Assembly: GCA_036351155.1 (NCBI GenBank)
Contig: JAZBOO010000284.1
Coordinates: 1 to 55,834, forward strand
Direction of reading: 5' to 3'
DNA length: 55,834 nucleotides
DNA from: Candidatus Krumholzibacteriia bacterium
Lineage (GTDB): Bacteria > Krumholzibacteriota > Krumholzibacteriia > LZORAL124-64-63
In this document: positions 1 to 55,834 of the stretch, piece after piece
Numbering within the stretch: position 1 is the stretch's first letter
Layout of the letters: each line of letters opens with the position of its first letter
Notes under the pieces: generated by a model
What the model was told of the DNA's origin: nothing
The model's database searches: none
The model's input: only the letters and a program-made list of their open reading frames with translations
Made by a program: the position numbers and the translations under genes

Positions 1-20
1 GTGCGCTCTTGGGGTCCTGG

Positions 21-716
21 TCACTCACGATTTGGGGTCCTTTCCTCTCCGGTCGGGGTGGCCGCACCCGCCTCCGGGATCTCCCGGGCGGCAGACAGAT
101 TGCTGGTCTCCTGTCCAATCTTCTCCACCTGCAGGGGCGTCATCACGGCGCCGCCGGAAATGATCAGCTTGATGGCTTCCTCCACCGGCACATCGATTTC
201 CCGCAGCTCATGGCGTGGCACCATCAACATGTAGCCAGAGGTGGGATTGGGCGTCGTGGGCAAAAAAACGTTCACCAGGTCATCGCCAGGCTCGTCCCGG
301 GTCACGAAGCCCAGGCTGAAAAGATTGCGGCGCGGGTACTCGAAGACCACCACCTTCTGGAAGGCTGTGCGGCGGTCCTGCAGGAACACCTGAGAGATCT
401 GCTTGGTGGCCGAGAACACGCTCTTGACCACGGGAATTTTCTCGATGATCCGCTCCAGAACACGAAAGAAGGCCATCCCGATGAGGTTCCGCGTGAACAT
501 ACCGATCAGGGTGGTCAACAGGACGAAAACCGCCGACCCCATGACCGTCAGCAAAAACTCGGGATAGGCGTCGCCCAGGCCCGGCACCCGTTCCATCCAG
601 GGGCGAATATTGGCGCTGATGAGATCATAAAATTGCCAGGAAACCCAGACCGTGATGGCCAGGGGACTGATGGCCAGCAGTCCGGTCAGAAAGTATCGTT
701 GCAGAAACTTCAGCAT
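21..716 (-). CDS. DUF502 family membrane protein
   Basis: Two N-terminal hydrophobic segments; family-typical motifs IEKIPVVKSVF, VVVFEYPR, VFLPTTPNPTSGY and EEAIKLIISGG. Confidence 0.85.
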   Translation of the reverse strand: MLKFLQRYFLTGLLAISPLAITVWVSWQFYDLISANIRPWMERVPGLGDAYPEFLLTVMGSAVFVLLTTLIGMFTRNLIGMAFFRVLERIIEKIPVVKSVFSATKQISQVFLQDRRTAFQKVVVFEYPRRNLFSLGFVTRDEPGDDLVNVFLPTTPNPTSGYMLMVPRHELREIDVPVEEAIKLIISGGAVMTPLQVEKIGQETSNLSAAREIPEAGAATPTGEERTPNRE

Positions 717-730
717 GAAGGCACCCTGAC

Positions 731-2056
731 CTATTCCTCTTCACGCCGGACAAATCCCGGCAAAACATGGGGAGACTGCAACAGGATACGCATGATGCGC
801 TGATCCTCCACTGCCTCGATGCTGATCGAGTAGCCGGCCACCTCCGTTTGATCCCCCTGCTCGGGCACGTTGCCGGCGGCCTCGTAGATCAAGCCGCCCA
901 GGGTTTCACTGGTGTCCGCACCGTCGGCGGCGGCCAGGTCAATACCCAGCTTCTCTTCCAGGTCTTCCAGGTCGATCTTGGGGTCCAGGCGGACACTCTT
1001 CTCGTCCACCCACTCCAGCAGCACTTCTTCCTCGTCGAACTCGTCCTCGATCTCGCCCACGATCTCCTCGATCACATCTTCGAGAGTCACCAGGCCGGCG
1101 GTCCCCCCGTACTCATCGATGACCACGGCCATGTGGATGCGCTGGCTGCGGAACTCGTCCAGCACCTCGTCGATTTTCTTGCTCTCGGGAATGAAGTAGG
1201 CCGGCCGCACCAGATCGTGCAGCAACTGCAGGTCGGCCTGGAAGTGTCCCTCATGCACCAGTTTCAGCAGGTCTTTCGCGTAAAGGATGCCCGTGATCTT
1301 GTCCACTCCACCCTGATAGACGGGAATACGGGAGTGTCCGCTGGCAATGGCCGCGGTCAATATCTCGGCGGCGTCGACCTCGCTGTCCAGGGCCACCATG
1401 TCGATCCGGGGAATCATGATCTCCCGGACCGCCGTGTCGTGGAAGGAGAAGATGCTCTGGATCATTTCCCGCTCGTCTTCGTCCAGCGGGGTGTCTTCAC
1501 CCACACCGGTCAACAGACTGCGAATTTCTCCCACGGACAGGTGGGGCTGCACCTCGGACATCCAGAGTGTGTCGTCCACCTTGTCCATCAGGGCCAGCAT
1601 GAGCCCGGACCAGGGGCGCAAAACCCAGGTCAGGGGGTAGACCACGGTCCCGACGATACGGGCGTAGGACAGGGCCGCGTCCCCGGCCACCTTCTTGAAA
1701 ACCAGTCCGCCCAGGGTCCACAGCACCAGGGTGACCAGGGTGAAAACCCCCAGAAAACCCCAGCCCAGCGGGCCCGTCCACAATCCGGCCAGCAAGCGCC
1801 CGAAGCTGACGCTGCCGACCAGGGTCAGCACCAGATACAGGTTGCCGATGGAAACCTGAAAGCGCCGGGGATGGGCCAGGTAATCCTGGAGAATGCCCCC
1901 CAGACTCGACTCTTCCAGCAAAGTGTTGCGGTGCAGGCCGGAAACCCGGAAATGGGCGGTCATCAAACCGCCCAGCAGCATCGCGCCCAGCCAGGCACCC
2001 ACGGCCAGGGCCAGGGTGGGCAGGGAAGTCGCACCAGTTGTACCGGACGGATCCAT
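731..2056 (-). CDS. Hemolysin/CorC-HlyC family protein (CNNM membrane domain, tandem CBS, CorC domain)
   Basis: VREIMIPRIDM, GHSRIPVY, FIPESKKID and VIDEYGGTAGLVTLEDVIEEIVGEIEDE; usual position after ybeY. Confidence 0.9.
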   Translation of the reverse strand: MDPSGTTGATSLPTLALAVGAWLGAMLLGGLMTAHFRVSGLHRNTLLEESSLGGILQDYLAHPRRFQVSIGNLYLVLTLVGSVSFGRLLAGLWTGPLGWGFLGVFTLVTLVLWTLGGLVFKKVAGDAALSYARIVGTVVYPLTWVLRPWSGLMLALMDKVDDTLWMSEVQPHLSVGEIRSLLTGVGEDTPLDEDEREMIQSIFSFHDTAVREIMIPRIDMVALDSEVDAAEILTAAIASGHSRIPVYQGGVDKITGILYAKDLLKLVHEGHFQADLQLLHDLVRPAYFIPESKKIDEVLDEFRSQRIHMAVVIDEYGGTAGLVTLEDVIEEIVGEIEDEFDEEEVLLEWVDEKSVRLDPKIDLEDLEEKLGIDLAAADGADTSETLGGLIYEAAGNVPEQGDQTEVAGYSISIEAVEDQRIMRILLQSPHVLPGFVRREEE

Positions 2057-2063
2057 CAGGGGA

Positions 2064-2606
2064 TCAACTCCTTGGACGCATGGGATGCGTCAGTTTGTGA
2101 GCGGCCAGGATCTCTTCCTCGAGGTCCTGCATCGCGGATTTCTTCTCGGCAGTGTCGTGTTCCCAGCCCATGATATGCAACAGCCCATGGACCACAAGAA
2201 GTGGAAACTCGGCGGCCACCGACCAGCCGTTGGCATGGCACCGTGTGGTCACGAATTCCGGGGCGATGACAAGTTCGCCCACCAGGGCATGATCTCCGTC
2301 ATGTTCGACCTCGAAGGGAAGAACCAGATTACAGGCCGCATGGTACTGGCCCTTGGCCAAGCTGCCCTGGCTGGAATGTTCCTCCAGATTATAGCTGAAA
2401 GAAAGCACATCGGTGGGGCCGTCCTTGAACCGGTATTCCTTGTTCAGCTCGACCATCCTGTTGTCGTCCACCAGCACCAGGTCCACCTTCCAGCTCGGCG
2501 GACCGATGTCCGTGGCCAGCTCCTGCACCAGCCCACGGTAAAGACCGAACCAGTCCTCGGCCTCGGCAGGCGGCACAAGCCTCCAGTCCACCACCTCGAT
2601 TTTCAT
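2064..2606 (-). CDS. ybeY: rRNA maturation endoribonuclease YbeY
   Basis: LNKEYRFKDGPTDVLSF and zinc motif HGLLHIMGWEH; phoH-HD-ybeY-CBS synteny. Confidence 0.92.
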   Translation of the reverse strand: MKIEVVDWRLVPPAEAEDWFGLYRGLVQELATDIGPPSWKVDLVLVDDNRMVELNKEYRFKDGPTDVLSFSYNLEEHSSQGSLAKGQYHAACNLVLPFEVEHDGDHALVGELVIAPEFVTTRCHANGWSVAAEFPLLVVHGLLHIMGWEHDTAEKKSAMQDLEEEILAAHKLTHPMRPRS

Positions 2607-4876
2607 GACCTGGCCTTCCGGTCGCCGCGGCGCTCCACAACCCGGTCCGAATCGCCGTCCTTCTGCCCGGGATACACGATGCGCGCGTGATGGATCCCCG
2701 TCAGCAGAGGTATGAAACTCTCCCGGACACGGGCCAGATCACTCAACGTCAATCCGCTGTGATCCAGCTCACCGCTGAGCATGCGCTTGTCGATGATCTG
2801 CTTGGTGATCTCGCGGATCCGGCTGGGGGTGGGCTTGGCCAGACTGCGGGTGGCCGCCTCGACCGCGTCGGCCAGCATGAGGATGGCCGTCTCGGGCCGC
2901 CGGGGCTTCGGCCCCGGGTAGCGGAAGTCATCCACCTTGACCGGAGAACTGTCCTCGCTGTTGAGGGCCTTGTGGTAAAAATATTCCATGACCATGGTGC
3001 CATGATGCTCGGGGATGAAATCGATCACCGCCTGAGGCAGCCGCCACTTCCGCCCCAGCTCGATCCCTTCCTTGACGTGGGCCGCGATGACCAGAGCGCT
3101 CATGCTGGGGCTCAGCTCGTCATGCTTGTTGAACTCGGGCGACTGGTTCTCCACGTAGTACTCGGGTTTCTGCATCTTGCCGATGTCGTGAAAAAGAGCG
3201 CCCACCCGGGTCAACAGACTGTTGGCGTCCACCGCGCGGGCGGCGTGCTCGGCCAGCTGTCCCACCACCTGACTGTGATGGTAGGTTCCCTGAGCCTCCA
3301 GGGCCATCCGCTGCAGCAGAGGGTGATTCAGGTCGCTCAGTTCAAGCAGGGTCAGGTCGCTGCAGACGCCCACCAGGGGCTCGATCACCGGCAGCAGGAA
3401 CAGCCCGAACGCCACCAGCAGCACCGGGGCAAAAAGACCCACCAGGTAGGCCCCGCCCCGGCCATCGCCGCCCCCTGCGTTTTCCAGGAAAATCAGGACC
3501 ACCGACAGCATGGTCAGCAGCAGGATGGTGCGGTAAAACTGGCTGCGCTTGCGGATCCGGCGGACCGAGATCACCGTCACCATGCCCAGCACGAACCAGA
3601 TGAACACATGCATGGCCATGATGTCCGGCAGGATGGCCAGCAGGGTCACCGCCAGCAAGGTGTGCACGTATCCCACGCGGTCCCGGTGCAGCACGGTCCC
3701 CAGCAGGGAGAGCAGCACAATGGGCACCGCCAGCGGTCCCAGCCCGGGATGGGAAAGCGCAAAAGAGGAGCCCACCAGATAGACCGCCATGATGGCCGTC
3801 AAGGTCAACAGCGAGCGCAGCCGGTGCAGCTCACCGGGAAAATGAATACTCCCCAGCCAGGCGAAAACACCCAGGGCCATCATGATCAGCAGAGAGCGGA
3901 CAAAGGTCCTGGTGATGCGCCCCGCGCTGTCGCCGCCCCCCCGCTCCCGGATCAGTTCGGCCAGACGGTCCAGAGCCAGGGCCTGTTCCTCGGTCACCCG
4001 TTCACCCTGGTCGATGATCTTCTCGCCCCGGTAGAACTCCCGTCGATTGGGCACCGACTGGCGCGCCCTTTCCTGGTTGGTCTGGGTCTCTTCCAGGGAG
4101 TAGGTCAGGTTGGGCGTGATGAAGTTGCGCATGACATTGGCGGTGCGGGCAGCATCGGCCGGCTTCATGCCCGTCGCGCGCAGCTGACCTTCGAGTTGCT
4201 TTTCCAGACGAACCTGGGGCACCACCTCGTCCAGGTTTTTCCGGTACTCGGCCTGGGGCGTTTTGATGACCACCTTGTCGTAAAGGCCGGTAGGCAGCAT
4301 GTCGGCCACCCCACCCCGCAGAACCGCCCGCCCGGCACGGTCCATGCGGGCCAGCAGGGAGTCGGGCTCCTCGGTTTCGAAAAGCCAGGCCAGTGCCCCC
4401 GGATCCAGCGAAGGGTACTGCAGGTGCAGGAGATCGATTTTTTCCTCGACCGGCAGACTGTCGTCGGCCACCTGGTCCCCCAGGGTCACCAGCCACATCT
4501 CCAGGCGACCCTCGGCACTCTGTCCGGCAGTCCGGGTCTGGCTCATGAGGACCGGAGGTTCCACCAGCGCGCGGCGGCTCCTCTCGGCCTGGACCTCGCT
4601 ATCCAGGCGGGGAGCTTCGAAGGTGAATTCGGCCGTGATCTTGCGGTCGGCGATCTCTCCGAACTGAGGGAAGTCCACCCCCAGCTGGGGCACCGGGGGA
4701 AACAGGATCAGGTGCAGCACCAGCAGGGCCGCCCCGCAGATACCCGGCCAGACCCAGGCCGGTCGACCGGACTCCGCCTCGGCCGCGGAGGTCTTCCCCT
4801 TGGACGCGGCCTTGCCGCTCCGGGAATCCTCGCGGTCCAACAGTTCCCTCAATTTCAACAACCACATGGGGTCCAT
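2603..4876 (-). CDS. 7TM-HD (HDIG) membrane phosphohydrolase, PgpH-like
   Basis: N-terminal TM, large extracytoplasmic domain, ~7 TM helices, then LLELSDLNHPLL, GTYHHS, FHDIGK, EHHGT, FRYPGPKP and MLADAVEAA. Confidence 0.88.
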   Translation of the reverse strand: MDPMWLLKLRELLDREDSRSGKAASKGKTSAAEAESGRPAWVWPGICGAALLVLHLILFPPVPQLGVDFPQFGEIADRKITAEFTFEAPRLDSEVQAERSRRALVEPPVLMSQTRTAGQSAEGRLEMWLVTLGDQVADDSLPVEEKIDLLHLQYPSLDPGALAWLFETEEPDSLLARMDRAGRAVLRGGVADMLPTGLYDKVVIKTPQAEYRKNLDEVVPQVRLEKQLEGQLRATGMKPADAARTANVMRNFITPNLTYSLEETQTNQERARQSVPNRREFYRGEKIIDQGERVTEEQALALDRLAELIRERGGGDSAGRITRTFVRSLLIMMALGVFAWLGSIHFPGELHRLRSLLTLTAIMAVYLVGSSFALSHPGLGPLAVPIVLLSLLGTVLHRDRVGYVHTLLAVTLLAILPDIMAMHVFIWFVLGMVTVISVRRIRKRSQFYRTILLLTMLSVVLIFLENAGGGDGRGGAYLVGLFAPVLLVAFGLFLLPVIEPLVGVCSDLTLLELSDLNHPLLQRMALEAQGTYHHSQVVGQLAEHAARAVDANSLLTRVGALFHDIGKMQKPEYYVENQSPEFNKHDELSPSMSALVIAAHVKEGIELGRKWRLPQAVIDFIPEHHGTMVMEYFYHKALNSEDSSPVKVDDFRYPGPKPRRPETAILMLADAVEAATRSLAKPTPSRIREITKQIIDKRMLSGELDHSGLTLSDLARVRESFIPLLTGIHHARIVYPGQKDGDSDRVVERRGDRKARS

Positions 4877-4921
4877 CCTTCTGACGCGTTTCCGGCACAG
4901 GGAGCCCGGTGGACAGGTTGA

Positions 4922-5919
<998 letters not shown>

Positions 5920-5923
<4 letters not shown>

Positions 5924-7713
5924 GCGGGATCATCCTCCTTGGCCGGCCGAGGCACGACCTTCAGGTTCAATTCCTCGAGCTGGGCCTCGCTGATGGTGCC
6001 CGGACTGTGGTCCAGAGGCGAAGCGGCCAGCGTGGTCTTCGGAAAGGCTATCACCTCGCGCAGCGAAGGACTGCCGGTCAGGATCATGACCAGTCGATCG
6101 AGGCCCAGGGCAATTCCGCCGTGAGGCGGCGCACCGTAACCCAGGGCGTCCAGGAAGAACCCGAACTTGCCCAGGTATTCCTCTTCGGACATTCCCACGA
6201 TCTTGAAAACCCGCTCCTGCAAATCGCGCTGGTGAATACGGATGCTTCCGCTGCCCAGCTCGACGCCGTTGCAAACCAGGTCATAAAGCTGAGCTCGGCC
6301 CGCTCCCGGATCGGCCTCCAGGCCATCCAGATCCTCGGGTCGAGGCTGGGTGAACATGTGGTGACAGGCCGTCCAGCCGCCGGAGTTCTCGTCCTTCTCG
6401 AACAGTGGGAAGTTGCGCACCCAGGCCAGCGCCCAGGTGTTTTCCGGGATCCAGCCGGCATCGGCGGCGATCTCCAGACGAAGGGCCCCCATCGCTTCCA
6501 CGGCCATCTTCCAGTCGCCCGCCACGAACAGCAACAGGTCGCCGTCCTGGGCACTGGTGCGCTCACGCAGCTTGGCCTGGAAGTCCTCACTCAGGAACTT
6601 GGCAATGCCGGTGTCGAACCCGTCGGCGGTCACCTTGACCCGGGCCAGACCGAAGGCCCCCCGCTTCTTGACGAACTCCTCGTAGGCATCGACCTGCTTG
6701 CGGCTCAGACCGGCCAGCTGGTGCGCATTCAGACAGCGCACCGTGCCCCCCGACTCCAGGGCCTTCTCGAACACCCCGAACCCGCACCCGGGAATCAGAT
6801 CGTCCAGGGTATGCATGGGACAGCCGAAGCGCAGATCCGGCTTGTCCGAGCCGTACAGATTCATGGCGTCATCGTAGCTGATCCGCGGGAACGGCGTGGG
6901 CAGATCGATGCCCGAAGACTCGGCAAAGATCGCGGCCATCATCTCCTCGACCACCTCGTAGATCTCGTTCTCGGTGACGAAGCTCATTTCCAGATCGATC
7001 TGGGTGTGCTCGGGCTGACGGTCCTTGCGCAGGTCCTCGTCACGCAGGCAACGCGCCAGCTGGAAATAGCGATCCACGCCCCCGGCCATCAGGATCTGCT
7101 TGTACAGCTGCGGCGACTGGGGCAAGGCATAGAACTGCCCGTGGTGAATCCGGCTGGGCACCACGTAATCACGCGCACCTTCGGGAGTGGTCTTGATCAG
7201 CAGAGGTGTTTCCACCTCCAGGAAATCCTGGTCCGACAGGAAGCGCCGCGCCGCCTGGGACACCAGATGACGCACCCTGAGATTGTGGGCCATGACCGGA
7301 TGCCGCAGATGGATATATCGGTACTTCAACCGGTTTTCCTCGGTGGCGCTTTCGGCCTCGGACACCAGGAAAGGCAGGGGCCGGCAAGGATTCAGAACGG
7401 TCACCTCGGTGGCCACCACCTCGATGGCGCCCGTGATCATGTCGGGATTCACCATGTCTTCGGGTCGCGGGCGCACCGTCCCGGTGATGCCCAGCACCGA
7501 CTCCAGCTTGAAATCCTTGGCCGCCTCGAGGGGCTGGCCTGACTCGAAAACCACCTGGACGTTGCCGTAGCGATCACGCAGATCGACAAACAGCACTCCG
7601 CCAAGGTCACGAATACGGCTGGCCCAGCCGGCGAGCTTGATCTCCTGACCGATGTGACTCTCGGTGACCCGGCCGCAACGGCAGGTCCGCATTTTTCCTT
7701 TGTTGTCGCTCAC
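5920..7713 (-). CDS. aspS: Aspartate--tRNA ligase
   Basis: OB fold [44 protein letters not shown] and [16 protein letters not shown]. Confidence 0.97.
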
Positions 7714-8984
7714 CCTTCCAAAACCTCCCGCACGGCACCCATGAGGTCTGTCTGGGCCACCTGCTTCTGTTCTCCGGTATCAAGATGCTTGAGTTGAATT
7801 GTTTCGCTGGCCAGCTCGTCGTCGCCCACCACCAGCAGGAGCCGCGCCCGCCGCAGATTAGCCGACTTGGCCTGGGCCTTCAGGCTGCGGCAGGTGGTGT
7901 CCACCTCGACCCGGCAAAAGCCCCGCATCAGGTCAGCCGCCACGAACCCGGCACGCTGGGCCGGAATACTCGTGCAGGCCACATAGACGTCCACGGCTGA
8001 TTGGCGGCTGCGCTGAGGATCAATGGGTTCATCGTCCAGGTGCAACAAGGTCCGCTCCACGCCGATGGAGAAACCCACCGCCGGGGTGGCCGGTCCCCCA
8101 CATTGCTCAACCAGGTAGTCGTATCGCCCGCCGCCGGCCAGGCTGCTGGTCTTGCGCCCGTCGGTGGCCTTGATCTCGAAGGTGGTCCGGCAGTAGTAGT
8201 CCAGCCCGCGCACCAGCGAGGGATCTTCCACGCAGGGCACGGCCAGATCGGCCAGAGTTCCCAGCACGGTGTCGTGGTGCTGGCGGCAATCATTGCACAG
8301 CATGCTGGTGATGGGCTTGAAACCCGCCAGCAGATCCTGCACCTCATCATCCTTGGCGTCGAACAGACGCAGGGGATTGATATCGATCCGACCGCGCATT
8401 CCTTCCGGGATCACATCCAGGTTCTCGTTCAGGAAAACCTTCAGATCCTCCAGGTAGGCGGGACGGCAGGCCGGGCACCCTATACTGTTGATGTGCACAG
8501 TGAGGCCCTTGGCATCCACCGCATCGAACAGGGCCATGGCGGTCTGGATCACCTCGGCATCGAGCACCGGGCTATCGGAACCGATGGCCTCCACTCCCAC
8601 CTGGTGGAACTGGCGATAACGCCCGGCCTGAGGTCGATCGTGCCGGAACATGGGGGCCATGTAAAAGAACTTCACCGTGCCCGGCTGGCGGGTCAGGCCA
8701 TTTTCCAGGTAGGCGCGGACCACCGAGGCGGTCATCTCCGGCCGCAGGGTCAGACTCTCGCCGCCCTTGCTTTCGAAGGTGTACATTTCCTTGTCCACGA
8801 TATCGGTTCCCGATCCCACCGAGCGCAGAAACAGGTCCGTGCTTTCAATCACCGGGGTCCGGATCTCACCATACCCGTAATTGGCCAGAACCCGGGACCA
8901 GTGCTCCTCGCACCAGCGCCAGCGCTCCACCTCTTCCAGCATGATGTCCCGCGTGCCCTTGAGGCGACGGTACTTCAAGTTCAT
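7710..8984 (-). CDS. hisS: Histidine--tRNA ligase
   Basis: [33 protein letters not shown] and GGGRYD; ATG at 8984 chosen over TTG at 8990. Confidence 0.97.
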
Positions 8985-9070
8985 GTTCAACCTTCCCGGG
9001 CGTGCCCGTGTCGCGAAACGGCCTGTCCTTCAGCTGGACAGGGGCAGACAATGCAGAGGGACAATATGTG

Positions 9071-10036
9071 TCATTCGGGTGGGGCTTGCCAATCGGCTTC
9101 GCCATTCTCCCGGTATCGGTCCAGATCAGGTTCCAGCAGAATATTGAACCCGGCCAGATGCATGAGCGACAAACCCTCGGCCAGGGAAGCCCCGAGTTCC
9201 CCCTGGGGCTCGGATCCCCGTCCCAGGGCGGCCAGGCTTTCGCGGGCATCAACCCGCACCCCACCGGGCAGCTGCTTGGCCGCCGAAACCACCAGATCGG
9301 GCACCGGGCCGGTCAGCGGACGCAGGCCCCATTGTGCCTGGTCCATGAGACCGGCGGCCAGGAAGCGCTCCGCATCCCACCCCCTGACCACCACATAGTC
9401 GAAGGCCCCGAGTCGAGCCGCGTGGATCACCGGACCGTGGTCGTAGGGATCGGGCCCGAAGCGGAGCCCCCCGGCTCCGGCCATCTGAGCCAGTTCAGGA
9501 ATGCGCGGACGGCAAACAAGAGACAGTGAATCGCCAAAGGCGATGCGCTCGGGCAAGAGGATGGAAGGGGGCCCATCGCGTGATCCGCTCTTGCGAAAGA
9601 GCAGAACTCCCCGAGGGCGTAAATTGCGAGGAGCCGGCCGCCTCCCCACCACCAGAGGTTCGAACTCCTGGCGGTTCAGCTCCAGCGACAGACCGTCGGG
9701 GGCCAGGACAAAATCCACCCCCTGGGACAGATAGGTATCGAACTGGAGACGGGTCGCCGCAATTTTCAGTTCCATGTCCTGGCCGGCCACGGCTTCCAGA
9801 AACCTGGCCAGAGGGGTGTAAACCCGCTGGGCGCGCTGGATGTCCCCCCCGGAATCGAACACCAGCACCAGACCCTGCACCTTTCCTCGCGACCCGGCGG
9901 GCCACAGAAGGGACCCGACGGCCAGGATCAAAACAAACAGGGCGGCCACGATGGTCACCACCAGTCCCGCGCGGGCAGGTCGTGCCGGAGGCACGGGGTT
10001 GGCCGTCTGGAGTGGATCAGTCAAGCTGTTCACCAC
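9071..10036 (-). CDS. PhnD/phosphonate-binding-like periplasmic-binding-fold protein with N-terminal membrane anchor
   Basis: One hydrophobic segment, then YTPLARFLEAVAG and IAFGDSLS, resembling PhnD-type binding proteins; start uncertain. Confidence 0.5.
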   Translation of the reverse strand: MVNSLTDPLQTANPVPPARPARAGLVVTIVAALFVLILAVGSLLWPAGSRGKVQGLVLVFDSGGDIQRAQRVYTPLARFLEAVAGQDMELKIAATRLQFDTYLSQGVDFVLAPDGLSLELNRQEFEPLVVGRRPAPRNLRPRGVLLFRKSGSRDGPPSILLPERIAFGDSLSLVCRPRIPELAQMAGAGGLRFGPDPYDHGPVIHAARLGAFDYVVVRGWDAERFLAAGLMDQAQWGLRPLTGPVPDLVVSAAKQLPGGVRVDARESLAALGRGSEPQGELGASLAEGLSLMHLAGFNILLEPDLDRYRENGEADWQAPPE

Positions 10037-10988
10037 CTGCCCCGGACAGGGTGGTATCGGCCAGGGCGGGCAGGGTCACGGGATTCCCCACAATCACCTG
10101 GAACTCCGAGGGGTTCATGCCGATGAGCGTCAACCAGGGAGGGTGCTCGATTTGCCCACTCAGGAGATACACCCCTTCGGGAAGGCTGCCCACGGGCACG
10201 GTCACCAGGAAGCGGCTGCGGTCCAGGCTCTGCACGGAGTCGGCCACTCCCCGCACCATCACATCCACCACCGGAGGCGAAACACCCACCTCGGGTTGAC
10301 CCGCATCCACCAGGGGGATAACCGGGATATTGGCCAGGGTCCGATCCTCCAGCGCGGCGATCTTGAAGGAGGCGCTCACCTCGTCCATACCCAGATGGAG
10401 GAAGGGCCCGGGGGATGCCAGCGACAGGGGAAAAACCGAGCTTTCCTTCAGGCGATCCAGGTTGACGCGCAGGGTCGGGACCTCCAGGCCTTCGAGGAGG
10501 AACCGAGAGGCCCCCCGGACCAGAATGGAATCAGGGGAAACGGAGGGTGGCTCCAGGTAGTCCAGTCCCGTCGGCAGAGACCCATCGGTTTGCAGGGACA
10601 CCGGAAGGTAGCGCTGCGCCATGCGATCGACCTGCAGCCGCAGCCGCACCCGCGGAAACACGCTCATGACTGTCAGGTCGGTGAAGACATCACCCGGGTT
10701 CACTTCATAGCTGAAGGCCGGCCCCGGAGTACGATCGGCCAGATTGACCCGCACCTCACCCAGATACCGGTTCAGATACTTGTGGGCGAGCAACCGCAGC
10801 TTGCTCCCCTCCAGCCGGACGGAAACCTTGGCGGGCAGCTCGCTGCCCTCGACGGTCAAACCCTCGGTCAGTCCCGTCACCCGCAGGGGCAGCCTGGCCG
10901 ACTGCTCCACCACGGACGTCGCGGCCACCTGCACCCAGATGATGATGGCCGCGGCCAAGCACATTATTTGCAACCCAATACGACTCAT
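10017..10988 (-). CDS. YbbR/CdaR-like protein
   Basis: N-terminal TM (LAAAIIIWVQV) followed by three repeats of a (V/L)xPxx(V/I)xVx(L/V)xG pattern (LPAKVSVRLEG, VSPDSILVRG, VSPPVVDVMVRG). Confidence 0.8.
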   Translation of the reverse strand: MSRIGLQIMCLAAAIIIWVQVAATSVVEQSARLPLRVTGLTEGLTVEGSELPAKVSVRLEGSKLRLLAHKYLNRYLGEVRVNLADRTPGPAFSYEVNPGDVFTDLTVMSVFPRVRLRLQVDRMAQRYLPVSLQTDGSLPTGLDYLEPPSVSPDSILVRGASRFLLEGLEVPTLRVNLDRLKESSVFPLSLASPGPFLHLGMDEVSASFKIAALEDRTLANIPVIPLVDAGQPEVGVSPPVVDVMVRGVADSVQSLDRSRFLVTVPVGSLPEGVYLLSGQIEHPPWLTLIGMNPSEFQVIVGNPVTLPALADTTLSGAGGEQLD

Positions 10989-12409
10989 GGCTCAGGTATT
11001 CCATCGGGCAGGCTCAGCACCTGGCCCACCTGGATCGAACGGGAACGGAGATTGTTGCGGCGGGCGATTTCCACCACTGTGGTCCGGTGCCGGCGGGCCA
11101 GATCCCACAGGCTGTCCCCTCTCCGGACAGCATACTTGCGTGTCCAGCTTTCCGGGAGGTTCTTGCCCATGAGCGCCAGGGCTTGACGGTCTCCCTGCCA
11201 GGTCAGAACCCCCTCGACCAGGGTGGCCGCCAGGGCACCTCGGCCCTCGGGACTGTTCAATACCTTATAGTCGTCCGGGTTGGAAAGATAGGCAATTTCG
11301 ACCAGGGCCGAGGGCATGGCCAGGTTGCGCAGCACCTGGAATTCGGCCTGCTTGGATTTGCGGCTGTTCACCACTCCGGAGCGTGAGGCAGCCTCCAGCA
11401 TGTGATCGGCGAGGCGGGATGACTCGTGCAGAACCCGGGTCATCTTCAGGTCCATGAGGATGCTCATCACCAGGTCGTCATGCACACCGCGCACATCCAG
11501 CCCCACCATGTCCGCGGCATTTTCCTTGTCGGCCAGTTCCCGAGCCTCACGGTCGGTCGCCCCCTGCAGGGACAGGAAATAGACTTCCATGCCCGCCACT
11601 GATTTTTTGCGGTGGGTGTTGCAGTGCACGGAAAGGAACAGGTCGCCCTGCTCCTCGCGGGCAATATCCACCCGACGGGCAAGACTGGGGTAGTGATCTG
11701 TTTGTCGGGTCAAGATGGCCCGGTAACCAGGCAACTGATTGATCAATCGGGCCATTTCCCGGGATACCTGCAGGACCACATCTTTTTCCTGCAGGTCACT
11801 GCGAATGGCGCCGGGATCCAGCCCCCCATGCCCAGGATCGATGATCACGGTGAAGGGATTTCCCACCCGATCCACAGGGGCGGGGATGGCCAGGTCCGGA
11901 GTCTCGTCCAGAGGCGGAGTGGACGGGGTTCCCATCTCCGGGGCGGCAGAATCGTCCGCAGCGGAGCCGGTCCCCCGGAAAACGTCCACGACCACCCGGT
12001 CCGGCCTGCCATCGGCGGCGGGCAGGGAAAAGCTCTTGAAGGTGTAGGCACCTTCCAGATCCAGCACCACCTGGGCCCGTTCATCGCCTTCATTGCGGCG
12101 GATGCGCTTGACCAGGCCATCACCCACGGGAATGCTGCCATCCAGGCGGAAAGCCCCCTGGCGCACATTGATCACCAGGCGACGGGGATTCGCAATTTCG
12201 CGCACCTCGTAGGAACAGGGCCGGGACAGGTCCAGGACCACCCGAGTGTAGTCGGGGCCCGTGAAATGCCGGACCCGGAGGACTTCAGGTCCGGCCAAGG
12301 CCCGACCGCCCGGGACAAGCCCGAGGAAGACCAGCAGACCTGCAAGCAGGACACGCCAGGACCATCGCCTGGTGATGGGAAGTTGAACAGGGAGACGCGG
12401 GCTCGGCAT
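10985..12409 (-). CDS. N-acetylmuramoyl-L-alanine amidase (AMIN + Amidase_3 + LysM)
   Basis: YTRVVLDL AMIN strand, IIDPGHGGLDPGA, FLSVHCN, PSALVEIAYLSN and C-terminal LysM YAVRRGDSLWDLA; AAGGAG upstream of ATG 12409. Confidence 0.92.
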   Translation of the reverse strand: MPSPRLPVQLPITRRWSWRVLLAGLLVFLGLVPGGRALAGPEVLRVRHFTGPDYTRVVLDLSRPCSYEVREIANPRRLVINVRQGAFRLDGSIPVGDGLVKRIRRNEGDERAQVVLDLEGAYTFKSFSLPAADGRPDRVVVDVFRGTGSAADDSAAPEMGTPSTPPLDETPDLAIPAPVDRVGNPFTVIIDPGHGGLDPGAIRSDLQEKDVVLQVSREMARLINQLPGYRAILTRQTDHYPSLARRVDIAREEQGDLFLSVHCNTHRKKSVAGMEVYFLSLQGATDREARELADKENAADMVGLDVRGVHDDLVMSILMDLKMTRVLHESSRLADHMLEAASRSGVVNSRKSKQAEFQVLRNLAMPSALVEIAYLSNPDDYKVLNSPEGRGALAATLVEGVLTWQGDRQALALMGKNLPESWTRKYAVRRGDSLWDLARRHRTTVVEIARRNNLRSRSIQVGQVLSLPDGIPEP

Positions 12410-12496
12410 CCATCGCTCCTTCGCAGGGCCAAGTAACCGGGACAAACTCAGGCCCCAGCCTTCAGCATCCCGCTGAAAACAGCCTGATCCAGCGCT

Positions 12497-12524
12497 AACA
12501 TAGCATACGCCTAGGAAGTTTCAA
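12497..12524 (-). promoter_or_regulatory. Candidate sigma70 promoter of the amidase-hisS-aspS operon
   Basis: TTGAAA-N16-TATGTT with TG extension on the minus strand. Confidence 0.45.
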
Positions 12525-12552
12525 CGGGGAAAGCAGATGGACGGCAGCCCAC

Positions 12553-13497
12553 TCAGTTTCGACTGGCGTAGGAATCCAGAATGTAGGTGATGGGATTGAC
12601 AGAACGACCCTGCACCCGGATCTCGTAGTGCAGATGGGGAGCCGTGGAACGGCCCGAGTTTCCGGACTTGGCAATGACCTGCCCGCGCTCCACCATGGCG
12701 CCCTTCTTGACCAGGATCCGGTCCAGGTGGGCGTACACGGTCATGACATCATTCCCGTGGTCGACCTTGACCACCTTGCCCAGTCCGCGTTGCTGCTGGA
12801 CCGCCACGACCTTGCCCGTGCCGGTGACCCGGACATCGGTCCCGGCGGGAACCGAGAAATCGAGCCCCCGGTGAAAGGTCTGCTTGCCGGTGAAAGGATC
12901 GTTGCGGAAACCGAATCGCGAGCTGAGCCAGCCGGTGTCGGTGGGACGGATGGAAGGAATCTTGGCCCGCATGCTCTCCCGGGCTCCCAGGGTATCCAGG
13001 ATGGCCTGATAACCCTGGCGCTGAATCCGAGCCTGGCGCAGGAGCTGCCCCAGTTCCTCGTCCAGTCCGTCGAAACTGGCAGCAGGAGGTAGGTGGCTGT
13101 CCAGACCGGGCACCTCGGCCCCGGCCAGCATGAGATCGCCACGCCCCCCCACGCCGGCGGCGAAAACCTCGGCATCCAGGGGCTCCAGGTTGACCGCGCT
13201 GGCCACCAGGCTCTGGACGTCATAGACCAGGGAAACCTCGTCCTTCAATCCCTCGATCTGGTTTTCCAGACCATGGACCCGGTTATTCAAGGCCAGGTTT
13301 TCCTTCTGCAGCCGGGACCCACCGGGCAACCACCCGTTCCCGAAATGCAACCCCAGGCCATACAGCACGCCAACCCCGACCAGAAGGCACATCACGCCCA
13401 CACCCGTCAGAATACCCCAGCGGGAAACCTTGACCGTACGGGTCGGACCGTGATCTTCGGGCATGTAGAGGAAGGTGTAGGCTTTTTTCAGCTTCAT
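12553..13497 (-). CDS. M23 family metallopeptidase with TM and coiled coil
   Basis: SSRFGFRNDPF, HRGLD, YAHL and GRSTAPHLHYE; start 13497 or 13533. Confidence 0.93.
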   Translation of the reverse strand: MKLKKAYTFLYMPEDHGPTRTVKVSRWGILTGVGVMCLLVGVGVLYGLGLHFGNGWLPGGSRLQKENLALNNRVHGLENQIEGLKDEVSLVYDVQSLVASAVNLEPLDAEVFAAGVGGRGDLMLAGAEVPGLDSHLPPAASFDGLDEELGQLLRQARIQRQGYQAILDTLGARESMRAKIPSIRPTDTGWLSSRFGFRNDPFTGKQTFHRGLDFSVPAGTDVRVTGTGKVVAVQQQRGLGKVVKVDHGNDVMTVYAHLDRILVKKGAMVERGQVIAKSGNSGRSTAPHLHYEIRVQGRSVNPITYILDSYASRN

Positions 13498-13556
13498 GTA
13501 CCTGACCAGGGAAAAAACATCGGAAAACGGCACTTTTGCGGGTTATGGACCTCGCA

Positions 13557-13584
13557 AAAATACCCCAGGGGCGGTGGTTGTCAA
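13557..13584 (-). promoter_or_regulatory. Candidate sigma70 promoter of the M23 gene
   Basis: TTGACA-N16-TATTTT on the minus strand. Confidence 0.45.
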
Positions 13585-13695
13585 CAATGAAACCCTGACC
13601 AGAGGGTCCCATTGACCACAACCGACGCACCCGGGGCACAGCAAATTGCGGGCCAGAAGGAACAACGTGACCTTCAAAGAAAGGCCACGCCCCTT

Positions 13696-14550
13696 CTAGT
13701 AATAGTCGTACAACATGGCCCGGCTCTTTGAATTCCGGATCTTGACCAGGGCCTTTTCCTTGATCTGCCGGATCCGTTCCCGGGTCAAGCCCATGCGCTC
13801 GCCGATCACCTGCAAGGTCTGGGCATCTTCGTAGCTGAGCCCGAAGTACTGGATGATGATCTGGGCTTCCCGCGCGGTCAGAACCGCCAGGCATTTCCGC
13901 ACGTCTTCACGCAGGCCGCGCTGGAGCACGTCGAAATCGGGCGGCGCGGAGTTGGTGTCCTCCAGGACCTCGGACAGGGGACGCTCGCCTCCGGACATGC
14001 CTTCGTCTTCCAGCGCCATCTCGGTGCGGTCCGAGCGCAGGGCGTGGATCACGTCGGCAACATCCAGATCCAGCCGTTCGGCAATCTGGTCGGGTCCCGG
14101 GCTGGGAATGCCTTCGTTCTGCAACAAGGACCGCGTACGACCGATCTTGATCAGCAGGGCGGTCTGATTCTGGGGCAGACGAATGGTCCGGCTCTTGTCG
14201 AGCAAGGCCTGCATGATCGACTGCCGGATCCACCACACGGCATAGGAGATGAAGCGGTACCCCCGTTCCTCGTCGAAGCGGCGGGCGGCTTTCAGCAGGC
14301 CCAGGTTGCCCTCGTTGATCAGGTCAGACAACATAAGACCTTGATTTATATAACGCTTAGCAACAGAGACCACGAAGCGCAGGTTGGCGCGCACCAGGGT
14401 CTGCAGGGCTTCTTCGTCGCCCTCGCGGATCTTGATGGCCAGCGCGACTTCGTCCTCGCGGCTGATCAGCTCATAGCGGTTGATGTCACGGAAATAGACC
14501 TCCAGGCCCTTTTCGTGCATCGCGGGCAAAATATTCTTGCGGCCAGCCAT
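13696..14550 (-). CDS. RpoD/SigA-family sigma factor lacking region 1.1
   Basis: ANLRFVVSVAKRY, DLINEGNLGL, FISYAVWWIRQ and TRERIRQI; 284 aa. Confidence 0.93.
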   Translation of the reverse strand: MAGRKNILPAMHEKGLEVYFRDINRYELISREDEVALAIKIREGDEEALQTLVRANLRFVVSVAKRYINQGLMLSDLINEGNLGLLKAARRFDEERGYRFISYAVWWIRQSIMQALLDKSRTIRLPQNQTALLIKIGRTRSLLQNEGIPSPGPDQIAERLDLDVADVIHALRSDRTEMALEDEGMSGGERPLSEVLEDTNSAPPDFDVLQRGLREDVRKCLAVLTAREAQIIIQYFGLSYEDAQTLQVIGERMGLTRERIRQIKEKALVKIRNSKSRAMLYDYY

Positions 14551-14580
14551 TGGATTCCTCCATGCCAGCGTGGGGCTTGA

Positions 14581-16104
14581 TCAATTCTCGACCCCGCGTA
14601 CGCGGGGGGTGACCGTGACGTAGCTTTCCGTGCCCCCTGTCTTCAACAGGATGGACAGGGGATCTCGACGGGCAGCCATCAGATCCCGGACCTGGCCGAA
14701 AGACTCCAGATCCGTGATCTCGTGGCCGTCCACGGAAATCAACACGTCACCCGGGCGGATACCGGCTTCCGCTGCGGGTTGGTCTTCTTGCACGCCGACC
14801 ACCATCACTCCGGTGGCCGCCGTGACTCCCAGGACCTCCTTGAGCCGGGCGACCCGCGGGTCACCATCGGCCAGGGAGGCCACATCCATACCGAGCCACA
14901 GTCCCGCAACCTGTGCGGACACACCGGGCTCGTTTTCTATCCACTCCACCGGACGGACACGCAAACCTTCGCGCTGACCGTTCCGGATAATAGCCACTTC
15001 GACCTCCTGGCCAGGCGACACGCCCGCCACCAGGAATTGCAATTTGCGCCGGGAATCCACTTCCTGCCCGGCAAAGTCCACGATGATGTCGCCGGGCAAC
15101 AACCCTCCGGCGGCGGCCGGCGAGTCGGGCAGAACGGACAGCACCCGGGCCCCCTGGTCGGGTTCCCCGGTGGTTTCCTCGCCCACGATCTGCACGATGT
15201 CCTCGGTGGTGGCGCCCAGGTAACCGCGGATCACCCGTCCATGCTCCTTCAGTTGCCCGTACACCGACTGCACCAGGTTGCTGGGCACGGCGAACCCGAT
15301 GCCCTGTCCTTGCGCATTGATGGCCGTGTTGATCCCGATGACCCGGCCCTGGGTATCCACCAGGGGACCGCCGCTGTTGCCGAAGTTGATGGAGGCATCG
15401 GTCTGAATGAAGTCCTGATAGCGGGGCGACTGCCCACCGATCTGCAGATCGCCACGGCCCTTGGCGCTCACCACACCCACCGTCAGTGAGCTTTCCAGGG
15501 TGCCGAAGGGGTTGCCCACGGCCACGGCCCAGGACCCCACCTGAACCAGGTCGGAATCGGCAAAGCGCAGGGGCTCGAGATCGCGCCCCCGGGGATCGAT
15601 ACTGATCAACGCCAGGTCGGTGTTCGGGTCGGTGCCCACCAGCTTGGCCCGGTATTCCCGTTTTTCGCCGCTGAAGCGGACGAAGATGGCCTCGGCCTGG
15701 TCGATGACATGATTGTTGGTCAGGATATCACCGGAATCGGACACGATGAATCCGGATCCGGTGGAAGGCATTTCGAAGCGTCCGCCCTTGCCCTCTTCCT
15801 GGGGGAAGAACTGGTCGAACATTTCCTGCAGAGGGCTGGTGCCCACCCCGGCCTGGGTCACCGAACGGGTGATCCGGATGTTGACCACCGAAGGCCGCAC
15901 AATGCGGCTGACGTCGATGAAGGGCGAGGCATCGGGGGCAGCCACGGCCGGGCGGGTGCCGACCGTCAGAGCCGCGAGGCCCAGGAGCAGCAGCAGGGAA
16001 ACCACAAACAAAAGACGCGTCCATCGGCTGCTCTGGTCAGTCCTGACCTGAACAACGGATACACCGCGCCTGCGCATAGTTTGGTTTTTCTGGTGCAGCT
16101 TCAC
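14581..16104 (-). CDS. Do/DegQ (HtrA) family serine endoprotease with two PDZ domains
   Basis: Catalytic motifs TNNHV, DLAL and INFGNSGGPL. The start lies downstream of the promoter at 16213-16241 (GTG 16104 or ATG 16077). Confidence 0.92.
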   Translation of the reverse strand: MKLHQKNQTMRRRGVSVVQVRTDQSSRWTRLLFVVSLLLLLGLAALTVGTRPAVAAPDASPFIDVSRIVRPSVVNIRITRSVTQAGVGTSPLQEMFDQFFPQEEGKGGRFEMPSTGSGFIVSDSGDILTNNHVIDQAEAIFVRFSGEKREYRAKLVGTDPNTDLALISIDPRGRDLEPLRFADSDLVQVGSWAVAVGNPFGTLESSLTVGVVSAKGRGDLQIGGQSPRYQDFIQTDASINFGNSGGPLVDTQGRVIGINTAINAQGQGIGFAVPSNLVQSVYGQLKEHGRVIRGYLGATTEDIVQIVGEETTGEPDQGARVLSVLPDSPAAAGGLLPGDIIVDFAGQEVDSRRKLQFLVAGVSPGQEVEVAIIRNGQREGLRVRPVEWIENEPGVSAQVAGLWLGMDVASLADGDPRVARLKEVLGVTAATGVMVVGVQEDQPAAEAGIRPGDVLISVDGHEITDLESFGQVRDLMAARRDPLSILLKTGGTESYVTVTPRVRGVEN

Positions 16105-16212
16105 GTTTTCACCGTCCAGCGAGATGGATTTCGGTGAAGGAGTGAGCCGCTTCCCGGGAATCCACGTGATGGGGATCAAGAGGAATCCCGAGGCATTACA
16201 GGGAACAGCTAA

Positions 16213-16241
16213 ATCGTACTCCCAATGAGAACCTTTGTCAA
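16213..16241 (-). promoter_or_regulatory. sigma70 promoter of the htrA-sigma operon
   Basis: TTGACA-N17-TACGAT on the minus strand. Confidence 0.7.
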
Positions 16242-16298
16242 CAGACAATGGCGGACAAAAATTGCCCGCCATTATGCGGCCGGATCCGCAGAAAAGGT

Positions 16299-16817
16299 TC
16301 AGTCCCGGGTTGTTTCACCCTCGGGCGGGGTGTCCTCCGCAGGTTCCACCAGGATGGCCGATGCGTCCTGTCCCTTCTCCAGGGCGGGATCCTTGATCAG
16401 GATTTCGGGAGCCTCATCCTGCGCTGTGTGGTCCCCTGCGGACGCGTCTTCGGGATCGGCCGCCTCGAAATCTCCGCCAGCTGCGGCGCCGCCGGCTGCC
16501 GCCTCGGCAGCCTTGCGCTCGCGGTGCTCCTTCTGGATGCTCTCGATCTCGGCTTCCTTCTTCTTCAGTTCCTGCTCCAGAGCCTCGATGCGGGACATCA
16601 AGACCGAAACAGCCGGATCTTCCAGGATCTGATCCTTCCCGTCCTTGATTCCGGTGTACACCAGATTGCCCAGTTCGCTGAACTGGCGCTCGATATCCCG
16701 ACTGATGCCGAACTTGTCCCAGCGCCGTGTCCCCACCTTGGCAATCTCGGTGGTCTTGTCAGAGGTGACCGAGTAGATATCGACCACATTTTTTTTGACC
16801 TCGTCCCACAATGACAT
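16299..16817 (-). CDS. Hypothetical coiled-coil protein with acidic disordered tail
   Basis: AAGGAGG upstream of ATG 16817; helical K/E-rich N-terminus and A/E/D/P-rich tail. Confidence 0.75.
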   Translation of the reverse strand: MSLWDEVKKNVVDIYSVTSDKTTEIAKVGTRRWDKFGISRDIERQFSELGNLVYTGIKDGKDQILEDPAVSVLMSRIEALEQELKKKEAEIESIQKEHRERKAAEAAAGGAAAGGDFEAADPEDASAGDHTAQDEAPEILIKDPALEKGQDASAILVEPAEDTPPEGETTRD

Positions 16818-16907
16818 TTTGACGTCCTCCTTGGGGTCCCCGCGGTTGATCCACGGAGCAGGTAATACCGCTTGCGGCAAGCAGTTTGTTGCGTCACATT
16901 AGGAGCC

Positions 16908-17666
16908 ATGTCAAACTCGCAAACACAGCCCAGTGCCCTCTTTGTGGCCGATTCCCACTTCCACCTGCATCCCGACGCAGCGGAGATCCGCCGGGTCGAG
17001 CGCTTCTGTGAGCTGATGGATCTGGCCTGCACGGCAGACCACCTGATCCTGCTGGGCGACATTTTTGACTTCTGGTTCGACTACCCCCACTTCAGGCTGC
17101 GGGGGTATGAAACCATCCTCCAGGCTCTGGACCGGGTCCGAACGGCCGGCACCCACATCCATTTCATCGGCGGCAATCACGACATCTGGGCCGCCGGCTA
17201 CATGCACGAGCGCTACGGTTGCGCCCCCGAGGCGGAACCCCGGATCCTGCACCTGGGTTCCCGCCGGATCATGTTGAACCACGGCGACGGCCTGCTCGGG
17301 TACGACTGGGTTTACAATACCTTCAGGACCATGGTACGCACAAGGCTGGGGATTGTTCTGGCCAAATCACTGCACCCGGAGATCCTGTACGGATTCAGTG
17401 AATGGCTCAGCGGCACCAGCCGGGGCGCCACCAGGGATGAGGCCCACGAGATCGAGGCCAAGGGCCTGGCCTGGCTCCAGGAGAACCATTCCCCCGACTG
17501 GGATCTGCTGGTCATGGGCCACGTTCACCACGCCTTCACCGCCGAACACGAAGGCAAGTCCCTGACCGCCCTGGCCGGCTGGTTCGACACCCTGGGCTAC
17601 GCAATCTGGCAGGACGGGCAGTTCCAGTTGCGGGATTTCGATCGGGATCCCTTGCCCCAGTTCTGA
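16908..17666 (+). CDS. lpxH: UDP-2,3-diacylglucosamine diphosphatase (LpxH-like metallophosphoesterase)
   Basis: ADSHF, LLGDIFDFW, GGNHD, NHGDG and MGHVH; AGGAG RBS. Confidence 0.8.
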   Translation: MSNSQTQPSALFVADSHFHLHPDAAEIRRVERFCELMDLACTADHLILLGDIFDFWFDYPHFRLRGYETILQALDRVRTAGTHIHFIGGNHDIWAAGYMHERYGCAPEAEPRILHLGSRRIMLNHGDGLLGYDWVYNTFRTMVRTRLGIVLAKSLHPEILYGFSEWLSGTSRGATRDEAHEIEAKGLAWLQENHSPDWDLLVMGHVHHAFTAEHEGKSLTALAGWFDTLGYAIWQDGQFQLRDFDRDPLPQF

Positions 17667-17692
17667 AAAACGGGCCGGTAACCCGGCCCGTT
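17666..17692 (-). terminator. Intrinsic terminator between convergent lpxH and porV
   Basis: AACGGGCCGG-TAAC-CCGGCCCGTT hairpin; U-run on the minus strand. Confidence 0.75.
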
Positions 17693-17722
17693 CCTCCACC
17701 GCCTTGTTTTCCGAGCCGTGAC

Positions 17723-18664
17723 TTACCAGACCATGGACAAGCTGAACTTGTGGCCGTCGTCGAACCCGTCGACCTTGGAGTTCTGGTACGCGTAGTCCAG
17801 AGCCATGTTGGGCAGGGGCTTGAAGCCCGCACCGGCCGTCCAGCCCAGCAGGTCGTAGTTGACCCGGGTGCCGCCGCGCAAGGTCAGTTCCGGCAGCAGC
17901 TCCAGTTCGGCTCCGAAGTGGCCCTTTTCCTTGGTGTCGTTGGGGAACGAGATATCGCCGGCCACGGTCAAACGGCCCATGAGTCCCTCACCCACCGGAC
18001 TGTAGGACGCCCCCACCCGGTAGGCCGTGGGCATGGGATAGGGCACGGTGTACAGGTTCATGTCGGAGCCCATGTTGGTGGCCGAGGCCCCGAAGGTCAG
18101 TCCTTCGATCATGGCCTGGTGGCTCAGAAAAAAGTCGAAGGCCAGGCCCGTGTCGGAGTAGATGTCGATCTCGGAATGGATCATCTTGGCCGTCAGACCC
18201 ACCCCGAGGCGCTCACCAATGGCTCGGGCGTAGGACAGGCCGAAGCTGATGTCGTAGGGTTTGAAGGTGCCCTCCACCAGCCCCACGTTCTCTTCACTGC
18301 GCCGGTCAATGGAATCCCAGTAGAGGCCCGAGAACATGAATCCCACCACACCCCCGGCCATCCGGTGGGCCACAGCGGCGGCTTCCTGGTTGGCCGCGCC
18401 CAGGTACCGGTGGTGCTGAAGCACCAGATCGGTCTGGAAATCGGCAAACACGTTGTTGGCCGGGTTCCAGTACAGGGCCGACGCCCCCTGGCTGCTGGCC
18501 ACACCGGCCTCGCCCATGGCGGCTTCCCTTGCCCCCACGCCCAGCCTCAGGAACAGTCCGCCCGACTCGCCGGGACTTCCGGCCCAGGCCGGCACCGAGG
18601 CCAGCACGGTGATCAGGGCCGCGACCAGAAAGATCACTTGGGTATTTTTGCTCAGGCGACGCAT
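17723..18664 (-). CDS. PorV/PorQ family outer-membrane beta-barrel
   Basis: Signal peptide, FLRLGVGAREAAMGEA, ALYWNPA, LDYAY and a C-terminal aromatic residue (W). Confidence 0.85.
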   Translation of the reverse strand: MRRLSKNTQVIFLVAALITVLASVPAWAGSPGESGGLFLRLGVGAREAAMGEAGVASSQGASALYWNPANNVFADFQTDLVLQHHRYLGAANQEAAAVAHRMAGGVVGFMFSGLYWDSIDRRSEENVGLVEGTFKPYDISFGLSYARAIGERLGVGLTAKMIHSEIDIYSDTGLAFDFFLSHQAMIEGLTFGASATNMGSDMNLYTVPYPMPTAYRVGASYSPVGEGLMGRLTVAGDISFPNDTKEKGHFGAELELLPELTLRGGTRVNYDLLGWTAGAGFKPLPNMALDYAYQNSKVDGFDDGHKFSLSMVW

Positions 18665-18759
18665 GGAATCCCTTTCTTCATTGTCCGGTTTGGGCCCCAC
18701 CTCACAGGTGTGGCCCGCTTCAATATGGTTGCGGCATGGCCGGCGGGTAAAGGTGAACT

Positions 18760-21700
18760 TTACCGAACCACCGCCACGCTGATCACGCTGTGGTCGGTGG
18801 CGCCATCGTCGCCCACCAGGGTCAGGCGACAGAAGTACATGCCCGACACGGCCCGGTCCAGATCCAGGCTGATGGAAAACGGTTCCCGAGCCGAGACCGG
18901 CTGCCAGGCGCTGCTCTCGACCAGTTCCCCGCCCAGATTATAGATTTCGGCCCGAGCCCTCCCGGTGCTCCGCGCGCTGGCCCGCACCTGAAGGGGGCCG
19001 CTGAGCAGAGGGCTGGGATAACAGATGTGACTGCCGGAAACCAGACCGGAGCCGCGAGCCGCCGAGGGGTAAGCCGGCCAGGCCGCCCGATCCCAGTTGC
19101 CGTTGTGCCACGGCGAGGCGCCCCACATGGGCCAGGGCGCGCCGGGTTCGGCCACCGCGGACCACAGGCTCAGGGTCGACACCGTGCGGGTGGTCAGCTG
19201 CGCCCCTTCGTCGTCCAGCCCGGAAATACGGTCGAAGGTTCCTGCGGCCACGAGATCCAGGGCTTCCCCGTCCAGGAAATGCCCCAGTGCCGGCGATCCC
19301 GCCGACTCACCCGGCCCGGCCAGAGGCCAGCCGGTCAGGTCCTCGCCCCGCGTCCCCAGACCGAAAATTCGGCCATCCCGCACCGGGAAGAGATACTGGG
19401 AAAGCGGCAGATCCGCATCGGTCAAGGTGCAAACCAGCGGCGCGCTGCCCCAGAGGCTCGGCGCCATGTCCTGACGCGGCCGCACGGGCCAGCCGTCCAG
19501 CCACTCCCCGTTGTGCCCTGCGCGGCCCAGAATCCCATCGCCCACCAGGGCTCCCCCGGCGCTCAGGCCGGTCACCGGGAGCACGCGCTCGTCCCAGGTC
19601 AAGCCAGACAGGATCCGCTCGAATTCACTGTTGAAGACCACGGTTTCGCCCCGACCCATTTCATCCAGGACGACCACGAAGCGCAGCGAGGATTCCGGAT
19701 CCGCATCGCCCACCAGCCCCGTCACCACGGGCCAGGGGCCGGGCACACGGTCCAGGCTGAACCGGGTGCGGTCGGGGTTCTCGGGAATGCTGACCACGAA
19801 GGGGTTGATGGCACGAAGGTGGTGCTCGCCACTGACCGTATCGGCCACCGCCAGCAACATCTGGCCCCAGGCAAAAACGGGCGGAGCGGTGACCCGTACC
19901 GCACCCAGCAAGGCGCTTCCGTGCAGGGTGGGCGTTTGGCCCCGGACCAGACTCAGCAGGGTGCTGTCTCCCTGCTCGCTGATGGTGCAGATCCAGGCAG
20001 GCTCCTGGGCCGAGTACATGCTGTCCGCTTCCACCGGTCGCAGCACCGCGGGCAACAGACAGCCACTCAACGGGTGATACAACCCGAAACTCGAGGCCGA
20101 AAACTCCGCCACCGGAGATCCGTCGTGGTTGAAGGCATAGATGCCGTCGGGGGAGGTGAGCACGATCTCGGCTTCAGGATCATCGTCGATGTTCCCCACC
20201 GCCGGCGGCAGGTTCCAGACCACAGGTTCATCCTGGTAGGTCCCCAGGGCAAAGGGCGCGAAGGTTTCCGGATCGCTGTCGTGATCAAGGAATTCGTCCA
20301 GTCGCCCGTTGAACACCAGCAACTCGCCCGCGTGTCCAGCGGCGATGATTTCCTCGAAGCCGTCCCCGTCCAGGTCGGCCGCCACCAGGTGGCTGCCTCG
20401 CAGATCCAGGCCCTCGGGCAACTGGCGGGAGGCCACAAGCTCGGGCCCTCCCAGCTCGGCCGGCTGTCGGCTGAGCGTGAAGTGCAGGGTGTCGGCATAG
20501 GCCAATCCCATGAGGGTGTCGGGAGGACTCACGCTATTGTCGATCGCCACGATGTAGGCGGCAGAGTCCTGCACCACATTGCTGAAACCGGCGAAGGTGA
20601 TTCCGGTGAAGGCCCCGCCGGCCGACTCGCTGCCGGGACTGGTGAAGGGACCGAAACGGTCATTGTCCTCGCCCCGGAAGCTGTCGTCATCGCCTCCCAG
20701 CTGGAAGGCCGAAGGCACGCGTGAGTCCAGGTCCTGGATGCCGTCGGCTTCCTCCAGGTCCACCGACTTCCGCAACGGATTCGCATTGAACAGATTGCTG
20801 GGCCGGTCGAAAGAATCCAGAATGACGCCCTCATCGATGTGCCACAGATAGACACCGCTGCCCGCCCCCTTGTCCCGGGGACCGCGGGCGCTGTTCTCGC
20901 TCATGAAGAAGTCCCACTCGCTGCCGGCCAGGCGTTCGCGCGTGTCGGTGGCCGGATCGAAGAAGCTGGTGGGTGTGCCGTCGCCAAACTCGGAGTCGGC
21001 ATCGAAGAAATCGGGAATGTTGTTGCCGTTCAGGTCGCCCGGATGAGTGAACCTCCGGTTGCCGTCGGGGTCCTGCAGACGATAGGCCGCCAGATAATAT
21101 TCCTGGCCGGAAATATCCACGCGCAGGGCCGCCTCGGGATCGGCCGTGTTTTCACAGGGGGTCAGAAACAGCTCCTGGGCAGGTCCGGCCACCGCCTCGA
21201 CCGGGTCCAGCCAGCCCATGAGGTACTTGTTGAAGGCGCAGGGATGAGGCGGAATGTACCCCAGGCCAACGAACAGCCCGTAGCCCATCAGACCGAACTC
21301 GCCGATGCCCTGACTGTCCGGGCGCCCCGCGGGCGTGAAATCGGACAGGGACAGCATCCCCAGCCGCAGCCCCACCTCGAAGCAGTAAACGCCCAGGCTG
21401 CCGAAATAACCCCCGAAACCGTCCACCAGATCCTGGTACTCGGTCTCCGGCAGGACCAGCACATGATCCAGTCCCTCGCCCTCGGGGAAATCGTCCGTGG
21501 TCAGGAAGGGCACGGTCAGCTGAGAGTCCTCGACCGCCGACTGAAAATCGTCGGGATCCAGGTAGGTGCTGTATATCTGTTCCGGGGAATCGCCCAGGAT
21601 GTCGGTTTCCTCACCCGCACCGGCATGCACCAGCAGCACGGTGTCGTACAGCGAAAAATCCACGCGGTCATCCAGGAAAGCCACCACTTCCTCGGCCATG

Positions 21701-22218
21701 ACCAGGGGTTGCTCCCCTTCGCTGGGATGATTGCCATAGTAAGCCATGGGGTTGGGCAGATTCACAACTTCGGGCACGATGGTGTAGTTGAAGCTGAAGG
21801 CGCCCCCGCTGACATCGGCGTAGTAGTCGGCCACATCGCGCAGCAGGTGATCGAAGAAAACCGAATCATGCGCGGCATAGTAGATCTCGGTCTGCTGAGG
21901 CGGGGGAAAATCGCCGGGGACCATTCCATAACGCCCGAGCATGAGGCTGTCGCTGAAGTCACACATCAGCAACACGGCTTCGATGGTGGCCGGAGCTTTC
22001 TCGCCGCGCAGACGGCGCGCCTGTAAACCGGCCGAGCCATCGTTGCGCAACGTGAGAGTGCGGGCATCCAGCTGGTCCTGGAGAACCGGGGACAGAGCCT
22101 TGCTTGGCCAGGAAAAACCTGGGTCCTGGACGGGAGACTGCGCCAGCCCCTTCGCTCCGAGGGGAAAGGCCAGGACCAGGATCAAATTCAGAAGGAAAAG
22201 GAAGCGCCGGTTATTCAT
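18760..22218 (-). CDS. Exported immune inhibitor A (M6)-like protein with FG-GAP repeats and T9SS-like C-terminal domain; zinc site degenerate
   Basis: Signal peptide; YYADVSGG, LVHAGAGEE, GIGEFGLMGYG, HPCAFNKYLMGW, YLWHIDE and VDLEEADG; FG-GAP-like ADLDGDGFEEII; CTD-like YPSP...EIYNLGGELV...SGMYFCRL. Confidence 0.82.
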   Translation of the reverse strand: MNNRRFLFLLNLILVLAFPLGAKGLAQSPVQDPGFSWPSKALSPVLQDQLDARTLTLRNDGSAGLQARRLRGEKAPATIEAVLLMCDFSDSLMLGRYGMVPGDFPPPQQTEIYYAAHDSVFFDHLLRDVADYYADVSGGAFSFNYTIVPEVVNLPNPMAYYGNHPSEGEQPLVMAEEVVAFLDDRVDFSLYDTVLLVHAGAGEETDILGDSPEQIYSTYLDPDDFQSAVEDSQLTVPFLTTDDFPEGEGLDHVLVLPETEYQDLVDGFGGYFGSLGVYCFEVGLRLGMLSLSDFTPAGRPDSQGIGEFGLMGYGLFVGLGYIPPHPCAFNKYLMGWLDPVEAVAGPAQELFLTPCENTADPEAALRVDISGQEYYLAAYRLQDPDGNRRFTHPGDLNGNNIPDFFDADSEFGDGTPTSFFDPATDTRERLAGSEWDFFMSENSARGPRDKGAGSGVYLWHIDEGVILDSFDRPSNLFNANPLRKSVDLEEADGIQDLDSRVPSAFQLGGDDDSFRGEDNDRFGPFTSPGSESAGGAFTGITFAGFSNVVQDSAAYIVAIDNSVSPPDTLMGLAYADTLHFTLSRQPAELGGPELVASRQLPEGLDLRGSHLVAADLDGDGFEEIIAAGHAGELLVFNGRLDEFLDHDSDPETFAPFALGTYQDEPVVWNLPPAVGNIDDDPEAEIVLTSPDGIYAFNHDGSPVAEFSASSFGLYHPLSGCLLPAVLRPVEADSMYSAQEPAWICTISEQGDSTLLSLVRGQTPTLHGSALLGAVRVTAPPVFAWGQMLLAVADTVSGEHHLRAINPFVVSIPENPDRTRFSLDRVPGPWPVVTGLVGDADPESSLRFVVVLDEMGRGETVVFNSEFERILSGLTWDERVLPVTGLSAGGALVGDGILGRAGHNGEWLDGWPVRPRQDMAPSLWGSAPLVCTLTDADLPLSQYLFPVRDGRIFGLGTRGEDLTGWPLAGPGESAGSPALGHFLDGEALDLVAAGTFDRISGLDDEGAQLTTRTVSTLSLWSAVAEPGAPWPMWGASPWHNGNWDRAAWPAYPSAARGSGLVSGSHICYPSPLLSGPLQVRASARSTGRARAEIYNLGGELVESSAWQPVSAREPFSISLDLDRAVSGMYFCRLTLVGDDGATDHSVISVAVVR

Positions 22219-22298
22219 GGACTGCCAATCATGCTGGACGTTGAGGGCGAAGCGCTGGATTGCTTCGAGACATTTCAGAAGCCACGGGATCGCCGGGC

Positions 22299-22327
22299 AT
22301 TATAGGAAGGCAGCCCAATCGGGTCAA
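22299..22327 (-). promoter_or_regulatory. sigma70 promoter of the M6-like/porV operon
   Basis: TTGACC-N17-TATAAT on the minus strand. Confidence 0.75.
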
Positions 22328-22409
22328 TCCCAGCCTGCCGCAGGCGTCACGCCCCTATCCTCTCCGCAATTTTCTTCTACGGGCCCTCGGGATATGCTAT
22401 CCTGTCAGG

Positions 22410-22630
22410 TACCGTATTCCGGATCGAACCCGGAAACAAAGTGTCGGGAGAGCCCGAGCGGGGTTCCTGTCACCCCTGATCGACATTGCCCTGCCGGGCT
22501 CTCCCAAGGTGTTGATGTCCCCTGCCGGACGGTTTGCGACCCTTCCCTACTGGCTGCCAACCTCTTCGAGAATCTGGTCCCTCTCCGACCGACGGGTGAT
22601 GGGGGGAAAAACCATCAACACACTTTTTGA
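22410..22630 (+). ncRNA. Candidate structured non-coding RNA of unknown family
   Basis: TGcTATCCT extended -10 at 22395-22403; 11-bp stem 22446-22456/22495-22505; 9-bp stem 22509-22517/22613-22621; terminal T-run. Confidence 0.4.
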
Positions 22631-22650
22631 CCGCGGGTCAAATCCGCGGA

Positions 22651-24513
22651 TTATCGTCTCGTGGTCGAGCCTCCTCGGCTGGACCCTGAACTCTTGCTGC
22701 CACCACTCTTGCTGCCACTGCTCTTGCTGCCTCCGCTGCGGGTGTTCCCGCCGGAGGTCGCACCGCTGCTTTTCGACTTGGGCGCCGATTTCACACGGGG
22801 CGGAGCGGTGGGCTGCTTGTTGCTGGACCCGCTGTTGTTGCTCCGGGGCTTGACCACGGGCTTGCTGTTCCGGCTATTGTTGCGCGGCTGCACCCGGGGC
22901 TTGTCGCTGCCCTGCGTCCTGTTCGACGGCGACCTGAGGTTGCGCTCGGGTTGCTTGGTCTCGGGACGGGTGTTCCAGACCCGGGATCCTCGGCGACGGG
23001 GCTCCACCGGCTTGATGGTCCGCCCACCTTCGGTGGAGCGATCCGGCTTGACCTGGGTACCGCGGGTGGTGTTGTCCCTCTGGGTCCCCGTGCGGGGGTT
23101 GGTCCGCACCGAGCTGCTGCTGCGATCCGGGGCCTGCTCGGTGGGCAAGCGACGCGCGGGCTTGAGGGCCGAACGGGTTTCTCCCCCGCCGGAAGTGTGG
23201 CGGATATTGGTCCGTTGGGTGCCCTCTCCGGTGCGAACACGGGTGTTGTCCTTGATGCGCAGTCCGGCGGATCCCCGCACGTTGGAGGTCCCGGTGATTT
23301 CCGGACGCGCACGATCGGCGCGGGCTTCTCCGCGAATGACGCCGGGCGCTCCGCGACGGCCCAGATCCCGGTCCACGACCCGCCGATTATCGGCCAGCGA
23401 GGTCCGCGCACGCATGGCCTCGCGCTGACGGTCATCGGGACGTTCCTTGCCGATCAGACCGGTCACTCGTCCGAACTCTCGGGTCTTCACCTTGTCGGCG
23501 CGGGCCAGAGCGCTGCGGTCCAGCGGGCGCCAGCGACGGTGCCCGTTGTTGTAATAGGTGTAGCTGTTGCCCCAGTAGTAGGGGGAATCGTACCAGCTGT
23601 AGCAGGAGTAGTTCCAGCGCCAGCCCCAGCCATAGCCGGGAGCACAGCGGTACCAGGGATCGTACCAGAAATTGACCCAGGGACGCGTGGTCCAGGGGTC
23701 CACGTACACGTAGACCGGATTGGCGTAGATGGGATAGTACCCGTACTGGTCATACCAGTTGTTGTTCCAGCCGTAGTCGTACTGGATGTCCAGGGTACAC
23801 TCGTCCTGGTAAGGGTCGTAGGCCACCTCGTCATCGAAATGGCACTGGTTGCACAGGTACCGGGGATGGTCCACCTTCTGGTGGACATAGAAACTGGCGT
23901 AGTTGGTGACCACGAATTCTTCGCTGTCTTCGAGCCCGGTCACCACGAAGTTGATCTCGTTCATGGCCAGGAAAGGATCGCCGGCCACCTGGAAGTCGTA
24001 CCGCTTGGTGGCGTTCTCGTGATGGAAATCAAGTTCCAGTTCACGCAGGTCGAAGGGATACGAGCTGACGATGGCTTCGATGAATCCCTCACCCGGCTCG
24101 TAGCCGGCCTGCAGACGCTTGGCGCCGGCCACGGGCAGCTGGTACTCATGACCACCGAAGGCAAATCCGTCATCGTAGCGAGTGCGCGGCCACAGGATGT
24201 CCACCATCCCGTTGGCGTCGATCCGGTATACCACAGCGTAGGCATCCTGATTGGTCTGGAAACCCACGGTGTAGTAGTCCCCGCGTTGTAGCACCGCCCC
24301 ATCGTCCTGGCCTTCCAGCCAGACACCCACCCGCAGGGTCTGGGCGCTGTAATCGAAACTGCTGGCGGCTTCAGTTGCCTCGTCCTGGGCCTGCACCGTG
24401 GCAGGACCGACCAGACCGAGCAGCAACACGGCCAGGGCCAACAGACAGCTCCCACCCACGGTGGCATTCCACCGGGCCGTCTTCGCGTCTTTCAGCTTTA
24501 TCCTGTTTTGCAT
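22651..24513 (-). CDS. Secreted DUF4384-like protein with CxxCH motif, Y/W-rich segment and basic disordered tail
   Basis: AAGGAG RBS; signal peptide ending VQA; VGFQTNQDAYAVVYRIDANGMVDILWP resembles DUF4384; YLCNQCH. Confidence 0.75.
   Translation of the reverse strand: MQNRIKLKDAKTARWNATVGGSCLLALAVLLLGLVGPATVQAQDEATEAASSFDYSAQTLRVGVWLEGQDDGAVLQRGDYYTVGFQTNQDAYAVVYRIDANGMVDILWPRTRYDDGFAFGGHEYQLPVAGAKRLQAGYEPGEGFIEAIVSSYPFDLRELELDFHHENATKRYDFQVAGDPFLAMNEINFVVTGLEDSEEFVVTNYASFYVHQKVDHPRYLCNQCHFDDEVAYDPYQDECTLDIQYDYGWNNNWYDQYGYYPIYANPVYVYVDPWTTRPWVNFWYDPWYRCAPGYGWGWRWNYSCYSWYDSPYYWGNSYTYYNNGHRRWRPLDRSALARADKVKTREFGRVTGLIGKERPDDRQREAMRARTSLADNRRVVDRDLGRRGAPGVIRGEARADRARPEITGTSNVRGSAGLRIKDNTRVRTGEGTQRTNIRHTSGGGETRSALKPARRLPTEQAPDRSSSSVRTNPRTGTQRDNTTRGTQVKPDRSTEGGRTIKPVEPRRRGSRVWNTRPETKQPERNLRSPSNRTQGSDKPRVQPRNNSRNSKPVVKPRSNNSGSSNKQPTAPPRVKSAPKSKSSGATSGGNTRSGGSKSSGSKSGGSKSSGSSRGGSTTRR
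22691..22735. repeat. Three 15-bp tandem repeats within the CDS, encoding G/S-G-S-K-S units
   Basis: ctcttgctgccacca / ctcttgctgccactg / ctcttgctgcctccg. Confidence 0.85.
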
Positions 24514-24546
24514 GGCTGCACGCTCCTTTGCTGGAAACATGACCGA

Positions 24547-25575
24547 TCAAAAACTGATCGTCATGGGCTTGAGATCATGAGTCGCGGGCTTCTCCGGAAC
24601 GGAAAGTTCGGGCAGACCGGCAATGGTCTGGTAAGCCCAGATGATCCCCACGGAATTGCTGGTGATGGCCGTCACTCCGAACTTGGCGTAATGGATACCG
24701 GCGATCGGGTCGTCAATTCTCAGGACATAGATATGTCCGATGATGAGTTCCATGGTCCCGGTGGACGAGTAGCCACCGGCCGGGGCATAGGACACGCCCT
24801 CGAAGATCAGGTAATTTTCACTGTCCAGGAAGACGCCGAAATCCTGGATTTCCACACCGAGGTGATTGGTCTGGACGTAGGGGACGTTACCCTGGAAAGC
24901 AATGCGGATGTCTGCGGTGTTCCCGGGGGCCGTGGGATCAACCCGTCCGTCTTGCAGACGGCTGAAATCCCATCCGGCCAGTGCGGGGTTCACGTTGACA
25001 TCGAAGACTTCGGTGGCGTCCAGATTCATGGGCAACGGCGCATCGATGACGAACTCGTAGCTGAGTGCGCTTTCACGCCCCGCTTCGTTCACAGCCGTGA
25101 CGGCATACTCGTACTCCTCGCCATTGACGGCGAGGTCATCGTAGAAAAAATGAAGACCGGAACTGGAGTCGAAATTCTCATCCCAGGCCACCTCGCCGAT
25201 GTAGGAGAACTCGCGATCGGGAATGTCCTCATCGCCCGGCGTGTAATAACGGCTGTAAACATAGTAGGCCACCACGTTGGGGTTGTAGCGGCCGTCATAA
25301 GGATGATAGGACAGGTCGTACCACTGAACAATCACCAGGTTGTCCCCGCTGATACTGTGGACCCCGGTGGGCACCACGGGCGAGGGCAATTCGATGCAGT
25401 TGACGCAATCATCGGATTCACAACCGCTCAGCAAACCCAGCAGTAAAAAGATGCTAAGGGCCAGAAGGGTTCCACGGACCCTGAAAATCCGTGGATTGCG
25501 GGTATGGGCGCGACGGCCATGCCGTCCGGCAAAGAACTGATCCACCACTTTTCTTTGGCCTGAAAATTTGCTCAT
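24547..25575 (-). CDS. Lipoprotein with FN3-like domain and possible HmuY-like C-terminal domain
   Basis: GGAGG RBS; lipobox LLSGC; FN3-like PTGVHSISGDNLVIVQW...YEYAVTAVNEAGRES; C-terminal HYAKF...WAYQ. Confidence 0.7.
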   Translation of the reverse strand: MSKFSGQRKVVDQFFAGRHGRRAHTRNPRIFRVRGTLLALSIFLLLGLLSGCESDDCVNCIELPSPVVPTGVHSISGDNLVIVQWYDLSYHPYDGRYNPNVVAYYVYSRYYTPGDEDIPDREFSYIGEVAWDENFDSSSGLHFFYDDLAVNGEEYEYAVTAVNEAGRESALSYEFVIDAPLPMNLDATEVFDVNVNPALAGWDFSRLQDGRVDPTAPGNTADIRIAFQGNVPYVQTNHLGVEIQDFGVFLDSENYLIFEGVSYAPAGGYSSTGTMELIIGHIYVLRIDDPIAGIHYAKFGVTAITSNSVGIIWAYQTIAGLPELSVPEKPATHDLKPMTISF

Positions 25576-25651
25576 CCCTTGAACCTCCTGGCCCGAACTG
25601 AACTCGCGGCCTCTCCTTGGCTGTTCTTCCTGCCATTCTCACCATGTATCA

Positions 25652-25667
25652 GGCAGACTTCGTGCCA
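25652..25667 (-). promoter_or_regulatory. sigma54 (-24/-12) promoter of the lipoprotein-DUF4384 operon
   Basis: TGGCACGAAGTCTGCC versus consensus TGGCACG-N4-TTGC; exact GG-N10-GC spacing, ~77 bp upstream of the ATG. Confidence 0.8.
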
Positions 25668-25947
25668 GGAGGGTGGCAATTGTTCAGGGAAGTTACATCA
25701 GGAAAAATGGAGTGAGGGCCGGAGGGAAAAAGCGGGCAACCAGAATACACATTTCTTTATTTTACAACGTCTTGACAAAATCCAAGAAAGCTCAGCCATC
25801 GCTGAAGATGATCCATCTGGGACGAACCAGGTCCCCCGCGATCGGGACAACGGTCCCACCGGACCAGCTCCTGCTGATCGCTAACTGGGACACCATCTCC
25901 AAAAAAGGACACAATGGGAGGGAGAAAGAAGGTTATCGGTAGGCATG

Positions 25948-26018
25948 AAAAAAGAGCCCCGCCTTGCGGCTACCCGTTCTTGAATCTCGCCTTTTCAAGA
26001 ACAGAAGGGCTCTTTATT
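25948..26018 (-). terminator. Three-way-junction RNA element ending in a U-run (terminator-like)
   Basis: Outer stem AAAGAGCCC/GGGCTCTTT; inner stems GTTCTTGAA/TTCAAGAAC and GCC-GCAA-GGC; ends in a run of six U on the minus strand. Confidence 0.7.
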
Positions 26019-26258
26019 TCGAGGATCCGGTGATCAGATCCAGATTTTATTCGTGTTTCGGGAGAAAGGTCCCGAGTTCTCTCTCATCGGCCGAGAATAA
26101 TTGTTAAGACCCCACCTCTTCACAATCATCCAGCCGACACTTCTTGATGAGAACTTCCTCTTCGCCGGTAAGCAGTTGAGGAAAAAAACCTCGACTCTCC
26201 CGAAAACACGAAACTCGTTCAACTTGGAAGAGGATCCCTGTAACTCACCCCTTCAACA
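25948..26258 (-). ncRNA. Candidate sigma54-dependent structured RNA (~310 nt), possibly also encoding a 17-31 aa peptide
   Basis: Bounded by the sigma54 promoter (26269-26284) and the terminator-like element; long-range inverted repeat 26050-26065/26196-26212. Confidence 0.55.
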
Positions 26259-26268
26259 CACGGCATAT

Positions 26269-26284
26269 TGCACGACGCATACCA
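26269..26284 (-). promoter_or_regulatory. sigma54 (-24/-12) promoter directly downstream of the TPR activator gene
   Basis: TGGTATGCGTCGTGCA on the minus strand; GG-N10-GC spacing; AT-rich upstream region. Confidence 0.6.
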
Positions 26285-26516
26285 GAAACCCTCTTTTGCC
26301 AATAAATGTTAAGTCTTATGTTGACAACATGTTACGAGGAACGGGACACCTCTTGATTCCACTGCACGGCAGAGGGTTATTAAATGTTTTTATAGTTTTT
26401 CAGGCAAAAAAATAACCCGTTGCCAAACAACGAGTTAAGGTATAAAAAAAAAGACCAGCCCAACCGAAGAATGCCCTTCAAATTAACAGTTCAGGCACCC
26501 GGAATGAGCCGGGACC

Positions 26517-29500
26517 TCAAGAAGCAATGCCGTAATGCTTGATCTTCTTGAGCAGGTTGGGGTAGCTGACCTTGAGCAGACGGGCTGCGGCGGACTTGTT
26601 CCCCGCGGACACCTTCAGGGCGCGCTCGATCTCCCGGCATTCGATCCCCGCCAGGGTCTCCTTCAGCGGGACCACTCGACCACTTTCCGATGATTCGGGC
26701 GCGGAATGGAACTGGGTGAACTCCCGGGGCAGGTGCTGCGGTCTCAACACACCATCGCCCTGGGCCAGAACGATGGCCCGCTTCAACGTTTTCTCCAGCT
26801 CGCGAATATTCCCGGGCCAGGAGTGGTGCACCAGCAGGTCCATGAACACCCGATCCAGCGCCAGAGGAGCCGTGCCGAGTTCCTGGCAGAATCGCTGGCT
26901 GAAGTGCCGAGTCAGCAACTCCACGTCGTCGGCCCGTTCACGCAGCGGTGGAATGGTCAGGGGGAAGTCCACGAGGCGATAGTAAAGATCCTCGAGGAAC
27001 CCACCGGTCCGGGAGCGCGCATGAAGATCGGTCTTGGAGGCGGCCACGATGCGGACATCGACCTTGGTTTCCCTGTTGCTGCCCACCGGGCGCACCGACT
27101 TGGTGTCCAGAAAATGCAGGAGCTTGCCCTGCATGGCCAGCGGCATCTTGCCGATCTCATCCAGGAACAGGGTTCCACCCTGAGCCTGGACCAGCAGCCC
27201 CTTCTTGTCGTTGTCGGCGCCGGTGAAGGCACCCTTGACGTGCCCGAACAGCTCACTTTCGAGGAGACTGTCAGGAATGGCCGCACAGTTGATGGACAGG
27301 AATTCCTTGTCCGCCCGCTTGCTCAAGGCATGAATGGAGTAGGCCAGCAGCCCCTTGCCGGTGCCCGTTTCCCCGTTCAGCAGGACGGTCAAGTCGCTGG
27401 GCGCCACTTTCTGGGCCAGAGCCAGAACTTCCAGCATTTTGCTGTTCTGGGTGATGATGTTCTCGAAGCTTTCAATGCGCTCGATGGGGGTGGAAACAGC
27501 AGAACCCCCGGAAGACCGCCCCTTCTCGAAAAGGAACAGGGCCAGGAACCCCATGTAAGTGGCCAGGAAGTCCAGGGCCGCACGGTCAAAACCGCCCTTG
27601 CCCCGTTCCGCCGCAGCCTTGCCCAGGAAAAGCAACCCGAATTGCCGCCCGTGCAGCGCGATGGGCATGAACACGCAGCTGGCGGCAACCGACCCCAGGG
27701 CGGGCACTTTCTCAAGAAGGTCATCGTGCTCGGCCAGTCGGGAGAACAGGGTGGTTCCGCTCCGCCGTCCACTGGCCAGCTCGGCATCGAACCAGCGGGT
27801 CAATTGCTGGGCCAGGTTGTCGGTCAAGCCACGGCGCGCGGTGATCCGCAAGCCGGCTCCCGGCACCTGATCGTCCAGCATCGCAATGAATCCGTGGTCG
27901 GCCTGCACCCTCTCCAGCCCGGCATCGAGGATGGTTTCCAGGTTGCGGGGAACCGAAGTGTCGGTGCGGGCAAATAGCCCCGGCAAGCCGGAAATGGCCT
28001 GCAGGTGGCTTTCCGCGCTACCCACTCCGGTCAAGAGGCCGGACTCGATCATGTCCCGCAGCCGCACCACCTGGAGGCTGAGTTTCTCGTCATCCAGGCC
28101 GGTGGCGTGGCGTTCGAACTCGAACACGGTCAACAGGGCATCGTCGAACTGCCGCAGGTGAACCTGGATATGGGCCAGCTGATCCAGTACCCGGCACAGC
28201 ATGTGGTCGCTGACCTGGTTGGCCCCACTCTCCTGGGCATCCATCAGGTAACGGCGCAGAAGCAGCAGCAGACCCTCATCGGCGGTTTCGCGCCGGATAT
28301 CGGCGTAGCGGATGATGGTCTGGCACCAGAGGTGGTTCAAGCGCTGTTCGGAAAAGGTGGCGATGGCTTCGCGGAAGTGGTGGTCCACCTGCTGCAGATC
28401 ATTCTGGGCGGCATAGGCCCGACCCAGCACACTGTGACAGAAGCCCAGCTCGTAGAGCTCACCGCATTGTTCACAGACCGCGATGGCCGCCTGGCTGACA
28501 GCCACGGCATCTTCCAGCTCGCCGGCCGCCAGATGGGCCTCGCCAATGCGGCGCAGCAACTCACCCTCGAGATCGTTGCCCACGGCAATGCGGCGGCTCT
28601 TGTCCAGACCCAGCTGGTAATTGAACTGGGCCTTCTCGACCTGCCCCCGGGACAGCAGAATATCGCCCAGGTACTCGTCACAGATGGTGGCTTCCCGCAG
28701 GTACTGGTATTCCTCGGACAGGGTCTTGGCCGCCAGAACCAGCTCTTCGGCCCGAGCCAGTCGTCCCGACTGGATTTCCAGCCGCCCCATGGCCAGGCTC
28801 AGGCGGGCCTGATGCTGGACATCGCCCAGAGACTGGGCCAGCCGCAAACCTTTTTCCAGGTAGGGCCGGGCCTCTCCCAGGCGTTCGATCTTGGTCAGGA
28901 TGATCCCCTGATTCAGGTAGAAACGGGGCAGCAAATGGCTGGCACCGATCTGCTCGGCCAGGCTGAGGGCCTTGTCCATGAGGGACTGAGCCTGATCCCA
29001 GTGGCAACGGTTCTTGTGCAGGAGGGCCAGGTTGTTCAGCAGGTTGGCCACACCCAGGTCGTTGCCGATCCGGCGAAAGGTGGCCAGGCTGTCGCTGTAG
29101 AATTCTTCAGCTTTTTCCATCCGTCCCAGACGATAGTGGACAATGCCCATGCCTGCCTGGAGTCGGGCCACATCGGCGTGTTCGTCGGTCAGGGCCAGAA
29201 CGGAAAAAGCGGACTTGGAAACCTGGAGCGAGTCCTGGAGCTGGCCGCGCTCGCGGTGGACCACCGCTTGCCGCACCTGAAAAACGGCCTTCTGCACGGT
29301 CATTTCGGGCCCGGCGCCGGCGTCGGCGCTGGCACGGATCAGATCCAGGGCCTCGTTGATCAGATGCTGAACCTGGTGGTAATCGCCGAGAAGGATGTTG
29401 GTGTCGGTGGCCTTGCGCAGAACATTCAAAGCCCGATCGAGCGGCAATTGCACCAGAATCTGGTCATCCAGCAGCTGACGGTAGTAGTCGAGAGCCGACG

Positions 29501-29630
29501 AATAGGCCGAGGCGTGGAAATGCAAGTCTCCCACTTCCTCGAGTCGGGCCCAGTCCACCTGACGGGCAGAAGCCTCCATCGGGTGTTGTTCGGGGTCAAA
29601 CCTGTGATTTCCGTCCTGGTACTCTCGCAT
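26517..29630 (-). CDS. sigma54 enhancer-binding protein with long TPR array, GAF-like domain, AAA+ domain and Fis-type HTH
   Basis: TPR-like helices (e.g. [22 protein letters not shown]); [37 protein letters not shown] and [10 protein letters not shown]. Confidence 0.93.
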
Positions 29631-29683
29631 CAACCGTATCCCTTGGCGAGTCAGTGGATCGGTGACAGTTTTTTTGCTGCCTC

Positions 29684-29705
29684 AAGGGCCGCCAGAGCGG
29701 CCCTT
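29684..29705. other. GC-rich hairpin at the 3' end of the small secreted protein gene
   Basis: AAGGGCCGC-CAGA-GCGGCCCTT; no U-run follows on the coding strand. Confidence 0.6.
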
Positions 29706-30039
29706 AGGGCATCAGCATGAACTGCAACATCTTCAGGTAGATGAATTGTGAGAAATCCATCGTGTCGTCATCACCCAGGAATCCGCCAAACAGATTGAAC
29801 AGATCGGATTCGCCGGCGCGCGCGCCGTATCCGCCGCCCACACTGTCGGGATCGCCTTCACCACCGTCGGTGGGCCCACCCAGACTGTCGCTGACATCAT
29901 CCTCGGTGTTCTGATACACCGTGGTTCCGTCTTCCAGTGTGGGAAGGCCTGCTAACGACGCGTGAATGGGCTGGGCCGAAACGACGGTCAGCAGCACGAG
30001 TGCCACCAACATGATCGTTCCCTGCATAACCCTCGTCAT
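29704..30039 (-). CDS. Small (111 aa) secreted acidic Gly/Asp-rich protein with hydrophobic C-terminus
   Basis: AAGGAG RBS before ATG 30039; signal peptide MTRVMQGTIMLVALVLLTVVSAQPIHA; core GGEGDPDSVGGGYG; tail FSQFIYLKMLQFMLMP. Confidence 0.75.
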   Translation of the reverse strand: MTRVMQGTIMLVALVLLTVVSAQPIHASLAGLPTLEDGTTVYQNTEDDVSDSLGGPTDGGEGDPDSVGGGYGARAGESDLFNLFGGFLGDDDTMDFSQFIYLKMLQFMLMP

Positions 30040-30185
30040 TTTGCTCTCCTTCACGGACTGCACCCCGTCTTGCCTTTTTTTGAAAACCCGCGCGCCTCCA
30101 TGCCCGAGCCGCGTCAGATCGTAAGTTCCCCTTTGAACCCTATATTTAAGGATGCTCTCAAGTCTGGTCAAGCCTTTTGGCCCGG

Positions 30186-31550
30186 TCAATCCTCGTTTCC
30201 TGGCTGGGTTCGCAGTCCGTACTTGGTGATTTTCTTGTACAGGTTACTGCGCTGCATCCCCAGCTTTTCTGCCGTCTTGCTCACATTATAGAGGTTTTCT
30301 TTCAACTTGTGTTGCAGAAAAGCAGTTTCACTCTCCGATTTGAAATCCTGGAAATCCCGGCAGGCGAAAAAGGACGGCTGCTGGGACACGGCGCTGGCGG
30401 CCCCTGGCAAAAGAGGCAGATCCGCCGGTTTGACCACGTCGCCAGGACACAGAATCAGCAGTCTTTCCACCAGGTTACGCAATTCACGAACATTTCCCGG
30501 CCAGGAGTATTCTCGCAAAATGGCCATGGTTTCCGCAGAAAAAGTACGGGGTGGGGAATTGAGCTTGACCCCGAGATCGGCCATGAACCAGTCCAGGAGC
30601 AATTCCACATCGCCGGGGCGTTCCCGCAGGGGCGGCAAATGGACAGACAGGACGTTCAGGCGGAAAAAGAGATCCTGGCGGAATCCCGACTCAGGGGCCG
30701 AAAGATCCCGGTTTGTGGCCGCCACGATGCGGACATCGACCTCCCGGGTCTCGCTGCCGCCCACCCGCTGGAAGCGGTTTTCTTCCACCGCCTTGAGAAC
30801 CTTGGCCTGGGCTTCGGGATTCATGTCGCCGATTTCATCCAGAAACAGCGTGCCGCCATCGGCCTGCTCGAATTTCCCCACCCGCTGACGATCGGCACCG
30901 GTGAAGCTCCCCCGCTCGTGCCCGAACAACTCGCTTTCCACCAGTTCGTGGGGGATGGCGGCGCAGTTGACCTCGACCAGGGGTCGGTCGGCCCGACGGC
31001 TGGCCTGGTGAATGGACCCCACCACCAGTTCCTTGCCCGTCCCGTTCTCGCCCGTCACCAGGATGGTGCCATCGCTGGCCGCCACCTTCTCGATGAACTG
31101 ACGCACCTGCTGCATGGGAGGACTTTGCCCGACGAGGGGGCTGGCGATGGCCGTCTGTTCCTGCAAGATGCGCCGATCCGAGAGAACCTGGAAATGCTCC
31201 AGGCAATTGCGGAGACTGACCAGAAGCCGGGATCGATCCAGGGGCTTCTCCAGATAGTCGTAGGCTCCCTTCTTGACCGCTTCGACAGCGGTTTCGATGG
31301 TGCCGTGCCCCGAGATGACGATCACCGGGACCCGCGGCTTGTCGGGCCCCAGCTTGGCCAGGACCTCGAAACCGTCCATCTGGGGCATCTTGATATCCAG
31401 CAGCATGACATCAGGCTGCTTCTTGTCGACCAGCTCAAGGGCCTCGGCACCTGACCCCGCCTTGAGGACAGCATAGCCCTCGTAGCTCAGGATCTGTTCG
31501 AGGGTCTCCCTGATGGCCAGTTCGTCGTCGACGATGAGTACGGACTTCAC
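30186..31550 (-). CDS. NtrC/NtrX-type sigma54-interacting response regulator
   Basis: Receiver LIVDDE, LLDIKMP and ISGHG; GENGTGKE, GHERGSFTGA, LFLDEIG and C-terminal HTH. Confidence 0.93.
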   Translation of the reverse strand: MKSVLIVDDELAIRETLEQILSYEGYAVLKAGSGAEALELVDKKQPDVMLLDIKMPQMDGFEVLAKLGPDKPRVPVIVISGHGTIETAVEAVKKGAYDYLEKPLDRSRLLVSLRNCLEHFQVLSDRRILQEQTAIASPLVGQSPPMQQVRQFIEKVAASDGTILVTGENGTGKELVVGSIHQASRRADRPLVEVNCAAIPHELVESELFGHERGSFTGADRQRVGKFEQADGGTLFLDEIGDMNPEAQAKVLKAVEENRFQRVGGSETREVDVRIVAATNRDLSAPESGFRQDLFFRLNVLSVHLPPLRERPGDVELLLDWFMADLGVKLNSPPRTFSAETMAILREYSWPGNVRELRNLVERLLILCPGDVVKPADLPLLPGAASAVSQQPSFFACRDFQDFKSESETAFLQHKLKENLYNVSKTAEKLGMQRSNLYKKITKYGLRTQPGNED

Positions 31551-31676
31551 AGGTCATCCTTGCGGATTGAAGGAAAATGAGGGTTATATGGGCGGCAGGA
31601 ACACCCGCCGACAGTGAATCTGCACCTGGCGGCAGGCCGCTGTCAAGACCATAACCCCGTGCCGAAAACAGGATTC

Positions 31677-32726
31677 ATGAAACCCCTCATCCGCTCCCTG
31701 GTTCCCGCCGAGCTGGCCCGTCTGGTGGCCGAGTCCGGGCTGCCCCCTTTCCGACTGCGCCAGCTGTCTGAATGGCTGTACCCCCACGCCGCCTGGCAAT
31801 GGGACACCATGTCCAACCTCCCTCGCAACCTTCGCGACCGCCTGGCCCAGGATTTCGATCTGGCCGGTCTCGAGCTGCAGGAGCGTCAGGTCTCGGAAGA
31901 TCGCACCCGCAAGTTCCTGTTTCGTCTGCGGGACGGCAGCACCATCGAAAGCGTGATCATTCCCACCGGAGACCATCCTACCTTCTGCCTGTCGACCCAG
32001 GTGGGATGTGCCATGGCCTGCCGGTTCTGCGCCACGGCTCGGGGTGGGCTGGTACGCAATCTGGAGCCCGGAGAAATCATCGAGCAGATTCAGCGCCTGG
32101 AACAGGATCTGAAGGCCGAGCCGGTGCCCGGCCTGGGCGGCAAGCAGCACAACGTGGTTTTCATGGGGATGGGTGAACCCCTGGACAACTGGCCGGCCAT
32201 GGCCGCCAGCCTGGAGATCATGACCCACGAGCAGGCACTGGGCCTTTCCCGCCGGCGCATCCAGATTTCCACCAGTGGTCCCCGCGAGGGGCTGGAGCTC
32301 CTTCTGGCGGCGGCACCCGGCGTGGGCTTGACCCTGAGCCTGGGCGGAAGCGATGACGCCGAGCGCAAGAAGGTCATGCCCGTTCCTGGCCGCACCCCGG
32401 TGACCGAGGCGGTGGATCTGGCGGCCCGCTACGCCAAGGTGACCGGGCGCCGCGCCACCCTGGCCTGGGTGCTGATCAAGGGCAGCACGGACAAGCTGGA
32501 GCAGGCCGCCCGCCTGGTCAAGCTGGCCCGGCGGGGCAACTTCAAGGTGAATCTCATTCCCCTGAATCCCCTGGACGACATCGATCTGGAACGACCCGAG
32601 GAAAAGGGCACCCTGGCCTTCCAGGAAGTTCTGACCGCCGCGGGCATCGACACTTTTATTCGACTGAGCGGCGGGCGTGATATTGCGGCGGCTTGCGGGC
32701 AGCTGCGTCGGCGGCGTGGAGCCTGA
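31677..32726 (+). CDS. rlmN: Dual-specificity RNA methyltransferase RlmN (radical SAM)
   Basis: STQVGCAMACRFC, MGMGEPL and DIAAACGQL. Confidence 0.92.
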   Translation: MKPLIRSLVPAELARLVAESGLPPFRLRQLSEWLYPHAAWQWDTMSNLPRNLRDRLAQDFDLAGLELQERQVSEDRTRKFLFRLRDGSTIESVIIPTGDHPTFCLSTQVGCAMACRFCATARGGLVRNLEPGEIIEQIQRLEQDLKAEPVPGLGGKQHNVVFMGMGEPLDNWPAMAASLEIMTHEQALGLSRRRIQISTSGPREGLELLLAAAPGVGLTLSLGGSDDAERKKVMPVPGRTPVTEAVDLAARYAKVTGRRATLAWVLIKGSTDKLEQAARLVKLARRGNFKVNLIPLNPLDDIDLERPEEKGTLAFQEVLTAAGIDTFIRLSGGRDIAAACGQLRRRRGA

Positions 32727-32730
32727 GGAC

Positions 32731-32760
32731 AAAAAAACTCCGGGCCCATGAGGCCCGGAG
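32731..32760 (-). terminator. Intrinsic terminator of the Rrf2 gene, convergent with rlmN
   Basis: CTCCGGGCC-CATGA-GGCCCGGAG hairpin with seven U on the minus strand. Confidence 0.8.
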
Positions 32761-32788
32761 AAAAATCGGCTGGATGATGCGGCGAAAG

Positions 32789-33187
32789 TCAGATGACGTC
32801 GGCCAGATTGGTGCGGTCCAGAGCACCGGTCAGGGCGCTCTGGGCTTCCCGCCAGACCCCGGCCACCGCGCAGGTGTCGGCATCCTTGCAGGGATCAACC
32901 TTGCGCAGGCAGTGATTCAACACGATGCCACCTTCACAGACTTCCACCACTTCCCGCAGCGTGATGTCCTTGGGATCGCGCCCCATGCTGAACCCACCCT
33001 TGACCCCGCGATGCGACTTGACGATGCCGGCCTGGGCCAGCATCTGGAAGATCTTGGCGAGGAACGCTTCGGACACCTCGCAGGCGCCGGCAATGACCTT
33101 CAGCTGCACGGGAGTGTCGTCCTGACGGCGGGCCAGTTCCTGAAGCCCGCGGATGGCATATTCGGTCTGACGGGTGATCTGCAGCAT
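32789..33187 (-). CDS. Rrf2 family transcriptional regulator
   Basis: TEYAIRGL, FLAKIFQML, SHRGVKGGF and ITLREVVE; C-terminal C-x6-C-x5-C suggests an Fe-S cluster. Confidence 0.92.
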   Translation of the reverse strand: MLQITRQTEYAIRGLQELARRQDDTPVQLKVIAGACEVSEAFLAKIFQMLAQAGIVKSHRGVKGGFSMGRDPKDITLREVVEVCEGGIVLNHCLRKVDPCKDADTCAVAGVWREAQSALTGALDRTNLADVI

Positions 33188-33267
33188 GTACGGGACCTCG
33201 GAGGCTTAAGGTTCGTTCCCTGATGTCGTTGTCCAGAAAACGAAGAAAAACTCTTGCCTGCCAATTG

Positions 33268-34503
33268 TCAACTGAAGTTGTCGGGTACCACGTCCAGCGC
33301 CTTGACCGTCATGCCCGTCAAGGGCATTTTCGACAATGAGTTAGCTCTTGAATACAGGCCTTCCATCAGAGATTTTTCCTTAAAGAATTCCCTGGCCAAA
33401 GAGGATCTGGCCTCGAGATCGGCGCCGGCCTGGGAGCACGAGGCGTCCGGGGTCCCCCCCGGACCGCCATCAAGCAAAAAGACCCGCACCGTCAAACGAT
33501 AGCGCGTGATGGCATGGGAGAACCTTCCGCATTCCCTGGCTTCGCTCAGATCACAGTCAACACCGGCCCGGGAAAGGCGCCCTGCCAGGGGACTGTCGGG
33601 ACTCCACCTGAGAGTGACCGGGATCTCCTGCGGGACATACCAGACGGTGGTGGGCAACCCCAGCATGCCCTGCTGCAGTCCCGAAAAATCCGATCGCACC
33701 GGCTCCACCTCCCGCCCTTGCAACTGCAGATCTGCCGGCCCGGTGGCCGGGACCAGCCAGAGCCCCTCCCGGTTCTTCAAGACCAGCAGGCAGGCTTCCA
33801 CCGGCAACGGCGCCTCACGTCGGGTCGGCAGTGGGATCAGATCGGCCATTCCGGCCAGGCCCGCCCGACAGTGGTCCAGCACGGGGCAGGTGTCGCAAGC
33901 GGCCCGCCGAGCGCCGCACACCAGGGCACCCAGTTCCATCATGGCCTCGTTCCACTGGCCGGGATCCGTGGCGGGAACCAGCCGGGCGGCCCAGAGAGAA
34001 AGGTCCCGCGGTTTGAGGGAGTCCAGCTGATCGGGATGGCCCGCCAGCCAGCGGGTGAGCACCCTCCTGGCGTTGGCATCCAGGGCGGGCACCCGCTCCC
34101 CCAGAGCCTGGCTGGCGATGGCTCCGCTGGCATAGGGTCCCACCCCGGGCAGCGCCGCCCATCCGGCCTGAGAATCAGGGAGCTCTCCCCCCTGGGCCAT
34201 GACCTGACGGGCCGCCTGATGCAGATGCCGCGCACGACGGTAGTACCCCAGCCCCGACCACATGGCCAGGACCTCCTGCTCCTCGGCCTGGGCCAGTTCC
34301 CGGACCGAGGGAAAACGGGCCAGGAAACGGTTCCAGTACCCCTCCACCACGGACACGGTGGTTTGCTGCAGCATGGTCTCGGCAATCCAGGTGCCGTACA
34401 GGGTGCGGTCCCGACGCCAGGGCAAGGGGCGCGCCACTTCCTCGAACCAGCCCAAGAGATTGTCCCGGAGGGCCTTGATTGTCTGGTCATCGAGGTCGAA
34501 CAT
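33268..34503 (-). CDS. mutY: A/G-specific adenine glycosylase MutY
   Basis: RPLPWR, ETMLQQT, WSGLGYYRRAR, LPGVGPY and Fe-S motif C-x6-C-x2-C-x5-C. Confidence 0.9.
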   Translation of the reverse strand: MFDLDDQTIKALRDNLLGWFEEVARPLPWRRDRTLYGTWIAETMLQQTTVSVVEGYWNRFLARFPSVRELAQAEEQEVLAMWSGLGYYRRARHLHQAARQVMAQGGELPDSQAGWAALPGVGPYASGAIASQALGERVPALDANARRVLTRWLAGHPDQLDSLKPRDLSLWAARLVPATDPGQWNEAMMELGALVCGARRAACDTCPVLDHCRAGLAGMADLIPLPTRREAPLPVEACLLVLKNREGLWLVPATGPADLQLQGREVEPVRSDFSGLQQGMLGLPTTVWYVPQEIPVTLRWSPDSPLAGRLSRAGVDCDLSEARECGRFSHAITRYRLTVRVFLLDGGPGGTPDASCSQAGADLEARSSLAREFFKEKSLMEGLYSRANSLSKMPLTGMTVKALDVVPDNFS

Positions 34504-34625
34504 GACACCTTTCCCCTGTCAATTCCCACAGGCAGGGCGTTGACAAATCAGAGTGCAAAGAGTAAGGATTGTCTTTTTGACGAGGGATATTCCCCAAGTT
34601 GCCACTTCCTCGATGGGAGCCTGCC

Positions 34626-36443
34626 ATGTCCGTGCAAACCCTTCCCGAACTCTTCCTGGCGGCGGTCCACGACCACCCGCGTCCGGACCTGTTCACCTAC
34701 CGGGACCGGACCGGGCACTGGCAGGACATGTCCAGCGAGGAAGCCCTGCGGCGGGTCCGGGCCCTGCGTCACGGCTTGCAATCCCTGGGTGTCAAGGCCG
34801 GGGACAACGTGGTCATCCTTTCGGAGAACCGGGTGGAATGGGCCCTGAGCGACCTGGCAATCCTGTGCGCCGGCGGGGTTTCGGTGCCCATCTACAGCAC
34901 CCTGTTGCCCGAAACCATCGCATACATCTTGAACGACTGCCAGCCCCAGGTGGTCCTGGTCAGTTCCGAAGAACAGGCCAACAAGGTCAACCAGGTCAGG
35001 GACCAGGTTCCCACCCTGAAAGACGTGGTGGTTTTCGATGAGGTGGCCGTGCCCGGTGCGATGAGTTTCGAGCAGCTGCTACGCATTGGCCAGAACCAGG
35101 TGGAGAGCAATCCTCCCGCCCCCAATCAGGACTGCGTGACGGTGGACAAGGACGCCCCCTGCAGCATCATCTACACCTCCGGGACCACCGGCAATCCCAA
35201 GGGTGTGGTGCTTTCCCACTGGAACTTCGTATCCAATGTGAAGGCCATCGAGAGCATCTTCGATTTCTACCCCACGGACAAGGCGCTTTCGTTCCTGCCG
35301 CTTTCCCATGTGCTCGAGCGCATGGCGGGATACTACACCATGATCAGTGCCGGCGCGGGCATCGCCTACGCCCAGCGCATGGACACCGTCCCGGTGGATA
35401 TCCTCGAGGCCAAGCCCACCATCTTGATCAGCGTGCCCCGGCTGTACGAGAAGATTTACGCCAAGGCCATGGCCACTGCCGTGGGTTCGGGCAGTCTCAA
35501 GAAGAACATCTTCTTCTGGGCGCGACGGATCGCCATGGAATGTGCCGACCTGTCAGTCGAGGGCAAGAAGCCAGGCGGCTGGCTGGCCTTCCAGCAGAAG
35601 GTGGCCGACACGCTGGTCTTCAAGAAGCTGCGCAGCAAGCTGGGAGGCAACGTGCGCTTCATGGTTTCCGGTGGGGCCCCCCTGGGCATGAAGATCAACA
35701 AGTTCTTCCACGGTTGCGGGCTGGTGATTCTGGAGGGCTACGGCTTGACCGAGACCTCGCCTGTGCTGTCCTGCAACTACCATGGAAACATGCGTTTTGG
35801 CAGTATCGGCAAGGTTTTGCCCGGCACGGAAATCGAAATTGCCGAGGACGGCGAGATCATGGCCCGCGGCCCCCAGGTGATGATCGGGTACCACAACAAC
35901 GAGGAGGCCACCCGGGAAGTCCTGAGCGCCGATGGCTGGCTGGCCACCGGGGACATCGGCCACCTGGATGATGATGGTTTCCTCTACATCACCGACCGCA
36001 AGAAGGACATCATCGTCACCGCCGGCGGCAAGAACATCGCGCCTCAGCCCATCGAAAATCGGTTCACCGCCGACAAGCTGGTCACGCAGATGGTGGTCAT
36101 CGGGGACCGCCGATCTTTCCTGACGGGATTGATCGTCCCCAATTTCGAGGTCCTCGAGGAATGGGCCCAGAAGCATGAAATTGCCGCGCCTACCACCGCC
36201 GCCTTGCTGACCCATCCCCAGGTCCAGGAGCTGTACAGTCAGTTGATGGACCGCATCAACGGGGATCTGCCCGGCTTCAACCAGCTGAAGAAATTCACCT
36301 TGCTGGAGCGTGAGTTCACCCTGGAAGACGGAGAGCTGACGCCCACCATGAAGGTCAAGCGGTTTGCCATCAGCAGGAAATATGCGGCAGTGATCGACAG
36401 GATGTACCCTGCGGCCATTCCCGGCGAGGAAGGCGACGGGTGA
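34626..36443 (+). CDS. Long-chain fatty acid--CoA ligase (AMP-binding)
   Basis: YTSGTTGNPKG, SFLPLSHVLER, EGYGLTET, ATGDIG and ITDRKKD. Confidence 0.92.
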   Translation: MSVQTLPELFLAAVHDHPRPDLFTYRDRTGHWQDMSSEEALRRVRALRHGLQSLGVKAGDNVVILSENRVEWALSDLAILCAGGVSVPIYSTLLPETIAYILNDCQPQVVLVSSEEQANKVNQVRDQVPTLKDVVVFDEVAVPGAMSFEQLLRIGQNQVESNPPAPNQDCVTVDKDAPCSIIYTSGTTGNPKGVVLSHWNFVSNVKAIESIFDFYPTDKALSFLPLSHVLERMAGYYTMISAGAGIAYAQRMDTVPVDILEAKPTILISVPRLYEKIYAKAMATAVGSGSLKKNIFFWARRIAMECADLSVEGKKPGGWLAFQQKVADTLVFKKLRSKLGGNVRFMVSGGAPLGMKINKFFHGCGLVILEGYGLTETSPVLSCNYHGNMRFGSIGKVLPGTEIEIAEDGEIMARGPQVMIGYHNNEEATREVLSADGWLATGDIGHLDDDGFLYITDRKKDIIVTAGGKNIAPQPIENRFTADKLVTQMVVIGDRRSFLTGLIVPNFEVLEEWAQKHEIAAPTTAALLTHPQVQELYSQLMDRINGDLPGFNQLKKFTLLEREFTLEDGELTPTMKVKRFAISRKYAAVIDRMYPAAIPGEEGDG

Positions 36444-37411
36444 GCAGCGAACCCTCCCTTGAAACGGGCCCCCGCCAGGTAACGCCCCCCCTGTCGCGCT
36501 GGATGCAGCCCATGTTCTGCACCGCCGTGGGGCTGGTGGGCAACTCCCTGCTGTCGGCGGGCAAGATCACCGTGGGCATACTGGCGGGGTCGGCCGCCCT
36601 GGTGGCCGATGGCTACCACAGCCTGGCCGACGTGCTGAGCGACATCGGCATTTTGCTGGCGCTGAAGGCGGCCAACCAGCCACCCGACGACAATCACCCC
36701 TACGGGCATCACAGCTTTGAAACCCTCGGGGCCATCATCGTGGCCGTGTTCATGCTGGGCACGGCGGTCATGATCGGGCGCGAGGCCATCCTGGCAATCC
36801 TCGAGGGAGATTTCAAGCATCCGGAGTGGGCCGCCCTGGTGGCCTCCCTGGTGTCCGTGGTGATCAAGGAAGTCATGGCCCGCTACACGATCACCGTGGG
36901 CAAGCATCACAACAGCCCCGCCCTGCTGGCCAACGGGGCCATGCACCGCTCCGATGCCATCAGCTCCCTGGCCGCCGCCGCAGGTATTGCCGGCGCCATG
37001 GCCGGGTGGCCCATACTCGACAGCATCGGGGCCTTCGTGATTGCCCTGTTCATCTTGCGCATGGGCTGGGAACTGCTGCGGGAAAACGTGATGGCGCTGA
37101 TGGACACCATGCCCGACCAGGAACTGGTGGGCCAGATCCAGGCCGCCGTCGAAACCGTGCCCTGCATCCAGGAAGTCCGGGCCTTGCATGTGCGCCAGCG
37201 GGGGTCCTGGTTCCTGGCCGACCTGCGCATCGCCGTGCACCCCGAACACACCATCGCCGTGGCCCACGACATCGCCCATCAGGCCGAGGACGCCGTGCGC
37301 GGCGAGGTCGCGAAGATTGCCCGGGTATTCGTGCATGTGGAGCCAGGTGAGTTCAAGGACGAGCCCCGCTGCCCTACTTGCGATCCTTCCGGTCACCAAG
37401 CACAACGGTGA
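36440..37411 (+). CDS. Cation diffusion facilitator (FieF-like) transporter
   Basis: ADGYHSLAD, HPYGH, HRSDA and VFVHVEP. Confidence 0.92.
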   Translation: MSSEPSLETGPRQVTPPLSRWMQPMFCTAVGLVGNSLLSAGKITVGILAGSAALVADGYHSLADVLSDIGILLALKAANQPPDDNHPYGHHSFETLGAIIVAVFMLGTAVMIGREAILAILEGDFKHPEWAALVASLVSVVIKEVMARYTITVGKHHNSPALLANGAMHRSDAISSLAAAAGIAGAMAGWPILDSIGAFVIALFILRMGWELLRENVMALMDTMPDQELVGQIQAAVETVPCIQEVRALHVRQRGSWFLADLRIAVHPEHTIAVAHDIAHQAEDAVRGEVAKIARVFVHVEPGEFKDEPRCPTCDPSGHQAQR

Positions 37412-38651
37412 AGTTGAGCGGGGAACCGTCGCGCAACAAGGTGATCTCCACCAGGTCGCCGGGGTTGTTGGCCCGCAGAGCGCGGGTGAAGGTGGGCAGG
37501 TCGGTGACCTCGTGCCCGGCCAGCGTGATCAGGACATCTCCCTTCAGCAATCCCGCCTCGGCGGCCGGGCTGCCATCGAACACTCCGGCCAGCTTGTAAC
37601 CCGCCATCTCCTCGGTGAAATCAGGCAAGGTTCCCAGCCAGGAGCTGCGGTTCTGGGGCCCGTCGTCGTCGCGCAGTTCGGGCTGAGCCACCATGATCCA
37701 GGTGGAATTTTCCGGCCGCGTGACCGCCTGGACCGCCAGACGAAAACCGTAGTCGGCCACGGCCTCAAGCCCGGAGTAGTTCAGTGTTTCCCAGGTGTCG
37801 GCGGGCGTGTTGTACTGACGGTACGGGCCGCCGAAAACAAACAGCACGGGCACTTCGCGTGTGTTGAACACCATGTGATCGCTGCCCGACCAGCCCCCTT
37901 CGGCCAGGCTCAAGGTCAGGCCCCCGTCACCGGCGGTCCGGGCCATCTCGCGAAGGTTGGCGGCGGTGCCCACCCCACTCACGTAGAGGGTGTTGTCGGA
38001 GACTTGACCCACCGTGTCATAGTTGATCATGAGATCCACCTGATCGAGAGCCAGGGGAGCATGGTTGACGAAATAGCTGCTGCCCTGCAACCCCACTTCC
38101 TCGGCCCCGAAGAATACCACCAGCAAGCTGCGGCGATGGGCTTCAGACTCCAGGTGCGACAGACGCTCCATGATCTCGGACACCACCACGACGCCGGAGG
38201 CATTGTCGTTGGCGCCCGCATAGAAGGCCCCCGGAGCCGGCACCGCGGTCGGGTCCTGGGCGGCCAGCAATCCCAGGTGGTCATGATGGGCCCCGATGAT
38301 CACCCAGCGGTTCGCCAGATCACCATGACCGGCCAGGGTCCCGGCCACGTTGAGGCTGGTGTGTCCGGCCAGCTCCTGGCCCAGCCAGCCCGTTCCGGTC
38401 AGGTCAAATTCCTGGAGCCAGCCGCCGGCGAACGCCGGCTGAAGGCCGCTCTGCTCCATCCACTCGACCAGGAGCTCGGCGGTGGCCGCGGTGGCCGGGG
38501 TGCCGCTGCCCCGACCCGCCAGCTCGGGCGCGGTCAGGGTCTGCACACGTGCCGTCATCCTTGCGACCGGAGTTGTATCCTGGCCGGCGGCCGGATGAGC
38601 AGCCACCAGCAGACTCACTGTCAGCAGAAGGAGAAGGAAAACGCGCGTCAT
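37374..38651 (-). CDS. Secreted M28 family peptidase with C-terminal PDZ domain
   Basis: GAHHDHLG, GANDNASG, AEEVGLQGS, SDH; PDZ LGTLPD...GSPAAEAGLLKGD. Confidence 0.88.
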   Translation of the reverse strand: MTRVFLLLLLTVSLLVAAHPAAGQDTTPVARMTARVQTLTAPELAGRGSGTPATAATAELLVEWMEQSGLQPAFAGGWLQEFDLTGTGWLGQELAGHTSLNVAGTLAGHGDLANRWVIIGAHHDHLGLLAAQDPTAVPAPGAFYAGANDNASGVVVVSEIMERLSHLESEAHRRSLLVVFFGAEEVGLQGSSYFVNHAPLALDQVDLMINYDTVGQVSDNTLYVSGVGTAANLREMARTAGDGGLTLSLAEGGWSGSDHMVFNTREVPVLFVFGGPYRQYNTPADTWETLNYSGLEAVADYGFRLAVQAVTRPENSTWIMVAQPELRDDDGPQNRSSWLGTLPDFTEEMAGYKLAGVFDGSPAAEAGLLKGDVLITLAGHEVTDLPTFTRALRANNPGDLVEITLLRDGSPLNFTVVLGDRKDRK

Positions 38652-38678
38652 GATGTAGTCTCCATTTCTGGCCTTCGA

Positions 38679-40364
38679 TTACCGTCCCTGGGCCGTGCCC
38701 ATACCCCGCGGATCGCTGGCCCCGGTGAGGGCACCGGTCTGCCGATCCCGCACGATGATCTGGGCATTGCACATGGGACTGCGGGCTTGCAGGAGGTGTC
38801 CCTTGTCCGCGAGAAGGGCGGCCGTGTCGGGACTCAGGCCAAAATGCTCGTGGTAAAGAACCCGTGGGTACCACTGGTGGTGCAGACGAGGCGCCGAAAC
38901 AGCCTGAAGCGCATCCATGCCATGGTCCACAACGTTGATGATGGTCTGCATGGTGGTCGAAATGATCTTGGAGCCCCCGGGAGCTCCGGTGACCATCCGG
39001 ACCTCCTGGCCCTCCAGGACAATGGTGGGTGTCATGCTCGACAGCGGCCGCTTGCCGGGCGCAATGCTGTTGGCCTCGCCGCCCACCAGCCCGAAGGCGT
39101 TGGGCTGTCCAGGCGCAGCCACGAAGTCATCCATCTCGTCGTTCAGGACGATACCCGTACCCGCAGCCACCCAGCCCGAGCCGAAGCTGAGATTGATCGT
39201 CAGGGTGGCCGCCAGGGCATTGCCCCGGGCATCGACCACACTGAAATGGGTGGTCTCGTCACTTTCGGCCGGCACCAGAGGAGCACCCACGATGGCCGTT
39301 TCTGGGTAAGCATGGTCCGGATCGATCAGAGCACGCAGAGAGTCGGTCCTGTCGGTGGACAGAAGCATATCCAGGGGCACGGGAACAAAATCGCTGTCCC
39401 CCAGATAAAGGCTGCGGTCGGCATAGGCCAGCTTCATGACCTCGGCCAGAAGGTGTCCCGTGGCCGCAGACCCGAACCCGGTGGCCGAAAGATCGAAGGG
39501 CTCGAGCAAGGCCAGCATCTGCAAGAGGTGCACGCCTCCGCTGCTGGGCGGCGGCATGGAGACGATGGTCAATCCCCGGTAGGTGCCGATCAACGGCTGC
39601 CGCCACTGGGGGTGATAGTCTTTCAGGTCGGCCAGGGTCAGACCCCGGGGATCATCCTGACGCACCGTGGCCACCATGTCCCGGGCGATGGGCCCGGTGT
39701 AGAAGGCGTCGCCCCCCTTTTCGGCGATGGCGGCCAGGGTCAGGGCCAGGTCCTCTTGAACCAGAAGATCCCCCACCGCCGGCACCTGATTACCGGGCAG
39801 GAAGATGGCCCGGGCCGCAGGATTGAACCGGTCGGCATGATAGGCAATGCGGGTCTGAAGCAACGATGAAACGGGAAACCCGGTGGCGGCCAGCTGCCGG
39901 GCGGGTTCCACCAGATCGGCCCAGGGAAGAGTTCCCATTTCCCGGTGCAGGCGTTCCAGGCCGCGCACCAGCCCCGGTACAGCCACCGACAGCGGCCCAT
40001 CCCGACTCAGGCGCGGGTCGACCTCGCCCCCGTCAAGATACATGTCCCGGTGGGCGTCGCGGGGCGCCACCTCGCGCGCGTCCAGGGCCCGGAAGCGGTC
40101 ATGACCCGCCTCGTAGGAGACCAGGAAGCCGCCGCCGCCCAGGCCCGAGCTATAGGGTTCCACCACGGCCAGGGCCAGGGCGGTGGCCACCCCCGCATCG
40201 AAGGCATTGCCCCCCTGCAGGAGAATGGCCAGCCCCACCTCCGTGGCCAGGGGATGCGCACTGACCACCATGCAGGAATCGCCGTGGGCGGGAGACTCCA
40301 CCGCCACGGCCGGCCTCGAAACAGCCAGGGCCAGGAGCAGGAAAACCAGGATCTGAGATTTCAC
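38679..40364 (-). CDS. ggt: Gamma-glutamyltransferase
   Basis: GGNAFDA, SGLGGGGF, autocleavage ETTHFSVVD, LNDEMDDF and PGKRPLSSMTP; GTG start overlaps the upstream TGA. Confidence 0.95.
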   Translation of the reverse strand: MKSQILVFLLLALAVSRPAVAVESPAHGDSCMVVSAHPLATEVGLAILLQGGNAFDAGVATALALAVVEPYSSGLGGGGFLVSYEAGHDRFRALDAREVAPRDAHRDMYLDGGEVDPRLSRDGPLSVAVPGLVRGLERLHREMGTLPWADLVEPARQLAATGFPVSSLLQTRIAYHADRFNPAARAIFLPGNQVPAVGDLLVQEDLALTLAAIAEKGGDAFYTGPIARDMVATVRQDDPRGLTLADLKDYHPQWRQPLIGTYRGLTIVSMPPPSSGGVHLLQMLALLEPFDLSATGFGSAATGHLLAEVMKLAYADRSLYLGDSDFVPVPLDMLLSTDRTDSLRALIDPDHAYPETAIVGAPLVPAESDETTHFSVVDARGNALAATLTINLSFGSGWVAAGTGIVLNDEMDDFVAAPGQPNAFGLVGGEANSIAPGKRPLSSMTPTIVLEGQEVRMVTGAPGGSKIISTTMQTIINVVDHGMDALQAVSAPRLHHQWYPRVLYHEHFGLSPDTAALLADKGHLLQARSPMCNAQIIVRDRQTGALTGASDPRGMGTAQGR

Positions 40365-41062
40365 GCCACCTCTCCTCTGCCAATCACGCCCTGAAAGGCG
40401 GTGGTTCCGCCACAATGCCTGCCGAAAATTTCGCTGAAGAGCTCCAGATTTCCCTGCATCTGCCCGGATGGGTAGCCCGCCGTGGCCATGATGACCGCCA
40501 GAATGCCGCGCGTTCTGGTGCTGACGCTGGTGCGGGCCGAGTCGCTGGTAGGCGAGCCGAAAGGCCCCTCCCGATCGAACAACCCCAGCCGCCCCTCGAG
40601 GTGGACCGGTCCCTTGCGGATCCCCGGATACTCCTCGCCGGCTGCGCCGGTCCGCAGCTGGACATCGCCCTGAACCAGGGCCAGATCATACATCCCGATG
40701 GGTAGCAACATGCTCAGGGAAGAAAGGTTGCAGCTGTCGACGGCATTGTTGATCCGGTACAGATCCTGCCCCTTGAGCACGCGGCGCAGCAAGGCTTCGC
40801 TGCTGGGCCGGTGACGCGAGGGATCCATCCCGAAGCTCTTGTACAGCTGGCGCGCTTCGGTCAGGCCGGCGATTTCCGAAGGCAACTTGCCCTCATGCTT
40901 TTCCCTCAGGCTGGGAGCCAGGGCCACGCTGTCCTCGGCTGCGCCGGTGTTTTCATTGACCTCCACCGGGTCGATGACGATCACCCCGCAGAGCAGGCGA
41001 TCGGCCGCCTCGTCGGCAATGGAAACGGTGCGGCCATCGGGAAGGGAACAGGCCAGGCCCAT
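40361..41062 (-). CDS. Stand-alone B3/B4 (PheRS-beta editing-like) domain protein
   Basis: DPSRHRPSSEALLRR, INNAVDSCN, LPIGMYD and GPFGSPTSDS. Confidence 0.85.
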   Translation of the reverse strand: MGLACSLPDGRTVSIADEAADRLLCGVIVIDPVEVNENTGAAEDSVALAPSLREKHEGKLPSEIAGLTEARQLYKSFGMDPSRHRPSSEALLRRVLKGQDLYRINNAVDSCNLSSLSMLLPIGMYDLALVQGDVQLRTGAAGEEYPGIRKGPVHLEGRLGLFDREGPFGSPTSDSARTSVSTRTRGILAVIMATAGYPSGQMQGNLELFSEIFGRHCGGTTAFQGVIGRGEVA

Positions 41063-41073
41063 GGGTCGTCCTT

Positions 41074-42102
41074 TCAATCGGCGGTGTCGTGGCGGCCGCC
41101 GGTGCCGTACATCTGGGCGTAATAGTCACGGTAAGCCCCGCTGCGGATGGTCTCCCACCAGGTGCGGTTTTCCAGATACCAGTCGATGGTTTCCTTCAGC
41201 CCCTGACTGAAATCTCGACTGGGTGCCCAGCCCAGTTCGTTCATGATCTTGGCGGCATCGATGGCATAACGGCGGTCGTGCCCCGGACGATCCTTGACGA
41301 AGGTGATCAGGTCCCGGCTCTTGCCCAGCTTGTCCACCAGTATCTCCACCAGGTCCAGATTCTTCATCTCGTTGCAACCGCCGATGTTGTAAACCTCGCC
41401 CGGCGTGCCCTTGCGCAGCACCAGGTCCACGGCGCGGCAGTGGTCCCCCACGTACAGCCAGTCGCGCACATTCTGGCCATCGCCATAAACAGGCAGGGGC
41501 TTGTCCTCCAGGGTGTTGGCGATCATCAGGGGAATCAGCTTCTCGGGAAACTGGTAGGGACCGTAGTTGTTGCTGCAGCGGGTGATGAGCACGGGAAAAT
41601 CGAAGGTGTGGAAGAAGGCGCGGCACAGCAGATCACTGCTGGCCTTGCTGGCCGCGTAGGGCGAGTTGGGGGCCAGCGGCGTGGTCTCGGTGAACATGCC
41701 CTTGTCCCCCAGGCTGCCGTAGACCTCATCGGTGGAGACCATGACGAAGCGGTCCACTCCATGGCGGCGCGATTCTTCCAGCAATATTTCCGTGCCCAGG
41801 ACATTGGTGCGCACGAAGATTTCCGGTCCCTCCACCGATCGGTCCACGTGACTCTCGGCGGCGAAATGCACCACGGCCTGGATGTCGTGCTTCTTCAGAA
41901 CCTCGGCCACGGACTGGCGGTCGGTCACATCGCCGCGGACGAAGGTGTACCGGGAGTGTTCGCGCACGTCGGCCAGGTTGGCCAGATTGCCCGCATAGGT
42001 GAGCAGGTCGAAGTTGACCACACGGTCGTCCGATTCCTCGAGCAGCAGCCGGACATGGTTGGAACCGATGAATCCGGCACCGCCGGTGACGAGGATGTTC
42101 AT
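41074..42102 (-). CDS. rfbB: dTDP-glucose 4,6-dehydratase
   Basis: TGGAGFIGS, AAESHVDRS, STDEVYG, YAASK and RPGHDRRY. Confidence 0.95.
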   Translation of the reverse strand: MNILVTGGAGFIGSNHVRLLLEESDDRVVNFDLLTYAGNLANLADVREHSRYTFVRGDVTDRQSVAEVLKKHDIQAVVHFAAESHVDRSVEGPEIFVRTNVLGTEILLEESRRHGVDRFVMVSTDEVYGSLGDKGMFTETTPLAPNSPYAASKASSDLLCRAFFHTFDFPVLITRCSNNYGPYQFPEKLIPLMIANTLEDKPLPVYGDGQNVRDWLYVGDHCRAVDLVLRKGTPGEVYNIGGCNEMKNLDLVEILVDKLGKSRDLITFVKDRPGHDRRYAIDAAKIMNELGWAPSRDFSQGLKETIDWYLENRTWWETIRSGAYRDYYAQMYGTGGRHDTAD

Positions 42103-42154
42103 GCTCAATGCCTTCCGGTGTTGTGGTCTGGGCCGAGGCCTCTCTTGCGCTGCC

Positions 42155-42183
42155 ATTCTAACCCCGAGACAGGACGGGGTCAC
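42155..42183 (-). promoter_or_regulatory. Candidate sigma70 promoter of the rfbB-B3/4-ggt-M28 operon
   Basis: GTGACC-N17-TAGAAT on the minus strand; a divergent TGgTAGAAT extended -10 for tdk lies at 42230-42238. Confidence 0.5.
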
Positions 42184-42280
42184 GTTCAATGGGCACCGCA
42201 CCAGAAATTCCAGGTTGTGGCCTTGGATATGGTAGAATAAGTTACTCTCTTGTGCTCATTACACCAGAAGCGGAGACCGG

Positions 42281-42889
42281 ATGCAGATCATCAACGGCAA
42301 ATCGGGCTGGCTGGAAGTCATTTGCGGCCCCATGTTCAGCGGCAAAAGCGAAGAACTGATCAAGCGCCTGCGCCGGGCCCAGATCGCCCGTCGCCGGGTT
42401 CAGATATTCAAGCACGGGATCGACGCCCGATACGATGCCACCAGCATCGTCTCCCACAGCCAGCAAAGCCTGCCGGGGGTGGCCGTGACCGATGTGATGG
42501 ACATCCTCGATCTGGTGGACGACCGGACCGAGCTGGTGGCCATCGATGAGGGCCAGTTCTTCACCCAGGACATCATCGAGGTGACCAACAAGCTGGCCAA
42601 CCAGGGCAAGCGCGTGATCGTGGCGGGCCTGGACCTGGACTACATGGGCCAGCCCTTCGGCCCCATGCCCCAGCTGATGTGCTGTGCGGAATACGTGACC
42701 AAGCAGCTGGCCATCTGCATGACCTGCGGCGATCCGGCCAACTTCACCCAGCGCCTGACGGCCAGCAAGGACCAGATCGTGGTCGGTGCGCAGGAGACCT
42801 ACGAGGCGCGGTGCCGGCAGCATTTCGAGCCCCCGGTTCGCGAAACAAGGCCCGCCCCCGAGACGGAAGCGGACCAGGCCAAAGGTTGA
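42281..42889 (+). CDS. tdk: Thymidine kinase
   Basis: [19 protein letters not shown] and YEARCR. Confidence 0.96.
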
Positions 42890-42902
42890 TCTTGCCGGTT
42901 GG

Positions 42903-44819
42903 TCAGTTGAAGAAGTGGGGATCGATCTGCAGCTGGGCCGCCTCGGCCTTCATGTCCTGGAGCTGGCTCCGGCTCACCCCCAGATAGCGACAGGCCGCGC
43001 TCAGGGGCTGCTCCTCCTGGTCCTCGGCACTGTCCTGCTCCTGGGCGCTTTCAAAGGACGTGACGTCCTCATCCTGCACCCCGGAAGTTGAGGCCACTTC
43101 CTCCCCCAGGGCAATCATGGCCGCCACCCGTGGGTCCAGGGCCTCGGCCTCCTCGAAGCGGTGGTGCCAGCGAACCGCATCTTCCAGATCCCGGCTCAGA
43201 TTCCATTCCTTGATCAGCAGGGCGCCCAGCTCACCATGGTCGAAGCCCAGCAGCTGACGCTCGATTTCATGGTAGGGTCGGCCGGCCAGTTCCGATTCGG
43301 TCAGGATCTGCTGAAACAGCTCCGGGTGGCTGCGGGCCAGAACGAGCTGGCCGATGTTCTGCATCAACCCGCCAATGAAAATCCCCTCGGGTTCACCGAT
43401 GCGCAGATGCTGGGCCACCAGCTGGCCGGCCATGGCCGACATCACCGACTGGCGCCAGATCTTCTTGTACAGCGAACCGGCCCCCGGAGCCAGGAACACC
43501 GACTTGGTGGCCGTGACCACCGTCCAGTTGCGGATCGTCACGAAGCCCAGGCGCACGATGGCCTCGCTGACCGTCCGGATTTCCCGCACCGCGCCGTAAA
43601 AGGGGCTGTTGGCAATGCGCAGGACCTTGGCCGTCAATGTCTGATCCATGGCCAGGGCCTTCTCCAGGCGGGTGGCCGTGGTCTTGGGATCCTCGATGAC
43701 CGCCATGATATGGCAGGCAGCCTTGGGCAGCGCGGGCAATTCCCCGCTGTGGTGCAGCACGGCCTCAGGGGTCAGATGATTCCGGTCCAGATCGGGCTCG
43801 GGGTCGGGCAAGGCGTCCGAGGTCTTTCCGGCCGCTGGTGCAGGCCGAGGAGCCAGTGGGATGGGCTCGATTCTGGGTTGAGGCGCCGCGGCTTCCGCCG
43901 TCGGTTCGCTGACCACGAAGGGATCGATCTCGTTTTCCGGCAGGGCCTGAGGCACCATGGGACGTTCAGCAGGCCGATCAGTCGTCAATTCAGCCGGCCG
44001 CCGATTCACGAAGGTCAGTTCTCCCCCGTCCGCGGCAGGTGATACCGCCGGTGCCTGGGATTCCGTTTGCCGGGCTCGCTGTTCGGTGACCAGGCGACGA
44101 CGGGCCTGTTCCGATTGCAGAATGGACCGCACTCTTCCGGTCCCCATGCGCACGCCCTTGTTCAGCAGGCACATGCGGGACAGCGCGTAGTGTGCCAGCA
44201 CCTCGGCCACGGCCAGGATGGGCTCGTTCTCCGCATCGCTGTCCAGATACAGGAACGTGTTCCAGTGATTCTGCGAGGGCAGGGGCAGGATGATGATCTG
44301 CCGCTCCTTGCTGCCCCGCCCCAGCATCAAGGTCAGATCCAGTGGGAAATGCTTGACCGGAACCGGACCGGAATACACGGCAGCATCCTCGCCCACCGCC
44401 GAGAAGATATCGCTCTTGCTGCAGGGGATGGGAGCCCGGCCGTCCTTGCGCTTGCGCTTGGCTTCGCTGGGCATCTTGATGTTGCGTTCCATGAAGACCT
44501 GCAGCCCGGTGGTCCACTTTTTCAGCAGAATCAACCGCAAACCCGTTTGCTCGGCCAGGCGGTCGAAGAAAGCAGGAAAATCCTTGAGCTTGGTCAGCAG
44601 GGCAAGCTCGTCGATACCCTGGCGCAAAAGAGTCAGCTGGTCGGGACCGATATTTCCCCTGCTGGCGGGGACAGGAGCCGGGGCCAGGACCGGCCCGGAA
44701 TTCTGAGGCGCAGCAGAAACACCCTGGCCCTGGGGCTGGACCGAAAGTTCCTGCACCCGGGATTGCAGCGATTGCAAGGTCTGCATGATATCCTGGATTT
44801 CTTCCGTTTTCTGCGCCAC
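42903..44819 (-). CDS. HDOD domain protein with uncharacterised N-terminal domain and Pro/Ala-rich linker
   Basis: ELPALP, DQTLTAKVLRIANSPFYG, AIVRLG, GFDHGELGA and AVRWHH; start uncertain. Confidence 0.85.
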   Translation of the reverse strand: MAQKTEEIQDIMQTLQSLQSRVQELSVQPQGQGVSAAPQNSGPVLAPAPVPASRGNIGPDQLTLLRQGIDELALLTKLKDFPAFFDRLAEQTGLRLILLKKWTTGLQVFMERNIKMPSEAKRKRKDGRAPIPCSKSDIFSAVGEDAAVYSGPVPVKHFPLDLTLMLGRGSKERQIIILPLPSQNHWNTFLYLDSDAENEPILAVAEVLAHYALSRMCLLNKGVRMGTGRVRSILQSEQARRRLVTEQRARQTESQAPAVSPAADGGELTFVNRRPAELTTDRPAERPMVPQALPENEIDPFVVSEPTAEAAAPQPRIEPIPLAPRPAPAAGKTSDALPDPEPDLDRNHLTPEAVLHHSGELPALPKAACHIMAVIEDPKTTATRLEKALAMDQTLTAKVLRIANSPFYGAVREIRTVSEAIVRLGFVTIRNWTVVTATKSVFLAPGAGSLYKKIWRQSVMSAMAGQLVAQHLRIGEPEGIFIGGLMQNIGQLVLARSHPELFQQILTESELAGRPYHEIERQLLGFDHGELGALLIKEWNLSRDLEDAVRWHHRFEEAEALDPRVAAMIALGEEVASTSGVQDEDVTSFESAQEQDSAEDQEEQPLSAACRYLGVSRSQLQDMKAEAAQLQIDPHFFN

Positions 44820-44901
44820 TAATTCGCCTCGCCTTTTGGTCGAACCAGCCACCCCTCCCTGCCGGAAGGCGTGCATTCTGCCCTTTGCGGTCTTTCCTAT
44901 T

Positions 44902-44928
44902 GCTTCGGCCAAAAATGCGCGGGTTTAA
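44902..44928 (-). promoter_or_regulatory. Possible sigma28 (FliA)-type promoter of the HDOD gene
   Basis: TTAA-N15-GCCGAAGC versus consensus TAAA-N15-GCCGATAA. Confidence 0.3.
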
Positions 44929-45117
44929 CGCAATATTTGCCGTGACGTCCGATCCCGGCCAGAAAGGTCTTCCCAGGGCATCTGGGAGTCCCTTGTTCTC
45001 AGGCTCTGACCTTTCAGGTACGCAAAAAACGCTCCGTTTTCGAATTTCCGTGGCCATTTGGGGCGCTTCACGATTAAATTTCAGGACAGAATACCCCAGA
45101 CCAAGGACCGGACTATC

Positions 45118-45498
45118 ATGAGCGCAGGTCAATCCTCCGGCCCCTGCCGGATCACCAAATCGTTCACTTTCGATTCTGCCCACTGGTTGCCCCGGGTGCC
45201 GGAGGACCACAAATGCCGCCGCCTGCACGGGCACACCTACACCGTGGTGCTGGGTCTGGAAGGGGAGCTGGATCCGGTCATGGGGTGGGTGCAGGATTTC
45301 GGGGAGGTCAGCCAGGCCTTCCGGCCGCTGTATCAGGCCATGGACCACCACTGTCTGAATGAGATCGAAGGGCTGGAAAACCCCACCGCCGAGGTGATGG
45401 CCGCCTGGATCTATGCGCAACTCAAGCCCAGCTTGCCCTTGCTGGCCGATGTGACCGTGAAGGAGACCCCGACGGCCGCCGCCATGTACCGCCCCTGA
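45118..45498 (+). CDS. queD: 6-carboxytetrahydropterin synthase QueD
   Basis: FTFDSAHWL, HKCRRLHGH, DHHCLN and LENPTAE. Confidence 0.93.
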   Translation: MSAGQSSGPCRITKSFTFDSAHWLPRVPEDHKCRRLHGHTYTVVLGLEGELDPVMGWVQDFGEVSQAFRPLYQAMDHHCLNEIEGLENPTAEVMAAWIYAQLKPSLPLLADVTVKETPTAAAMYRP

Positions 45499-45503
45499 CC
45501 CGG

Positions 45504-48149
45504 TCAGGACTCCTGCCGGGGATTGACCGGCAGAACCGCAGCTTCGGGTAACCAGCCCAGGGACTCTCCCCCCAGACTGATCCGTACCCAGCCTTGTTGA
45601 CGGCCCTCCACCAGGACGGTCAAGCCGTCGTGCACCTTGAACAGCACGGGAAAAGAGTTGTCCGGGCCCGACAGGACGGACACCTCGGGAGCCACCACCA
45701 CGGCCTGCCGCGCGATTTCCTGCCCGTGCCAGCGCCAGGCGAAGACCACCACGGTGATGGCCAGGACCGCGCCGGCCACCAGAGCCGTTCGGCGCAGGGA
45801 GTCGGAGAATCGCCCCTGGTACCAGCCCCAGGCCACCAGGCCCACCACCAGCCAAACCAGAAGCAGAACCAGCAGGGACCACTCGGCCACGGTCAGGTAA
45901 CGGGCCAGCCAGACGAACTGCGCGACGAACAGAGGCAGAGGCGCGTCGGATAGCTCCAGGTCGGTGATGTGACCGCGCACCCAGTCCAGATTGGCGCTGA
46001 TGTCAGGGTCACGCGGATCCAGGCGCTGAGCACGCAGATAGTAGGTCACCGCCCGCCCAAGCTCACCGCGCCGAGCAAAGGTGTTGCCCAGGTTGAAATA
46101 CAGGGTGGGATCCTGAACGCCCATCTCTTCCACCTGGGTATAGAGCTGCAGGGTCAGGTCCAGATCGCCGGCGGTGTAGGCCTGGTTGGCTTCGGCCATC
46201 AGACGGGCCGGATCCACCTCCGCCTGGGCGGCCAAGGGCAGGCAAGCCCCCACCAGGAGTACAACGGCCAGGGCCGCTCCCGCTCCACCGGACACCCCAC
46301 CGGGATGCTTGGCTCGGGCCAGATTTTCCAGCAGTTCCCGGGTTTCCCTGGCCAGAGCACGGGGATCCAGGGAACCGGTGCCCTGAGGATTGCCCAGGCC
46401 CCCGAAGCGGGCCGACTCACTGAGATCCATGATTTCTCGCAGCCGCTGCGCTGATTCCGGCTGTCCCTGGGCGCGGACATAGGCCTCGACCTCTGCAGGC
46501 CCCACCGCGGCCAGGGGCTGATTGCGGCAATCGGCCACAAATCCGGCCACCGCCCGGGTCAACAGGGCCAGGGCACCGGCATCATCGGATGCGGAGGAGA
46601 TCTGTTCCAGCAACTGGATCGCGGCGGTCAGAGCCCCTCGGCGACGACGTGCCGCCGGATCCCTGTTCAGTGCCGACAGGCGTTGCAAATACAGCCACCA
46701 GCCGCCCAGAAGCAGCAAGGGCAGGATCAGCCCGGTCCACCACAGAGGCGACGTCAGGGGCGACCAGCTGCCGCTCCCCAGATGGGATGGGACGTTGTGG
46801 ATGAAGGCCAGATCTTGAGCCAGACGGGCCACCTCGTTGCGAAGGAACCCCGAGTCTTCATCGGGCAAGTAGGGAAGATCGCTGGGGATCACCGAGACCT
46901 GTCGTGGGCTGGTCCGGGCGATGCGATAGCGCCCGGCGGCTGCATCGAACCAGGACAGCTCCACCGCGGGAATACGCAGAACCCCTTCCTCGGAGGGGAC
47001 GATCACCTTTTCTCTGGTGACCGAGCCCATCAAGCGGCCCTCTTCCGCACGGGTCACGAATCCCTCGCCCGCGTCGTGGGAACGTGCCCCCTCGGGCTCG
47101 GGAAGCTCGATGCCCGCAAACCCCTTCAGAAAACCATCGGAAACCAGCTGGGTGGTCCAGCTGACGGGTTCACCCCGGGGCACCTCCGGCCGATCGACCA
47201 CGCTTTTCAGCTCGGCCTGAGTGGCCACCAGGCCGGAAAAGTTATCCGGCTGCCCTGAGGGCAGAGCTTTCACGGTGACGGTGACCGGATCGGTGCGCAA
47301 AACCCGGGGCCCGCTCCGTCGTCGGGAGGAGAAGAACCGTTCCAGCCCCTGATCGGGGAAAGCCAGCTCGGCCGGCTCGATGGTCAGCTCTCCGGTGCGG
47401 GTGGGGAACAGGGCGTAGCGGATCTCGGTGACCGTGTAGGAGCGGCCCTTGACCACGGCCCGGTAGCGGCGCTCCTGCCCCAGCTCTTCGCGCCAGAAGC
47501 CCTCGGTGCGCGGCGCGGTGAACTGGGGATTGTTCCAGGGCTGAATGCGCCGGTAATACTTGAAGCTCAGCACCAGCTGCTGGCCCACCCAGACCTCGTT
47601 GCGATCGGCTTCCAGCGTGATGAAGATGTCATCGCCCGAACCGTCGAGGGACTGAGCCGGATCGCTGGGAATACTGGTGGGCGCCCGGGTCCGGTTGCCG
47701 GTTTGATCGGGAGGCGGGTTGGCCGCGTCATCGGCGGGCGGCCCCACCTTGATGCTGATGGGCTCGGTCTGGCAGGTCTTGCCATCGGAGGTCACCACGA
47801 TGGGCCCGATGACGAAGTCCTCCTCGGTGTCCACCTGCAGGTAGTAGCTTTTCGCCACGATGGTCATCGTTTGTCCATTGGCGTAGGACACGCTCTGGTT
47901 GGTGCCACCCCCGAAGAACTGGACCCCGCTGATTTCGGGCAGGGCGAAATCGGCCGACCAGGTGAGGCCCCCCTCGGCGGTCACCGTCAGGGAGAGGGTC
48001 CCCCCCTGGGGCACGGTGGTCCGGTTGACCTCGGCCCGACAGGCAATGTCCGCCGCCCGGACAGGTGAAACCCAGAAGCTCAGCGCCAGGCCCAGGGCCA
48101 GGGCTCCGGTCAGGATCTGCTCGCGCTTGCTGGAGATACCGATCACCAT
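45504..48149 (-). CDS. BatD-BatE fusion (BatD Ig-like domains + TPR + SH3-like)
   Basis: WVGQQLVL and YALFPTRTGELTIEPA; TM; then EANQAY, LYFNLGNTF, DPDISANL and C-terminal VHDG...GWV...LGWLP. Confidence 0.82.
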   Translation of the reverse strand: MVIGISSKREQILTGALALGLALSFWVSPVRAADIACRAEVNRTTVPQGGTLSLTVTAEGGLTWSADFALPEISGVQFFGGGTNQSVSYANGQTMTIVAKSYYLQVDTEEDFVIGPIVVTSDGKTCQTEPISIKVGPPADDAANPPPDQTGNRTRAPTSIPSDPAQSLDGSGDDIFITLEADRNEVWVGQQLVLSFKYYRRIQPWNNPQFTAPRTEGFWREELGQERRYRAVVKGRSYTVTEIRYALFPTRTGELTIEPAELAFPDQGLERFFSSRRRSGPRVLRTDPVTVTVKALPSGQPDNFSGLVATQAELKSVVDRPEVPRGEPVSWTTQLVSDGFLKGFAGIELPEPEGARSHDAGEGFVTRAEEGRLMGSVTREKVIVPSEEGVLRIPAVELSWFDAAAGRYRIARTSPRQVSVIPSDLPYLPDEDSGFLRNEVARLAQDLAFIHNVPSHLGSGSWSPLTSPLWWTGLILPLLLLGGWWLYLQRLSALNRDPAARRRRGALTAAIQLLEQISSASDDAGALALLTRAVAGFVADCRNQPLAAVGPAEVEAYVRAQGQPESAQRLREIMDLSESARFGGLGNPQGTGSLDPRALARETRELLENLARAKHPGGVSGGAGAALAVVLLVGACLPLAAQAEVDPARLMAEANQAYTAGDLDLTLQLYTQVEEMGVQDPTLYFNLGNTFARRGELGRAVTYYLRAQRLDPRDPDISANLDWVRGHITDLELSDAPLPLFVAQFVWLARYLTVAEWSLLVLLLVWLVVGLVAWGWYQGRFSDSLRRTALVAGAVLAITVVVFAWRWHGQEIARQAVVVAPEVSVLSGPDNSFPVLFKVHDGLTVLVEGRQQGWVRISLGGESLGWLPEAAVLPVNPRQES

Positions 48150-49957
48150 CTCTTCCCGCTTTTGGGCCGCCCGCCCTTGAGACGTTTCTGGACCGACCGT
48201 TTCAGTTCTTCCTCGTCACGATCGAGAGCCTTGAGGATTTGCTCGGCCTGCTCCCGGGTCAGTTCCTGTTCCTGAGGCTGCGGCTGCTGTTCCTGTTCCT
48301 CTTGCTGTTCCGGATTTTCCTGAGGCTGATCCTGCTGCTGTTCCTGCTGCTGCTGTTCCTGGTTTTCCTGTTCATCCTGCTTTTGCTGGTCCTGCTGATC
48401 CTGATTCTGCTCTTCTTCCTGGTTCTCTTCCTGCTCCTGCTGGTCCTGGTCCTGCTGTTGCTGCTGCTCCTGCTGTTGCTGCTCCTGCAGCCGCCGCAAA
48501 GCCACTTCCAGATTGTAGAGCGCGTCGTCGCTTTCGGGCTGCAATTTCAGAGATTCCATGAGCGGTTCCACGGCGTTCTGAACATCGCCGGCGGCCAGTC
48601 GGCTGGTCCCGCTGTTGTACAGAGCCTCGGCCTTCAGCTCATCGCTTTCGGCCAGCTGGCGGGCCCGTTCGAACTCGGCCTGCGCTTCATCATAACGTTG
48701 TAGCTGGTGCAGTGTTTCGCCGACGGCCAGGCTGATCTTGGGATCGTCGGGGGCCAGAACCAGCGCTTCCTGAAAAACCTGCAGGGCTTCCTCGTAGCGG
48801 CCCTCCAGGTAGAGCCGGCGCCCCTGTTCGGCCTCGCCGGCACCGGGAGGCCGCAGGGCCACCTGGGCCGTGGTCACCGAGGGACTCAAGGCCAGGGCCA
48901 GAAAGACCACCAGAGCCCGCGAGAGGCTACGGCGCGAGACAGGTCCAGTCTGGACTCGTGTGAACAGGACCATCTCCAGCAGGAAAAAGATCAGCGCCAG
49001 TCCGAGGGGCCAGATGTACCGGTCCTGGAACGAGGAGATGCGCCGCTCTTCGAGATCCCGACGTCCCAGGCGCTGCAACTCGCTGAACAGGCGATCGCCC
49101 GCCAGACCATCGACTCCGATGCGAAAAGTGCTCCCTCCGTTCATGCCGGCCATCTTCTCCAGCGAGGCCAGGTCCAGGCGTGACATGACCAGGTTGCCCT
49201 CATCATCCTTCATGAAACCCGCAGGACGCCCCTGGCGGTCGGTGACGGGAATCAGACCCCCGGTTTCCTCGCCCACGCCCACGGGAATCACCTTGATGCC
49301 CTCGCGTCCGCAGGCTTCGGCCTGGTCTTCCCAGGCTCCTTCCAGATCCTCACCATCGGTGACCAGCAGGATGGCCTGAAAAGTGCTGCGTTCCTTCTCC
49401 CCTCGCCCCTTGGCCAGCAGCATGCGGCTGGTTTCCAGGGCGGCGGCGATGTTGGTGCCCTGCTCGGACATCATGTCCGGGCCGGCCATGCGCAGGAAGA
49501 TCTCGGCCGTGCCGTAATCGAGCGTCAGGGGACATTGCACGAAGGCCGAACCGGCAAAAAAGACCAGACCCACCCTGCTGTTTTCCAGGCGCTTCAGGAA
49601 GCTGTTCAGCTCGCCCTTGGCGCTTTCCATGCGGTTGGGCGGCACGTCCTCGGCCAGCATGCTGTTGGAGATATCCAGGGCCACCACGATGTCCGATCCG
49701 CGCTGGGTCACCGCCACCTCGCGCGCACCCCACTGCGGCTGGGCCAGGGCGAGCATCAACCAGAACACGCCGGCGAAGGCCAGAAACCGGCGCCAGGTGC
49801 GCAGCCGGGGGCTGGCCTGTTCGCGATGACGTGCACCTTCGGGTCCCAGCAAGACGGCCAGGCGACCCGCGGCCCGGCGGTCGGCAGCCCGCAACCCGAG
49901 CCACAGAAGAGGCAGCACCGGAATCAGGTAGAGCCAGATTTCATTCACGAATCGCAT
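48143..49957 (-). CDS. BatB-BatC fusion (vWA + TPR + Gln-rich tail)
   Basis: MIDAS LDISNSM, QCPLTLDY, LVTDGED; TPR ALYNSG/DALYNLE; Q/E-rich tail ending in KRW. Confidence 0.85.
   Translation of the reverse strand: MRFVNEIWLYLIPVLPLLWLGLRAADRRAAGRLAVLLGPEGARHREQASPRLRTWRRFLAFAGVFWLMLALAQPQWGAREVAVTQRGSDIVVALDISNSMLAEDVPPNRMESAKGELNSFLKRLENSRVGLVFFAGSAFVQCPLTLDYGTAEIFLRMAGPDMMSEQGTNIAAALETSRMLLAKGRGEKERSTFQAILLVTDGEDLEGAWEDQAEACGREGIKVIPVGVGEETGGLIPVTDRQGRPAGFMKDDEGNLVMSRLDLASLEKMAGMNGGSTFRIGVDGLAGDRLFSELQRLGRRDLEERRISSFQDRYIWPLGLALIFFLLEMVLFTRVQTGPVSRRSLSRALVVFLALALSPSVTTAQVALRPPGAGEAEQGRRLYLEGRYEEALQVFQEALVLAPDDPKISLAVGETLHQLQRYDEAQAEFERARQLAESDELKAEALYNSGTSRLAAGDVQNAVEPLMESLKLQPESDDALYNLEVALRRLQEQQQQEQQQQQDQDQQEQEENQEEEQNQDQQDQQKQDEQENQEQQQQEQQQDQPQENPEQQEEQEQQPQPQEQELTREQAEQILKALDRDEEELKRSVQKRLKGGRPKSGKRW
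48281..48490. repeat. CAG-rich low-complexity tract (poly-Q/E) within batBC
   Basis: Runs of ctg/ttg on the plus strand encoding QEQQQQEQQQQQDQDQQ... Confidence 0.85.
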
Positions 49958-49978
49958 GTCCTGCCTCCTTTCTCCATC

Positions 49979-50965
49979 TCACACCACCGGCCGCAGCCAG
50001 GTGGCCGCCAGCACCCGGTCCAGCAACAGCAGCAGCAGGGCCGGGAAAGCGAACCACACCATGAGCTCGCGATACCAGGTGCTGATGGTGGTCTTGTATC
50101 GGGCGGTTTCCAACTCGTCGATGGAACTGAAGATGCGCTGCAACCCCTCGGGGTCGCTGGCCCGGAACATCTGGCCGCCGGTCAGGTCGGCGATCCTCTG
50201 CAACAACTCCAGATCGATTTTTGTTTCCAGCTGTCGGGTGCGTCGTCCCATGAAAGCATCGTCCACGGGGTAGGGCACCAGACCCTCCCGGCCGATGGCC
50301 ACCGTGTACACTCGAACCCCCAGCTCCTCGGCCAGCTCGGCGGCGGTCTCGGGTTCCAGGGTGGGCACGTTGTTCACCCCGTCGGTCAGGAGGATCACCG
50401 TCTTGCTGGGTGAATCGCTGTGGCGCAGCCGGGCCACCGCTGTGGCCAGGCCCAGACCGATGGCCGTGCCGTCGTCGATCAGCCCCACCTGCACCTCGTC
50501 CAGAAAGCCGGTCAGAACCTGCTGGTCCACCGTCAACGGGCACTGGGTGAAGGCCTTCGCGGCAAAGACCACCAGGCCAATCCGGTCGTGGGGGCGCCCG
50601 GTGATGAAGTCGCGGATCACATCCTTGGCCGCCTCCAGCCGATCCTTGGGCTCGAAATCCAGGGAGCGCATGCTGCCGCTGATATCCAGGGACAAAATGA
50701 TGTCGATGCCCTCGCCCTCGATTTCCTCGCTGAAGTGCGCCACCCGGGGCCCACTGGCGGCGATCACCAGGAGCACCAGAGCCACGATGGAAAACCAGGG
50801 GCGCCAGCGCGCCAGGCGCATGCGCAGGCTCACCGGAGCGCCCTGCATGAGCATCACCCGGGGATGACGCAGGCGGGCGGGGTCGCCCCCCAGCTTGAGG
50901 TGGTGCCAGGCGACCAGGGCCACCACAGGAAGGAGAAGGAGAAACCAGGGACGCGCCAGTTCCAT
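49979..50965 (-). CDS. BatA-like vWA domain membrane protein
   Basis: ATG 50965 overlaps the upstream TGA; MIDAS LDISGSM, DRIGLVVF, GTAIGLGL and ILLTDG. Confidence 0.88.
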   Translation of the reverse strand: MELARPWFLLLLPVVALVAWHHLKLGGDPARLRHPRVMLMQGAPVSLRMRLARWRPWFSIVALVLLVIAASGPRVAHFSEEIEGEGIDIILSLDISGSMRSLDFEPKDRLEAAKDVIRDFITGRPHDRIGLVVFAAKAFTQCPLTVDQQVLTGFLDEVQVGLIDDGTAIGLGLATAVARLRHSDSPSKTVILLTDGVNNVPTLEPETAAELAEELGVRVYTVAIGREGLVPYPVDDAFMGRRTRQLETKIDLELLQRIADLTGGQMFRASDPEGLQRIFSSIDELETARYKTTISTWYRELMVWFAFPALLLLLLDRVLAATWLRPVV

Positions 50966-52055
50966 CAGCTGTCCCCTCTCTCGCCAGGCGGCGCATAGGT
51001 GACCGACGGCGGCACCTTGAAGGCCGCGAGAGCCGTAGCATTGTGGGCCCAGGCTTTTTCGGCGGCCAGCAAGTCCTCGGCAGGCACCGGAGTGAAACGG
51101 GGCACGATCCGCGCCGTTTCCATGGCGGTCCGGAAACGCCACGCCGTATGCCGGCAGTATTCCGGATCGGCCGGCTGGGGATCGTAGCGCCGCGAGTCCA
51201 GGCCCTCGAGGATATCGAGGAAGCTGTCGGTCAGGGAAGCGGGCTGAGCCAGGGCCCGGCAGGCCGCCCTGATTTCGGGCGGGGTCATTTCCACCGCGCG
51301 AATCCCGAAGCGCACCGCCAGATAGTGACGGCAAATCCCGGCCAGGCGGTCCAGGAAATCCCGGAAGTCTCCCCGCTCCAGCAGGCCGGAATCCAGGAGG
51401 TTTTGCAGATCCACCGAGGCGGGAATCCAGCCCGGCACCGGCACGTTCCAGTCGGAAATTTCCTCCGTGGCCACCTTGCGGGCGGTCCAGGCCCACCAGC
51501 CGACCAGCACCAGCAGGGTCAGCACCACCGCCACGGCCAGGATGGTCAGCAAGTTCCAGCCCCAGCGGCGGGGGTCGCGAATGGTGGCTGTTTCCTGGGA
51601 CCCTTCGGTGCGCAGGTTCACCAGCTTGACCCCGGTGGAAGCTAACCCGGCCTCTATGCGGAAAGGATTGATCTGATAGACCCGCACCGGCAGGTGGAGG
51701 CGGCCCGGCTGGGCGGCATCCACCGTGGCCGTGCCATCCCAGGCCAGCCAGGTCTGAGAGAATTCCAGCCCATCCAGCAGGGAAAGGGGCTCATCCGGCA
51801 GGGCCGCCGGGTCAAAATCCAGGGCCAGAAGGGTTTGCTGGCCCATCAGCAACGTGTCGCGGGCCAGGGAAACTGCACCGGGCAGGGCACGATCCTCGGG
51901 AAACTCCAGGCGCACCGTCACCGTGTCGGGATCGGCGGGCGCGGGCATGGCCGGAATGGCCGGCAATCCCGTTCCCGATGCAGGACCATCAACTTGGGCC
52001 AGACCCAGCAAGGGCCAGATCGTCAGCAGAACCACGAACCACCGGGCGCGACCGA

Positions 52056-52059
<4 letters not shown>
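50965..52059 (-). CDS. Bat operon single-TM membrane protein (DUF4381-like position)
   Basis: Signal peptide, central TM and RHYLAVRFGIRAVEMT; ATGA overlap with DUF58. Confidence 0.7.
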
Positions 52060-52973
<914 letters not shown>

Positions 52974-52976
52974 GGT

Positions 52977-53963
52977 CTAGGGCACTTCGATGTTGTCCAG
53001 CAGCGTGGTCACCACGTCGTCGCTGGTCAGATTCTCGGCCTCGGCCTCGTAGGTGATCAGGATGCGGTGGCGCAGGACATCCAGCCCCACGGCCTTGACG
53101 TCCTCGGGAATGACAAACGCCCGGCCCTTGAGCAGAGCCCGCGCCCGGGACAGCTGGGTCAAGGCCAGGGTGGCCCGGGGTGAGGCGCCCCAGGCGATCA
53201 GCGGTCCCAGGTCCAGCCCCGAAGCCTGGGGCTCACGGCTGGCAAACACGATGTCGATGATGTAGTGCTTGATCTTGGGATCCACGAAGACCGCGCCGAC
53301 GGCCTGGCGGATGTCCTTGATTCCCGCCGGGTCCAGGACCTTGTTCACCGGCGGCACGGGCTGGCCGGCCATGCGGTCGAGAATCTGCAGCTCTTCCTCA
53401 CGGGTGGGATAGCCGATCTTCAGCTTGAGCAGGAAACGGTCCACCTGGGCCTCGGGCAAGGGGTAGGTGCCCTCCTGCTCGATGGGATTCTGGGTGGCCA
53501 GCACCAGGAAGGGGTCGGCCATGGGAAAGGTTTCCCCGCCGATGGTCACCTGACGCTCCTGCATGGCCTCCAGGAGGGCGCTCTGCACCTTGGCCGGGGC
53601 GCGGTTGATCTCATCGGCCAGGATGATGTTGCTGAACACGGGCCCCCGCTTGACCGTGAACTCGCCCGTTTCCCGGTTGTAGATGGTGGTGCCGGTGATG
53701 TCCGCCGGCAACAGATCGGGGGTGAACTGGATGCGCCGAAAACCGGTCTCGACCACCTCGGCGAGGGTGCTGACGGCCAGGGTCTTGGCCAGACCGGGCA
53801 CGCCCTCGAGCAGGATATGGCCTCCGGTGATCAGCCCCAGCAGCAGTCCTTCCATCATGTCGCGCTGTCCGACGATCACCTTCTCGGTTTCCTGGAGAAT
53901 ACCCTCCAGCCGGGCCGAGATCTCATCGGCGCGCATCTTGTCCAACGGTTGCTGGTCAGTCAT
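52977..53963 (-). CDS. moxR: MoxR family AAA+ ATPase
   Basis: EGVPGLAKT, RIQFTPDLLPAD, LADEINRAPAKVQSALLEAM and QNPIEQEGTYPLPEAQ. Confidence 0.95.
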   Translation of the reverse strand: MTDQQPLDKMRADEISARLEGILQETEKVIVGQRDMMEGLLLGLITGGHILLEGVPGLAKTLAVSTLAEVVETGFRRIQFTPDLLPADITGTTIYNRETGEFTVKRGPVFSNIILADEINRAPAKVQSALLEAMQERQVTIGGETFPMADPFLVLATQNPIEQEGTYPLPEAQVDRFLLKLKIGYPTREEELQILDRMAGQPVPPVNKVLDPAGIKDIRQAVGAVFVDPKIKHYIIDIVFASREPQASGLDLGPLIAWGASPRATLALTQLSRARALLKGRAFVIPEDVKAVGLDVLRHRILITYEAEAENLTSDDVVTTLLDNIEVP

Positions 53964-54155
53964 GTTTCCCTTCCCACAAGCTAGAATCCGTAAAACCAAC
54001 CGGGATGATACGTAAGGAAGCGGCCCGGGTTCCGCCTCACGGTGCAAGAAAATAGCGCACCGGGTTTTTCCTTGCCAACCCATTTGAAAAGACTTTCAAT
54101 AAAGACCCGAAACCAGGAACTAATCAATGGATTTCCCATTTTGATGGAGGCGGCC

Positions 54156-54437
54156 GTGAGGCTGAGCAAGTTCAAGATCGAATACCTGTCCGAAAAGATC
54201 CTGAAAATGATCCAGGAGCAAGGACAGATCCATATCATCGCCAACGAGGATCTCGTGGTGCGCGCCGCCGCCGACACAATTTACGAGAATATTCTGGCCG
54301 AGGACGAGATCGACAACGAGGTCGACGATCTGCTGAAGGAAAACTACAACGAGATCAAGGCCATGGAAATGGATGTGGGCGCGCTGCGCCAGAAAATGAA
54401 ACGCGAAATCGCCCGCAAACGCGGCTTTGTCCTCTAG
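54156..54437 (+). CDS. DUF507 family protein
   Basis: GGAGG RBS, GTG start, MRLS... N-terminus, EDEIDNEV and KREIARKRGFVL. Confidence 0.75.
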   Translation: MRLSKFKIEYLSEKILKMIQEQGQIHIIANEDLVVRAAADTIYENILAEDEIDNEVDDLLKENYNEIKAMEMDVGALRQKMKREIARKRGFVL

Positions 54438-54446
54438 GAGTGCGTT

Positions 54447-54731
54447 GTGAGACTGTCTGAAGAACGCGTGGCCCTGATTGCCCGCCGCATCACCGACCGG
54501 ATGCTGGACGAGGAACTCGTGGACCTGGAAATCGACGAGGACCGCTTCACCTTCCTGATCGAGAACCTGATCGTCAAGGATCTGAAGATCGAGGACGAGA
54601 TCGACGAGGAAGCCACGGCCTTCCTGCTGAAGAACAAGCCCAATGTGGAAGAGGGTTCCACCGAATGGGGCGTGGAGCTCGAGCGCAAGAAGGAAGAGCT
54701 GTCCGTCGCCCGCGGTTATGTCAGCTTCTGA
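54447..54731 (+). CDS. DUF507 family protein (tandem paralogue)
   Basis: AGGAG RBS, MRLSEER, EDEIDEEA and EEGSTEW. Confidence 0.78.
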   Translation: MRLSEERVALIARRITDRMLDEELVDLEIDEDRFTFLIENLIVKDLKIEDEIDEEATAFLLKNKPNVEEGSTEWGVELERKKEELSVARGYVSF

Positions 54732-54779
54732 TCTGGACCTCCCTTTCCGGCGTCCCCTTCGGGTCGCCCATCTGATCCC

Positions 54780-55834
54780 ATGAAAGTGATGGTGCTGAGC
54801 CCCTACCTGCCCCACCAGAGGGTGGGCCACGGCGGCGGCACCGCCGTGCGCGATCTGGTCAAGTGGCTGGCCCGCAGCCACGAGGTGCTCCTGGTCACCT
54901 TCCAGCGTCCCGGCGAGGAGTGCTGCGTGGACGATGTCCGCGCCCTCGATCCCACCGGACGCCTGCAGGTCGCCCCCATCGCTTTCACCGACAACATGGC
55001 CCGCGGCAAGCGCCGTGTGGTCCTGGCCCGCAGCCGGGTGCTGGCCGCCGGCCGCGCCGCCCTGACCGGTTACCCCTACTACGTGACCAAGTACTACTCG
55101 CGGGCCATCAGCCGGCAAATCCGCCGGCTGGTCCAGGATTTCCAGCCCGACGCCATCCAGATCGAGTACCTCCAGATGGCCCTGTATTGCCGTGATTTGC
55201 GGAAGATGCGGGAGAGCTCGGGAGCGGCCAAGCCCAGGCTGGTGCTGAACAGCCACGAGCTGGGCTCATTGCCGCGCGAGCGCCGGGCCCAGATCGCCAC
55301 CAACCCCGTGACCCGACGCCTGGCGCTGAACGAGGCGGCGGCCTGGCGCCGGTTGCAGATCGAGGCTTCGCAGTGGGCCGACACCACCCTCTGCGTGACT
55401 CCGGGCGATGAGGAACGATACGCCGCCATGGGCGGCACCAACCTGGTGACGGTGCCTCTGGGCATGGACCTGGAAGAGGTGACGGCGGACTGGGCCCCCA
55501 CCCCGCGGGAGCAAGTGCTGTTCGTGGGTTCCTTCGGGCACCGCCCCAACATGCTGGCCGCCCAGTTCCTGGCCGAGCAGGTGTGGCCTCAGGTGATCAA
55601 GGCCCGCCCTGCAGCGGAACTGGTTCTGACTGGTCGCGGTTCTGACCAGTGGCTGGCCGGGTGGCTGGCGCGCCATGAAGATGATGGCGAAGGTCTCGAG
55701 GCCACCGGGTTCGTGGAAAATCTGGCCGGACTGTTTCGCGAGAGTCGGCTTTTCGTGGCGCCCCTGAATCAGGGCGGCGGCATCAAGATCAAGATCCTCG
55801 AGGCCATGGCCCGCGGCATTCCCGTGGTGACCAC
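54780..55834 (+). CDS. Glycosyltransferase family 4 protein (runs off the window end)
   Basis: Translated by hand from ATG 54780: MKVMVLSPYLP...GHGGG, LFVGSFGHRPN, FVAPL and GIKIKILEAMARGIPVVT. Confidence 0.88.
   Translation, partial: MKVMVLSPYLPHQRVGHGGGTAVRDLVKWLARSHEVLLVTFQRPGEECCVDDVRALDPTGRLQVAPIAFTDNMARGKRRVVLARSRVLAAGRAALTGYPYYVTKYYSRAISRQIRRLVQDFQPDAIQIEYLQMALYCRDLRKMRESSGAAKPRLVLNSHELGSLPRERRAQIATNPVTRRLALNEAAAWRRLQIEASQWADTTLCVTPGDEERYAAMGGTNLVTVPLGMDLEEVTADWAPTPREQVLFVGSFGHRPNMLAAQFLAEQVWPQVIKARPAAELVLTGRGSDQWLAGWLARHEDDGEGLEATGFVENLAGLFRESRLFVAPLNQGGGIKIKILEAMARGIPVVT

Follow-up and report, generated by a model that had tools for sequence, protein, structure and literature searches.

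The genome studied here holds at least three paralogous two-gene cassettes, each pairing a gene for a small, largely disordered protein that has a Sec signal and a GDPxD-type motif with a downstream gene for a TPR-type sigma-54 enhancer-binding protein (EBP). Judged by analogy, these gene pairs resemble Gram-positive peptide-signalling circuits, and we put the probability that a small protein or peptide is the input to the TPR sigma-54 activators at about 0.5. One cassette lies in the window, the whole 55,834-nt stretch of DNA that was analysed; in the phylum it is a core module, present as one copy and passed on vertically, and not an accessory element.

All features described below lie on the minus strand, with the cassette in the order response-regulator activator, 111-aa signal-peptide protein, 70-nt spacer, TPR activator and two sigma-54 promoters. 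The sequence-only reading had placed a 111-aa secreted-protein gene about 70 bp upstream of, and co-oriented with, the activator, which is borne out by an ORF from 30039 to 29704 and a spacer of 70 nt. The upstream neighbour (30186..31550) encodes an NtrC-type response-regulator sigma-54 activator of 454 aa with REC-AAA+-HTH_8 architecture (Pfam: Response_reg 1.8e-33, Sigma54_activat 4.8e-66); its position is constant and synteny is held across the family and class loci. No kinase gene was found at the locus. A sigma-70-like promoter read from the sequence (TTGACC-N17-TAAATA, 30143..30171) precedes the small ORF, and TTGAC-N17-TAnAAT-like elements were seen by eye at the equivalent position in most related loci; a search upstream of the small ORF for sigma-54-like sites scoring at least 9 found none. 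Immediately 3′ of the small-ORF stop is a GC-rich hairpin without a U-tract (29686..29703), and many related loci have, by eye, a hairpin of differing sequence in the equivalent position. Transcription reads through from the small gene into the activator gene, as seen in an RNA-library contig (29578-29774) that reaches from the 3′ end of the small ORF across the hairpin and the spacer to 56 nt into the activator ORF. RNAs from both the small ORF (contigs 29715-29885 and 29865-30026) and the region of a small RNA (sRNA) described below (contigs 25974-26240 and 26072-26240) are present in the libraries; the contigs come from one sample and carry no information on transcript ends, strand or level.

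The TPR activator (26517..29633; Pfam, AF2) is 1038 aa long from a TTG start and 1037 aa from an ATG one codon later, with no signal peptide or membrane segment visible by eye; rpoN is present in the genome. Its Pfam matches are TPR_12 (6.8e-32), TPR_MalT, Sigma54_activat (1.1e-64, residues 726-892), AAA_lid_14 and HTH_8 (1.8e-8), and GAFTGA, Walker A and Walker B are all intact. The TPR region, AAA+ domain with GAFTGA and HTH of the originally proposed 1037-aa activator are thus confirmed by Pfam and AF2, but the label ‘GAF-like’ is weakly supported: GAF_2 on residues 565-699 scores 26.1 bits against a cut-off of 28.6 and matches 11/36 activator orthologues at E<=1e-3. The TPR region spans residues 18-539 with about 13 repeats and is all-helical in an AF2 model of residues 1-540 (pLDDT 92.3), in which it winds into a long superhelix. 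The solved folds nearest to it (Foldseek, E 3e-9 to 1e-7) are TPR superhelices of the LGN/Pins, TONSOKU and OGT type, and the same types, together with kinesin light chain, are among the best TPR sequence matches. In complexes of these look-alikes the bound peptides are extended (the H3 tail in TONSOKU; NuMA, Insc or Frmpd in LGN/Pins). Among 18 TPR-EBP paralogs, N241, K248, R313, E320, G323, A335, D354 and R362 are identical in all, E358 and E395 are kept in 17 and R361 in 16. Polar residues conserved across the paralogs probably lie at those helix-A positions which in canonical TPRs point into the groove, a placement made from the sequence register. A search for a peptide groove gave a superhelix with peptide-holding look-alikes, while the facing of its residues comes from that register only.

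The small exported protein (29704..30039; 111 aa from ATG) is delineated by its ORF, an AF2 model, a motif alignment and the RNA-library contigs, and its gene is single copy in the genome. A signal-peptide helix is followed by a middle part that is acidic and disordered, and the C-terminus forms an amphipathic helix; the AF2 model has helix 2-21, residues 22-78 without structure and helices 79-88 and 96-109. The N-terminus is hydrophobic and uncharged with AXA-like sites, signal peptides being called from hydrophobicity and AXA heuristics, and the window's protein has no lipobox. G62-D63 is invariant in the small-protein alignment (GDPDS in the window) and G70 is kept in at least 90%; the motif lies mid-protein, at a median residue 59 of 107 and, in the window, about 40-50 codons upstream of the stop. 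The small proteins have roughly double the length of a typical RRNPP propeptide and retain a C-terminal helix, features that point to their acting as proteins.

The pairing is conserved throughout the phylum, among genomes that are kin and whose counts are therefore not independent events. The activator's TPR domain was found in 191/201 phylum genomes, nearly always as one copy, and a small ORF lies 5′ of the TPR gene, between it and the response-regulator gene, in all 59 assessable records (58 genomes and one named MAG). These ORFs, of 91-119 aa, encode a signal peptide together with a GD[PADG]x motif and share only 15-28% identity with the window's protein. In one genome the TPR domain is encoded on its own, by a 529-aa ORF, and here too the small ORF is alongside it. 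An Opp/Dpp-type binding protein was found in 120/121 genomes, which says little because 11/14 control genomes have one as well.

The same arrangement recurs at paralogous loci, where 17 of 18 further TPR-EBP genes have an upstream ORF with GDPxD (15 of them full signal-peptide ORFs, one starting at a non-ATG codon and one truncated at the end of a contig). All ten of the 18 paralogs that were run through Pfam are TPR, Sigma54_activat and HTH_8 proteins. Measured against the longest possible EBP frame, the small ORFs of the paralogous cassettes end between 27 nt upstream of its start and 158 nt within it. Within this genome an exported small ORF is upstream of 3/3 TPR-EBPs and 0/16 other EBPs with the 5′ side present (another 7 are truncated at contig ends), and the small ORF goes exclusively with TPR-type EBPs. 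Genome-wide, GDP.D or GDPG[DGST] occurs in 3 of 181 signal-peptide-like small ORFs, of which 2 precede TPR-EBPs; the GDPDS of the window falls outside this pattern. The sole segment common to both small-protein profiles is a 9-column xxEGDPxDx (hhalign probability 81.5%, E 1.1e-5). When the loci are sorted by AAA+ loop, the groups have their own small-protein signatures, EGDPGDG[VN]L in 8/8 of type B and EGDP[LT]DxND in 5/5 of type C, and clades A, B and C each form one branch of a quick TPR-region tree (SH-aLRT 100, 100 and 99). A single paralog lacks a small ORF, and its row is the one with changes at all of E358, R361 and E395; its branch is the longest of the tree. The consistent adjacency and the co-variation for which the sequence-only reading had asked were both found, the motif flanks differing by TPR clade. 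This tracking is compatible with interaction but is no proof of it, since tandem duplication and vertical descent alone would yield clade-specific signatures, and the core motif, being identical in all paralogs, cannot itself determine specificity. The idea of a peptide input survives both attempts made to refute it, because the adjacent small ORF is conserved and the TPR superhelix resembles peptide-holding folds.

The two predicted sigma-54 promoters, P1 (TGGTATGCGTCGTGCA, 26269..26284) and P2 (TGGCACGAAGTCTGCC, 25652..25667), were called from pattern match and position and lie in the 940-bp gap after the activator, right downstream as first proposed. They are the only two matches to TGGYAYGNNNNNTGC in the 55.8-kb window (at 26284..26270 and 25667..25653), a count that alone is marginal given a chance expectation of 0.69 and at least two matches in 11/100 shuffles; the promoter calls rest on position. 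A P1-like site is present 175-370 nt past the activator stop in 34/39 loci, and a P2-like site at the start of the lipoprotein gene in 28/28 loci, and in 17/17 in a further count. About 100 nt 5′ of P1 is an AT-rich palindrome-like element (CTATAAAAACATTTAATAA, 26376..26396), a candidate P1 enhancer, with TGTAAA/TATAAA-N5-6-TTAATAG-like elements, often two, 5′ of P1 in related loci (by eye). The candidate P2 enhancer differs from it and consists of GC-rich repeats (TGTGTCC...TGTCCCA; TGTCCC-N6-GGGGGAC) about 165-245 nt 5′ of P2 (25831..25913); GTCCCC-N4-GGGGAC and TGTCCCaCAnnTCGCACA were seen by eye at the equivalent position in related loci. The first gene behind P2 encodes a 342-aa lipoprotein of no known family (LSGC lipobox, 24547..25575), and its place 3′ of the activator is conserved throughout the class. 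It is followed on the same strand (17723..24540; Pfam, NCBIfam) by genes for a DUF4384 protein (629 aa), a T9SS-dependent inactive M6 metalloprotease-like protein (1152 aa) and a PorV/PorQ-family protein (325 aa), and from their spacing the four genes probably form one operon.

P1 would give rise to a structured, sigma-54-dependent sRNA of about 310 nt (25947..26258), delineated by covariation and RNA-library contigs, with a 5′ end predicted from P1 and a composite terminator whose T-run extends to about 25948. Covariation is strong: both sides change in 23/27 of its pairs, which 0/500 shuffles reach, and 89.4% of alignment cells pair compared with 74.4% in shuffles and 31-50% in slid controls. 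The sRNA model has a single match per genome in 62/150 genomes (53/59 in family f1 and 8/9 in f6), and by coordinate comparison 58 of the 62 matches are on the contig and strand of the TPR gene, 3.29-3.51 kb past the start of the TPR match; a search against Rfam gave no match. Two loops, GGUGGGG (26116..26110) and GGCGAGA (25991..25985), are invariant, and both are complementary to the activator leader, where sequence comparison revealed a conserved box just 5′ of the activator start (CCACTGA-CTCGCC-AAGGGA, 29639..29657). Its CTCGCC is the reverse complement of GGCGAG in loop 2 and falls within the best-pairing leader window in 20/25 loci; the leader is in the top 5% of 30-nt locus windows for loop-2 pairing in 19/25 loci (median 2.4%). 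Family f4, which is without the loop-2 module, shows CTCGAGG in the leader or lacks the box altogether. The complementarity is only 6-7 nt and such words are common in this GC-rich genome; taken together, the sRNA probably pairs with the activator leader via its invariant loops.

In the reading that we favor, the sigma-70-type promoter would produce a small-gene transcript that reads on into the activator gene, and the small protein, or a fragment holding GDPxD, would sit as cognate ligand in the concave channel that the TPR superhelix forms and thereby switch the AAA+ motor. The small protein has a Sec-type signal and the EBP has none, so ligand and receptor are predicted in different compartments. 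The binding form might be a processed, re-imported peptide as in RRNPP systems, with the route back an assumption, or a precursor that has not been exported, in which case the circuit would be coupled to secretion. Both EBPs of the locus may drive P1 and P2, each with different upstream enhancer-like repeats, P1 yielding the abundant sRNA and P2 a lipoprotein/T9SS-type surface operon. The sRNA loops probably pair with the CCACU/CUCGCC box in the ribosome-binding region of the activator, and this would close a feedback loop of the LuxO-Qrr type. The binding of the small protein to the TPR domain, its binding form, the assignment of EBPs to promoters and the pairing of sRNA and leader are the parts of this scheme that we infer.

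A small protein acting in the envelope only, for example as an accessory to a membrane kinase signalling to the upstream response regulator in the way of QseG, would account for the signal peptide, the C-terminal amphipathic helix, the response-regulator EBP that is always the upstream neighbour and the envelope genes downstream. It would be co-transcribed with the TPR activator for co-regulation and never meet the TPR domain, and PMC6075780 and PMC8745638 describe a locus with matching elements, glmY-qseE-qseG-qseF. We nevertheless consider it unlikely, given a small ORF that occurs with TPR-type EBPs alone (3/3 versus 0/16 assessable), is kept beside a stand-alone TPR protein and recurs at 17/18 paralogous TPR-EBPs, at a locus without a kinase gene and, in the window, in a protein without a lipobox.

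Less probable still is a role in cis, with the small ORF monitoring secretion as the leaders SecM, VemP and MifM do: its translation and export status would set translation of the activator, and its product would itself be functionless. An upstream, co-oriented ORF with a signal peptide, a conserved short motif and a hairpin after its stop is what such a leader would look like, and the stops of the paralogs, at -27 to +158 nt relative to the longest EBP frame, would permit coupling. The motif, however, lies mid-protein and not at the C-terminus, the regulated gene is no secretion component, the SD-sequestering pairing of the window is absent by eye in two other loci, and the exclusive link to the TPR domain and the conserved groove residues would be left unexplained. 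A small ORF that is a conserved neighbour without a functional tie, or a frame partly mis-called in DNA that at 63% GC holds many spurious ORFs, appears very improbable: although no family, fold or solved relative of the small protein was found, its frame, length, signal-peptide pattern and motif are kept in 59/59 records at 15-28% identity, the pairing recurs in paralogs and RNA-library contigs lie over the ORF.

A ligand-sensing TPR activator as we propose it invites comparison with the RRNPP systems (Rap-Phr, NprR-NprX, PlcR-PapR, PrgX and AimR-AimP), in which, as here, the gene for a small protein with a Sec signal adjoins that of a cytoplasmic TPR regulator, and several paralogous cassettes per genome carry cassette-specific sequence beside a short conserved region. 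The TPR profile has weak sequence matches to Rap (2e-7 to 2e-6) and NprR (1e-5). Of the five RRNPP criteria taken from parts of PMC10075063, the pair departs from two, propeptide length and receptor length; the proposed analogue of peptide signalling wired to sigma-54 may still work in a similar way, but RRNPP membership is not supported. RRNPP receptors are repressors, activators or phosphatases of 250-500 aa, whereas those here are sigma-54 AAA+ activators of 818-1077 aa, and the small protein is 91-145 aa long, encoded upstream and retains a C-terminal helix. RRNPP systems belong to Firmicutes and their phages, in contrast to a host that is likely of a diderm phylum, judging by its T9SS/PorV-type genes, and the main cassette here is a core, single-copy, vertically inherited pair, known from its genes and without a known mature peptide. 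The best structural neighbours are not RRNPP receptors but superhelices of the LGN/Pins, TONSOKU and OGT type, eukaryotic scaffolds with 12-19% identity whose likeness to the TPR model is one of fold class only.

No earlier description of such a circuit was found in the searched portions of the literature, including one sigma-54 regulon survey, and its sRNA arm has partial parallels elsewhere. In LuxO-Qrr of Vibrio, a sigma-54 EBP activates an sRNA that pairs at the ribosome-binding region of the EBP's mRNA (PMC2632942), and one qrr promoter can take two EBPs (PMC10162802). The same path from sigma-54 EBP through sRNA to the EBP's own leader is proposed here, with predicted pairing; LuxO, however, is a phosphorelay response regulator served by membrane receptors and small-molecule autoinducers, whereas the present EBP has a TPR-GAF-like input, and unlike Qrr its sRNA is about 310 nt long and without an Rfam match. 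Pxr of Myxococcus, a multi-stem-loop sRNA just 3′ of the sigma-54 EBP gene nla19 with its own sigma-54 promoter (excerpts of PMC5568312), shares the placement of the sRNA gene directly downstream of the EBP gene, but Pxr measures about 108 nt, the EBP Nla19 is of the response-regulator type and no small exported protein takes part. The glmY-qseE(glrK)-qseG-qseF(glrR) locus of Enterobacteriaceae combines a sigma-54 EBP, a small exported protein and an adjacent sigma-54-dependent sRNA; QseG is a lipoprotein on the periplasmic side of the kinase QseE, unlike the present protein with no lipobox, no kinase gene and a proposed cytoplasmic TPR partner, and as described in PMC6075780 and PMC8745638 the locus is like ours in gene make-up and envelope-related output.

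The locus reads on the minus strand from a 454-aa NtrC-type response-regulator activator gene (31550..30186) through a sigma-70-like promoter (TTGACC-N17-TAAATA, 30171..30143) to the 111-aa small ORF (30039..29704), which has a GC-rich hairpin directly 3' of its stop, and a 70-nt spacer ending in a CCACTGA-CTCGCC-AAGGGA box. The TPR activator ORF follows (29633..26517; 1,038 aa, or 1,037 aa from an ATG one codon in), then a gap of 940 bp and a 342-aa lipoprotein gene (25575..24547) with no family in Pfam or NCBIfam. Pfam finds TPR_12 (6.8e-32), TPR_MalT, Sigma54_activat (1.1e-64), AAA_lid_14 and HTH_8 (1.8e-8) in the activator, with TPR_12 matched in 36/36 orthologues. Walker A, the GAFTGA loop and Walker B are intact, and LFLDEIG is present. 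The protein thus has the AAA+ domain and Fis-type HTH of an enhancer-binding protein (EBP), in a genome with one rpoN and with -24/-12 promoters nearby. The sequence-only reading had described this locus correctly, from the small ORF and 70-nt spacer to the TPR, AAA+ with GAFTGA, HTH and promoters in the gap. Of the domains it named, the TPR, AAA+ and HTH stand and the GAF-like region is the weakest: GAF_2 scores 26.1 bits against a cut-off of 28.6, is found in 11/36 orthologues, and a PDB sequence search with the region matched nothing.

Directly upstream of the response-regulator gene lies a 382-aa ORF (31584-32732, minus strand) with no match in Pfam or NCBIfam. One DNA contig (run X1) joins window position 27173 to 30915, omitting 3,741 nt, with only 22 letters on one side; because both ends fall inside the AAA+ domains of the two activator genes, the junction is probably an assembly chimera between paralogous segments. 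The orthologous activator of a named Krumholzibacteria MAG (L023:4200-7096) is split over three segments that differ in frame (query 68-630, 608-788 and 786-1036), which suggests that this record contains frameshifts or assembly errors.

Across the phylum, 191 of 201 genomes (124/125 high-quality genomes) have the TPR domain at E<=1e-25, nearly always once. That homologues would keep a small exported ORF next to the TPR gene is borne out: it sits between the regulator and TPR genes in 59/59 records offering that stretch, namely 38 genomes of the first sets, one named Candidatus Krumholzibacteria MAG (the nearest named record) and 20 further genomes, with G002 and G007 (contig ends) and G010 outside the count. 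Genome G038 encodes a stand-alone 529-aa TPR protein (L041:5956-7848) without the GAF-like, AAA+ and HTH part. It is preceded by a 95-aa signal-peptide ORF with GDDD, and 3' of it cytochrome and molybdopterin-oxidoreductase-like genes replace the sRNA and the lipoprotein gene.

The small protein measures 91-119 aa (median 107) in the 59 records. By heuristic scoring, all 59 have an uncharged hydrophobic stretch of at least 10 residues within the first 40 aa, 58/59 an AXA-like site and 52/59 a K/R n-region; the net charge is negative in 52/59 (median -11). A GD[PADG]x motif is present in 59/59, at median position residue 59 of 107, and in a 38-row alignment only M1, G62 and D63 are invariant, with G70 nearly so, at 15-28% identity to the window protein. 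An AF2 model built on 38 relatives (mean pLDDT 67) is helical at 2-21, 79-88 and 96-109 and unstructured from 22 to 78. The protein is single copy in the window's genome, and searches for a Pfam or NCBIfam family, an Atlas cluster or a solved relative came up empty. Asp-Pro bonds are known to self-cleave, and such cleavage at GDP was considered and rejected, since families f2-f5 of related genomes have GDAD or GDDD without Pro. PEP-CTERM-type sorting was rejected as well, the motif and the C-terminal helix being 30-50 residues apart and no NCBIfam sorting signal matching.

The key new result is a set of paralogous cassettes. Phylum genomes contain further TPR activators of 818-915 aa, and the 10 of 18 paralogs scanned with Pfam all have TPR, Sigma54_activat and HTH_8 without GAF. 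Among the 18 paralog loci (17 genomes), a full signal-peptide ORF with GDPxD stands just upstream in 15; of the other three, one has the ORF with a start codon other than ATG, one is truncated at the contig end with the motif visible, and L096 has none. The small proteins of these cassettes are 104-145 aa long. In the window's genome such an ORF precedes 3/3 TPR activators versus 0/16 other activators with their 5' side present, 7 more that are cut by contig ends lying outside the 0/16. The further two cassettes of this genome are on contigs C26 (L088:1187-4064) and C227 (L089:3096-5985), outside the window. An 855-aa frame on contig C202 was rejected as a fourth EBP with a long N terminus, being over-extended across an antisense peptidase gene with its true start at a PAS-like region. 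Genome-wide, GDP.D or GDPG[DGST] occurs in 3/181 signal-peptide-like small ORFs, a pattern that leaves out the window's own GDPDS, and 2 of the 3 precede TPR activators. When profiles of the two small-protein alignments are compared, only a 9-column xxEGDPxDx aligns (probability 81.5%).

Grouped by AAA+ loop, the paralogs fall into type B, in which GAFTGA and Walker B are lost, type C with G[SA][FY]SGA and type D with GA[YF][TS]GA, and the small proteins sort by the same types. EGDPGDG[VN]L is found in 8/8 type-B and EGDP[LT]DxND in 5/5 type-C cassettes, GDP[DI]DG[DE][HR] in three of type D, and GDP[DG]xxGxG in most f1 members of the main type. A quick tree built from the N-terminal regions resolves A, B and C as single branches (SH-aLRT 100, 100 and 99) and D as a grade. 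Co-variation of the two genes, proposed earlier as a check on the pairing, is therefore seen in that small-protein signatures track the TPR/AAA+ types; binding is not implied by the pattern, since tandem duplication with vertical descent alone yields type-sorted signatures and co-variation is then no proof of contact. What the pattern does speak for is a long-standing dependence between the two genes. The C227 cassette belongs to type B (8 loci), whose activator, having lost the GAFTGA loop as well as the acidic pair of Walker B, is probably ATPase-dead and not acting through sigma-54.

Activator residues 1-540 are modelled with confidence (pLDDT 92.3, pTM 0.87). Among solved structures the model comes closest to TONSOKU bound to the H3 tail, to LGN/Pins carrying NuMA, Inscuteable or Frmpd peptides, and to APC subunits and OGT. 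By sequence the TPR region matches kinesin light chain first (5e-22), then AfsR (3e-8), Rap (2e-7 to 2e-6) and NprR (1e-5). N241, K248, R313, E320, G323, A335, D354 and R362 are identical in 18/18 paralogs, E358 and E395 in 17/18 and R361 in 16; by the canonical TPR register, most of these residues are predicted to fall at helix-A positions 2, 5, 6 and 13 of four repeats, on the concave face. L096, the sole paralog without a small ORF, departs from the others at E358, R361 and E395 and sits on by far the longest branch. Complex prediction from alignments for activator 1-720 with small protein 23-111 gives 0.01 against a mark of 0.32, a value that weighs neither way. An Opp-type binding protein is present in 120/121 genomes, which is permissive only, such proteins being common everywhere.

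The output side rests on two predicted sigma-54 promoters in the gap 3' of the activator, P1 before a putative sRNA and P2 before the lipoprotein operon. The pattern TGGYAYGNNNNNTGC matches just twice in the 55.8-kb window, both times inside this gap. With a chance expectation of 0.69 and at least two matches in 11/100 shuffles the count alone is marginal, and hence it is conserved position that carries the case for both. A P1-like site (score of at least 9 of 12) lies 175-370 nt past the activator stop in 34/39 loci, the misses being L023, L032, L041, L051 (score 8) and L055. A P2-like site stands at the lipoprotein gene start in 17/17 loci, and in 28/28 at a score of at least 8. By eye, AT-rich TGTAAA/TATAAA-N5-6-TTAATAG elements lie upstream of P1, and GTCCCC-N4-GGGGAC plus TGTCCCaCAnnTCGCACA upstream of P2. 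These differing upstream sequences fit two different activators, and the locus encodes two, either of which could serve P1 or P2. A hairpin with a T-run follows the activator stop (26430-26475, minus strand) in the window and at the same place in related loci, in many family loci flanked on both sides by the AT-rich element that precedes P1. Before the small ORF no sigma-54-like site scoring at least 9 occurs in any locus, and most loci have a sigma-70-like promoter there (by eye).

Downstream of P1 there is no credible ORF; a stretch of 292-361 nt with a terminator-like module at its end is conserved over 21 family loci. RNAalifold gives 55 pairs, 41 of them with compensatory changes. In the central 159 positions 89.4% of cells pair, versus 74.4% when shuffled and 31-50% with partners slid, and 23/27 pairs change on both sides; 0/500 shuffles reach any of these measures. 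Two hairpin loops, GGUGGGG and GGCGAGA, are invariant. No Rfam family was found, neither in the whole window at gathering score nor in 25500-26600 at E up to 10, where suhB-like (19.7 bits) and Ocean-VII (12.1 bits) matches were rejected as far under threshold. A covariance model of the centre finds exactly one match per genome in 62/150 phylum genomes (f1 53/59, f6 8/9) and, under strict filters, 0 in the other families; diverged versions can be recognized by eye in f2, f3 and f4. Most matches (58/62) share the contig and strand of the TPR gene and lie 3.29-3.51 kb past the start of the TPR match, the remainder being three genomes with the TPR gene at a contig edge and one without a TPR match. 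The element has the marks of a sigma-54-dependent sRNA, with a conserved -24/-12 promoter of its own and a distinct, structured transcript that closes with a terminator and has predicted ends.

The RNA contigs are from one microbial-mat sample, sequenced in two metatranscriptome runs. Inside the predicted RNA, contigs that match the window exactly cover 25974-26240 (depth 13.8) and 26072-26240. Over the pair, contigs span 29715-29885, 29865-30026 and 29578-29774, the last extending from the small ORF over the hairpin and the spacer and 56 nt into the activator ORF. The region 24500-31600 is otherwise uncovered, which is uninformative on expression of the activator, regulator and lipoprotein genes.

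A candidate target of the sRNA is the activator leader, where the box just 5' of the start is conserved across loci: CTCGCC is the reverse complement of GGCGAG in loop 2, and loop 1, through its GGUGG, could pair with CCACU. In 19/25 loci the leader ranks in the best 5% of the locus's 30-nt windows for loop-2 pairing (median 2.4%); this complementarity spans just 6-7 nt, and such words are frequent in the genome. In family f4, where the RNA stops short of the loop-2 module, the leader carries CTCGAGG or lacks the box. Short motifs such as CCACNNNCTCGCC and GGCGAGAYYC, counted over the whole genome, are too frequent to point to targets. In LuxO-Qrr feedback, as described in the relevant passages of PMC2632942, the sRNA acts back on the EBP; from the pairing, a similar action on the activator leader is plausible here, with the odds somewhat against it. 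An alternative hairpin in the window's spacer that would sequester the Shine-Dalgarno sequence was rejected, as inspection of two other loci by eye showed no such hairpin. A conserved GACGGGGTG in the 5' UTR of the small ORF (30045-30075, minus strand), just before the Shine-Dalgarno sequence in many family loci, resembles, and does not complement, a conserved GAAGGGGTGA near the sRNA 5' end.

Taken together, the findings are consistent with the TPR input domain of sigma-54 activators having a dedicated partner in an exported, disordered small protein, a reading to which we assign a probability of about 0.5. The output of the circuit would be the sRNA and a surface operon that, by domain matches, comprises the lipoprotein, a DUF4384 protein, a T9SS-dependent inactive-M6-like protein and a PorV/PorQ-like protein. 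The stretch further downstream (10985-18700, minus strand) has additional envelope genes, with a PorV/PorQ-family protein, an HtrA/DegP protease, an M23 peptidase, a 284-aa sigma-70-family factor (regions 1.2-4) and an AmiC-type amidase with AMIN and LysM domains. The partnership poses a problem of topology: the TPR activator is cytoplasmic, and the small protein is predicted to be exported from that compartment. The sensed form might be a returning fragment or else the unexported precursor. The fullest version, in which Krumholzibacteria would have several cassettes per genome of Sec-exported pro-peptides that are processed outside, re-imported and read by the TPR channels of EBPs, is speculative and we hold it doubtful.

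Other explanations make the small protein something else than a signal. It could be an envelope accessory factor of the QseG kind, but the window protein has no Cys lipobox and the neighbouring ORFs scanned contain no kinase domain, and we consider this unlikely. A cis-acting secretion-monitoring leader is a poorer prospect still. Leaders of the SecM, VemP and MifM type have a conserved arrest motif beside the stop and a secretion component as the downstream gene, whereas here the motif sits at median residue 59 of 107 and the downstream gene encodes an EBP. That the small ORF and the activator gene are mere neighbours is, beside the recurrence of the pair in paralogous loci, very improbable.

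Sigma-54 activators sense phosphorylation, small molecules or partner proteins, and a phylum-wide, multi-copy pairing with exported small proteins would, if true, be a new input class for EBPs. If the ligand is a re-imported peptide, peptide signalling would extend to a diderm lineage, making the cassettes the first RRNPP-like family of peptide signals from a diderm phylum, wired via sigma-54 to a feedback sRNA and a surface operon. As the system has few parts (one small gene, one activator, two promoters), it is directly testable in a heterologous host. The locus also offers a sigma-54 sRNA that is expressed, is typical of the phylum and has a defined candidate target, together with a first regulatory handle on T9SS-type surface genes of an uncultured phylum.

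A full-text literature search returned, among the matches listed, no report of TPR-type EBPs paired with exported small proteins, and the passages of a 2025 sigma-54 regulon survey contain no such pairing. Peptide signals read by cytoplasmic TPR receptors are, according to PMC10075063, a trait of Gram-positive Firmicutes and their mobile elements. Of the five-criterion RRNPP signature in that paper, the cassette shows adjacency and receptor TPRs, and Sec export of the small protein, also a criterion, is likely by the heuristic scoring. The sizes differ: an RRNPP propeptide has 10-100 aa, versus 91-119 (median 107) here and 104-145 in the paralogs, and a receptor has about 250-500 aa, versus 1,038 here and 818-915 in the paralogs, with only the 529-aa stand-alone TPR protein of G038 near receptor size. 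Hence, with both sizes outside the criteria, the cassette is not an RRNPP member, although it may work like an RRNPP pair, and its sRNA part resembles LuxO-Qrr, QseF-GlmY and Nla19-Pxr.

Follow-up and report, generated by a model that had tools for sequence, protein, structure and literature searches.

The locus, its promoters and the downstream operon

The window, meaning here the whole 55,834-nt stretch of DNA that was analysed, carries on its minus strand two genes for sigma-54 activators (bEBPs), a predicted gene for a structured RNA, and an operon that begins with a 342-aa open reading frame (ORF342). Two sigma-54-type promoter boxes, P1 and P2, and their candidate upstream sites lie between these genes. 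The features are listed in the direction of transcription.

30186-31550, minus strand: gene of an NtrC-type response-regulator bEBP (Pfam), the second activator gene, conserved just upstream
26517..29633, minus strand: gene of a 1038-aa TPR-GAF-AAA+-HTH sigma-54 activator (bEBP; Pfam), directly upstream of the RNA gene
26413..26437, minus strand: terminator-like hairpin and T-run closing the activator gene (terminator scan), among the palindromes upstream of P1
26378..26395, minus strand: motif A, an AT-rich palindrome (TGTAAA-N5-TTTACA-like), with the sequence TATAAAAACATTTAATA in this window, some 134 nt ahead of the predicted RNA start; candidate activator site
26308..26334, minus strand: A/T-rich inverted repeat TAAC..TTG...CAA..TTAAC (conserved alignment columns), between motif A and the -24 box
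26268..26283, minus strand: promoter P1, sigma-54-type -24/-12 box TGGTATGCGTCGTGCA (sequence and conservation)
25948..26257, minus strand: ncRNA gene of about 310 nt, its start predicted from the -12 element and its end placed at the U-run
25888..25910, minus strand: motif B, GTCCnnTTTTGGrGAnnnTGTCC, just past the RNA terminator; candidate activator site of P2
25653..25667, minus strand: promoter P2, second sigma-54-type box TGGCACGAAGTCTGC, ahead of ORF342
24547..25575, minus strand: ORF342, 342 aa, first gene of the downstream operon (synteny), without a Pfam family

The activator directly upstream of the RNA matched the Pfam families Sigma54_activat (1.1e-64), TPR_12, GAF_2, AAA_lid_14 and HTH_8, and rpoN is present in the genome (Sigma54_DBD, 210.7 bits, contig C105). 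The gene order was the same in all loci and lay on one strand: response-regulator bEBP, a gap of about 550 nt, TPR-GAF bEBP, RNA, ORF342, ORF629 and ORF1152. Wherever a locus reached far enough, a TPR-GAF activator gene preceded the RNA. The activator cassette is made up of the response-regulator bEBP, a poorly conserved small ORF, the TPR-GAF bEBP and the RNA. This bEBP-RNA cassette was present across the Krumholzibacteria that were sampled, and in most cases the second sigma-54 promoter and an envelope operon linked to T9SS came after it.

The signature of a sigma-54 promoter (TGGCAC-N5-TTGCW-like) is a GG at -24 separated by ten bases from a GC at -12. An earlier note on this DNA had placed such a box on the minus strand ahead of an RNA, and TGGTATGCGTCGTGCA is indeed present at 26283-26268. 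GG-N10-GC was invariant in all 23 aligned homologues and was found in all 39 full-length ones. The bare -24/-12 pattern was not enriched genome-wide (80 matches versus about 91 expected), and the P1 box carries weight because it is conserved among homologues, not because the pattern is rare in the genome. Transcription of the RNA is predicted to be sigma-54-dependent.

Sigma-54 promoters are served by activator sites some 80-200 nt ahead of the start, and a bend site often intervenes. Motif A, a 17-bp palindrome, was found at about -134 and/or about -198 in 32 of the 39 loci, compared with 0.036 occurrences per locus in shuffled sequences, and in none of the 38 spacers between the RNA and P2. 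A stricter form of the pattern occurred a single time in the whole genome, at the RNA locus; the distal site is degenerate in the window. The inverted repeat between motif A and the -24 box resembles the IHF consensus, and we take it to be a possible DNA-bending (IHF-like) site. An equivalent of the hairpin that closes the activator gene is also present in relatives.

The P2 box was located at the equivalent place in 38 of 38 distinct loci, 280-430 nt past the RNA terminator. Its candidate activator site, motif B, was detected in 24 of the 38 spacers, never in shuffles, and upstream of P1 in 0 of 39 loci. ORF342 is followed by ORF629 (DUF4384), ORF1152 and a PorV/PorQ-family gene at 17723-18700. 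The last of these scored 150.8 bits against the NCBIfam model PorV_fam, above the cut-off of 90. ORF1152 resembles a T9SS-dependent M6-like inactive metalloprotease, with a score of 174.5 bits that lies below the cut-off of 600 (T9SSA_dep_M6i, NCBIfam).

A third sigma-54 promoter between the two activator genes was considered and rejected, with boxes in just 4 of 29 gaps and at scattered positions. Separately, a sigma-54 pattern match at window position 30005 falls within a stretch that codes for a signal peptide.

Fold, conservation and distribution of the RNA

The predicted RNA folds into a 5′ hairpin, a large central domain, a small linker hairpin and a 3′ domain.

26227..26254, minus strand: 5′ hairpin H1 with the loop UGAGUUACAGGGAU (RNAfold and RNAalifold)
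26046..26214, minus strand: central domain, a long closing helix round a branched core of three further helices (covariance model R1, 164 bits)
26108..26119, minus strand: invariant apical loop AGAGGUGGGGUC of the longest hairpin (conservation of GGTGGGGT)
26023..26041, minus strand: variable small linker hairpin GGAUCUG-AUCA-CCGGAUCC (RNAfold and covariation set)
25948..26014, minus strand: 3′ domain, a three-way-junction terminator with two hairpins inside (RNAfold and RNAalifold)

Inspection of the minus strand recovered, at the same coordinates, all the elements that the earlier note had named, and the predicted structure gave each of them a place. The long-range inverted repeat (26212-26196 with 26065-26050) is the closing helix of the central domain. 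The shorter complementarities described as nested inside it appeared as nested helices, GUUCUC/GAGAAC, GUCGGC/GCCGA and CCUC/GAGG, in both the RNAfold minimum free energy structure and the RNAalifold consensus. The U-tailed 3′ element consists of a stem and then a U-run, ending at about 25948. Folding no better than that of shuffled sequence, which would have spoken against a structured RNA, was not what RNAfold returned: the 316-nt stretch 25945-26260 had a folding energy of -120.8 kcal/mol, compared with -97.7 +/- 5.8 kcal/mol for 100 dinucleotide shuffles (z -4.0), and none of the shuffles was as good as the real strand.

The outer stem of the terminator is AGAGCCC/GGGCUCU and is followed by six U residues, which is the G+C-rich stem and U-run of an intrinsic (Rho-independent) terminator; stem and U-run were conserved across the homologue alignments. 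The first hairpin of the 3′ domain has the invariant loop GGCGAG (25986-25991), which all 39 homologues of family f1 retain, as do 10 of the 11 loci from other families. The apical motif GGTGGGGT was nearly as constant (37 of 39 and 10 of 11, respectively). The RYAGGGA motif of the H1 loop was also retained in 37 of 39 f1 homologues, but reading of the loci of other families revealed no H1 in their diverged RNAs, and this hairpin is specific to f1. The linker hairpin (helices 10-11) is variable, with about 70% of its cells paired and with no counterpart in some lineages.

BLAST against 60 relatives gave matches to the stretch in 23 of the 36 genomes that share its family, among them 7 of the 7 that share its genus, and a profile HMM identified the weak matches as full-length homologues. 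One BLAST match, in the family-f5 genome G045, was a chance match (nhmmer E = 0.16). When one genome for each GTDB species was scanned for the pattern, 37 loci came up, of which 34 were true homologues and three (L040, L043 and L049) were chance matches; by label, the homologues came mostly from MAGs of Candidatus Krumholzibacteriia or Krumholzibacteriota, and a few had another or no taxon label. The homologue set that we used comprised 39 distinct full-length sequences of 293-390 nt. In the alignments, the conserved block runs from about 12-14 nt past the -12 GC to the U-run. The genome, 4.19 Mb in size and 97.6% complete, has a single copy of the RNA stretch.

With 14 sequences, RNAalifold predicted 74 pairs, 29 of them with compensatory changes. 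The covariation that the earlier note had asked for was then found in the 39-sequence set, where 55 of 81 pairs had changes on both sides, compared with 36.9 in shuffles. The number of cells with changes on both sides was 317 versus 95 in shuffles, and the observed values were reached by 0 of 500 shuffles. The 81-pair structure left 87.7% of cells paired, compared with 77.9% for shuffled partners and 38-54% for partners slid by 1-3 columns; the homologues are related and compensatory counts therefore overstate independence, although the slid controls keep this relatedness and are far lower. Helix 13 of the 3′ domain stood out, with 10 of its 11 pairs compensatory.

To survey the phylum, a covariance model of the central domain (R1; 169 positions, 50 pairs) was run on 151 sampled genomes. 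With default filters, R1 found one copy in each of 61 genomes, including 52 of 60 in f1 and 8 of 9 in f6, and none in 81 genomes of seven other families. With filters off, it returned just a partial hairpin at the loci of other families, in f8 and f4. TPR-bEBP homologues were present in all 151 genomes and ORF342 homologues in 135. In the intergenic regions between the activator gene and ORF342 of seven families, two sigma-54 boxes 540-778 nt apart were found in 11 of 11 cases, and between the paired boxes GGTGGGGT was found in 10 of 11 and GGCGAG likewise in 10 of 11. Thirteen diverged RNAs, including four from f2/f5 loci, had fold z scores of -2.4 to -7.3. The RNA family is probably class-wide but diverged, its distribution past f1 and f6 resting on synteny, promoter boxes and loop motifs in 15 loci and not on the model. 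The two apical loops, kept across nine families, are the invariant signature of this diverged family.

Transcript limits and relation to the downstream operon

Four metatranscriptome runs from two studies each contained one contig on the RNA. One contig was identical to the window and spanned 25974-26240 (depth 13.8), and the others spanned 26072-26240, 26071-26240 and, from a relative, 26007-26240; such contigs carry neither strand nor true ends. All four share the limit 26240, which is 17 nt short of the predicted 5′ end; an assembly effect, 5′-end loss or processing could account for this. In none of the four runs did a contig cover the 3′ end of the activator gene or the spacer between the RNA and ORF342; uncovered parts of the 1.2-kb stretch were not otherwise counted as silent. 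The contigs of these RNA libraries may derive from DNA carry-over, but the silence of the flanks speaks against this.

The RNA very probably has a gene of its own: a structured ncRNA of about 310 nt with its own sigma-54 promoter P1, candidate activator palindromes at about -134 and -198, a possible bend site between these and the -24 box, a three-way-junction intrinsic terminator and a place in a conserved bEBP cassette. The reading given in the earlier note is thereby upheld in part. An unannotated, structured RNA of about 310 nt, with its own promoter box and terminator, does lie directly downstream of the TPR-GAF activator gene. Its further proposal, that the TPR activator has this RNA as its primary output, is unproven, since the locus also contains a second activator gene and a second sigma-54 box. 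The upstream motifs of the two promoters differ, and sequence alone cannot pair an activator with a promoter.

The RNA could also be read as a cis-acting leader or attenuator of the ORF342 operon, riboswitch-like and with no gene of its own. In every f1 locus it directly precedes this operon on the same strand, and its 3′ element is a terminator, which is regulable in principle. However, the stem and U-run of this terminator are conserved, and a separate sigma-54 box with a separate upstream motif precedes ORF342, the box being conserved in 38 of 38 loci. Where the two have come apart, the RNA keeps to the activator gene: in the f2/f5 genomes ORF342 is 7 kb off or on another contig, but in 4 of 4 the TPR-bEBP gene continues to be followed by a sigma-54 box and a structured RNA with a terminator, and the 3 that were checked for the response-regulator bEBP all keep it upstream. 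A weak hint comes from run X4, in which ORF342 has a separate contig, ending at 25592, with no cover between it and the RNA contig. A leader is improbable in the light of these results, and it is the activator cassette, rather than the ORF342 operon, of which the RNA is a part.

That there is no RNA gene here, but a small protein gene or mere regulatory DNA, is hardly credible: a 62-aa ORF (26034-26222, minus strand) and a 104-aa ORF (26101-26415, plus strand) exist, but neither has a Pfam match, the start codon of the 62-aa frame is kept in 2 of the 39 homologues, a stop interrupts this frame within 50 codons in 30 and its length is no multiple of three in 27, the substitutions in the helices are compensatory, and the RNA-library contigs match the limits of the RNA.

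Known counterparts and possible modes of action

The RNA was described as unannotated in the earlier note, and a search of the whole window against Rfam 15 agreed, with no match to it at gathering scores. When 25850-26450 was searched at E values up to 10, just 7 weak matches appeared, none above 19 bits. The RNA family is absent from Rfam 15. Our literature search on the phylum together with sigma-54 or small RNA found nothing in print on RNA regulators of Krumholzibacteriota, and we know of no cultured member of the Krumholzibacteria. Together, the alignment, covarying structure, promoter architecture, distribution and expression hint suffice for curating an entry of this RNA family and for annotating genomes.

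An activator gene followed by a sigma-54 RNA is a pattern known from Proteobacteria and Myxococcus, to which the present locus adds the FCB superphylum and a TPR-GAF sensor. CrcZ of Pseudomonas, a sigma-54- and CbrB-dependent RNA encoded just downstream of cbrB, is the regulatory output of its locus and works via repeated A-rich motifs that bind Hfq/Crc. As in cbrB-crcZ, an NtrC-family activator gene is here directly followed by a sigma-54-type ncRNA of several hundred nucleotides with its own terminator. In contrast, the RNA has no sequence or Rfam similarity to CrcZ, its loops are G-rich, Hfq was not found in the genome, and its activator has TPR-GAF sensory domains and no receiver domain, unlike CbrB.

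The Qrr RNAs, one of which is encoded beside luxO, are Hfq-dependent base-pairing sRNAs of about 100 nt. LuxO, a sigma-54 bEBP of Vibrio, activates small RNAs (PMC4878744, PMC11407668). The RNA described here differs from Qrr in being three times larger, in its three-way-junction terminator and in a genome in which Hfq was not found. Another counterpart is GlmY, a protein decoy. PMC4987338 lists GlmY/GlmZ of Enterobacteriaceae as sRNAs with sigma-54 promoters, palindromic sites upstream (TGTC-N10-GACA) and GlrR as their dedicated bEBP. A sigma-54-type promoter with palindromic upstream sites is shared with our locus, but there is no homology, GlmY/GlmZ measure about 150-200 nt compared with about 310 nt here, the upstream motif here is TGTAAA-N5-TTTACA-like, and phylum and gene context also differ.

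Among the possible modes of action, the one that we tentatively favour is that the RNA acts in trans, independently of Hfq, using its G-rich loops as pairing seeds on mRNA leaders. On firing of one of the two adjacent activators, the RNA would accumulate and act in trans without Hfq. The invariant G-rich apical loops GGUGGGGUC and GGCGAG, which are phylum-wide, and ACAGGGA, which is limited to f1, would serve as seeds for pairing with C-rich stretches (ACCCCACC-like) in mRNA leaders by the ribosome-binding sites, and this pairing would alter translation or stability. A search for Hfq gave no PF17209 match in the 97.6%-complete genome, and to our knowledge Hfq and ProQ-type chaperones are lacking in the FCB superphylum.

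A candidate target emerged in G000 (contig C84), where the GGUGGGGUC (P5) loop has a 13-bp complement 27 nt ahead of the start codon of a gene for a secreted Gly-rich protein, with a predicted duplex of about -27 kcal/mol (z -6). Orthologues of this gene were found at 18 loci, 12 of them with a credible start, and a core of ACCCCAC, CCCCACC or CCCCCAC was kept in 6 of these 12 leaders. Orthologous leaders outside G000 had z scores of +0.8 to -1.5 relative to shuffles. Exact 11-mer complements to the loops were mostly noise genome-wide, with 2 non-self occurrences versus about 3 expected by chance, the expectation being an estimate. The C84 leader may be regarded as a weak lead to a putative target of the RNA. 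Pairing of the invariant loops with the ORF342 leader was also considered and rejected (mean z of about 0 over 37 loci).

Standing right behind the pairing of loops with leaders, and somewhat more doubtful, is the possibility that the RNA is a protein-binding decoy or scaffold, with GGUGGGGUC and GGCGAG docking a protein, as GlmY, 6S and CrcZ bind proteins. The RNA is large and rigidly structured, and its apical loops are sequence-invariant over nine families while its stems covary; no convincing conserved mRNA complement was found, nor was Hfq. A set of invariant loops on a large folded RNA suits protein binding no less well than it suits pairing. On the other hand, the genes that travel with it are just the two activators and the poorly conserved small ORF, and CsrA, the known loop-binding regulator that was tested, does not co-occur. 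Two loops invariant over nine families point to a conserved partner, possibly tied to control of the T9SS-linked envelope operon.

A further and more speculative version, which we consider unlikely as it stands, is that the RNA, phylum-wide, single-copy and a dedicated product of the TPR-GAF activator, presents its two invariant loops (GGUGGGGUC and AUGGCGAGA) as a bipartite docking platform for a protein or RNP partner that controls the adjacent T9SS-linked envelope operon. If true, the FCB superphylum would possess a new class of large signal-transducing RNA, acting in a mode undescribed for sigma-54-dependent RNAs.

Titration of CsrA, in the manner of CsrB/RsmZ, is very improbable, although the H1 loop GUUACAGGGAUC resembles a high-affinity CsrA site (consensus RUACARGGAUGU). 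Like CsrB/RsmZ, the RNA is structured and has a GGA-containing hairpin loop, its RYAGGGA kept in nearly all f1 homologues, and CsrA is encoded in this genome and in 57 of 60 sampled f1 genomes. However, CsrA and the RNA do not co-occur over families: CsrA was found in 0 of 17 f4 and 0 of 9 f8 genomes, families that still carry a diverged RNA locus and whose RNAs are missing H1, and in the f6 genome G046 the RNA was present and no CsrA was found. Searches at E values up to 10 gave no Rfam match to CsrB, RsmY or RsmZ. Unlike in CsrB/RsmZ, there is a single conserved loop GGA and no GGA enrichment, the median of 9 GGA per RNA (range 5-14) being near the chance estimate of about 7.

A predicted second sigma-54 promoter upstream of the ORF342 operon

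The operon downstream of the RNA, in which ORF342 (24547-25575, minus strand) is the first gene, is predicted from its sequence to be driven by a sigma-54 box of its own, the second one conserved at this locus, which has a distinct upstream motif. These elements were located as follows:

25653-25667, minus strand: second sigma-54 box (P2), conserved in 38 of 38 loci
25888-25910, minus strand: upstream motif of this box, GTCCnnTTTTGGrGAnnnTGTCC, found in 24 of 38 loci

No sigma-54 box was found before ORF342 in two genomes of family f5 in which this gene is unlinked. The other members of the operon include ORF629 (DUF4384), a look-alike of an M6-like inactive metalloprotease and a PorV/PorQ-family gene. 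Further downstream, on the same strand as the RNA and ORF342, lies one more gene, which is in keeping with an envelope-related neighbourhood:

14581-16272, minus strand: gene for a serine protease of the Do/HtrA family, which narrowly misses the TIGR02037 cut-off (372 bits; cut-off 416)

The activator genes and the interval between them

The TPR-GAF-type and NtrC-type activator genes are separated by 521-635 nt, a length that is kept across 29 loci. In the window, this interval contains a small-protein coding stretch:

about 29660-30040, minus strand: small-protein coding stretch with a signal-peptide-like N-terminus, MTRVMQGTIMLVALVLLTVV...

The 161-aa ORF call had no tblastn match among relatives. 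A sigma-54-like match at 30005 falls within the small protein's coding stretch and is not conserved.

The full activator-plus-RNA locus is also present in L033, L037, L039, L041, L051 and L055, five of which are titled 'uncultured Fibrobacteraceae' and one, a 2-kb contig, 'Chromatiaceae'. The taxonomy given in these titles may be wrong, or the short contig may have been misbinned.

Ends, hairpins and a loop complement of the RNA

All four RNA-library contigs, which came from two studies and included one from a relative, end exactly at 26240. This base is 17 nt past the predicted RNA start and lies within the 5′ hairpin's loop. This common end may reflect a processing site, 5′-end loss during library making or an assembly effect.

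In the diverged RNAs of L070-L074, L076, L081 and L083 (families f2, f3, f7, f8 and f9), the 3′ domain has an enlarged second hairpin. Its loop is conserved and contains CCCCUCC, commonly (U)AUGGACAUCCCCUCCGGU, which resembles an anti-Shine-Dalgarno sequence. A GCAA tetraloop hairpin takes its place in RNAs of f1, the window's own family.

A complement to the RNA's invariant loop was found elsewhere in the same genome (G000):

contig C84, about 1040-1701 (locus L093): leader and gene for a 207-aa secreted, Gly-rich protein

CCCCACC occurs twice in this leader; a 13-bp complement to the loop, 27 nt upstream of the ATG, includes one of these copies. The complement core recurs in 6 of the 12 orthologous leaders.
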